NCBI GenBank assembly: GCA_000320545.1
Contig: ADNK01001434.1
Span: forward strand, 1-64,000
DNA: 64,000 bases
Direction: 5' to 3'
Source of the DNA: Bigelowiella natans CCMP2755
Taxonomy: Eukaryota > Protista > Cercozoa
The notes under the pieces: generated by a model
Told to the model about the DNA's origin: nothing
Databases searched by the model: none
Seen by the model: only the letters and a program-made list of their open reading frames with translations
In this document: positions 1 through 64,000 of the stretch, piece by piece
How the letters are laid out: every line of letters begins with the position of its first letter
How positions within the stretch are numbered: position 1 is the stretch's first letter
Program-made: the position numbers and the translations under genes

Positions 1-154
1 GGGGGGGGGGGAGGGGGAGGACAGAGTAGTTGCTGTCATAAATGAGACCGTGGTGCTGCTAATGCCTTGGAGTTATCATCGTCACGTATGCCTGCCACGC
101 GACTTTTCTGATAAAATAATGTAACACGAAACAGACGTCATTTATGGGTCTCCA

Positions 155-865
155 TCAACATTTTTCTCTGTGGTGAACAGTAGTGGTGTTCGACCGAGTG
201 TTCGGCGAAATTACAGTAAGCTTTCCGGCGACATTTGGGTAGTACAAGGTAGGCACCAAAAATATAGGGCTGAAATCGTTAACTACCGTTTTGTCTGCGT
301 AGTCCTCGAAAAAGTCGTCTGATAATTGACACAAATTGCTAAGAGTCACCAGGATGATTATCGCCAGAGCAATATCTATCGAAGCATGTGCTAATATCCT
401 TTCAACGCTTTCAAGCTTTCAACTCAATGCACGGATTTTGCATTTTAAGATTGATCTAAATATCAACTTCGCATTTGTCAGTGGTAATTTGTTACTAAAT
501 TGTTCTAATCCATCAAAATTGCACACTATTTCATCGTTTGATAGTTTATAACTGAACCAGTTAATCATACGTTTACCTGAAGGTCTCCTTCAGAAGGAGT
601 ATTGGGACGGAGGAGGAGGAGGAGGAGGATGGGGAGGAAGACGGATGAACATAAGTACGTTGAAGAAAATAAACAACATGCATGGTGTATAGGATTCTCT
701 ATAATTTACAGTGGCGCCCTTTCCGTTAAACAAATTTCGCTCAAGGATGATCAGTTTTTGCTGTGTGATGAGAGGCGTTGGTCTCAATGTGTGTACGTGT
801 GTTTGTGTGCTAGAAGGGGGTTCCATGTCGAACCTAATTCCGTAGTAGTCCTCGCTAAACGACAT
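155..865 (-). CDS. Possible fragmentary multi-exon gene, product unknown
   Basis: Protein-like ORF pieces (590-865, ~550-422, 155-349) and a GT..AG intron at ~555-580. No recognisable domain; there is an in-frame TGA at 419-421. Confidence 0.2.
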
Positions 866-1346
866 CTCCCACTTCCCACTTCTTCAGACAGCGAGTTGAC
901 GAGAACAGGCTAGGAATTTTGGGGGGAGGGTGTCGATTCTTCCGCTGTTGGTTTGGATTTCTGGTTTTAAGATCAATCTCCGGGATTCATAGCAAATAAT
1001 TTTGCAATATGGACTTAATTTCAACACTTTTACGCTTTAAGTATTGTCGTACAGTCTAAAATCAGCTTAGCCGCCTGTCGCCGATGTTCTTGCAGCAGAA
1101 GTTGCGCGGCTTCTTCTTTCCCGCCCTTTTGAGCTGTGCTGTTTTCGTCGTTCACTACTATGCAACTTCGGACTATTTTTTATCCCGAATACTACCACCA
1201 CTGCCTCCTCTGTGCCATCCTGGGATCACCACGAAGGATAAATTAATATTTTATGCGGAATACTTCCATAAATTAAGGCCTTCCTGTTGAAAGCACTAGT
1301 TGGCGAACACGGTCAACCCAGGAGTCAGCGCGCTCCGAAAGTGCTC

Positions 1347-2219
1347 ATGCTCATCAACTCCTGCGTGCTGCTTGTCCTGCTTGGGCCTTACACCCTCGTT
1401 GCTAAGGCTGAAGACATTCACCGGACAGTTACGACAAATGATCCAGGTCTGCTGCTTTGGGCTATTCATTCCGTTGGGGTGGGCTGGCTGTCATAATAGC
1501 CTTATTTGGTTGACTTTGCTGTGAAATTCGTAAATTCTTGCCATACAGCGTCAATCCAGGCTGCTCTAGATGCTGGGGAGGACATTAATAAGGTTATACT
1601 ATATTTTGCACCTGAAGGACTGTCACGATCGATCGGGAAGTCGTCATTAGTCAACTATCTCGCCATCAAGATATTATCCAACCATGTTTTGCACCTAAAC
1701 TTAGATTGGACATGGGGGACAGACGCCTCTAATGTTTGCAGTCTTGAATGGTCACGCGCGGGCTGTCGAATTTCTGGTAGTATTTCAGCATTTCTCTAGA
1801 GAAACGATGTAGCCTTTCGATGACCTGAGAGGATCCTATAGCTGACATTCTTGATTCACATCATACAGATCAGCGCTGGCGCAGACACTTCGATCCCCGA
1901 AAAAGATGGGTATACCCCGATGCACGGTGCTGGTTTTCAAGGGCGAGCGGAAATTGCAAAGATGCTCATCGATCACGGCCTAGATCCTCACGATGTTCAC
2001 GAGGATGGGTTCACTCCGTTTCATCGGGCACTTTGGGGTCGCACACCAGGCCACACTCACACGGTAGAAGTGTTCTTGAAAGCTGGAGCCTCGCCTACGC
2101 AGACGGGAGGATACCCTCCTGCCGAGCCTATAAACATGGCAGCGACCCCGGCTACCAAGAAATTGCTCAAACGGTGGATGAAAGAGGCCTCATCAAAACC
2201 CGAGAAGGCAGAATTATGA
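1347..2219 (+). CDS. Small secreted/ER ankyrin-repeat protein (4 exons)
   Basis: Signal peptide MLINSCVLLVLLGPYTLVAKA. Spliced ankyrin motifs GGQTPLMFA, DGYTPMHGAGFQGRAEIAKMLIDHG and DGFTPFHRALW. C-terminus KAEL resembles KDEL. Confidence 0.8.
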
Positions 2220-2847
2220 AATTAACCGTCACGTGACAATTATGTGAGCTCCCTTATCAATATGTACATTATTAAAATGATGAACACGATACGATACGCG
2301 TTAGATGAGCCCTGCCATTTGTATCACACCTTATTTAAGTAGTTATTTTAATTGTGCATATCATGCATGTAACGATGTCGTATGTAAATCTAGACATGCG
2401 CTGCATTTGTGGATTTATATTCGTACAGCATTAAGCTCGATAGGCTGGCACCCACATGTATAGCTCATTCATCTACTTAACCTCTCTAATACATTTAATA
2501 ATGGAAGCTCGACGCACACCTATACAGCCGTATGGCACACTTGGAAGTGGGATACGCTTCCGTGCTTCCACGCCACGTCGCAGAGTCGCAGACACAACGA
2601 AGTGCAACACGTACGTGTGTTCAATAAGGATGCCGGTCCGCATTGATGAGCTATATAGCATTGCAGCTAGGCTGATATCCAAACGGAGACATGCAATTTC
2701 ATGGCGGCTATGAGAAACTACTGGTGTATGTTAAATCTGCTATTGCAATCCGAAGGACAACAATCCACAAGAAAGTATCAAGCATTCAAGATAGAACATC
2801 TCTTACTTCAACTGAACAGGAGGAGCTGCCTTACAACACATCGAATC

Positions 2848-5315
2848 TCACTTGGAACCTCCTAGTTTGATCTCATCCACCCTTCGATTATGAAGACTCA
2901 GAGATCGTACGAGAATCTCCGGGTTTCCAAATATAACGTCCTTTCCGACCCGTTTCTGATCGAAAATGGGAAGCTGTGAATGATAGATTCAGACGACGAA
3001 TATGTATTGCAATTGCCTAAGGAACTACTGCTGCTGTTACTTCAGACCTGAGCTAACCCTTTCACTGTGTCCTCTCGCTCCTGAAACTCACGCAACATGT
3101 AATTTTTGGAGAAATCATGGAAGTAGCGAGTGTCTTTGGCTCGCACGAGTACTCCTAAGAGATAAGGAGGGAATGGCACAGATTTGGGCTAGAGTGTACT
3201 GCATAATGGGTAAGTGCTGGGAAAGGAATAGCGAGTTGCACGTTATGACAAACGGGGGAGAGAGAGAGGGAAGATACTCACCGTCTACGCGCAGAAAGAA
3301 GCGCATACGCACCAGGAAGCACGTCGACATTACCCTCTATGATGGAAAACAAAGAAAAAGGTGTCATTCACAAAAGGGATGATGGAGAGAGAGAACCGTC
3401 ACTAGTCCCCGCTTCAATTGCTGACATCAACGTGTTCGTTTTACTCTATATTAATCACAAGCATTATCATTGTCATCACAATTTTGATGTCCAGCTTTGA
3501 GTTTCCGTTGTCGGCCAACTCGTCCTCGTAGAGGGTCATATCTTTAAACCTTTCGGTCAAGGGCGGAAGAAGATGATGGTTCGTGGATGAGGACATATCG
3601 TGGATGGAGGTATGTTTTCAAATATTTTCTACGAAGGAATGGCATTTGCATGAAAAGCTTCAATGTAATTCCTGTGACTATGGTGTTAACTTATCCTTCG
3701 GGAAAGTGATACACTTTTCTTACTGATGTTTTTTTACTACTATCGTCGACGGTGATGATAATGTTTCTCAACCAAAGAATTCTGTCGGGCCTCATAAGCA
3801 TCGCCGTATCGATTTCTTTCCCATTACTCTCCGTTATCATCGAACTAGCTGTCTTTGTCGTCAGCGTTGTCCGAGTCATCAGCGCCGAATTCGTCGTCGA
3901 TTTTGGTGATGGCCGTTCTTTCCCGCTACTCGACGAGGAATTTGTTACTGTGGAGGTGAAGGATTGCGCCTGTATCTTCGATCTATCCGAAGATGTGGCC
4001 TTTGTATCTATCGTTGTCGTCGTCGATTTTCGGTTTCTCTCCTCAGTCTTCCCTTTGCAATCTATGTCGTCGCTACTATTGGGTGCAACATCTTGCTCCC
4101 CCTCAATTCGTGAACCGTTGACTTCCATGTCGCCCTGAACAGTGGTAAATACACGTAGAAGGCCACCATGAAGCAATAAAGGAGACACGAAAGAGCAACA
4201 GCAGCGACAGTAGGCCATTTTTGAAGAAATTAATGAAATTAAGATGAATTAGCTAATATCAGCAGAGGTCAACAGAGAACCTTATACTTAGTCGTATACG
4301 TCCAATCGAAGGCTAATGCGTGATCTTTAAGGCCCATTCTTATCACAAACATACCCATCACACAACCAATATTTGAAAGTAGCTCGAAATTTACAAACTA
4401 AATTTTGTGTGTTCTCCGGACTACCTTTCCATCCTCTTAACCCAGCGGTCTGCCATCTGGACCTTCACGGTGCTTTTCTTCTCACATCTGCAGCAAAATA
4501 TTGACATCGCATGCGAAATGGAAAATTATAACTTACTTGAAGGTATCACAATTTTTGGGAAATTGGTTACACAAAGGCAAATATTTAAAAAAGAAACGTA
4601 TGTATAACTTTCTGAGGGCTGCTGCAGCCGTGAAAGACACCGACACGCCGCTCGGAACGTGTTCAATTTTCAGTAAGTTACCACCGAAAACCTGAAGAGG
4701 AGTATTTCTACATTGAAGAATGGACGAAGATCATAATTTCGACGGATTCGCTTTGTTACGGTGGCTTTGTACACATCATCACATAAACATAGTTTTTGGT
4801 AATTTTCATCGTTACCATCTCATGCAGGGTTTTTGTTTGGAGGTCTTCAGATATACTGCTCATTCGCAAGGTTGATCGAAAGTTGATTTGAGTGAACAAA
4901 TACGCAAGAGAGGGCAATCAGGAATAATATAAAGATGAAACTGATCGTAACAAGAGGGCATCGGAAGAAAGATGAGGCCATTTGGAGTTCATTTCTTCCG
5001 GTTCTTGTTCCATACCTTTTCAGTTGCTCGGCACCAGATATGTGTGTGAGCTTGATCGAAAATCTCCAATCTTTGAGCTCCAGTTCATCAGGGCTGCAAA
5101 CACGAGGAGTGCGAAATAAGTTTCAAAATTACAGACTGTTGAGCGAGGAGATAGTAGTCCCTGCGGGCAACGAATTTCGTTAGCGAGAATCATCTATGGT
5201 GCAAAAAATCGCGAAGTAGTGCCGCTATGGTACATCAGGACATATTAGACGACTCGGCAACGAACAAGGTCTTCTGAGACTCCATCCTCGCCGATGATAG
5301 ATTTGGGTTGTCCAT
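2848..5315 (-). CDS. TIP41: TIP41-like PP2A regulator (TIPRL family), multi-exon; start approximate
   Basis: Spliced exons give the family motifs in order: LHEM|VFGGNLLKIEH..SFTAAAALR, FDWTYTTKYKG, LYEDELADNGNSKLDIKI|RVMSTCFLVRMRFFLRVDG|VLVRAKDTRYFHDF. Confidence 0.9.
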
Positions 5316-5682
5316 GCTCGCGATAAAATTATAGCTGTCGCATTGCATAAATGCAGTGTAAATTTACTCGTATTTTTCCACTCTCTGGAGAATCTCGAAT
5401 GGATAATCTGATACGATGTCTCCTCCAATAAATACTAACGCAATCGATACGTATAATTTAAGGTATTTTTATTCAAACAACTTGGCACTGGATCACTTCA
5501 GTCCTCAGATATTTATATATATAATTTATCGGTCTATAATTAACGGAAATTTCTCATTAGAATTGGCATATCGTATTGTCGTATTTCAATAAATAGGTAA
5601 ATCTGATACGCCTAAAAAGTGATTTACGACTGAAAGCGTATAGACGAATTCAAAAAATAAGGCTCAGCCGCCCCACCCTCCC

Positions 5683-6082
5683 ATGCTGCAGCTGCAACTT
5701 GTAATACTTGCAGCCTTGGGAATAATCTCCCTTGGAATTAACCACCATCGGGATGGTCATTCCAACTTGGAGATGGTTCCTGGCGAAAGACTGCAACCGT
5801 TGCACTCCATATTAGTGGATTCAAAGAACACAGAACAGACCAATAAAATAAAGAAGGAAATAGAAAACGTGGGAAGCTGGTGGACACATATTGGAGGAAG
5901 GTGATGAACAAGATCTTTCATCCAGAAGTGCAGGAGATGAAATTATTGTACGAAATATTAGACTTTATTCTCCTGTGGCAAAAGAATTCGACCCTGCTCT
6001 GAGGAATGCAACATCCTTCCTCGCGGAAGGCGAGGGATTGAGGAGAGTGGTACTTAAATCATGAGGCTTCATTCCGCACGCG

Positions 6083-6139
<57 letters not shown>

Positions 6140-7639
6140 AAGAATTATTTAAGAAATAAATTATGGCCACAGGGGGTGCAAGATTTCTATGTCGCAGTAG
6201 CTGGCACCGAGGAAAATCTCCCTGCAGCTTTCCAAGCCCATCGAGTCGGCGGCAGGTAACTCTTCCAAATATGGAGATGGACCACCCGTCTCATTTTTCA
6301 TTTCTTTTCAGCTCTCCGTATCACATCCTTTATATGCCGAATATGTCTGAGGAAGAGCGATTAAAAGTTATCAAGACCCATATGGTAATTGATAATATTT
6401 TACGAATGAAGAATTGGATTCAATCTCAATTGATTCTAAATCAGGGGGAAACGCAGAACAAAAATCACCATGGAAACAGGAAGAAGTTCCATAGCCTTTT
6501 CCATCTTAGTAAAGGGTTCACCCCGTTCCTTCCATTCGTTGCCAACCAGAGCTACAAAACATCCCTCTCATTTTCCCAGGTAAGAAACATTATATCGGAA
6601 CTTCCTGTTTTTATTTGAGAATTGTTTCTTTCCAAAATTAGTCTATGGCTGAAGTAAACACAGTGAAAAGTGTAACTGCAGAGAAATACTGGGCATATCT
6701 ACAGGTCGCATGAATTTGTCAATATTGTCTGCCAGGTAGAAATCCTTAATATTTTTGGTTCCCATTCAGGATCTGGTTAATTTTGGAACACGAGCAGTCG
6801 ACAAACCAAACGCAAGTAAAGTGCAGAATTACTTCACGAACAAGTTCACGTCTTTTGGATTGAAAACTTGCAAACAAGCTGTTCAAATAGATGGCACCCC
6901 GTCGAACAATATCCTTGCTTTTCTGCCCGCTACTGCATCCGATTCAAACCCACAAATTGTGACAATCGGAGCACATTATGATTCCCGTCCATTTGAAGGA
7001 GAAGCACCAGGTGCAGAGGACAATGGTAGTGGAAGCGCTGCGTTGCTGAGTATTGCTGAGGCACTCGCGAAGTCTACCGTCGGAACAAAGCACCATATAG
7101 TCTTCGTTGCATTCACTGGAGAGGAGCTAGGCCTGTACGGGTCAAAGGCTTATATTGATGAGTTTGGATCTTGGGGAGACGAGTGTAGAACTGTACTATC
7201 CAGCATGATGACAACCACCTCAGTTAAAAAAACAATCAACACATGCAAGGCTGCTATTATTATGGACGAAATTGGATGGAGTAGTGATAAACTGGACGGT
7301 CACACTGTCACGCTTGAAACCCGGGAATTTGCAGAAAACCCAGTTATGAATCATCTTGCAGCAGCATCTGAGAAATTCAATAGTGCGAAATTCATTGATA
7401 ATAACGGTGTTGCAGGTGGAAATCTGAACATTGTGAGTTCTTTTAATCCTTTCGGGTCAGACCACATGCCATTCCTAAATGTTGGTAAAGCTGCTGTTCT
7501 CACCATAAATGGAGACGACGAAGCCTACCCTAATTATCACAAGAAAACGGATACAATAGAAAACGTCGACAAGCAACTGGCGATAAAAATTACTCGAATG
7601 AACTTAGCTGCTTTGATTAGGATAGCAAATGATGATTAA
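5683..7639 (+). CDS. Secreted M28-family Zn metallo-aminopeptidase
   Basis: N-terminal signal peptide. The last exon carries the M28 metal-ligand motifs GAHYDS, GAEDNGSG, GEELGL, MDEIG, GSDH and YHK..D. Confidence 0.9.
6082..6136. repeat. (GC)n(CA)n microsatellite in an M28 gene intron
   Basis: Read directly from the sequence. Confidence 0.95.
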
Positions 7640-7680
7640 TGTTATTCTGTGAATATGAAAATACAAATTAGTGCAACATT

Positions 7681-8780
7681 TTGCATCCACATCATGATGC
7701 AGCCGCCCGCTCTTCGCTTAAGTGAACGCTGCAACACCATCGCTTGCGCTAGCTAGTGCGCTGTGATTGATGGCAAACTTGCTAGCTTGGGCTAGTGGTT
7801 GCTGGTGCTGGTGATAGACCTAGAGTTAGAGAGCTGACAGCTTGCTGTGGCTCACTCAGCTGCCGGTGCATGACACAGGTCAACACTTCGTTGTTGCATG
7901 TTGCACGTTGCATTGAGCTGCATTGTTTCATGAATAATGTCGTAGTCGCCACGGATGGGCATCTAGGGATGTTTGGGGCGCGTGTGCCTAGTGTGCACGT
8001 GCGTGCACAGATGCGATGCGATCGATCAGACAACATCCATCGCTAGATCTCTCCCACACGAGCACACGAAAAGTCTCGTTGCTTCTGTTTGCCGGGATTC
8101 AAATATTCTGTCCATGGCATGGTTCTTAGTCAGTCAGTGACTGCGTGCGGTCTTGCCTCATCATTCTCATCATCAACATCCTTGATGGCTGAAACCTGCT
8201 AGCAGCTTGGGATGCTTTCTTGTCAGCAGTTTCAACAGACTACTTTGCATCGCAGCAGCAATGGCCCGCGCGCTTCTTGCACACGTGATTCGTTTGCAGC
8301 TGCAGGCAAGAAGCAGACATCAACCAAACAATGAATCAAGCGTCTGACTTCATCGTGTTTCATCAACGTGCCTAGATGCGTCAGAAAACGTGTTGCAACT
8401 GCTACTATGATGCACTCATCAGGGGTTTGCTGCTCTTTGCGTCAGGACCGTTGGACATTGTGTGCTTAGTTGGGAAGAACGAGGATGCAGGAGTTTGGCA
8501 AATGGCATGCCGTTTGATGATGTGTTGGAATGTGAACAAACAAAAGTGATGATGGACCACACTTCCAAAGTGTGCGAAACGCAGTTGCCTCGAACTAGCT
8601 TCAGTGAGGACCAACTGATGAAACCAGCAGGATTTGAAAATTGGTATCATGGTCATTCTAGCATTGCGGATCAGCATGACTAGTGGCAACATGACGGCGA
8701 CGCAATGCATCCATTCCAACTAGGAACTTCCTGCAGGCCGGTCTACGATGTCGAAACTACTCCCACAAAATCATCAGAAA
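7681..8780. other. TpA-depleted, CTAG/TGCA/CATG-rich intergenic island 1
   Basis: Hand count for 7681-8760: ~28 TA, 14 of them in CTAG and only ~4 outside CTA/TAG context. Confidence 0.8.
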
Positions 8781-8919
8781 ATCATTGTCGCAAGCAACAA
8801 ATCCAAGGCTGTTTTTTAAGCGTTACCAGTGACTAGGCCAGTAGTTAAAAAGTACTCCCCGCTTTGCACCAGCGTCGTAACGTGCCGGTCGAACGATTGC
8901 CCCATTCCTTAATGAGAGG

Positions 8920-10449
8920 ATGGAAGCGGATACTACGAGTATGGATCTGGACCAGAAATTCCTTGATTGTCGAAGCAACAGTGAAATAGAAGACATGTGA
9001 GTGTGAACTAAAGTATATCTGGAAGAAGACTGCAATGCTGCTAGATGATGAATGGCAACAATTTTGACTACGTATATGAACGGGGAACTCAGTCAGTGCA
9101 CAATGTGCCAATCTCATCGAACTCTGCACTAATTCACATTTACATTTGTGCTGTAGAAAAGGAATTGATGGAAATGAAAAAGTGGCTGTAGACGAACCCA
9201 TTATTTTCACCCTGCTGCTTCAATTCGCTGGGGTCCCGCCTCCTACTACAGTCATAAATACCACGCGGACGATTCTATATATCCGATGGGTCCATTTCGT
9301 GATTTTGTGGACGACAACGCTATTTTTTATGATATCACCTTGGATAAAAATGAGGTCAGCTTATTATTCAACACACTACCGTGCTTTCATACTTGATATT
9401 TCTCTCTGATGGGGAGAAATAAAAAATAAATAAATCACGCTCTCAAACGATATATTAGTTTATACAATCAAACTTTCTCGATAAGATAGTCCATACAAGA
9501 GTATCAGAAACAGATCACACATTTGGAAACCCCTGATGCATATTTGGACATATGCATGCAAATAAACATCAGGAGTGATACATATGTGCAAAGCTGGTGG
9601 GATGTGGCCTCGAATCTCTCCGATCTATGGGCAATTGGCATGGCTGTATGCTACACTCGCAGGCGAGAATGGATGACAGGTCTATATCGCACCGATATTA
9701 AAATCCGCGAATCCGTGGATTTTTTCTCAAAGTGGATATATATTGCCGATGTGGGCGGTCTCTTGGTAGCCGTAGCAGTCTGGACGACATACAGCGTTTT
9801 GCATGTAGCTATTCTCCGATTTCATCCTGCAATAACACTACCGTCCCTAGTGATCGTTCGCTGGCCACAACTACTCACCTGCGGGAACTTATTGTTTCTT
9901 CACTGTGTCATAAGCACCGCTATAGTCCGTCATCACTCTGAGCGACTCGGGAAGATGGCTAAAGCGGCCTCCAACAAAGTATATGGAACTTTGTTCGACG
10001 TCTACGTGACGACCGACAGCCGCCTTGAGGAGTTGGCTAAGTTATTAGAGATTCCCTTGGGACTGACGGCAGGATTGCAAGTAGGCTTCCTGTCGCTCGT
10101 ATTCCTAAGCTATGTCAAGACAGTGCAATCAGAAAATTACCGCTGGGCTCTTTATGCACTCTATTTAATCCGGGGTCTCATCGCGATGCTCAATATCTTC
10201 GTGCCTCTTGTTGTTCTTTCGTCGGCACAAACTGAATTCGATATATTCTCGCGGTCAATACTAAGTAACAAGAGCGCTCCATTTGAAGAACTTTCACGAA
10301 TTAGATTCCTCATGATCGGGCGACCCCTGGTGTTCAAACTGTTCGGAATAAGAATAAACCGTTACACCATCGGCTCGGCGTTCATTACATCGATCGCTGT
10401 GAACATGCCGGCGGTGCTTTCTGCAGTATTTGGAATTCGTTTGGATTAG
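8920..10449 (+). CDS. Multi-pass membrane protein resembling the 7TMIC/gustatory-receptor-like (GRL/DUF3537) superfamily
   Basis: About 7 hydrophobic segments across exons at 8920-8995, ~9156-9354 and ~9490-10449. The C-terminus RPLVFKLFGIRINRYTIGSAFITSIAV resembles the Gr-type TM7a/b region. Confidence 0.55.
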
Positions 10450-10679
10450 TAGTTAATGATGATCATGGAGTAAACGTAGATTTTATTTGTCCATATCCAT
10501 ATCAGCAACTATGCGAAATATGTTGCGCCGATCATAAATAGCCATGACAGCAAACATATCCTTATCATATAGAGTCAGCAAGTAGGGCGTTCATGTGAGT
10601 GGGTCCGGAAATAGTGAGCATAGCCTATATTCTGCTTGCATTGTAGAATTCCCAGTTGCATACTATGCACTTCATTTAT

Positions 10680-11560
10680 CCAAGTACAAACATGCTAGTT
10701 TGTGGCTAGCACCAGCTAGTCTGCTAGTTGATCAACGCGGTGTCATTATGGTTGCAAAATGCAACCTTTTTTGTTTGCAACAGCCAAATATAAATGCTAC
10801 AAAGTCACAATACTGTGCGATTGAGCTTGTTATTTCCATGCTGTCGATTTTGTTGTAGACACTAAGCGCAAGCATGATGCATGTCATGGAACCAGAGCGG
10901 AGTGCACCAAATCCTGGCTTCGCTTCAATGACTTGTTCGATGATGGCAACGGCGCTGCTTCCAATGACGAGTTAAGTTACAAGTATGGAGCAGCTGTGGT
11001 TTGCTCCTTGAAATCAATCGCGCACAAGGGAAACAAGTTTTGTTTCTGAGATTCGTAGATTCAGCTTGATGACAGAAAACGTGTTGGGTGATTTCACCCC
11101 TATCACCACCTCATCAGAAACTCGCAAAAAACACTTGCGAACACATTGCAAACCAAGACGTGCATGATGCTGCAATCACTAATGCGATAGAGGTTGTCGA
11201 TGACCTCTGTCCAAATTCCTCATTGAAAGCTGTGCAATGCGAATCATGCATCAGAAGTCAACTCTAGCACTGCGCATTGTGCGCAACATCACTAGATCAT
11301 CTAGTCATCACTAGACCAACGTCATGGATCACAGGCTCTCATCCCCAGAACATGCTGCACAACAAACAAGACTCAACAATCAGCTGACCGTGATGATGGA
11401 CAGGATCGACCAAACAAGATGACTCAAGCAGAACAAAAGGAAGCGCGCAGAGTCGCATGCAGGACGACATGAGCAACATGTTGCATTCACATGCATGAAT
11501 GACATCATTGCAGAAACAAATGGATGCAACTTAAGCGCTGTAGCCGCAGCTTTGCACAGC
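10680..11560. other. TpA-depleted, CTAG-rich intergenic island 2 (convergent 3'-3' spacer)
   Basis: 11041-11520 has 8 TA by hand count, all in CTA/TAG context; 11341-11520 has none. Confidence 0.75.
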
Positions 11561-11769
11561 TACATGAGGATGACCAATGAAAATATTTAATTCTTGTGAT
11601 GCATATATGTGATATTAATGTGTCTATTATTTTTCACATGCAAGTAAATGACACGAAGGTAAGGCGTCATCATTCTGTGCTCCGAACAAACTCATTAGTT
11701 TGCCGGTTCTCGATTTCAAATAACATCACAACTTCAAATGACTTGGTGCTTGTTCCTACTTTTAGTCCA

Positions 11770-14700
11770 TCAAATGCTTTTCTGCTTCATATCCATATCC
11801 GCCTTGTGCTTGTCCGCTTTCGAAGCAACCATTGACGCTGTTTTTTTCTTTTAGGGTTTTAGAATGTGCAAAAATGTCAAATGAATAATGTGCATGGATC
11901 GATGATGGATCTCAGTGATGATTATGGGTGAACTGTAGAATTCGACCCTGAAATTGTGCTGTTATATCGTTTGCCCAAAGCATGCACACACTTTCACTCA
12001 ACATCATTTATTATGTGTTTTGACAAATTGCGCACCTGACTCTGTGCCAAAGACATTTTTTGTGCTGGCAGCTGAATTGTTTCAACGTATGACGCGTGTG
12101 ATTGAGAGCCGAGGAAGCTTTTTTGCAGGATCGTGTCTAATCTTTCTTCTACCTAAGTCGACATTGAAAGTTGATAAGAACTGAAAACTGGCTGGGATCG
12201 AAACTGATTCAAGGAAGCACCTTTACTGTTGCCTTCTTAAACAAATTCCTCGGTGTGTTACAATGCGTAAGGCTAGAAAAACATACAATTTCCTCACGTT
12301 ATATTGTCCCCATGATCAATTGCTATTCATCAAAACCTTCCTCTTCGTTGATGGTGGTGCACAATGTCTTTGGATGATGCCCTTCTTCGGGCTTTTTCTG
12401 CAAGATTTTCGATAGATTGTTTCACCTAGTTATATTTCAAATATACATCAGAGCTCTTCGTTGGCCGTTAATCAGGACAAAGACCTCATCAACACACTCG
12501 GAATCTATCATAACAGAATGAGGAGAGTCTGGATTCAAATATTTTCGAATAATAATTTCGGCTAAGAGATAAGAAAAATGCAGTCAGCATAAACAAAATT
12601 GCGCTAATTTTTTCAAATATCATCACCTCGAGCCCTCAACCCCCTATCAAGCTGGTTAAACGTGTGAACAGCTCGAAGAAATTTAAAAAGATCCATTGGT
12701 GAAGCCCCTCGCAAACAATCCCTATATGTGGAAGATATGATATCATCACAAACTCCAGGCCGAAGATCACGAATTCAAAGCTGCCACTCCGCTATCATAT
12801 ACTTAAATTTAGCCTTAATGTCCTCCCCATTTGCTTTCAGGTGGCTGGTCAAGTATTTTGAAGTTTCCTGGAATGAAACATGCCATAATTGAGGATCTGT
12901 AAGATATACGTTGCCAGACCAGTGTTTACCACTTCCTTCACGAAATAGTCCGTGCACACGCAGGATGTTCTGGGGCCATAAATTGCTAAATGATTTAGCA
13001 ATCCAACGAAATATTATTGAGACACAAAAGCAATAAACTCATCTTTCAACGATAAACCTAAATGATGCATGGCGCAGTACTTCGATCCTAGAAACTTCCC
13101 TTCTGGTGCTAAGCTCAAGTATGGACACCCATACGACTGGCATTTTTTAGGTCGTGCTCGTGCGCGCTGAAGGAAACGATAAGACTCAATGTTGCATGCG
13201 TTGTTGAAAAGAGATTGGAGATTAACCTCACCTTATTCTCAAGCTCTACCATCTGCTCTTTTAACAAAATTGATAAATTTTCGAACAAATCCTTAGCCAA
13301 AGAGAAGTTAAATGCAGAATTCTTGCATACCGGGGTCGCTAATTTGGTACCTTTTTCTCAGATTCATACGTTTTGTCGTTCATAACAACTTCTAAGAACT
13401 CAGTACTCCTAATAGAAACAATGTTTTGAGATATGAAGTCTCATTGTTTTGCTGTGTCTATCACCCATAGATTTCGAAGAGACTATTCATTTTTTTATAA
13501 TTTTTCTCTTGGAGATGACCTATTTATTTTGACGATGGAATTAAATTATGCACGTATCTAGTAGTAGTTGCCAATGCAACCTTTCATTAGAGCCGTGACG
13601 ATAACACGAAGTTGCTCGATTGTCCGGTGCAATGGTTCCACTTTGTATTTTCCTTCAGTTGATAAAGCATCCAATATCTATGATGGAGACAATTAGAATT
13701 GGATCAGCGACGACGATTAGACACATCAATACAGACCTGAACACCGAGAAGATTTAGGGGCTCGTCAGCATCGACAGTGTTACTTGCCGTCAGTATCTTC
13801 TCGTCAGCCTTAACAGAAAATTTTGTTAGCAAGGTTCTTCTTGGATGTGGATGAAACCGGTATGACCATGATTTTGATTTTTGTGGCAATCTTATAGAGG
13901 TCGACAAGTGCCGCCTTAGCTGCATGAATGATAAGCTGATTTCAACCACATCTTTCGTTGTGATGATGACAACTACCATCCTTTTTCCCATGAAGCTTGC
14001 AAGCAGCCCCTGTCAAAGCTTCTATAATTTTTTCTCCCTTCGGACCTAATGCGTAATATATTCCTTTATTAAAATTAACACATGTCAAGCTACAAACATG
14101 CACCACCAAGAAAGCGATTAATTATTTTTCTGCCCAGCTTCGTTCCGGCCTAAATCATGCATCGTATATGCGATACGTTACTCAGAGAAAATCTATCTTC
14201 TGATAGTTTGTACATGCGGTAAATAGAGTTAAGAATACTATTTGAAACGTACTAAAGATGGAAATTAGCACAAAGTTAGTTTCGATGGCAGTGATTTAGT
14301 AAAGCCAACAACTCTCTAATGTCATCATGATACTTTTTTTTGGCAAATAGCCATTGCTCATATTAAATTACCGTCTTCGAAGCCAGGAACTTCTTCGCAC
14401 GAAGTCTTAGAGGGCCTTTATCCGGTGAAGTATAGGCTTCCTCGTCTGTCAAAGGATCGACATCGGCCACATCTGGGGCCTTCAGGTCGGTCTCGATGTC
14501 CCCCATCGCAATGCTCGTTTCTTGATAGTGAAGTGAACGAGCGGAGAAATTAAAAAAAAACTACTGCTGCACTGACAGAACCGAACAACACAAATGTCAA
14601 CTTACTGCTCGTTCCGCTGTCGGGGAGGAGCATTCGAACACTACATGTACATGTAGAGCTCCGTGAAACTAGAATTTTGGTTTCCTGGTGGTTTTGAAGC

Positions 14701-16950
14701 ATCGACGTGCCGGAGAGACACATCTTTGATTTGTTGAATGTCTTACACATGAGATTCCCTGCGTTCTGAAAGTTTTCGAACCCGAAATTTTGTAAAAAAA
14801 ATGGCGACGAATTTGGGGCTAATTCATGGCATTGGAGACGAAGCGAGTATGTCGTACATGCGGTTACGTTGCTCTTTCTTCTAGTGCACACAAATGAGAT
14901 TGAAGATTGCTTTGACCTTTGTAGCAAGCTTTCATTGTGCTCTTCGTATGATGCAGGCGAATCTCCTTTTAAAATTGGGAAAATCTGGTATCGAAAAAAC
15001 TCAGATCGCATGCATTTTGGGTCAAACCCATGTTTGGTTGATACAGATAAACACTAACGAGACCAGTTGACAGATAAAAAGGATGCCCTTATTGGAAGTA
15101 AGAGAAGGGTCAGGCTCTGAACCGCGAAAATTGGCCTGGGTTTCTTTCCTTCCAATGCCTCACATGCCTTGGCAATACTCAAAGGGTCCAACCTGTCAGC
15201 AAGTACTCGAACTACTCCTTCAAAGGAAAAATGATGCGTTGCAAAGTCATAGAGAGACATGGGTTTTGCTACTCGCATGGAAAGAATTCTCCTCGATTCG
15301 AAAGGCTCGAGCTCTCACGCATCGATAAAAGGTTAAATCCCATTCTTCAGATCCAAGCACGAGCTACCCTTTCCCTCTTTTCTTTCCATCAAACACTTTT
15401 AAGCAACAGTTAGCCACTCTTCGGAGGCCGATTCGACCGTCAAGCAGTGTCGAAATCGCTCATCCCGGAGGTCTTAGCTCTGACCTAGTGTTAAGATAAT
15501 CACGGCAATAGATAAAAGCTTGTTAGTTTATTGTCACGGCTCGCAGAAAAAGGTCACGGGACAATCCTGGTCGATTTTTTTCCCTACACAGCCTCTCCAT
15601 TTACTTAAATTTTCCATATCCACGGCAGTGACACTATCCCCCCCGTGAAGCAAGCAAGGTATTTACACACACCGAGAGAAGCCAAGTTGCTGGACAAGGT
15701 TTCTATTTTATCCACAGATACGATAGATGCGGTGAGAGATTAACTTTCTTGTCATGTTGACTGACAAAGCATGTGATTTTCACTCGCTTTAACCAAAATT
15801 TGTCTTATCGAAACAAAAGTCACCTGCATTGGATTGCTGCTGCGTAGGATCAAACTATCTCACCCCCACTTACTTACCTTCGCTGGACATAAGCAGAATT
15901 ACCACGATGATGAGATCTACAGCGAGAGAAGACTGTCCTAAGCTCTCCTGCTGGGATGCACAAGATAGGCGCTATGTCCATACGAAACCTGTGTCCGTCG
16001 TCTACCCTCCAGGCAATTCTCTTTTTCTTCTTCAAAAAGTCTCACTGATGCTGCTAGATTATTTTCTGATGAGTTTCTAACCTTCCCAGGGCTTGACGAA
16101 GCGAATGAACAAAAAATCTTTGACTCTCACAGCGTACAGCTTGTGGATGATGATGAGAAGCAAATCCTTCATGGATCTTCGAAAGTAGTCAACATCTTCG
16201 TCGATCTCTTCATTAACTCGTGAAGATGAAAATCTTCGTATCTTTTAGGTAAAAGAGTCTTCTGAAATCGGACGGGCCAAGAGACGAAGTTGGGGAGTTG
16301 ATGAGTAATGCAACTTTATTTTCCAATCGTAGCTTTGTCCTAACAACATGATTTCTTCATGAAAATCCTGGATGTGCATTCGGAAATATCAGGCACAGAA
16401 GGTGCGTAATTCATTAGAAGGGAAGTGTATATCAATGAGTGAATATGGCAAACAGGTTCCTTGATGGACTTGAACTATACGGAAGAGACTGGCGTGCGAT
16501 ACAGAAGCACGTCAAGACTCGCACAGTAAGTACCTTACTGGATATTTAAAATTCTAAGTGAAAGTTTAGCGCAATGGGTTTGACTTTCTGGTATCTATCG
16601 ACAGGTGGTTCAGATAAGATCTCATGCCCAGAAATATTTCTTGAAGCTGGAAAGACTCGGACGGGTATGTTTGTCTACCAAATCTTTTTTTTTTTCCTTC
16701 GCTCTCTAAATGAATGAATCTATCAGAGCAATGTAATTCCTCCTCGTAAAATGCCAACGCACGCGCATCCTCGGAGCAACGGTAATGAAGATCTCCATTT
16801 GGACTTTTCTAGTCTTCCCAAGATAGTTATCTTAACGTCGTCACCATGAATCAGGAAAAGTGAAAAACGATGGCAAACCCAAGAAACGACAAAAATGGCA
16901 GGTAGAAACTCTATTTTGTCTCCATGTCGGGTAACACCACTCACGCAATT
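11770..16950 (-). CDS. Large multi-exon protein with a C-terminal RGS domain (N-terminal part unassigned; may be two genes)
   Basis: Spliced exons at 12.1-12.8 kb read MDLFKFLRAVHTFNQL..AEIIIRKYLNPDSPHSVMIDSECVDEV..NLFKKATVKVEERLDTILQKSFLGSQSHASY, matching the RGS helix pattern. Further minus-strand exons with GT-AG introns run to ~16.9 kb. Confidence 0.65.
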
Positions 16951-17062
16951 TCCACTAATTTCTCAGCCGGACGAACATGAAAGATTTGTTCAAGCTATCA
17001 AGATGTATGGAAGGGTAGTTGATGATGAAAAAGATATGCTAAGGCTTTCGTGATCATATATT

Positions 17063-17101
<39 letters not shown>

Positions 17102-17261
17102 ACTGGTCGCGCATTCGGGATGCCGTTGGAACGAGGACAGTGACGCAGATTTGCAGCCATGCGCAGAAGGTTCTATATCGTCGTCATGCATAAGATCGAG
17201 TATTATCAGATTGAATATAGTGATAATAATCCCCTTTTATCATCATCATCATCAGTACTTC

Positions 17262-17743
17262 ATGAAATTGGAGAGAATGGGCCAGGTCGATCTTATTCCT
17301 CTTCCCCGTCCGCGGAAGCGGAAACATGATGGAAGCGATGGGTCTCATTCCCAGGGGAGAATGTCCCCCGTAAGATCTATTTCGCCTGGAGTCAGAGGAG
17401 GTGTTACTATCTTCTCTCTTCGTTTTCTTTATTGAGTAATATACAACTAACATAATTCTTACTGAACTACAAAGGAGACCCTAAATGGGAAGATCCCCTA
17501 CCGACTCCAAGAGACGAAAAGAAACTTCGCGTTAAATTACGCTCAAAGACCCAACTTGATTTTTCGGAGGAAAAAGGACGAAAATCTCCCTCTATCGCTC
17601 CCCCCCCCCCTGCTTCTGCTGCCGAAGATGGTTTGGATCATTGCGTGAATAAATTGATATGCAACGTAACGTATCATTCTAATGTTTTTTTAGGAATTGA
17701 AGCTGATACTATTCAAGCATTACTGCTGTTAAAGCAAATCTAA
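17262..17743 (+). CDS. Small basic, low-complexity, probably nuclear protein (3 exons)
   Basis: NLS-like PRKRKH, SP sites, C-terminal EADTIQALLLLKQI, and canonical introns at ~17391-17474 and ~17632-17693. Confidence 0.55.
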
Positions 17744-18270
17744 AAAAAAAAAGTTCAATCACTCCGTGAAAGGAAGCCATGTGCTACGCACGTCATAGAT
17801 GCACACTGAGGATTCTCTGTTGTATGTACAGAGCTAGAGAGTAGTCTACTACCGTCAAATTATTTTTTTTTAAATTGCTGTAGAATCCCAGTAATCATAG
17901 TACGTTTACATGAACAACATTAATTTGATTTATGTAATATCCCTCTAAATGACCTCATATTATATTAGAAAATTCCAAGGTGTTTTGCAGTAAATTTTCT
18001 TTTTTCTCGCTATGCATATTAATTCAATATGTTTACATGTCACTGATGATATGTGTAGATTTATTATCGCGGGTTCATAAATACTTCTGTACTGTTTTGC
18101 ATGAGATATCTAGATATGTGCGATGGCGTGCTAGCGTAACATGTATGCAGGTATTGAACATTAAACACAACAGTGCTGAGTGAGCCAGGGAGGTGCATGC
18201 GCACACACGCGCACTCCTACGATAAACATTGGTTTTGTGTTTATATAATACATGCTGCAGCTGCGAAAGT

Positions 18271-18292
18271 CACGCTAGCACGTGCTAGCGTG
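18271..18292. repeat. Perfect 22-bp palindrome CACGCTAGCACGTGCTAGCGTG
   Basis: Self-reverse-complementary. The half-site recurs at ~18127-18137 and 18325-18336. Confidence 0.9.
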
Positions 18293-18800
18293 TAATATAT
18301 TCTTTCATGCCTTTACACCCATTGCACGCTAGCACGACATTAAAATTACAGAGAACAAGCGAATGTGTAAATGCATGCGAGAAATTTGATCTGATGCTAG
18401 CATGCCACAACATACAAACCTAGAAACGCTGAACTCTTGCTGTGCTCACGACATTGCTTGATATAACATTCATCGGCCTGTTGGCGCTGACTTTTATATG
18501 TACTCTTTTGTACTCATTTTGCCTTGAATTTAAGACTTGGCCATTGCACGCAGCTAGGCAGTTTGATGCGGAAAAATCTTTCGAAGGGAGAAGCACAAAA
18601 GAAATCCTTCGTGAGAAGGATTGTTCACTGTGTCTGCCATTTTATCCCGTCGTTCATTCAGTTTGGGTTCAGTATTTTGAATGGATTGCACTAATGTAAG
18701 AAATATAACAGAGAGTTGGAAATCTTTCCTGATGTACTTTTTACGGCATAAGTCTCATGGCAATATGAGAAACAAAGCTGCTTACTGATGCTTGGATGCT

Positions 18801-20646
18801 CTATGACTGTACAACTTCAAACGACTCAATAATTTGCTTCAACTTATTCTGATATCGTCCCCATTGAGACCTAGAAATTTGGAAAAATCAAATCCTAATT
18901 AATATCCGAGTCTCAACGGGCAGGGGGAATATGAAATCTCTATATTACTGGGTTGATTTGACAGCCAGAACGTAGACGTGGCCCTTGTAAACCGTCGCAG
19001 AAACAAGAGAGTGAGGCCGGACCTCGTAGTTGTAGTAGGTTAGACCATTCTTCTTCACAACCCTGCTCATAACAACGCCGTCTCATTAAAACACAGCCAA
19101 TAGCAAGATTTGGCCCCCCCTTCTAAGGTACTTATCAATTTTGTTACTTGACATCGGAGACTTCCTCGCCATCCTCCTCAATGCCAATTCCAAGGGCTTG
19201 AGGTGCGAACGCAGGCAGCAGCTTCATCGGCGGTGCAATCTGCAGCCGAACAGGAAAGAAAACACAAAAACAAGAACACACCGTACCATACTCTCATCAG
19301 ATATTCATTCTTCTCCATTGAGAGAGATGCCTTACTTCATCGATGGTGATGGTATCTACTTGATCCTCGTCGTCAATGAACGTGAAAACAGGCGGGAGGA
19401 CGACCTGAGAAAGTTTTCTCATTTGTAATGAGAAGCGCTTCCACCTAAGACGCAGGCGGGGGAACAATGAAAAAGACTAGATTTTACTATACCAGTAAAT
19501 CCCCCATGTCTGGACTGGTGAAACGAGAGTCGGTCTCGGGGCCCTAAGTTGAGAGGGAACCCAAAACACTCGATTATCAACAAACGAAGTGGTGATAGGT
19601 GAAACATATGAGGTGTGAAAATAGGACGTCATCTTTTCAACCGATGGATCCGCAACAGAGACTGCCTTCTGCTTCCTACAAATTAGGGTTACAAGGACAG
19701 AAAATAGTGAGGCCACAAAGTAACATCTACTTGATGTTTAGGGAGGCAAATACCATCCGTCTGGGACTTTGAAAGAATACGGTGGAAAGCTACGACAAAG
19801 ATATAACACACAAAGAGATATCGTTCTACATCACCACGAATATATATGCAGGACCATTAGCTTCCTTCACGATTTCAATTTTTTTTAAAAATACAATATC
19901 CAACTTACTTGCCCTTGCCCTGAGGTAGTGTAAGAAAAACAAGGGAAAAGTTAGTTAGATAATGATTCTTCCCTTTCCGACGGCAATACTGAATCAAATT
20001 CGTCTAATATGTATCTTGGTTAAGCAATGAAAACCTGACTGATAGCTCGCATGCCCCCCGAGGCACTGCAAAAGAGGAAGTCGAGGAAAGTTATAAGATT
20101 CAACACAACTTTGAAGAGGAGACATGATGAATTCGCATTCGCAGTACGGAAGAGCACCTTGCTCCATATGGTCGTGTGTATAGTCTGAAACCATCTTCAT
20201 CCACATCCCCGAGACCAGGGGATCGCTAATACGAGTCGAAGTGCATAAGTATTCGAATTAATTTTCGTACACACAAAAAAAGGGGTACTCATTACCGAGG
20301 CAGTAACACTGTCCTTGGCCATGGAGGGGGCAGAATTCATCAAAAACATCGAACCCGCTGTAAGTGTTGTTGTTTGTATGATTGATCGACGTGGTAAAGA
20401 GCTCCCGCCATCCCTATGCTCCTGTGGGGCTGCTCCACATGCCATTGTCATTCTCGAAGAAGAAACTCCAACGCGGCTGCGGAAGGCTCCCTTAGAAACA
20501 CGCCCTACTGTCGTTAGATCACGGACGCTGCGATTTGATCCGCCAACGACGAAGATAGAAAAGGCAACTGCTCCCACAATAGCCAGGAGAACGAGCCGGT
20601 TCGAGCGACTGGCAGCTTTGGTGTGGAGGGGGCGTATGGCTACCAT
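18801..20646 (-). CDS. PPD6: PsbP-domain thylakoid lumen protein, PPD6-like, with a tripartite presequence
   Basis: Signal peptide, then an R/S-rich transit-like peptide, then a twin-Arg signal (PRRSII..SMA). Mature exons DGFRLYTRP, PPYSFKVPDGW, VSVADP, LLPAFAPQALG and GLTYYNYEVRPHSLVSATV..QWGRYQNKLKQIIESFEV match PPD6 as I recall it. Confidence 0.85.
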
Positions 20647-20889
20647 TGCAGCTTGTTATTAGAGTCAGCTGCGGTTTCCCGACAAGCTGATTTGGGCCAA
20701 AATACATCGAAGAAACATCGAAATTCGGTAGAGACTTTCGATTGCATTGAATAGAACAAAATCCATCGAGGTAATATCCTACCTTTGATTCGTCGTACTT
20801 TGCACTTGAAGCTTAATTGAGGGGACCCGATGCGCGGAAGGGGGAGGGAAGAGAAAACCGAACTCGCGGGGTCGGATGCATCTTCGGCC

Positions 20890-22530
20890 ATGCGAAGGAG
20901 CTTCCCTGACCGTCAATTCCTCCGTTATAATGGAGAGCGCTACCCCCGATACCCCCCGCAACGTCTACGCCGACTCCAAAACGTAGCTCTCACGGTAGGC
21001 TGCACGGAAGGTCCACAGTGGCTTCGATTTTCAATTCTGCTATCGGTCTTTATGGATCTCAGGTTTTCTGTGCCTGGCTAGCTCTCTCGAGTGCCAGCAC
21101 TTTTTCCTCGCCGGGTCAACAACAACCGTCACGACAGGAAGATGCCATGCTTCGCAATAACCCGATCAAAAGCGTGGTTGGAGGTGTTCTCCGGCCTGTC
21201 AATTTCCTCTGGAGCCCCTTCCGAAAGATTATCAGAGCATCGAGAAGAATAAGGTACTCTCTTCCTATGGAACCATATGACGCAACGTAAACGTTGGAGA
21301 ACACGCTGCTTCTGAAGAGCTAGGTAGAACTTATCTTGCCTAAACGACATCTATCAGGGTTCGCACACGAAAACGGAACCAACGTCGGAAAGCGTGTGAA
21401 ATGAAATCGATCGTGGAGGAACAATTGCGCACCAAGCCAGTAGAGGGTATTAGGAATGCGAGCAAAGCAGAGCCTGCCTCTGAGACAGTCGCTCAGTCAC
21501 AGACTTTCGAGGTAAGAATTCTTGGACTTGTATGTATTTTCCGTTGCACATCCTTCTTCATGCATGCAGGCTATCGTTGGCCAGGAATCGTTTGAGCAGG
21601 AGGGCGAAGACCTTCGTATGAAGGTATTCATGATCCAAAGCTGTGAAAACTGTCTAAAGATAACGCTGTTTATCGCTGTTTACAGGTGACGCTGTCCACT
21701 CTGCGTAGAGTGCGATCGAAGGATGTCTCTTTCTCAATTGATACGAGTCGTCGCCTAATACTGAGGGTATTTAAAGTAAATTTCACTGCATTCTATCTCA
21801 CCCTACTATCTGCGTACAGGTTTTTGGGCAATTGGTAACTAATGGAACGCTTTACCAAAACATAAAGAAAGACGAGGTTTGTCAGCTCAGTTTGTTTTAT
21901 GCCTACCCGCATACGTGTACTGAACACTTTCGTTGCGTAGACTTACTGGGAATTGGAGACGAATGAGAAAACTGGGATGCCATCAGTTGTAATATCAATG
22001 GTCAAGGCGAATGAGAATATGTGAGACTCCAATTTAAACTCGATGATTGCGACCCTACGTGATTGTGAGGCTTCGTGTCATAATACGAAGGTATTGGCCG
22101 ACCATATTTGTTGAGAACAAGGAGCATATCAAGTCAAGCTGGTAAATTAATTTATCATAATGTTCTTGCGTTCTAAGCATGCTCCAATCCTGAATTTGGA
22201 CGAAGGCTGGTCCTCAAGTAACGATTTTTACACAATTTTCTCTACAGGGACAAGATAAACAAGATTTCATACGAGATAATGGTTGAGGCAGCGACACGGT
22301 CTGACAGTGGGTTCACGCCAATGTCTATCGGAGAATTCCAGAGTATGCCATGGGTAATCCTTACGCAGTTTCACTTCAATTTGTTTGGGATATATCCGCC
22401 ATGATGCTTCATGTTCCAGGAGGACAGAGTAAAGCGAATGTCAGCGGAGAAAATGAAAAAACTCCAAGAATATATGGACGTAAAAATTGTAGTAATAGTA
22501 ATAGTAATAGTAGTAGTAGTTGTTGTAGTT

Positions 22531-22564
<34 letters not shown>

Positions 22565-23054
22565 CACTAGCACAGTGGGAATGTGGTTCTTTCCGTTTGA
22601 GCTTATTAAGTCATCGAGAAACATTTTCCAGGAGGCGAACGGCAATATGACACGAGAAGAACAGCAAAAAATGGTGGAGTATTACAAGAATCGTAACCCA
22701 GAGGTCAGAAAAAAATGATGAACAAACTTTTGATATTGCGCTCAGCCATGCTACAAATTGCCTTAGGGATCGCAATCGTACCTCGACGCACTGGAAAAGG
22801 GAAGAAAACACATCGGCTCTGATGATATGACGATAGATCACCCTGCGTTGCCAACTGGATCCAAGTTGACATTCCGACGACCGTCTCATATGTCGAAAGA
22901 AAAATTTGAAGCGGCCAAAAAATCCTTTTTCTCGGCGACCCCAGAACAGCAACAAATGATCCTGAAATCTGTGGCTGCTCACAACAAAGCAAAGGACGAG
23001 TTGACAGGAGCATCCAACATAGAGGAAAAAAAGGGAATTTTTGAGTTAGAATGA
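20890..23054 (+). CDS. Probably plastid-targeted CS (p23/NudC-like) domain protein
   Basis: Signal-like VFCAWLALSSA plus an Arg-rich transit region. CS-type exons: VTLSTLRRVRSKDVSFSID..LILR|VFGQLVTNGTLYQNIKKDE|TYWELE..VVISMVK..|YWPTIF. Confidence 0.7.
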
Positions 23055-23099
23055 TTCGCATAGTCGGTAGTTACAAGACGCAGTCTTCTCGAGTAGCCA

Positions 23100-24440
23100 A
23101 ACATTTGGGGTGAGTCGCTGCCTCCAGGCTGTGCGCAAAAAACAAATCATAGATCACTAAGAGAAGTAGCGCAATAGACAAGCACAAACCTTAGCAGGCG
23201 GTCATCACCATTCATGTGAGACAACCGTGTCAAGCTAGCAAGCTTCAGATGCGCCCATGCATGTTCTAGATGTTGTGCGTGCGTTTTTCTTCTGTTTGTC
23301 TGAAAGCACCGCAATTGACCATGTTTCCTCGCTCACGTGAACTCTTCTGTCGAATGGCCATTAACGGAGCACACGATTCGGTATTCATCGCATGCACCAT
23401 GCATGCAGATTTTCCTTGCAGGGAACAATGCTGTGCGGGCATCATTGACAGTTGATGCACTGCTGTTTGCGCGTCAAATTGTGACCCTGTCCAAAAATGA
23501 TTTGTGTGCGACCATGGTGACAGCTGTCAGTTTGCAAGTTTCGAAGCTTGCATCCCATGTGGTGGCTGAGCAACGCCTTTCCGCCAGTGTGTGCTTGTGC
23601 CTAGCTTGCGAGAGCTTCGTGTCGCGACCACTGCAGCTCAGTCGGCGCAATGTCGCTTGCATGACCAAGCAAACAGGTGTTTTGCTTCGTGCTGTTTGCG
23701 GTTTGTGTTTGCGGCGCGAAGACACTGCCAAGCTGACAAGTATCCGTCATCATGGTGCATCAGGATCAGGCAATGACACAAAGACACTTCCACACCAATT
23801 GTTCCACACAAAGAAACTGACCTTGAAAGTTGATCCCTTCGAAGTTGGTGGAACTTTTTCACCCTGCATCGATCTTCAGTGTCCTTGTCTTTCGTATTTT
23901 TGTCTTTTCATGCATGTGATCGTCCTTTGACTTGCTCGCCAATTGAACCTGCATCTTGAAGCACTCGTCAATCTCAAACATCCTCGGAACAAGTGAAGAA
24001 GCATCGTGCAGCTGAGGGGTTTCATCAATGAGAACAATGAGAACAATGATGAAAAACCACATTTCCAAAGTGTGGCAAGACGCTTGCAGTGCACGAAATG
24101 CAGTGCCTCGAACTGGCTTCAGCTCAGGACTGACTAGCTAGCACCAGGCAAACTAGCGGGGATCATGCAAATTGGCACGATCTAAGCATTGAAAAGCATC
24201 ACAACTAGTAGCCAAATGAAGACGACGCAAGGTATCAAATCAATCCTGAGCAGGAACTTCCTGACAGCTACGTCCACACGGAGATCAACGTTGGGGACAA
24301 CCGAGGGGGCATCAGGAGTGCCATCGCGCTTTTTCTCTTTGGTTTCAAAAGTTTTTGTTCTGCGACAACTTTGTTCATTGTTGTCGCATTTGCAGAATCA
24401 CCAGCAAAAGAACGGAGTGCATGTGAACGGAACCCTTGAA
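23100..24440. other. TpA-depleted intergenic island 3 (the strongest)
   Basis: Hand count: 5 TA in 23281-24120 (840 bp), against ~32 in the nearby 24481-25260 (780 bp). Confidence 0.85.
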
Positions 24441-25290
24441 GGCGATCTAAAGGGAAATCGGAATTTCCGAAGTTCCTGTTCTTCCTCAGCGTGCATGCAA
24501 ATACTTATTCCTATTTTGCCTTTATTTTTCTCCTGCGACATCAAAAATCACTCAAATTTAGGGACAAACCATCTTCAAAAATCGGAGCGGATGCAGGTCC
24601 ATGGAAACCCTTTCCCGCTGCCGCGCCCGCCCCTACACCGATGGCCCTGGAGCAGGCCAAGACGGATGAGAAGGCTCAAGATCAATGAATTGATTATCGT
24701 CCTCCCTGCTCTCATCTCCGCGGTATAGTGTTTCGCCATGTAATGTCATCGCGAGAGTCATATGCAGCATAAACTACAAGTTGCCTGACGCCAAATCGTC
24801 TTAATGCGAGCGCCTCCCATTCTTTCCCCCTCCCAATCAGGTTTTGTATTCAATATCGTCGATTTCTGCAACTGGAAGCGCAGAGCCCTCGCGAACGTGG
24901 CTTCGCAGCGGAGTCTTCGGCGATCATGACACAAGAATGGCCGACGTTGTATCCTCCGCGTCACCATCCCACGTAAATAATAAGGATATTCCTGCCGTGA
25001 GCAACCTCCCAATCCTTTCGAGCAGACCTAGTTTGGGCACTTCGGGTGGAGGTAAACTTAGTAGCGGAGCTGTTTCAATCCTGCCCCCTTACATTCGAAT
25101 GCATTCATTTCCAAAATTTTTGCGACATCCAATTTGCCTCGCCGTCCGTCATGCCTTCAACAGTTCCAAGCTATGCAGTTGAATGGAAGGGGGAGGCTGT
25201 ACGTTTTAGTCATCTTCAATTTTGAAAATATCTTCTAGGTTCCGTAGGTTCACCCGTCGTATTCGGGTTGGGAACTCCAGAAAGTAGTTG
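24250..25290 (-). pseudogene. Possible decayed gene fragments
   Basis: Protein-like stretches interrupted by stops (RIETAPLLSLPPPEVPKLGLLERIGRLL..; RKNRNFGNSDFPLDRLQGFRSHALRSF..). No domain recognised. Confidence 0.2.
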
Positions 25291-25435
25291 GGAGGGGGAG
25301 GGGAGATTGAGAAGAAAGAGTATGGGGGAGGGTTGAGTGGGCAAGTGAGGTTCAGGTTTTCTTTGAAGTACTATGTAAAATATTTGCTTAATATGTTACA
25401 AATATCCAAAAGAAAATATCCACGATATATAAATT

Positions 25436-25473
<38 letters not shown>

Positions 25474-25586
25474 CATATAATAATATTTTAATATGTATAC
25501 ATGTTTACAAGCTTACCTCCATTCCCTGCCGCTCAATGAAGGAGATATCACATTCTCATACACATGTTTTCTTGTCATTAATCTAG

Positions 25587-25741
25587 CATGGTATGTCATA
25601 AAACGGGACGGAAGCCGCGAACCAGTAGCGTTCGACAAGATCACACGAAGGTGCATATAAAATAGGGATCATTTTAAATTCCCTACCTTTGTCACGCAGC
25701 AACGGATTCGTGCTTTTGATAGTTGGTATACCACACGTGCG

Positions 25742-25786
<45 letters not shown>

Positions 25787-26368
25787 GTCTGTGTGTGTGT
25801 GCGTGTTTGTAATCGTGTCTATTCATATGCTCCTCTCCTCACACACACAGTCTATTTGTTTCTCAGAATTCGCAATTTGTGTGAAGGCAAGTGCGGAGTG
25901 CACTCGCCCCTATGTGCACCTGTCCTGGGGTAGGAAAGCTAAATGTTTGAAGGAATGGTGAATGATAATGAGACGATGCCTTCCTTCCCCCCCCCTTCCA
26001 AATCCAGGTATCCTGACTACGTGGACCCCATCGTGGTAGCGCATAAGGTCACGCAGGGAGTTCATCCAGGAGTAAAGACGGTTTGTCGATAGCAACACAA
26101 TAGAAGACGAGTGTAGCATGATGATGTCTTTGTGAGAGGTAGTATGGTGCTGCGAGGAGGGGGGGGGGGAGAGTGATACCGTTGCTGATCGTGATAGCCT
26201 TGTCGGCCTCGCCGGAACGGTGTCGTGTCGTGTTCTTCACCATGGAGAGGGTCAAGCGAATAATAACGATGAGATGAGTTTGTCCTAGTACAGGATGATG
26301 GTGATTCTAATGATAAAACACCGATTTATACAGTCGGAGCTCGACTCTCTGGCAGCCCAGACAGCTGC

Positions 26369-26410
<42 letters not shown>

Positions 26411-27920
26411 ATGCAGGAGAACAACCTTACCCCATCCTCCTCCTCCTCCTCCTCCTCCTCCTCCTCCTCTCTCATTTTTTTCCTTGTACTATATTGCTGT
26501 ACGCCTCCTACAGTCTGTGCTGTATTATGTGGATGGATGCTACCTACTGCCTCACACACACACACACATTCACATTCACATTCACATTCACCTGCTCACG
26601 TTTTTAAGGAGCGTGGATCATCCTGGCTACTCACGCCTGGCGGCTCGAATAGCCATCTCGAATTTGCAGAAGCAGACACCGGCCACGTTCTCGGAGACGG
26701 TAATAATAATAGTGCCCGTTAAGGAGGAGGAGGAGGAGAGGAGGAGAGGAGGAGGAGGAGGAGGCTACACACATACCTTCGGCATCATCCTAATTTTCGA
26801 TTATTTCAGTCTCTGCACACAGCAGTCTCTTGACACATCATACGCAAGAAAACACGCCCACGTGGCGCAGACGCACATGCAAAAAGTGTGCTTATGTCCG
26901 TCCATCATCCGCACATATGCGCATCCCATCATCATCATCATCAACAACAACGACAACAACTTCGCTTTCATGACCACTCATTCTTGACTATTATTTGCGT
27001 ACAGGTTCGGCGTCTCTGGGAAGATGCGCCTCGCCTCGCAGATGGGACAAGGAAAGCATATCTAAGCAAGGAGTTCTACGAAGTCGGCCAATACGAGCAA
27101 CCTTGTTACATACGCACACATACATATATTCATGTGTGGGTGTGCGAGAATATATATAATATATATAATGTGCCGTGTGTGTCTCACGGTTTCTTGACAA
27201 TCAGCTGGTGATGGCCAACGCGGAGAAGATCAACTCTCGTATTCGGCACGAGAGGGACTTCGACTTCGACTACTTCGGCTTCAAGACTATGGAGCGAGCC
27301 TACCTGCTAAAACTCAAGGGCGAGGTCAAAACACGCGCGCGCGTACACACACACACACAAAATCATGACATTATATTATACGTTCTTCATCATCTTTATC
27401 ATCAAAATCACGCCTCCCCCCCCCCCCCCCCCGGCAGATTGTGGAGCGACCGCAGTATATGTTCATGCGCGTGGCCGTTGGAATCCATGGGTACTATTTC
27501 GTGAATCATCCATTTCCTTCTTAACATATATCGCCTCGCACTCCCCTCCCTTTCTCCCTCTCCTCCTCCTCCTTCCTCCTTCTGATGATGATTATGATGA
27601 TGATGATGATGATGATTGATGATGCTATTTATGATACAGCTCCGATCTGGATGCCGCATTCGAGACCTATGACCTGATGTCCTCAAAGGTGAATGATTGA
27701 TTGATTTATTGATTTCTTCACTTGGCTCTCCTCCTTATCCTCCTCCTCCTCCTCATCATCATAATATAATGTTGCTAACAAAACGTATCTTCTTCTTCTT
27801 CGACAACGATGACGACGACAACGTCTTTCCCCAGGCCTTCATTCATGCCTCGCCGACCCTCTTCCACGCAGGTACATTCCCTCATCTCTTTGCCTCTCGC
27901 TCTCTTCATATTATTTTGTA

Positions 27921-27958
<38 letters not shown>

Positions 27959-27969
27959 GTGTACTCTTG

Positions 27970-28009
<40 letters not shown>

Positions 28010-28597
28010 GCACGATGGCATGATGTGCTGCCCTTTGTAGTAAGTAGTAGCAGCAGCGTTAGCTGATGATACTTACTTGTAGGCACCCGCACCCCACAGC
28101 TCAGCTCATGCTTCCTACTGCCGGTTAAGGTACTAGAGGAGGGGGTGGAGAGGGGGTGTGAGAGGGAGGTGGCCTGGATCAATGTTAGCGCAATGGGGAG
28201 GCAATAGTGACCGCTAACTTACAGCCACCCTCTACTATTTTTTATCTTAGGACGACTCAATACAAGGGATTTACGATACGCTTAAGGTAATAGTAGGCAC
28301 AGCATCACCGAAGAAGAAGAAGAAGAAGTAGAAGAAGAAGCAAGGAATGGTGCGGTATGTACCAGCAGCAGAAGAAACATGTACCGCTGATCATCATCAT
28401 CAGCAGCAGCATAGTCATGGTCGCTTCTTTCATCCTTTGTTCTTGTGATGTCTGTTGCATTGCCTACTATTGATTCCTCGTGTGCGTAACGTTCTCGTCG
28501 TCTTACTGCCTGCATTCATACAATACCACGACAAATAACAGAGCTGCGCGATGATCTCCAAATCGGCTGGGGGTAAACGTACACTACTTACAGCGTA

Positions 28598-28676
<79 letters not shown>

Positions 28677-29160
28677 CGTGCGTGCGTGCGTGTTTTGACT
28701 TGATACTCTTACGCTTCTGGTTGCGTCTCTTCTCTTCTTCATCATCGAATAGGCATCGGCTTGTCTGTGCAAAACATCCGCTCTAAAGGGAGCTACATTC
28801 GAGGTTGGGCCAGCGCCAGCAGCAGTGATGACGATACATGATGACGACGATACAAGATCAATCATCATCGTGTTTGTAATGGCGGTGGTAGTATCACCAT
28901 TCGCATCATCCTAACAATTGTTTATTTCTTCTTCATACTCCTCCTCCTCCTCCTCCTCTTCCAAATGACATAATCATCATTGCTGGACGGCAACGACGAC
29001 TAACCTGCGGTGCGGGCAGGGACCAATGGCATCTCAAACGGGTTGTTGGAATTGAATTTACCACTACTACTACTACTACTACCACTACTACCACTGCTAC
29101 AACCACCTTTAACGATCTTATCTGAGAGGAAACAGCTACGCCATCGCAAATGCCATACGC

Positions 29161-29201
<41 letters not shown>

Positions 29202-29963
29202 TGCGCACATGCACATCTACTTCTCTTCTGATACCCCACTTCCTTCTTTTCTTGCCTCATCATGCCTCACGGTCTCCCCCCCCCCCCCCCCCCTCTCCTT
29301 TTCTCAGCCTCGTGCCGATGCTACGTGTCTATGATGCCACAGCACGCTACGTGGACCAGGTAGATTATGCGGTTTATGGATGAAGAACGCCGTGGGCATG
29401 CCAGTAGTAGCAGTAGTAGCAGCAGCAGTATAAGCCTATCATCTTTACTACAACTTGTTGATCCGAATGAACTCCTTGCCTCCATCCCCCCCCCTGAATT
29501 ATGACGACGACGATGACGATGAATAGGGCGGTGGAAAGAGGCCAGGCGCTATCGCGATTTACTTCGAGCCATGGCATGCAGATGTGGGCAAGAGGAGGGA
29601 AGGAGGAGAAGGGGGGAGGGGAAGGAAAGAGTTGATACACGACATCATCGCACACTGTGAAGAGAATTGAATGTGTACGTGTGTGTGTGTGTGTGTGTTT
29701 GTGTGTGTGCATTGGGCAATAGCGCATATATTGGTGTTTGTTGCTCGAGCAAGAAGTAATGGTATTCGCATGCTTGATCTTATATCGATTGAGGTGGATG
29801 GGAGGGGGGGGGGGGATTGTGGCACCATGTTGGTCTCTTCGTAGTAATAAAGATACGTTTGTTTTGTATCATGAAAGGTGTTCGAATTATTGGATTTAAG
29901 GAAGAACCACGGCAAGGTGCAAAATTTCCGCTCTCCCCCTCTCTTTACATCTCCCTGTGCCGT

Positions 29964-29999
<36 letters not shown>

Positions 30000-30395
30000 A
30001 CAATGCATGTTATGATGGGTTGTGTTAAAACATTGCATAGGAGGAAATGCGTGCTCGAGATCTCTTTTACGGTCTATGGGTAGGCCAATTCACCCCCCTC
30101 CCCCGCCCTATAATTAATAGATATTGGCAGTGTAGCTATGTCTGCTCTCCATCCATCAGCTTGACTTCGCACATTCCTCGTTATGACTATGATCATATTC
30201 TATAGCCATGTTTTCTTCTTCTTCATCTTCTTCTTCTCACAACCACCACTGCACACTACTGCCGTCTCTACCCCCATTCCTCCTACTACAAGATCCCCGA
30301 TCTATTCATGAAGCGTGTGGAGACCAACGGAAACTGGTAGATCGTACTCCTATTACTATTTGTATTAGTGTTCGTTAAATTATTACTATTATTGT

Positions 30396-30428
<33 letters not shown>

Positions 30429-30943
30429 GGGGTGGGTGGGTGGGTGGGATTGACAATCCAACAGCAAAGCCTAATTTGTCCATCGTAAACAACTCTCTCT
30501 CCTCCTCCTACTCCTCTCACATGTTGTTTTACAATGTTGTTGTTGTTGTTGTTATTGTCGTTGTTGGTCGGCGTTGTCCTTCCTCGTGCTGTAGGTCGTT
30601 GATGTGCCCAGACGAGTGTCCAGGCCTACCTGATTCTTACGGAGAGGAGTTTGAGGTAGTACCTGGACGCAGTACTACTAGTAGTAGTAGTAGTAGTAGT
30701 AGCAGTAGTAGCAGTAGTAGCAGTAGCAGTTGTTGTCGTACTGGAGGCGTAGGAGTTTCACTTTCTTCTCATTATGAATTTTGAGCTTCTTCCATCCTCC
30801 TTTATCCAAATCACGCCTCCCTCTACCCCCCTCCCCCCCCCCCCGCCGCCCTGAGCAGAGGCTGTACACGAAGTACGAGAGGGAAGGGAAGGTCAAAAGA
30901 ACCATCAGGGCGCAGGTATACGAAGCTCAAAAGAGAACACACA

Positions 30944-30997
<54 letters not shown>

Positions 30998-31114
30998 ATC
31001 GGCGATCCCAATCCGGCTGCTGTTTTGTTTTGATCCGGTGTGCTGCCGGCACAATTCTGCATCATCATCATCATCATCATCATCGTCGTCGTCGTCATCT
31101 CCACCAGCATCCAA

Positions 31115-31160
<46 letters not shown>

Positions 31161-31645
31161 TTTTTATTATTTAAATTCTGATATCTACTAGGAGCTGTGG
31201 TCTGCAATTCTCGACGCACAGACGGAGACGGGCACACCGTACATGCTGTTCAAGGTACTAGTACCAAGCAGCTGTATTAGTAGTAGTAGCAGATAGCGTT
31301 GTAAGTAGTGGCGGTGTCCTGAATCAACCGATCTGCGTTGTCGTCATTATCTTCGTCGTCGTCATCGTTGTTGTTGTTGTTGTTGTTATTGTTGTTGTTA
31401 TTGTTGTGCTGCCTAGGATGCCGCGAACCGTAAGTCCAACCAGAAGAATCTGGGCACCATTCGGTCTTCATTTACTACTGCTGCTGCTGCTGCTGCTACT
31501 GCTACTACTACAACTATATCGCTTTTCTTTGTTCTTTCTTTCTTTCTTCCTTCCTTCCTTCCTCACATTGGTCGGTGTCGATATCCTCTTCGTAGTGCGA
31601 TGTTCTGCATGCTAAGCACCGAAATATAGATTTTATACAAGGGCA

Positions 31646-31705
<60 letters not shown>

Positions 31706-31870
31706 GAGAGGTGCAAGCTTAGTTGTACACGGTCACTTACTGTTGCTTCGGGCGTGTATGCATATATGTGTAATTATGCATGTAGGTGCTCCAATCTTTG
31801 CACCGAGATCATCGAATACACGAATGCTAACGAGACTGCGGTTACTCCGAATAAATTATATTATGAATAT

Positions 31871-31911
<41 letters not shown>

Positions 31912-31963
31912 TGTGTCTGTGTGTGTATGTGTGCGCCCGTGCGCGTGTATCATCTAGAGGAGG

Positions 31964-31998
<35 letters not shown>

Positions 31999-32342
31999 GC
32001 CACTATGTGAAGAATCTTGCTACCCCAACCAAGAAAGCTGAGCTATCGAAAAATACAACAACTTTTAGTAGAGACGGCACATTGAACATGTTGTCTACTG
32101 CATCATACTTGTAGTACAGTAAATGACGACAGCTCACTCATTTTATTAGGTATGTAATCTGGCCAGCATATGTTTGCCATACTTCGTAGTGGGGTCAAAT
32201 CGGAGTATCACTAGCAGCAGCAGCACTCTACAGAAGGCTGAGGGGGGGGGGGAGGAGGGGAAGGCGGAAGCTAGAAGGCCTAAGTTCGACTTCATCAAGC
32301 TGTTTGAGGTTGCAAAAGTGGTAACGAAGAACCTCAACAAGG

Positions 32343-32374
<32 letters not shown>

Positions 32375-32407
32375 GTGATGGTGATGGTGATTAGAGGATG
32401 ATCTAAG

Positions 32408-32440
<33 letters not shown>

Positions 32441-32486
32441 GTGATGGTGATGGTGATGGTGATGGTGATTATGAGGATGATCTAAG

Positions 32487-32522
<36 letters not shown>

Positions 32523-32556
32523 GTGATGGTGATGGTGATTATGAGGATGATCTAAG

Positions 32557-32592
<36 letters not shown>

Positions 32593-32626
32593 GTGATGGT
32601 GATGGTGATTATGAGGATGATCTAAG

Positions 32627-32663
<37 letters not shown>

Positions 32664-33613
32664 CAGCACTGCCACTGTCGTCGCAGTTGCTCCTCTCCCG
32701 TAGTAGCCGTTTACATGTACACACACAGAAGTTTCAAACTCATAATCGCAACGAATTCTCACGCAATGCATGTAATCGATGTGTTGCCAAAATAACAAGG
32801 TTATCGATTTGAACAAATATCCTGTCCCGGAAGCAAGAACATCAAACATGCGACATCGGGCCAATGGGGATCGGCGTTCAGGTATTAGTAGTGTAGTCGT
32901 AAGTAGTAGAAGAAAAAGTAGTTGTAGTAGTAGTAGTAGTTGGAGAATATAAATGCAGGTTTGCTTGGCATATCATTGATGGGGGTCTTTCTTTCTTTCT
33001 TTCTTTCTCTCTTTCTTTGCTGCCTCGGTGAGAGGTCGCAAATAGTACTCGGTGTACTCGATTGTTAGAGTAGGAGTGTCTCCATTTGTTTGTTTTTGAG
33101 TGGGGAGGGGGAGGCGTTCCTCGCTCATCACTCATCGCCACCATTGCCATGACTTCCTTCTCTTTCTTTCCGTCCTTCTATTCGTTCGTACTGATGACCA
33201 TTGCTCGGCGTCGGTCGTTTGACACACACGATTCATTAAAGCAGCACAAGAACAACAACAAATACGTGAGTTTATGACACATTTGCTGATGATGATACAC
33301 AGGGGCTGGCAGATATGTTCATCCTCATGGGCTTGCCTTTCGATAGCCCAGAAGCAAGGTGCTGCCTGAGCCGCTTTGCTCCTCTTCCTCCTCCCTCCTC
33401 CTCCTCCTCCTCCTCCTCCTCCTCTGCTGCTGCTGCTGCTGTTTTGAGTGAGTATCCTCCGAGCAGGGGCGCTTGTGTTTGGCTGCTGCTACCATGTGTT
33501 TATCATCATCATTATCATCATCATCATCATCCGCTTTGCTGTTGTCTCTCCCTCCCCCTTTCCCGCCCCTCGACGACAGAGAACTAAATCGAGATGTCTT
33601 TGAGACGATCTAC

Positions 33614-33647
<34 letters not shown>

Positions 33648-33989
33648 ATGTGTGTGTGTGTGGTGGTGTTTCAGGTCCCCAATGTCGCAAGGCATATTTC
33701 AGCATGATATGTGGGATGAGAAGCCTTCTCCGGTCGTGTTATCATTGCTATCATTGCTGTTATTCCTGTTTCATTTGCCATATATGTACGATTATGATCT
33801 CCTGGGCTCTCCTTCACCCCCCTCACTGTTCCTATTCTTCCCCTCCCCCTCCTCCCTGCTGATGATAATACGCAGCGGCTGAGTTGGGACTGGGAAGGCC
33901 TGAGGGAGAAGGTGTGAGGCTGTCGTGTGTATGTGTATGTGTATTTGTACCAATAAGGATCATAATTTTGCTTCATTTCTCTTTTCTCT

Positions 33990-34028
<39 letters not shown>

Positions 34029-35318
34029 GCTTCCTTCCTCCTTCATCGTTTACATGACCCAGAAACATCAATTTGATGTTGGCAATGTCGTCGAGACAGA
34101 CAGCAGCTATGCCAACGACGACGACGACGACATTGTATGACCCTCCTCTGACCCCTCCCCCCCTCCCCCCCCCCTTCCTTTCCAGGTAAAGGAAAAGGGA
34201 ATCCGCAACTCCTTGTTCCTCGCACCGATGCCTACTGCCTCGACGGCGCAGATCATGGGGTGAGTAGATTCAATATCTTGCATGGGAACCGACGACGTGT
34301 GTGGATCATGGGGAGGATTTAGCAAGAGTAAAGGAAGATACATATATACATCATACACGACGCCGTTGAAATATCATGCGGGTGGCCATATCGTGAGATG
34401 ATTTCTCACAACCCATCGGTTTTGTTCTAAGGTCTGGGCTGTAATAGAGCGTGCAGTAGCTAATCTTTTTTATCACGCTGCCACTGCTGCTGCTGCTGCT
34501 GCTGCTCGACGCATTCCTCCCTCACTTCTATATTCCTCCCTCCTCACAATAACAAATACCGATGATAAACACGTGGTGGTTGTGGTGGTGGTGCAATGGT
34601 CGTCTCAGGTACAACGAATGCTTCGAGCCGTACACGTCAAATCTGTATGTGAGGAGGGTGAAGGTACATCCAACAACGATGAGCGAGAAACACTGTACTA
34701 GTATCATACGCATCGTGAAGGCGAATAACACACTATCATCTTCCCCCCCCCCCTCTCTGACTGACTGATCAGGCTGGAGAGTTTATCATCATCAACCCCT
34801 ACCTGATGAGGGATTTGGTCGAGCTGGGCGTTTGGACCCCTACTGTCCGCAACCAGCTCATGGCGGAGGGGGGCAGCGTGCAAGGGATACCCGACGTACC
34901 AGACGATATCAAGGTAGTGCAGTAGTAGTAAGTAGTAGTAGTAGGAGGAGGAGGAGGAGTAGTAGTAGCGTTTGCTTGAGGTGGTGGTGGCGGCGGTGGT
35001 TACCGTGCGTGGCGAGGAATAGGTTACATTGCATGCGCGCCCTGCCTGCCCTCTCCCTTATTCACTGCCATCCGATGCAAGTTATAGTCGCCATCGATCA
35101 TCATCATCATCGTCGTTGTCGTCGTTGTCATCATGATCATAACCAATTATCCAACAACTTCTGCCTCCTCAGCGGCTATACAAGACAGTCTGGGAGCTGA
35201 AGCAGAAGCTGTTGGTGGACATGGCTGCTGAGGTGTGTGTGTGTGTGCGCGCGCGCGCGCTGCCGTCGCGTAAGCTCCGTGCACATTCCTGCATGCACGC
35301 AAAATGATGGTTAACCAT

Positions 35319-35363
<45 letters not shown>

Positions 35364-36106
35364 GGCAAAGTGGAGAGGAGCGCCCGTCGTAGATGACCCG
35401 CCTCATCTTCCTTGGCCATCTGTCCTTTTTTCCCTTCTTTGTTTGGTTCACTGTCACTTCGGCCTTTTTCCATTTCCTCGTCGTCATCCCAGAATGATGT
35501 TCCGCATCATCGGTCTTTTGAATGAAATGCCGCCTAAGTTTTCAACAACATTCGTCTGCACCTTCACGCCTGCTTTTATCTTGTACCTACCAGCGAGGCG
35601 CCTTCATCGACCAAAGCCAGTCCCTGAACGCGTTCATAGCGTCACCGACGCACGCAAAGCTTACAAGCATGCACTTCTATGCCTGGAGAAAAGGGTGATG
35701 ACCAACAACAGTATATGTGTTTAATGTGCCTCTATAAGCTGTGTTTGTGTGTGTGTGTGTGTGTGCGTGTGTGTGTGTGCGTGAGAAAGAGAGAGAGAGA
35801 GAGAAAAGAGAGATGATGGTGGTGGAGGAAATCAACCCAAAGACTTCAATCCCGAGGGATGGAATGAAGATACGTATACTGAATATATAGCCTGTTCTCG
35901 TGCAGTTTTCTCGTTTGAGTCTAATCGCTGCTGTGTTGTCATTGTTGCTATCATTGCTACTACCCCACCATTTCAGGCTGAAGACTGGAATGTACTACCT
36001 ACGAACGAAGCCGTCAGCGCAGCCGATTCAATTCACCGTAGAAAAGCAGCTGCAGAAGGCACAAGTCCAGTGTACTGACGAGGTGTGCGTTTCGTGCCAA
36101 GGCTAA
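25587..36106 (+). CDS. RRM1: Class Ia ribonucleoside-diphosphate reductase large subunit, ~38 exons (first exon possibly at ~25322)
   Basis: ATP cone YVIKRDG..AFDKIT, then [76 protein letters not shown] and the C-terminal CVSC. Confidence 0.97.
32341..32662. repeat. Compound minisatellite, ~70-79 bp period, four CTAAGAG anchors with (GAT)n(GATGGT)n, in an RRM1 intron
   Basis: Anchors at ~32403, 32482, 32552 and 32622. Confidence 0.9.
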
Positions 36107-37295
36107 CTAGGAGTGAGAGGAGGAGGAGGACGAGGAAGGAAAAGAGGTGGCCACGCACCTCAGGAGGAGAGATCCACTCGCTTGAACGCAATCGTTATCG
36201 GCGCAGCGCAGCATATTGTAGAGAATGACAGCTGCATATAACCGGGAAACAACCACATAGTAGCGTGCATGCATATCTAGTAACGTGCATGCATGTATAG
36301 ATATGCGACATACGATAGCCAGGGGACATTCTATACAGGTTATGATTTAGATAGAGCATCATAGCTGCTAGAGCTTACTTTTAAAGTGCAAGAGATGCCA
36401 TGTCTACCAATAATTAATAAAGGAGGAAATAAAGTACCAAATAGCACTCTTGATGCCAGAATACAACACAGGGATTACACTATGCATATAGTGACGTTTG
36501 TGAGCGTAATTTTGCGACTATGTATTCGTGTGTTACACTACACTAGTATAGATCTCGCTCTGCCTAGCTCCCCTCTAGCTAGCTAGCTAGCTCCCCTGCA
36601 TGATTAGATGATCATAACGACCACACAATTTTGCCCCGCTACCGCCATGTGCCGCCGGATCTAGATGTATCAATTATATGCGAACAAACGAGCGCCCACG
36701 CAAGTACAGAGCTAGAGAGCAGTAGCAATGAGCTGAAGCAAAATCACTGCATAATACTTCCGGGCATATCTAGCATGTGCTCGACATGCCTTCACGTGTG
36801 CAGCAAGCGAGCTATTTGCTGTTTGCAAACTGGCTGTCTTGCAACTAGCTAGCTTGCTGGCGTGTGCGTAGCACACTTGCATGCTAGCTTGAAGCAAAGG
36901 CGCTGCGTCTTAGACGCGACATGCTAGCATGGAGCAGGCAAAAATGCTAACGATTGATATGTTAATACTAATAATAAAGTCCTTTATATGTTTTCGTCGA
37001 GCTGAATTTTTTGACGACATACACGCGATAAAAACAAACGACGTGCCGTGCAGGAGGATCGAACATCAAACCAATCAATCGAGGCGATGAAGAATCATGC
37101 AAAAGTATCAGAATATGCAGGACATTAATCAATTATCCAATTATAAAGGAACTCGTGCGTGAAAAACAAGTTAGAAAAAGAGCAGCATCCTAACAAACAT
37201 GCACATCATACAGACATCGTGCCAACCCCTGCATTTTTGTCGTATCATGTCCTCGCGCGCTGGCATCTGCTGCTGCTGATTATTATTGTCGTTGA

Positions 37296-38535
37296 CTAGA
37301 ACAAGTGCTCATTCTTCATCCTGCGGATCTCCGACTTCAAGCGTAAGTTCTGTTTCATATCAAGGTGTAGACGCCATATCATTATTAAGACATATTCATG
37401 ATAATAGGGGCATTGATCTATCATCCAAAGCCTGTTGAATAAATGGAATCCATATCTGCGTGCTCTGTGTTGTTACGCCATGCACGCGGGCATGGGAGCG
37501 ACACCTACCTCTTCTTCGGCTCTCTGCAGCAGCACTGCTTGCTCCTTTACGCGTTTTTGCGCCTCTAACAGCCGCTCGGCTTGTTTCTCTAAGTTCTTTT
37601 TCAGTCGGGTGACTTCATCTTCATCATCATCGTTATCATCCTGCGTGTGGACGTAGAACAGGCACGCAGCAGCAGGCCAATGTCGTTACTTACTCGTGTG
37701 TTAAGTACATGCTTGAGGCTTACGACGAATGTTTGTTTTCGAACCTGCTGTCGCGAGTGGCTGTATTTCCCTTGGCCAGTCTTCATGCCAGGCGGTGCTG
37801 CTGTCGCAACCTGCAAGGTTAGCGTTTTGAGAATGGCGTCTCCTCCATGTGTTGGAGCGATCGAGCAGAGACGAGATGTAGTGTGAACTATCAGAACGAT
37901 ACCCGCTGGGGTGAGGTACAATGTGTTGTGTGCGGATTTAGGATGCTTTTTACTGTGGGGCGAGTGATGAGCATCAGCCGTGCGTGTAAGGCACTATGCA
38001 GCAAGTTGTGCGCACCTTCTTTGCTTCATCCCCTCCCCTCTGCCGTCGCGGAAATGTGTGGACTGTCGGCGTTCGGGTCGTGGCAGCCGATGGCGACGAC
38101 GGCGGTGGCGGCTTTTTCATGCGAGGGGAGGAGCGGGATCCATGCATGTGAAGCGCGGATTTACCTTCCTTCCTCGCCACCTTCTCGGTCATCATTCTAG
38201 AGGGTGCTGCTGCTACGCCGCCTCTTGCAGAGAAAGAAAAGCTACTAGCCTTGCTACTGTTGCTACCAGTGCTGCTTCTCTGAGAACGTGGGCTGGCAAC
38301 CGAGGAGGAGGAGATCCCATTACCAACGCTACCCCTGCCTTGCTGCGGCAGCAGATTTTTCTTCTTCTTCTTCTTCTTGTTAATCTTCGTCTTCATTGCT
38401 TTAACCCCCTTTGAGATGCGGCGGCTGCTGCTGTTGCCGCTGCTGCTGCTGGTGGTGTTTCGCGGGGAGCCAGCCAACTGCCTTCGCTTGCTTTCTTTCT
38501 TCCTATTCCGTTCCTAAAAGAGAGAGAAAAAGGAG

Positions 38536-38585
<50 letters not shown>

Positions 38586-41301
38586 TCATTCGCCTATGCT
38601 CGGTCGCAGTCATCATCGTGATTCACAAGGCAACGACAAAAACGGCCTCCTGCTCTCTTCCGACCTGAATCTTCTGGAGGTCGTCGAGGCGGCGATTCGC
38701 TTTGTTTAGAGCGGATACTTTCGCTCCGATTCTCTCGGCGTGGCTGATAAGGCGCTGCAGGACGATGATATGGTCAGAAGGATCGCCGACAATCACTCGT
38801 AGCGTCTCCTCGGACAGCTTCTTCCCTATCATCCTCCTCTGCGCTTCTCTTTTCGCCTCTAGAGTCTTAGCCTGTGATACAGAAATAGTAGCGACAGCGT
38901 TAGTAGCAGTTGTATGCGTATGGTGATAGTGGCGATATAAGAGCTACTGCTCGAGGGAGGGAGGGAGAGAGAGAGAGAGAGAGACAGAGAGAGGGAAAAT
39001 ATCGTACGCACGGACTAGAAGCACTTGCTATCCATGGAAGCATCAGCACATCACATAATCATCATTATTTCATGATTTCTTCGCATTGTTTCTACTACTC
39101 CTCCTACTCATACTACTCATACTACTGAGTACTACAATGGCGGTGAAGTAGTCCGCCACTCTCCCGGTAGCATACTGGCCCGCTCTCTTCCCTGCCTTGC
39201 ACTCCAGCTCGATGTCGGCCTGCGCCTCATCGATCAAGTAGGTCACGAGCTCCATGTTCCCGGACGCTGCCGCATGCATCAGCGGCGTGCGTCCATGGAC
39301 GTCCTGCGAGTCGGCCACCGCCTTTCCGTCTTGGACGAGGAGCCGCACGATGCCGAGGTCGTCCATTGCTGCCGCGATGCTGAGGGCCGTCTTCCCCTCG
39401 TGATCATGCTTCTCCACGTCAGCACCTGCAGAGAGCAGCAGGCGCAGGACTCTCGCGTTCTTGTTGGACGCGGCAATGTTCAGAGGATAGCAGCCTCTCG
39501 ACTTGTCGTGTAGGTCAGGCTTAGCCCCCGCACGCAGCAGAGAGGCCACCACCTCTTCTTGAGACGTGGCTACGGCGGTGCTCAGCGCAGACTTGCCACC
39601 ACCCTCAGCGTCAACCGCGTTTGGATCTGCTTTGGCGCGCAGCAAGCGATCTACGTCGTCTGGCTGCCTGGCTTCTATTACGGAGATCAGCGGAGGAGCC
39701 AGGCTGCGCTCTCCGATGCCGCCGCCGCTCTCTTTGGTGCCAGGCGTCGTGACTTCTGTGCGGGGGTTCGGGTCGGCCTTCGCGTTCAGAAGTAGTCCGA
39801 TCATCTCCGAGTTGCAACCGGCAAAGCTGAGAGAGGTTCTGTGGAGTTGATCATGTGCGTGCACGTCGGCTTTCGCTGCCACGAGGCAGCGCACAAGCGG
39901 CACGTTCTTCGCCGCAGCTGCCACAAGGAGTGGGGTACAGTGTCTCATCCCTGAGCTATGAGTCTTCTTCTCCCCCTCACTGTCGTCGTTGAGATTGGAG
40001 CCCCCCTCTAGATCCGCTTTTGCGGACACCAAATCCTTCACGAGGTTGAGGTCCGCGCTTTCTACGGCGAGGCGCAAAGGGGATTTTCCATCGTTGTTGG
40101 GGATGTTCACCTCGGCTTTCGCGCGCATTAAGCACTCCGTCATCTCCGAGCTCTTCTCGCTGATAACTTTCGCAAGCAGCGAGCAGGTACTGCCGTCTGG
40201 GTAGTAGAATGGCACGTTCACGCTGGCTCTGGCCTCTACAAGAAGCTTAGCGATTTCATATTGCTTGCCAACGACAGCAGCGCTGAGAGGTAGCTGTGAG
40301 GCTGGGTGAATTTTCTCGTCGGTGTGACCCATTGCCCTACCGTCGTTGGGGTGTGCTTTGGCTCTCACAAGAAGTCTGACGAGGTCAAGTTGGCCGCTTG
40401 CGACGGCTTGGCTGAGTGGTAACAGAAGCCTCTTGTTTGGGGTGTTCACATCGGCGCTCGCATCCACTAAGGTTTGCGCGATGGTGATCGCAGTTACATG
40501 CTGCTCGTTCTTGCTTTCGGGAAGCAGAAGCTGTCCTAGAGCAAGGTTGATTGGGCTGTCGCCGTCATCACTATCTGGAAGGTTCACATCGGCTTTGCCT
40601 GCTCGATTAGACAGCAACAGTCGCAGAAGCTCTACCTGTCGCTCTTCCACGGCAGCAGTGATAGGACGGCGCGTCTGGCCCCCATCACCTACACTGCCGT
40701 CGTGAGATGAAGAGAAGGAGCTGTCACTATTGTACGGGTAGTTTAAATCCGCATTTGCTTCAACGAGCAGCTCGATCATCTCCATGGAGGGGCGGTCATC
40801 AGCCTTCTGCATTTTGTTTGCTGTGTTCCATGCCTGTAGGGCGACATAGACAGGGCGGAGGCCGTCCTTATTTTGAAAGTCGACGTCCGCCTTGGCGTTA
40901 AGGAGCACTTTCACGACTTCAAACGTTCGTCGTCTGCAATCGCCATCTCCATCACATCCTCCCCTTTTGTCTGCCGTGCCTCCTCGGCTGTAGTAGCCTT
41001 CTACTGTAATGTTAATTGGCGCTTTGCCCTCGTTGTTGGGGATGTTCACCTGTGCGCTAGCTGCTATCAAGCACCGGATGATCTCCAGCTGCTTGCTGCC
41101 TCCTCCCTTTGTGGCAATCTCCAATGGAAGACATCCATCCTCATGAGGAATGTTCACGTCCGCTCCCTCTTTGAGTTCTTTTTCGACAGCCTGCAAGTCG
41201 CCTTGCTCAACCGCCTCTAGAAGCTGTACGTTAGCCAGATAGGACCTGTAGAAGCTGACCTGATCGTGGTCGAGGAACATGAGCACTTGCGGTACTGAAA
41301 C

Positions 41302-41334
<33 letters not shown>

Positions 41335-41446
41335 AATGATGATAGTGACTGTTGCTACTCCTTCCAACGCGGGCAATTTTAAGAATTGACTATTTTCCTT
41401 CCTCCGGCTCCTCGTCATTCTATCGCCGGTATTCTTTCTTTCATGT

Positions 41447-41542
<96 letters not shown>

Positions 41543-43343
41543 TCTTCCCTCCTTTTCTGCTCTCTTTGTGACCACGCACGTTGTGCATGAGGTAATGCTC
41601 GATTTTATCCGCTTGGTGCATCTTAGCGTACGTCAAGGCATTATTTCCGCGCCCATCCTCGACTTTGACATCGGCCTGATCGTTGGAGGGAAGGGAACAG
41701 CGTGGAAAGATTTCCACCAGAGTTTGGTTACACGGAGATTGCCGGATTATTACCATTGTAATTTCCGTTAGTCGTTGCTATTGAATTATGAATATCGTTA
41801 CTACTGCCTTATTTTCGATGAGAATCTTGACCATGTCCAGATTTACATTGGATTGGACGGCAAACATGAGGGGAGTACGCTTCCTCCCCGTTCCTGATGT
41901 GACAATGAGGCGTATTATGTTCATCTCGAAGAAACAGTGAATTATATTACTGTCACAGTTGATCATCAATTAACTGCAATTAACTGCTTTTATCCAGATG
42001 ATATTTATCTCAATTAACTCACTTCTCCTTTCTTCTACTACATCTCTCCCCTTCGTCCCTTATTCAAATACCTGGAAAGTTAAGGTCTGCCTTCGCCTCC
42101 AAAATCAGAAATTGGACAAATTTAAGGCGTTTGAACTGGCACGCATTTATCAAGGCTGTCCTCTGGTTCTCATCGCACATGTTGACGATATTTGGGAATA
42201 TCTTCAGCTCTTCACTAGCGGTGGTTAAGTCTCCTTGTGATGCTGCGAGAACGAGCCTCTCGACAGCCTAGCAAAATTGTCACATGGCCGTGATTATGGG
42301 CGTTGTATTCGTGGAAAACATGCAGAGTTGAGTAGCCTTTTGGTGATATTGTGATGGATTATTAATTGTTGATCATCTACTTCTTGCTCCACTGCCTTCC
42401 GGAAATATGGCACCTGAAGAACGGAAACTACTATCATCCCCTTTATTGAAACAGAAGTAAACAGCGACACCAACGTGAACTCGAATGCCACACCTTAGAG
42501 AGCAAATATTTTTCGATTGTCTCTGCTGCAAGCTCGTGTGCACAAGCTAGAGCGTTGTTCCCCTTTGGTATTCCGGACTTGAACATTCGCCTTTCCGTCT
42601 TGGATGAGGTACCGCTGCATTAAAAGAAATAATCCTTTTCTTGTGCACAAAATTGAGATCAGTATCATACTTAAGTCAATTGATTACCACTGTCTCGATA
42701 TTATCGTCCATGGTACAGGCGCACAGCAGAGCTGTGTTTCCTGAGCATACAAAGCAACTCGTCAACGGAGTGCTGTTAACAAAAAGCACGGGATACCTTC
42801 CTTGTTTCTTTGGTTTACATTTGCTTTCAAGTCTTCGATCAAATACTTGACCATACCGATCTGGTTTTTGCTAGCAGCTATGGTCTGCAAATTTTCATTT
42901 TTTTTTTTTTTAAAGTAGGTTTTGATCAATTCTTATGAAGTGCGTCTAATGCTTCACCAGTGCTGTCCATCCAAAGTTGTTTCTCATATCGATTTGAGCT
43001 CCATCATGAATCGCGTCTTGAACCCCTCTCAGGTCGCCTTTTTTCGCAGCGCCAACTAATTTGTCAGCAATCTTGCAACCGAATTAGAATCGCCAAAGTA
43101 TCATAAACTGTGAATCACTACCCTCTGTTGTTGTTTATTTGCAAAACGTGGGCTCCTAGCAGGGCTTCTCGCAGGAGAATACGCGGTGCGGCGCGGGGAC
43201 CTGAGTGCCATTTTGTACAGCCTAAGCTGCTGCCTCGATGTGGGTATCTTCTCACTCTGGCATGGAGCTTGTTCGTTTGTCGTATGGGGCTTAACGGCCT
43301 TGGTGTTTGTCAGATAATCCCGATTTTGCACCTGCGTCAACAT
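37296..43343 (-). CDS. Large ankyrin-repeat protein with a low-complexity region and a C-terminal coiled coil
   Basis: The 5' exons carry ankyrin motifs (NFGWTAL, RTPLMFAV, GNNALTYA). A 2.1-kb exon has many repeats (GKSPLRLAV, GKTALSIAA, GRTPLMHAA). The 3' exons are coiled-coil-like (KKELREQAERLLEAQKRVKEQ). Confidence 0.85.
41450..41537. repeat. (CT)n microsatellite, intronic
   Basis: Read directly from the sequence. Confidence 0.95.
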
Positions 43344-43534
43344 ATCGACTTTTTGCGATAAACAAAGATCTGGGGGGGAAACTATTGTCGCAGCATGTGA
43401 ATTAACTTCATATACGAGAAGTAGCCTGAATTGTCAAAACGCGAGCGCGCGAAATTTTTCGCGCCCAAATCCAAAGTTTTAACGTGAAGCAACTCTCCTC
43501 CTCCCCAGCGTCAAGCCCTCCCAGCGTCACGACC

Positions 43535-44974
43535 ATGGCAGACGAGGACATGAAGACTATGCAGATTGAAAAGACCGAACCGAAAACTGAATCCAAACTG
43601 GAAGTGAAAGGTCAAATCTCATCGATCCGCAATATTCGTAGACCTTGACCTTGCTAACTGTACAGAGGATGCGAGTTCATCTCGGAGAAGTAGAAGAGTG
43701 CGAAAAGAGGTCCAAGCTTTCGTTGTTGAGCATAAACCAACAAAGGAGCACGTCTACATTCCCGGGGAAGGACATTTGCTTGGGGAGATCCCCTACGTGG
43801 AGGCTAAAGTAAAGATGGCTGTTTTGGACGAATTGACCATCTTGCATCGAGTTCTCTACGGGAGAAACGGCAAGAAACATACACGAAGGAGGACTATCAG
43901 GGAATTTCAGGGTGTTCAGGTGGAAAAGCCAACGTTTGCCTGTCTCTCGCATCAGTCAGCATAGTAAATTTGTAGGAATCCGAATTGCCTGCCTTGAAGA
44001 GACGGGTCGAGATTTTGAAGCCAAAGCAGTTGAAGTATTGTCTGGATATGATGGGTTTCAAAAAGAGTGATGACATGGTGAGGATTGCGGCAGATTGGAA
44101 TACTTTTCGAACCACTTCAAAATTTGAACCTTTACATAGGAGACTTTGGTTGATTTTCTCACCAAGCCAGATAAAGATGCAGTCTCAAAGGCAGTCCCAT
44201 CAGGAAAGGTATATGAAATGACCTCATCTTTGTGTTAATTATAATTGAGAAAAATATGGCAACAGACAAGTAGGAAGAGGAAAACAAAGAGTAAATCAAA
44301 ATCCAAGAGTGGAAAGAAGGTTCTCATTTCTCAACTCCAAGAGTTTATGAATCTCTAAATTCAGTATTTTCCCCAGAAACGTACCCCTGGCGCATACATG
44401 TTGTTTACTGCATCAATTCGTCCGAAAGTGACGGCTGATAATCCTGAAAAAAAGGTTAGCTTGATCTCCATAAACCACTCGGTATGTCAATGGAAAAAAA
44501 CTAATTTCTCCTTTGATTAGATAACCGAGCTTGCAAAAATATTTGGGCAAAAATGGAGGGCATTATCTGAGGAAGAACAACAGGTATGGAAAGATAAAGC
44601 TGCGGTTCTGAAGGCCAAGGCTGAGGGCGGCAGTGTCCCTGCGAAGAAAAAGAAGAAAACAGCGAAAAGGGCTCCGGATGAGGAGGAAACTGACTCCGAT
44701 GATGAAGATGAACCTCTTGCCAAGGTAATTTTTAATTATTCCCGTAATATGCAACAGTATTGATTGTACATATTGATTGTATTCAATCCAGGATCCTACA
44801 ATTTCCAAACTAGAAAGCGCTATTGATGAAATAATGGACAACATTGATCTTGCGACATTAACTGTCCGCAAAATAAAAGAAATGCTTGTTGAGAACCATA
44901 ACATTTCTGACAACGTCGTTACCACCCACAAGAAGCACATCAAGATGTATGTGAAATCCAAGGTTAATAATTAG
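43535..44974 (+). CDS. DEK-like chromatin protein with an internal HMG box
   Basis: DEK N-terminal/SAP-like region (GEGHLLGEIPYV..LHRVLYGRNGK..IREFQG; LVDFLTKP), an HMG box (PGAYMLFTASIRPKV..NP..ITELAKIFGQKWRALSEEEQQVWKDKA) and DEK_C (PTISKLESAIDEIM..DLATLTVRKIKEML). Confidence 0.85.
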
Positions 44975-45421
44975 ACATTTCTAGTTGAATGCTATGAAAT
45001 TAAAAAAGAATCTTGCTAAACTAAGGACAGAATAATACATCGAAGTTCCTTCACCTCACAGATTTACAAAAATTTTCCGCATAAGAAGGAATATCAATGA
45101 AGAATATTGGCCACTTGATCGTTTTATCACGTACTTCCATAGAGTATATCAGATGCAACAGCCTATGCAACAGCTATGCAACAGCCTCGTAAAGCCAATG
45201 TTTTTTCATAATTATATTACAATATAAGTACCTCAAACATCATGCACCTGGAACTATTTCGCACCAACAATAAGCAGAAACGCATGAAGACAAGAAACTA
45301 GGTCTTACAATATTGAAACATTTGATTTCGCACCAGCAAAACAATTGAACGCATGCGATTATAGAGCTGTCGCCTGACAAGGCCATAATATGTAGAAACA
45401 TGCGCATTCGCACATACATAA

Positions 45422-45467
<46 letters not shown>

Positions 45468-45976
45468 ACACGCATGCACACACATACTACACACACACGC
45501 GCGCGCGCGCGCAGACGTGCATATTAAAGTGTGCTAGATTTAGACAGGATATACGGATCCCTGTATATCCATGTATGCATAACATGTGGCGTATATGTGC
45601 ATGCGTATGCTAGCAATAGCTAGGCCCAGTCATATCCGTATAATGCACGTGACATGCATAGCTAGATAGCGTGTAAGAGTAATAATGAAATCTAGACAGT
45701 ACTAGAGTATAGCCATAGTCAGTGCTAGAGCGCTACGCTGTTGATCTGTGCTTGCACCTTGTATAGTCTAAACGTGCGTGAATTCGTGTGCCCCCAATAA
45801 ATAGTAGCATATCTTCAAATTCGCGCGCACATTTATTACTCCTTATGTGTATGCAAGCACATACGCACGATGCGAACAATGATAGGTGGCGTACCTAATC
45901 CATGCAGATAAAATTTGCATTGATCCTTGATGGTGTTTGCGGTCATATTTCAATTAGTGCATGAAAAACGGCGTGC

Positions 45977-48900
45977 TTATTCGTCATCCTCTTCTTCGTC
46001 ATCGTCGTCGTCATCGTCATCATCACCGCTGGCATCTTCTTCTTTCACCCTAGTATCTTCATCTTCCACCTCCATTGAGGCCTTTTCCTTATTCTTCTGT
46101 TTCTTTTTGAACGCGGACATTTCAGATTCATATCGTTCTTTATCTTTGCCAGCCATCACCTCGTACTCCTTTTTGTCGTCGGGTGTGAGCCCACGCCATT
46201 TTTCACCAAGCTTAACCATAATATCTTTCGACTTCGCTTCTGGGTTCATCTCGACCACATTTGCTCTGTTCTTCTGGGTGAAGAATAGATATGCCGACTT
46301 GGCTCTCTGTATTGAAAAAGGAAGCAATGAAATAAAGGTCAGGGACAAATGAGATCGTGAAGTATGGGTAATGTAGTGAGTAGAAATGAAACTTATGCGT
46401 CTACCATACCTTCGGCTGTCCCGGGATTTTTTTGCGCTTTCGCTTCTTCCCTGTATCCTCATCATCATCAACAGGATCGTCTTTATGCTCTTCGTCATAT
46501 TTGGCCTTTTCCTCAGCAGCTCGCAACTTGTCCTTCTTCGCATTTTCAATATAAGGTTCCTTATCTTCGAGGGATAGCTTTTGCCACTCAGCGCCGACCA
46601 GCTTGGAGATCTCACCAAACTTTTTGTCAGGATTTGCGTCCTGAATTTTCTTGCGATTTGCCTGGGAGAAGAGTGTGAAAGCTGATTTTGCAGCCTTGGG
46701 TGCGTTCTTGTCCTTGCGTTTTCTTTTCTTGGTTGGACCACCTCCCTCCTCCTCATACTTCTTTTTCTCGCTTCTGTAGCGTGTGAGGTCTTTAGATGCT
46801 CGATCTTCGTAAGGTTTCTTCTCGTCGTCTTCAAGATCCTTCCACATATCCCCAAGAATCTTTCCAATCTCAGCCCGGCTTTTGTCCGGATTCTCTTCTT
46901 TCACCTCCATACGTTTGTCTTGTGAGAAGTACACGAAGGCAGATCGATTCTTCTTCGGACTTTTCAATTTGGATGCCGGCGAAGCTGCACCTTTTTTGCT
47001 CCTTTCATCATCTTCCACCGGCTCTGACTTGGCTTTCTTGGCTGCTTTAGCTTTGGACTTCGCTTTTCTCTTCCCTCGAACGTCTTCATCCTCTTCCTCG
47101 TCAGAGTCCTCTACGTTGGAATCATAGTCCTCTGCATCGGAACTCTCATCCCCACCTGGAGAAAAGTCCTCATCCTCGTCTTCATCTTCGTCCTCATCGT
47201 CAACCTCATCTTGGAGCGCAGCAGCATACGAATCATGGGAGTAGTCAGTCTCTCTAGCCGCTGCCCTACCACTCCGGCTCCGCGTGGCGGCATTCTTGGA
47301 CTCCCGAATATTCGCAATCTTTAGGCTGCTTTCGTTGATCCAACGGAAGACTGAGTGGTATTCGTCTTTGTTTATGTTGGTAAAAAGGTACTCACTCTGA
47401 TCTATCATTGTGAGCTTGATATCAAACACTCTTCCTGTCCCTGTGGACTGCAGACGGGCAAACTCCACCGACTCTATTTGGTCGTGAGTTATCCATGTTG
47501 GTGGCTTGTGTACGAAAAAGAAACTCTTCTTAAGTATGTAGAGATGCCCAAAATTCGCCTTAAGAGAACAACTGATGCAAGGAAGGTCCTGAGAGCTGCT
47601 GAATTTTTTGGAAGGAATGGCAACTTTACGCTTGCTAAGAGCTTTGAAGAGTCTCCACGTAATTTCGTACGTGCTATCGCTCATATTCTTTGAGATTATA
47701 TTTCCAGCATTCTTAATATCGTCCTCTTCCATGTTAAGCTCCACAAGACTCTGATTTTCGTTCTTAATCTGCATAACAAGGTATCGATAATGCGTGCGTC
47801 CCTGTCGAATGGGCGGGTCCAAGCCCACCACAAAGAGGTGATGCATGCGGTCGGCGGAAGGAAATAGGAATAACTTCGAGATCCGTGTGTACATGATCTT
47901 GTAGTTGGATGAAGAACCATGCAGTCTGAAGAAAGACTTATAGAATTCGACATCGTGCTTTCCGCGCGGTGTCGTAAACATCAGGCTCTCTAGCTTTGTT
48001 ATACTGAAAGGAAGAAGAACAGCAAAAGAATTAGTTACAACCAAAAGACGAGATATAATTTATGCGCCACGCCAAACACAAACCTGTCTTTCACGTTCAC
48101 ACGTATTCCTGCACGGTCTATTATCTCATCGTTTAGTGCTTTGGTCGCCTCCGTTTCGTCCTCCTCCTCATCTTCATTAGGCGGAACGTATATCCGCATT
48201 TCGGTCAGAACTTCGTCCTAGAGTTGGTAACCGTAATCTTATCTCACGTTTTCAAAACAATAGAAAGCCATTAGGGGGTACTTACAGCATCGTCATGTGC
48301 ATCGTCATCGTGGAAGAGGAGCGAAATTTCGTTTTTCCCTTGTATCATTGATTGGGACACGGATGTGAGCGGAAGCTCGAATGTGCATCGATTTCCACGA
48401 AAATGTCGAAGAACTGATCCCTTGAAGTCCACCTTACCGTAGTTATGCCCTGCGGGAGATCATTCTTCAGTTCACCCCATGAAATGAAATGGTAAGGTGT
48501 GGAACCTGAAGTATTGATCTGAAGGATCTCTGCTTTTCGATCGAAGTGTTCCTCAAAGAATGGCTTTATCTTATTGAAATCAGTAGCACTGAAACCTCTG
48601 AAAGAGACTTGAGCATCTCCCGGCATGTAGATTCTACATGGAACACAAAAATTGAAAAATGATCTCCATTAATCAGCGAGTGTGTACCTGAGACGGGAGT
48701 CCTTGCCAAGAGGGCTCCATTGTACTGCCTCGACCTCGCTCTTTGGAACAGAAATGATACGACCTCCCTTCTCCGCAGACCAGGTGATCTCCGATGTAGT
48801 CATATTCAGCTTACCTTTTATCTAAATTGAAAATTTGCTCAGCACCGCGCTTCTTTGTCGACGAAGGAGACACAAATTAGCCAAAAATCATGCTACCTTA

Positions 48901-48983
48901 GGTCGCGCTGGATCACAAATCCTCCCAAAAGATAATTTAGTTGGAACGGGTTTCTTCTCCATTGGCTCATTCTCCGATGGCAT
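45977..48983 (-). CDS. SSRP1: FACT complex subunit SSRP1/Pob3 with three C-terminal HMG boxes
   Basis: GHNYG, FELPLTSVSQ, LTEMRIYVP, TPRGKHDVEF, LDPPIRQGRTHY, GHLYILKKSFFFVHKPP and FTNINKDEY, followed by an acidic region and three HMG boxes. Confidence 0.95.
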
Positions 48984-49684
48984 GATGAAAGGAGGGGGAA
49001 AGGTTGAACTCCTCTGCTCAGGCTCGGTAATGCTGAATTTGTGACTCGAAAGCTTATAGTAAACGTATCTAATTTTTTTATTGTGACAGCTCATCCAGGT
49101 TGCCGCTTTGACGTAATGTACTACTTTTATCCAAACTTGCACAATCGTCGACTTGCGCGCCGCCAGTCAAACACTTCGGGACCAACTTTTTGATAAATTT
49201 TAATGGAAAACCTCCTTGATTTCGAGCATGCGTCCCAAAAATGGTCGCATACGCAGTGATATTGGGCACTCTTTCGGGAGCACGAATTTCCCGCGTTTTC
49301 GCTGCACGCTCGTCTTTTTGAGAAAACAAGGGGAACAAGCGTGTATCGGGAAGGAAAGAAAGAAATAACCTGCATTCAAGAATAATATTTCTCAGTATTT
49401 ATTTCTGCGGCTCGCGAGGAGAAAAGGTTGCTTCCTGGCCTTGATCTAGATGTCGTACCCCAAATTTCTCATAAATTTAATGTCAGTTCAACGACAATAA
49501 ATCTTTTAGTCGCGATTGATAAATCTCCTATGATTGCAAACCCCTTGAGCGGTTAGCGTTTCGCTCATAGTCGTTGGGGCCAAATAAGGTCCCCACATGG
49601 CACTCGCTTCTCCTCTCTCTCTTTCTTCTTTCCCTAAACTACCTCTGCCCAATCTGATAAAATACCTTCTTGTCTAAGCCCTTT

Positions 49685-52600
49685 ATGAGCACTCTCGACG
49701 AGGTGGAGGAGCATATTCGCCAAACCGAAGCATTTCTAAAGCAAGAGTCCGAAATATTTACAGGTACGGGTTTCGAAATTGTCGATGAGAATCATACTTC
49801 TTAGACCCGTGAATGATTTCGAAAGATTCGAAAGGATACAGTACTTCGATAAGTATTAAATCGCTCTATCATCCTCTGACTCCTTCTGACTTAATCCACT
49901 TTGGCTCTTCATTTGTTCGAACTTTTCGGTATTATTCCATCGAACGTTTAGGTGGTAAATGGAGAAAGGCTGGTTTAGTGGCCTCGAAGCGGCTCCCAAG
50001 GCCCCATACTGGTTCTGGTCAATTCAAATCCCAAAACGTGGCAGTCTCCCGCACCAGCCCAGCCGGTATCGGTGGTGTGGAGGGTGCATCTCCACACCGG
50101 GTTAAAAGACATCCTACGCATGCAAATTCTGTAAACAGAATAAATCCTTTTGATTCCGCAAAGCTCTTACAGCCCCCCAAAAAAGATTTTGCTGCACCAA
50201 AGAATATAAAGAAGAAACAGAAGAAGGGGAACTCACGGAGCAAGCTAAGCCTTCTTGAATCTTTCGACCAGGAAGGTCCTTTCAATATTGTTCCAACACC
50301 TGAGCACAGCTCTGGGGAGGAAGAGGATCCAGCCTACACTAATCGCCATGGAATCGTTGACTCTGAATATAATGGTCGTCCTAGTTATAACATTGATGAC
50401 GAAGTTAATGATGGTGGTCGTGATAATCATGCGAACGAAGAATCCAAAATGATTGGTACTCACTCTCAAGACAAAAATACAGAATTCGGTCGTAACTTCT
50501 TTGAAGCTTACGAAACCCTTGATAGAAAAGACTCGGATCAACTCAGACGAAGTACAGGCAAGCAGTACTCTTCGGATCAGTCCGTAGTTAAACACAGTCG
50601 ATACAACATCAACGAGGAAGGAAAAGGTGGGAACATTCTCATCCCACAGCAGCGACGTGTAGGTTTTCAATCCGGGGCTCTTCCAACACAATCAACTCTA
50701 GAAATCAACGGAGAAGACAAGGATGCTGGCCCTATCTCATCCGAAGCTCTAGTCCAATCTATCATTGAAAAATACAGGAGAGAGGAGCGCTCCCAGCAAG
50801 TTGCGACGCTACTTGGGAAGCAGCAGCGACAGCAAGCACAGCAAAAGTGGGAGGGAGAGGAAGAGAAGGCATCAGATGGGTTTTCAGACGACATAAACGA
50901 TGATTCAATGACGCGTTATGATTCTAACGTTGATGGTCCTGATTCGTCGAGCTCAAGCGTCCATCTCCGAAGTCCGTACATCGCTACGGCCTCTCTCGGG
51001 GCCATGAGTAAGAAAAATTCAAAATATAGGCAACGAAGACAAAGGACTCACAGACCGATTAGTGCTCCAGTTACCAGACAGAGATACCGCATCGATGAAG
51101 AAGAGCAGATGGAAATGCAGGAGGAGGAGGAGGGGTTTGGGGGGGGGGGATACGATCATCGAAGGAGATATGGGAGCAACACCATCCGTGCTGGCTATAC
51201 GTCTCAGGTCGGCGGCGAGGTAGCTCATCCCGCCTCCTCCTCCTCCTCCTCCTCCAAGGAGCGGGTGACGAATAGGTACAGTAAAAGCGAGATCGCACGC
51301 AAGGTGGCGGAGGAGAGGAGCAAACAGCTCACCTTCCGCCCCCAGATCAACACGAACTATAATTCAACCAAATCGCGCCCCAGCGATCCGATAGAAAGGA
51401 TAGAGCAGATTCAGAACGACTACTTACAGCGAATCGAGGAACGTTCAAAGCTCAAGAAGCGCGAGCAAGATGAATCCTTTCAAAAGCTTCCCTTCAAGCC
51501 TAACGTCAGGTCTGACGGTAATAGTAACAAGGGCAGCGGAGGTGGCAAGAATAAGCGAGGAAAGGGTGTCCCTGTCGAAGATCGGTTACTAGAGCATGCT
51601 AACGATAAGATTAGTCAAAGAATGCGTATGAAGAAGCAGCTTGAGGAGAAGCGAATCAAGGAATGCACTTTCTCGCCCCACATTAGCATCAATAGCAGGA
51701 GGGTCATGCAGCAGGCTGGTGGGGGTGGCGATGCGCCGATACATCGACGGTTGGGTGCTCTCGAGAAGGAAAAGCAGATTCGACTGCTAAAGCTGAGGAA
51801 AGAGAAGTACAACGACGAAAACCTACGATTCGCACCGAAGATCAACGACAAGAGCAAAACTATAGTCGAGAAGAAGAGGAAGGGCGTGGAGGCAGCATTG
51901 CCTGTTGAGGATCGCCTCCGAAGCAAGCTGGGTACCAACATCCTTAAAAAGATGATGCGCCAGGAGCAGGTCGAACGAGAGCTGAGCGCTGAGTTGACGT
52001 TCGGCCCCAAGCTCTCCGAAAACTCCAAACGCATAGTACAAGAGAAGTTCCAGGGGAGGGAGAAGGGCTTCTACGATCGTCAACTGATCTATGAGGACAT
52101 CAAGCAGGAAAAACTGAAGGCAAAGCGAGCGCACGCCATCAACCAGCATACCTACAACCCCAACATCGGCAATTCTGAAGAGGTGCTCGAGAATTCACGA
52201 GCCAAACGATACCTGTACCAATACAGCGACCGCGAGGACATCTTTGAACGACTTGCCTTCAAGGATAGTGAGGACCTAAAGGTATTATTACGACTTCGTG
52301 CTCCTTCGTTCTCATTCTCCGTTAACAGGAGAGTAGAGTAGCTGTACTGGTCGTTCGTAGTAGCAATATTTATGCTTTGGTGGATGAAACTCGTGTTACC
52401 TCCCTCCTTATCCCTCCTCCCTCTCCTCTTCCTCTCCCTCTCCCTCTCCCTCTTATTTATACATATACTTGCTGTGCAACATCGCCGAAATCCTTGACAG
52501 CCAACCAATATTACTCTCCTTCACACAGGCGAACAGGTTACAGCTAGAGCGAGAGGTATATTCCGGGCTAAACTTCAAGCCCGAAATCAACGAGGTGTCC

Positions 52601-53349
52601 CGCGAATTGGTGAGGGGGAAGGAGAGGGATATCTACGATCTAGTCTACGACGAGAGCCGTGAGCAAGCGCAGGAGGAAGCGAAGGAACTCGCAGAGGAGC
52701 GCCTCCTCCAGGACTGCACGTTCAAGCCCAACATCGAAGCGAGCAAATCGTCGAAGTGGCGCGCCCCCGTCAATCGCATCCGGTAGGAACAAGTCAATTT
52801 CTCTAAGAGTATAGTCACATTGTTGTTTACTGCCGGCTGATATCTTCCCTGTGTGCACTTGCTCTTCTATGAAACAGGCTCAATGGGGGGTCGGAGGACC
52901 TACTGAAGCAGATCGAGCGGAAGAAGGCAGCTCGGGAGGGGCGGTTGCAGAGAGTGAGGGCGGCCAAAGAGTATGAGGAGGCGAAAGAATGCACCTTCGA
53001 GCCGGAAACGACCAAGAAGCGCGTCAAGCAGCCAACTGGTCCTGTTCTAATTAGAGGAATGGCGCGCTTTATGCAGACCAAGCAGCTCGCAAAGCAGCTA
53101 GAAAAGGAAAAAAAGATGCGAGAGGACAAAGCCTTCAACGTCACAAAGCGTGCCTCCAGGAGCCGGAACAAACCATATACGATCCCCAAGCCGTTCAAGC
53201 TGTCGAAGAACATCGCACAGAAGAAAAAGAAGAGGAACCTAGAGAAAGCGCTGAGGGCGAAAGACTCCAAAACGTGTACTTTCCGACCCCAAACTCTGGA
53301 GCGAACTAATAGGCGGATTCTCAAACAGATACTTGACCATCCCTACTGA
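49685..53349 (+). CDS. Large charged coiled-coil protein with ~10 (E/D)xTFxPx(I/T) repeats; putative microtubule/cilia-associated
   Basis: ORFs 49813-52341, 52469-52786 and 52945-53349 joined by GT-AG introns. Repeats include LTFRPQIN, ECTFSPHIS, LRFAPKIN, LTFGPKLS, LNFKPEIN, DCTFKPNI, ECTFEPET, TIPKPFKLS and CTFRPQT. Confidence 0.75.
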
Positions 53350-54384
53350 ATGAGAGTGGCTGGGAATATAGGAAAGTAAATTGTAAAATAGCTAGAGTGT
53401 AGTCATAGTGTCGCAAAATCTTTTACACTCAATCGTAATGATGTAAGTTTGAGCGACGGTGCTACTGCTAATTTGCAACGCATTGATGCGATATTGCGAT
53501 TTTTGTGCGGTATTCGATTGCATGTGATACAACACAAACAAACAAAAACACATCAATATATCAAGTCACACGGCACACACACGGTGAGGCTTCACCTGCT
53601 AGCCTGCATTTATATGCGGTATCGCGTGAGATGTATGTGTGAGCATAGTCATGCAGCACACGTACACACATGTGTTGCTAAATGTTTCCAACAATTAATT
53701 AGATGGCCGCCAGATAATGTCTTGCCCTTGACTAGTTGACGTCGCAGCACAACGAGCTAGCTAGCAAGCATGGCGGCGATCTGTGCATTCTTGCATTGTC
53801 GATCATGCATGCATCGCACTATCCGAGCACACGGCATTAGTTAGACTTAGACAGCTAGATAGATTCATAGCATCGTGTCGCAATTCACGCGATATATGAT
53901 ATGATTGCAGCGCAACATATGCGCTGCATATGTCCCGGTGCATAGCTACTAGCTGCATTAGCTAGTTAGCATGACCATTGGAAAGATTTAATCACTTCAT
54001 TCTATGTATCCGTCTCATCTAGTCACATATATGTCCCGACGACTACATTAGGATGACTATTGAAAAAATGTAGCAGCCGTCTCATTACATCCGTCTCATA
54101 TGTCTTGCGGTAGCAAACACTCGTCCTGCTGCGGCAATTGATCGAAGTCCGTATCGTACGTACAGAATCGAAGCTATAGGCGATTCTAGAATTACGGCTT
54201 GGCTGACAGGCAAGCTATGGTAGGTTTGTGATGCAACGCCACATCGTATCGAAGCGTTCTGCGCTCACATAACAAGCATTGGTTGCATGGCCGTTCGTAC
54301 TACGTTGTCCAATTCCAAAGCATGCGATCCAACAACTATCGATGATAAATGCTCATTGCTGTCTTTAATTGTCATACGCATGAC

Positions 54385-61168
<6,784 letters not shown>

Positions 61169-61539
61169 GACTCTCCGGATTCCCCTCTACCCTGATTACA
61201 GCACAAGCCGTCAACTGCTGCTATTTGCTCATTTGAAACTGCACTGGGCATCAACTAAATATTAGCAATTTCTAGACGTGGAAAATGATAGATAGGTCGG
61301 GGGGCACCGGGGCGTCGCTGAAGTGTGCTCGATTAACGAACACCAAGGTTTGTTTTTCCATGCAAATGGTAGGTGATATTTCAACTGCGACACGGCGAAA
61401 ATCGAGATATTCTGGAAGATTATTATCTGCGACTCGGTTCATTCTTGCAGAAAATCACTGCGATTTTTGACCCTACGACAACACAAGATCCATCTTCTGA
61501 GAACGTTCACGACAAAATCTCGGAACGAAGAAAGAAACA

Positions 61540-62763
61540 ATGGGTGCTTCTTGCATTCAAAGGCAGCGGCAGCAGTTCAAGCAGCAGGAGGCGGCGAAGT
61601 TGCCACCCAAGCTCTCCGAAGAGCTGAACAGCATCATGGAGGGGGGTTTATGGAACCTGAAGGCATGTGCTCGTGGATGTGACCAGGATGTAAACCTTAT
61701 CGTTAACGACAACAAGATTATGGTTCTCAAGCGTGGATCGCGGAGACATCTGGCACATTCAATGTTAGCAGCTAAGCTTCTTGAGTCTTCGTCGGTACCA
61801 ATTCCCCATGTGGTCTGTGGAGATGCCAAAGGAAACTCCGGAATAGCTGGGTGGGGGTATTTGGTGGAGACAGCGGCGTGTGGAGAGGAGATGTGGCTAG
61901 TATACGGGGATCTTTCGGCTGAGACCAGAGAGGGAATATGGATGCATCTAGGCGAGCTGATGGCTACATTTCATAACATAAAGATGATAGGATATGGTGA
62001 TGTCGGATTTGATGGGAAGGGGGCGCATGAACGATACCCTGGGGTTCCATCAGAGGATCTTGATGGATTCCTCAAAGCAGAGGTCGTCTCTCTCGAGGAG
62101 ATGAAAGCATTAAAATCATATTTGCAGAGTGAGAAAGTCATCCGCATGAATCGTAATGTGGTGGAAAGTGTGATGATTCATGCCGACCTGGAGATGGATA
62201 ACCTCTTCGTCGACCGTAAAGCTGCAAAGATCTCCGCTATCATTGACTGGGCCGATCTTCAGTGTGGTCCGCGCTCGGAAGATTTCGCACGACTTTACTG
62301 CAGGCTCCATGAAGATCCCAAATGCTGGTATCAATTTATTTGTGCGCTGCTTAAAGTATATATCATTCAACCTTAGAAAGTTGTGGTATTATTTGTTTGC
62401 GTCTCGTGATGTCATCCTTTGTTTCTGTGAATCTCATAGGAAAGCACTGCTTGATGGATACTCAAAGCTAGCAACACCTCCATCGTAAGTAAATCCTCAT
62501 CTAAATTGTCTCTCTTCCAACTTCTGACTTCTGTACCTCAAGATTCTGAATATCTGTTTCAAACCATCACCACATCTATCAAATCACCGCTTAGGATCAA
62601 GGAAATTGAACTCAGAACAGTGGAGCTTCTCCTCTGGCTCCTTCCGGGCAAACGAGATGCGGCGAATAAAAATGAAGATAATGGTATTGGTACGAAGAAA
62701 CAGCTGGTTGAAGATTTTAGACGATGCAAACAGCTGTTACTCTCTATTGTTGCTCCAAGATGA
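61540..62763 (+). CDS. Aminoglycoside phosphotransferase/choline-kinase-like (APH) family protein
   Basis: VLKR, VPIPHV, LGELMATFH, the Brenner motif HADLEMDN, IIDWADL and GP..EDFA. Two short introns near the 3' end. Confidence 0.8.
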
Positions 62764-63306
62764 ATTCGCTGTATTCGAATTTTAACGTATAACACAATCG
62801 AGCTTCGAGCATTGACCGTGTAAATATATACGCATATGCGAACATGTCTACGAGTCCTAACATTCCATACAGGCCGAATGTATAGTTCCCGTGATTTGAC
62901 TTGCTGCCGAATAAGATATGCCACCCTCCAACCAGAGCGTAAGTAAGCTCGTCCACAGCTATTGATATTAGTTTGCTGCTAGCTGCAAGTCATGTTCTAA
63001 ATTGTAAAACAAGTACACTAGCCACTACATAGAAACAATGACATCGAGGCTACACTCCGTTACAACTAGATTTCGGCACAATAACGCGGACATCTGCGAG
63101 CATTTCAAGTGTACGTGTTTGGACACAGCAGTGCGCAGTGACAATCTGTACCTACACATAAGCATGAGCGATGCTCATGCCTATCACTATGCCAGAGCCC
63201 GTCATGATGGGAGAACATGCTCATGAGTGTTGTGTGATAGTGTATCGCAAACACATGTATGGCGGCAAAGCTGATATCTGGATAGCGTTCTGCGATCTTA
63301 AAAGTT

Positions 63307-64000
63307 TTACATTTTACCAGTCTTGCTCGGCCTTTCATTCATTTCCTCACCTCTTTCCTCTAAAGATATCTCGGCCCACACATCAAACACCGGCAGCGGG
63401 TCGGTGTATCCGTTTGCCTCTTCCATGCGCTTTCCACTTCCGTCTCTGCTGCCGCTGTCACCAGTAGATACCCTCTCGCGATTGCAGCAGCTGTCGCTGC
63501 TAGCAGCGTCTGTACCTGTCCTAGTTCGGGTAGAAGAAGAATTCATATTAAGACTGTGCTGTGATCCACCACCTCCCCCTTGTTCCTCGGCACTAACTGT
63601 CTGCGGCTGCTGCTGGGGTTCTCGCTGCGGTGATGGGTCGTTGTCGTCAAGCATGAGAGACATAGCGGCCTCCGGATCGAGTTTGCGCGTTAGGAGGTGC
63701 TCCCAGGGCGGGTTGCGCTCCTCCAAGTAGCGGCCGAAGACGTACTGGAGACCCTCCTTGTCGACGAAGCTCGACGCGCATGATCTAGAAGGATATATGG
63801 GTGGTTGGTGACATCGCAAGCAAGCGCTTATCGACAAGTAGTTCGGAGACAAAAGAGGGACTAAGAGAGGGAAGAGAAGAGAAAGAATGTCTCATCCCCA
63901 CTTCAAACTCGCCATCCCTCTTCCTCTTCCACAGGATTTGGGAGGAGGATGGAAGGAGAATCACAGACACAAAAGCTGCACCTGTCAATATACATGTCGT
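63307..64000 (-). CDS. 3' part of an unknown gene running off the window
   Basis: ORF 63307-63852 is protein-like (SFVDKEGLQYVFGRYLEERNPPWEHLL) with a low-complexity tail and an upstream intron. Confidence 0.5.

Follow-up and report, generated by a model that had tools for sequence, protein, structure and literature searches.

TpA-depleted intergenic islands in Bigelowiella natans as probable footprints of TpA-directed A:T->G:C hypermutation

The window, i.e., the whole stretch of DNA that was analyzed, comprises 64,000 nucleotides of contig ADNK01001434.1 of Bigelowiella natans CCMP2755 and is identical to one DNA sequencing run from 2021. It contains three TpA-poor islands, initially delimited at 7681-8780, 10680-11560 and 23100-24440, whose bounds were refined using the positions of TA dinucleotides outside CTAG. 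The following features were annotated:

7670-8816, no strand: island 1, TpA-erased untranscribed spacer between genes A and B (14 non-CTAG TAs over 1147 nt, whereas the DNA outside has one per 10-20 nt)
7676, plus strand: poly(A) site of the upstream gene A, left border of island 1 (RNA reads stop here in a loose A12 tail; the RNA contigs stop at 7674)
7740-7830, no strand: GCTAGC/CTAG-rich patch on the gene-A side of island 1 (five CTAGs at 7750-7821)
8529-8740, minus strand: 5'-truncated LINE (non-LTR retrotransposon) 3' end in island 1, covering the last part of ORF2, the 3'UTR and the first part of the tail (nhmmer E=5.3e-37)
8746-10740, plus strand: transcript of gene B between islands 1 and 2, introns 8996-9157 and 9352-9571 (spliced RNA contigs, GT..AG joints)
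10686-11531, no strand: island 2, TpA-depleted untranscribed spacer between the 3' end of gene B and the 3' end of the minus-strand gene C (15 non-CTAG TAs in 846 nt)
11470-11600, minus strand: R5 (our label), a copy of a further dispersed short repeat that resembles a SINE or LINE end, on the margin of island 2 (839 first-look candidates)
23193-24501, no strand: island 3, the spacer in which TpA erasure is most complete among the three (9 non-CTAG TAs in 1309 nt)
24024-24313, minus strand: 5'-truncated LINE 3' end in island 3, comprising the ORF2 C-terminus, the 3'UTR and a (CATTGTTCT)n tail that stops near 24020 (nhmmer E=4.5e-84)

Within the initial bounds, 28 TAs were counted in island 1 where 59.5 are expected (Poisson P=4e-6), 26 instead of 47.6 in island 2 (P=5e-4) and 20 instead of 72.5 in island 3 (P=3e-13). 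This corresponds to observed/expected (o/e) ratios for TpA of 0.40, 0.40 and 0.22, compared to 0.74 across the whole window. In 400-nt windows, the TA ratio ranges from 0.23 to 0.43 in island 1 and from 0.09 to 0.29 in island 3, where TG/CA reaches up to 1.85, and island 2 contains a TA-free run of 344 nt. TG/CA is enriched in the three islands (o/e 1.54-1.78), as is the GC dinucleotide (1.35-1.55), CC/GG is low (0.53-0.69) and CpG is retained (0.71-0.78). The G + C content (45.4-49.7%) equals or exceeds that of the TA-rich flanks and the mean of the window (45.8%). CTAG accounts for 29 of the 74 surviving TAs (39%, against 4.8% window-wide), and 74% of the survivors have a C before or a G after the TA, against 39% window-wide. 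These values bear out the original prediction of islands that are poor in TpA, rich in TG and CA and keep CpG, and in which the remaining TAs lie mostly in CTAG, CTA or TAG.

Transcription was analyzed for islands 1 and 2 using RNA contigs and a thin sample of raw reads. The RNA depth is 0 over 7788-8181 in island 1 and about 0 over 10743-11530 in island 2, and the four borders of the two islands are located about 6-70 nt from transcript ends.

Islands 1 and 3 had been taken to be dissimilar; however, they have about 210-290 nt in common, which could be identified as a LINE 3' end with an nhmmer profile built from 39 copies. At least 46 scored matches in the genome were found for the copy in island 1. 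For that in island 3, there are 53 other scored copies with 74-94% identity, out of 535 first-look candidates, and its minus-strand translation agrees with the C-terminus of the ORF2 of the family. This C-terminus is common to at least 150 copies with varying start points, forming a ladder of 5'-truncated copies, and the 3' end carries a (CATTGTT[CT])n tail followed by unrelated sequence. One family member (L048) contains RVT_1 with 35.7 bits at a cut-off of 29.6. A reverse transcriptase ORF, graded 5' truncation of the copies and a short tandem tail on the 3'UTR together mark the shared repeat as a LINE; the window copies comprise its last 210-290 nt only. The RVT_1-bearing ORF2 (592 codons) contains no tyrosine, 4.4% Cys and 4.2% His, and lies within 3.2 kb carrying a single TA.

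In island 2, no LINE piece was found with the same profile. R5, located at its edge, has 45 further scored copies, mostly 84-86% identical; solo copies adjoin (TA)n runs and their flanks are not TA-erased. Recognizable LINE sequence makes up about 27% of the island DNA, and in the other 73% no recognizable transposable element (TE) or protein homology was found; this includes the interior of island 3 (23200-24010), which occurs once in the genome. As regards a silent target of foreign or mobile origin, silence is thus seen in islands 1 and 2 and a LINE in islands 1 and 3, with about 73% of the DNA being without recognizable origin.

The original prediction had called for an alignment to paralogous copies and assumed T:A->C:G transitions aimed at TpA. 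In the alignment of 39 LINE ends, single columns mix TA, TG and CA (e.g., 23/3/13, 14/8/17, 16/17/6 and 18/12/8, unpolarized), and TG and CA occur together at 18 column pairs, compared to 0-8 for the seven other double-transition pairs. Between two copies that are 93% identical, six of the 11 adjacent double mismatches in 770 nt are TG<->CA. As TA, TG and CA are found at identical columns, the change is mutational and not inherited. In the unique island DNA, TA is reduced by 50.5 per kb and TG plus CA is increased by 59 per kb (pooled), the densities of CC and GG stay the same, and that of CG does not fall below background. TG (102.2 per kb) and CA (100.7 per kb) are balanced, so the signature is symmetric between the strands. 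It is also found genome-wide and is linked to the LINE family; in a sample of LINE-linked islands (64.9 kb, about 40 loci), the 15 NTAN contexts other than CTAG are reduced to 0.03-0.26x background. The number of TAs per 300-nt LINE end ranges from 0 to 8 and correlates with island length and with the TA o/e on either side of the LINE (rho 0.37 and 0.54), and within single loci the TpA depletion weakens with distance from the LINE.

A process of this kind has been measured in the same species. In a mutation accumulation (MA) experiment with B. natans, TpA in silent foreign DNA mutated to TpG/CpA with a rate of about 6e-7 per site and generation (Mettrop et al., bioRxiv 10.64898/2026.01.13.699255). 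Two viral inserts of 186 kb and 25 kb, consisting of NCLDV and virophage DNA, received 231 of the 302 SNMs, and A->G and T->C changes account for 230 of the 231; according to the authors, all of these lie on TpA, with four rows of their Table S2 printing ATG or ATT. The de novo mutations are strand-symmetric in resident DNA, the NCLDV insert is single-copy, and an ADAT2-like adenine deaminase was proposed as the enzyme (Mettrop et al.). A 30-nt reference allele from Table S2 (indels) has two exact matches in the genome and its reversed control has none, which identifies the host as B. natans. The original prediction knew of no named mechanism, which no longer holds in view of this preprint; as TpA-directed mutation has been measured there, its core inference was right but is no longer new.

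The system of Mettrop et al. and the islands share the species, TA->TG/CA on both strands, low TpA with high CpA+TpG as a long-term footprint, and the tie to transcriptional silence and to sequences bearing a reverse transcriptase. All three islands lie within the 5% cut-offs of the preprint (Rho TpA <=0.43, Rho CpA+TpG >=1.52). They differ in being about 0.85-1.3 kb in size, so that they would be too short for its cluster rule of at least three consecutive 1-kb windows, in that 5'-truncated LINE ends serve as anchors for two of them and in that all consist mostly of unique spacer. CTAG, the flanking-base context, LINE islands and borders at transcript ends are not mentioned in the preprint.

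The islands are very probably footprints of this TpA-directed A:T->G:C hypermutation, acting on both strands of silent spacers. The process would turn TA into TG or CA in transcriptionally silent intergenic DNA, which contains 5'-truncated LINE debris in islands 1 and 3 and a short dispersed repeat alone in island 2. Rewriting would take in the LINE fragments and the surrounding unique spacer, up to the borders of the adjacent transcription units. Composition and gradients suggest in situ mutation of the unique spacer, the alternative being unrecognized old TE debris. The chromatin state may set the island borders, and the enzyme may be an ADAT2-like adenine deaminase, as proposed in the preprint.

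The survival of CTAG had been explained by immunity and by a strict strand rule. Neither could be upheld: CTAG is also lost in the largest, most erased islands, 41-59% of the LINE copies are changed at each CTAG column, and the CCA and TGG products have been gained about as much as the others. De novo mutations also strike TAG/CTA, 23 of 226 having a G directly after the mutated A (our tally from the data of Mettrop et al.), compared to a share of about 21% for TAG plus CTA among TA-containing trinucleotides in the background. CTAG is thus slowed but not immune; the mutator needs a 5' T and is hampered by a 3' G. A G after the target A, which equals a C before the T, would slow the reaction, and the palindrome, being slowed on both strands, would therefore outlast every other TA. 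Ordinary C->T changes may add further CTAGs, and given enough exposure CTAG would be lost as well.

In the LINE-linked islands, the density of CTAG is 1.47x background, with the whole non-island genome sample and not intergenic DNA as the baseline; the half-sites are at 0.08-0.26x and the remaining contexts at 0.03-0.14x. By our arithmetic, the product of the half-site effects predicts about 0.3x. The same hypermutation could therefore be accompanied by retention of CTAG through a palindrome-specific factor (a bound protein or a base modification) or through selection on GCTAGC-type motifs, in place of a neighbor preference. We consider this possible but rather unlikely. Surviving CTAGs in unique island DNA are 33% GCTAGC and 27% GCTAGA/TCTAGC, against 19% and 16% in the background; dense GCTAGC patches also occur in normal intergenic DNA, and GCTAGC is over-represented genome-wide, for which reason part of the CTAG survival may reflect the motif and not the preference of the enzyme. 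However, the de novo data display a plain 3'-G handicap, CTAG disappears from the most erased islands, and the numbers can also be obtained from a rate ratio of about 0.3 if CTAG is commoner at baseline in intergenic DNA and ordinary C->T changes at CCAG/CTGG supply new sites. Equally tentative is the combined model in which the mutator is aimed by chromatin domain and not by sequence or repetition, so that TE debris nucleates silence and the whole spacer including host DNA is rewritten up to the edges of the transcription units, and in which CTAG, especially GCTAGC, is shielded by a palindrome-specific factor or modification.

An origin of the islands as unaltered pieces of a repeat or of foreign DNA with an inherently TpA-poor composition, without any mutation in the host, is very unlikely. 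Islands 1 and 3 each contain a LINE fragment, long copies of this family are TpA-free throughout, and LINE masters resident in the same genome would drift toward TpA loss. This explanation is, however, largely refuted by the TG<->CA discordances among the TA/TG/CA differences at the same sites of LINE copies. Moreover, the variable TA count of the LINE ends tracks their flanks, the 73% of the island DNA that is not LINE is unique in the genome, and the mutation has been measured directly (Mettrop et al.).

Editing at the RNA level, i.e., an ADAR/ADAT-like UA->UG change in LINE transcripts or cDNA that is fixed by retrotransposition, is hardly credible. A->G with a 5' U preference resembles the substrates of ADAR and TadA (known biochemistry; discussion of Mettrop et al.), and two of the three islands contain LINE fragments. 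If one strand were edited, the sense strand should carry TG alone (or CA alone), whereas TG and CA are about equal, as are Cys and His in the tyrosine-free ORF. The same signature is present in unique DNA that was never retrotransposed, and the single-copy NCLDV insert hypermutates symmetrically as resident DNA (Mettrop et al.). ADAR-type editing fossilized by retrotransposition was rejected for the balance of TG with CA and of Cys with His, and for the reach of the signature into unique flanks. Animal APOBEC3/ADAR editing likewise leaves deaminase-type transitions with a nearest-neighbor preference recorded in retroelement copies, but it acts on one strand of cDNA or RNA before integration, whereas the B. 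natans signature lies on both strands of resident DNA and extends to flanks that are not mobile. ADAR favors a 3' G, which is disfavored in the B. natans process.

Selection against TA in spacers, for instance to escape transposons that target TA, poly(A)/TATA signals that contain TA or a nuclease that cuts UA, can practically be dismissed despite the (TA)n runs next to the R5 family and the islands beginning directly after poly(A) sites. The spacers are untranscribed, LINE copies that are dead and 5'-truncated offer nothing for such selection to act on, selection at about 50 sites per kb across hundreds of spacers is implausible and the measured mutation bias suffices for the pattern (Mettrop et al.).

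Decay of CpG through 5-methylcytosine resembles the preferred hypermutation in that a self-complementary dinucleotide goes symmetrically to TG and CA in silenced DNA, but here TA is lost and not CG. As regards the mutagenic thymine modification (5hmU or base J, TET/JBP) that the original prediction named as a possible cause, a search of the genome for Tet_JBP (PF12851) gave no match, with the control genomes equally silent and intron-split genes being read exon by exon. In Neurospora and other fungi, RIP changes C to T mainly at CpA and creates TpA. Fungal RIP was rejected for the islands, where TpA is destroyed and the G + C content is not lowered. In both host processes one class of transition riddles repeats, may spread to single-copy DNA nearby and results in islands of skewed dinucleotide composition, but the B. 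natans process destroys TpA and raises G + C. A dependence on repeats is not implied for it, because the NCLDV target is single-copy and the short R5 repeats have escaped erasure.

Eukaryotic dinucleotide-specific A:T->G:C hypermutation of silent foreign DNA is a rare kind of process, a mirror image of RIP, which has already been reported in this alga. Its scope is extended here beyond the giant-virus inserts to many kilobase-sized LINE-bearing spacers (about 40 sampled, 535 first-look LINE-end candidates), including unique DNA around the mobile element, and in the two spacers tested the erasure ends where transcription begins. The need for a 5' T together with the handicap by a 3' G, unlike in ADAR, provides a concrete assay read-out for candidate deaminases. 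Furthermore, TA->TG/CA never makes in-frame stop codons and removes TAA and TAG, so that erased DNA is full of long spurious ORFs; for genome annotation, such ORFs should be recognized as Cys/His-rich and devoid of Tyr.

The original prediction of TpA-purged, CpG-keeping islands was confirmed for the three intergenic spacers at 7681-8780, 10680-11560 and 23100-24440 (islands 1, 2 and 3). The observed/expected (o/e) ratio of TpA is 0.40, 0.40 and 0.22, respectively, vs. 0.74 for the window, CpG is kept at 0.71-0.78, and the TA counts are far below expectation (Poisson P = 4e-6, 5e-4 and 3e-13). TG/CA are raised to 1.54-1.78 and GC to 1.35-1.55, and CC/GG lie at 0.53-0.69. A sliding scan with frames of 400 nt picked out the islands as the most sustained runs in the window that combine low TA with TG/CA of about 1.5 or higher. 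Among the 74 surviving island TAs, 29 (39%) are located within CTAG, vs. 4.8% window-wide. The depleted zones, delimited by the positions of non-CTAG TAs, and the neighboring transcripts (genes A, B and C), taken from RNA data, are the following:

7670-8816, depleted zone of island 1
10686-11531, depleted zone of island 2
23193-24501, depleted zone of island 3
7676, poly(A) site of gene A
8746 to about 10740, spliced mRNA of gene B
near 11609, minus strand, end of gene C

Long host coding exons can be TA-poor without a TG/CA excess, and for this reason a scan for TA alone mislabels exons as islands; two with a TA o/e below 0.35 are found at 6953-9700 of the sampled locus L046 (minus strand; 916-codon ORF) and at 46601-47250 of the window. 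The near rival in the window scan, with no other close, is a tandem repeat with a period of 36 nt at 59296-59693, which contains 13-14 TGCA per 400 nt, has a TA o/e of 0.44-0.56 and is devoid of CTAG and of a LINE link. Compound microsatellites composed of (TG)n, (GA)n, (TA)n, (GAT)n and (GTA)n are very dense in intergenic DNA at 25400-34000 and elsewhere in the window. The most island-enriched tetranucleotides are the alternating purine-pyrimidine words GTGC, GCAC, TGCA, CGTG and CATG, which would fit a conversion of TA-rich alternating tracts. Structured RNA was rejected, as no Rfam family matched anywhere in the window.

The islands had been described as mutually dissimilar, which is wrong for islands 1 and 3, as both contain the same 3′ end of a non-LTR retrotransposon (LINE). 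One dispersed repeat has copies at 24024-24313 and, with a weaker match, at 8529-8740; on the minus strand it reads as a C-terminal ORF end, a 3′UTR and a (CATTGTTCT)n-type tail. A longer member at locus L048 carries a 592-codon ORF with an RVT_1 match over the Pfam cut-off. The C-terminus is common to at least 150 genomic copies, which differ in their start points and form the classic 5′-truncation ladder of a LINE. Short LINE 3′ fragments, each with its own tail, often follow one another head to tail in groups of 2-4 (loci L003, L007, L045, L046 and L048), which suggests insertion into or beside earlier tails of the same family. Island 2, in which no LINE piece could be detected by nhmmer, ends in another short dispersed repeat (R5; 839 first-look candidates). 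R5 (11470-11600 of the window; loci L023-L027) has a length of 113-150 nt, its scored copies are mostly 84-86% identical, and its typical setting is a solo insertion abutting (TA)n or (TC)n(TA)n microsatellites. Since R5 copies retain their TAs and their flanks are free of TpA erasure, short repeats seem to escape hypermutation.

Recognizable LINE sequence accounts for about 27% of the island DNA in the sample. Outside the repeats, each of the three islands consists of unique DNA. The interior of island 3 (23200-24010) matched itself alone in a genome-wide DNA search, and searches of the island interiors by sensitive blastn, by six-frame tblastn against 266 kb with about 50 islands, and by nhmmer returned solely LINE and R5 ends; hidden paralogy of the interiors was rejected on these null results. 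None of 16 long ORFs from the "unique" island DNA reached the cut-off in Pfam.

At about 40 sampled loci, essentially all LINE-end copies are surrounded by DNA that is nearly devoid of TpA. These LINE-linked islands have discrete limits and span 0.6-4 kb. At several loci no TA occurs across more than 1.5 kb, and a single TA is left in 3.2 kb of L048, the reverse transcriptase ORF of which contains no tyrosine, 4.4% Cys and 4.2% His. Long ORFs that overlap one another are numerous on both strands of the erased DNA; this is explained by the fact that a change of TA to TG or CA creates no in-frame stop codon and removes TAA and TAG.

For the origin of the depletion, 39 LINE 3′ ends were aligned over 283 columns, and column counts and pairwise discordances were used as evidence, the direction of change being unrooted. 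Single columns contain TA/TG/CA in the mixtures 23/3/13, 14/8/17, 16/17/6 and 18/12/8, and further columns are wholly free of TA and divided into TG/CA 10/17 and 15/23. Co-occurrence of TG with CA was seen at 18 column pairs, vs. 0-8 for the seven other double-transition pairs. Between two copies that are 93% identical across 770 nt, six adjacent TG/CA double mismatches were found. In the unique island DNA, 50.5 TA per kb are missing and 59 TG + CA per kb are gained, with TG about equal to CA, and CC and GG unchanged. Judged from these alignments and balances, the TpA loss is the result of mutation and not of inheritance. The predicted transitions from TA to TG or CA are borne out by the mixed columns, the six discordances and the balance of TA against TG + CA. 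The equality of the strands (TG about equal to CA) and the similar proportions of Cys and His argue for resident double-stranded DNA as the target, not LINE RNA or cDNA.

LINE ends that retain more TAs tend to have flanks of higher TA o/e on both sides (rho 0.37 and 0.54) and to lie in shorter islands. The depletion runs 750 nt (median) past the LINE tail, compared with only about 200 nt on the 5′ side, and it weakens with distance inside single loci. Within the interior of both island 1 and island 2 the RNA depth is zero, and a transcript end is found about 6-70 nt from each of their four borders. The alternative that the spacers consist of old transposable element debris past recognition has to be weighed here. 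From the flank correlation, the fading with distance, the silence and the transcript-end borders, we infer that host spacer DNA was probably mutated in place.

The original prediction knew of no named mechanism in such algae. TpA hypermutation in Bigelowiella natans is described by Mettrop et al. (bioRxiv 10.64898/2026.01.13.699255) for mutation-accumulation lines, where two inserts, a silent one of 186 kb from an NCLDV and one of 25 kb from a virophage, received 231 of 302 single-nucleotide mutations. With a single exception, the insert mutations are A to G or T to C, and the authors place these all on TpA, with four rows of their Table S2 printing ATG/ATT. The rate is about 6e-7 per site per generation, the mutations appeared in only a subset of the lines, and an ADAT2-like adenine deaminase is proposed; the ADAT2-like protein named there is Bn78255. 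The genome studied here belongs to this species, as it contains an exact match to a 30-nt reference allele listed in the preprint's table of indels. The preprint is silent on CTAG and the context of flanking bases, as well as on LINE islands of about 1 kb and transcript-end borders. A Tet_JBP search of the genome gave no match, and the control was silent as well.

The proposed immunity of CTAG did not hold. Context densities were compared between 64.9 kb of LINE-linked islands and 261 kb of background. CTAG reaches 1.47x background, the half-site contexts (C before only or G after only) 0.08-0.26x, and the remaining nine NTAN contexts 0.03-0.14x. CTAG drops to 0-0.6/kb in the largest, most erased islands vs. 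2.7/kb in the background, and at each CTAG column of the LINE alignment 41-59% of the copies are altered. A strict half-site rule, by which TAG is never mutated and CCA/TGG products do not arise, likewise found no support, as CCAy and xTGG are gained about as much as CTGy and xCAG, in a comparison confounded by background microsatellites.

In a hand tally of preprint Table S2 with strands collapsed (n = 226), the base 3′ of the mutated A is A in 71, C in 56, G in 23 and T in 76 cases. TAG or CTA make up about 21% of TA-containing trinucleotides in our background; the 3′-G handicap is thus roughly two-fold or more, with our own genome background as denominator and not the sites of the mutated inserts. 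This handicap runs against the preference of ADAR. In the raw counts, without denominator, A to G at TAG occurs 4 times vs. 19 for the strand-equivalent T to C at CTA, and the other three context pairs are balanced (33/38, 25/31 and 39/37). Half-site survival, together with much of the survival of CTAG, is reproduced with a rate ratio near 0.3. CTAG survival exceeds the product of the half-site effects and 60% of the CTAGs that survive belong to GCTAGC or GCTAGA/TCTAGC, so a motif-specific contribution is possible. The GCTAGC-type motif is also common in normal intergenic DNA; GCTAGC is the top NCTAGN hexamer genome-wide (19% of background CTAGs) and may be a cis-regulatory motif. Dense intergenic CTAG patches with normal or high TA are located at 18000-18600, 36200-37200, 45400-46000 and 53600-54200 of the window, with up to 9 CTAG per 400 nt, mainly as GCTAGC or CATGCTAGCATG, a GC o/e of about 2 and frequent TGCA.

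The islands are no artefact but a genuine, well-observed case of a process described a short time ago, and they do not constitute a new system. New are the small islands anchored on LINEs, the erasure of a transcript-bounded spacer of unique DNA, and the 3′-G/CTAG handicap put in numbers, contrary to ADAR preference.
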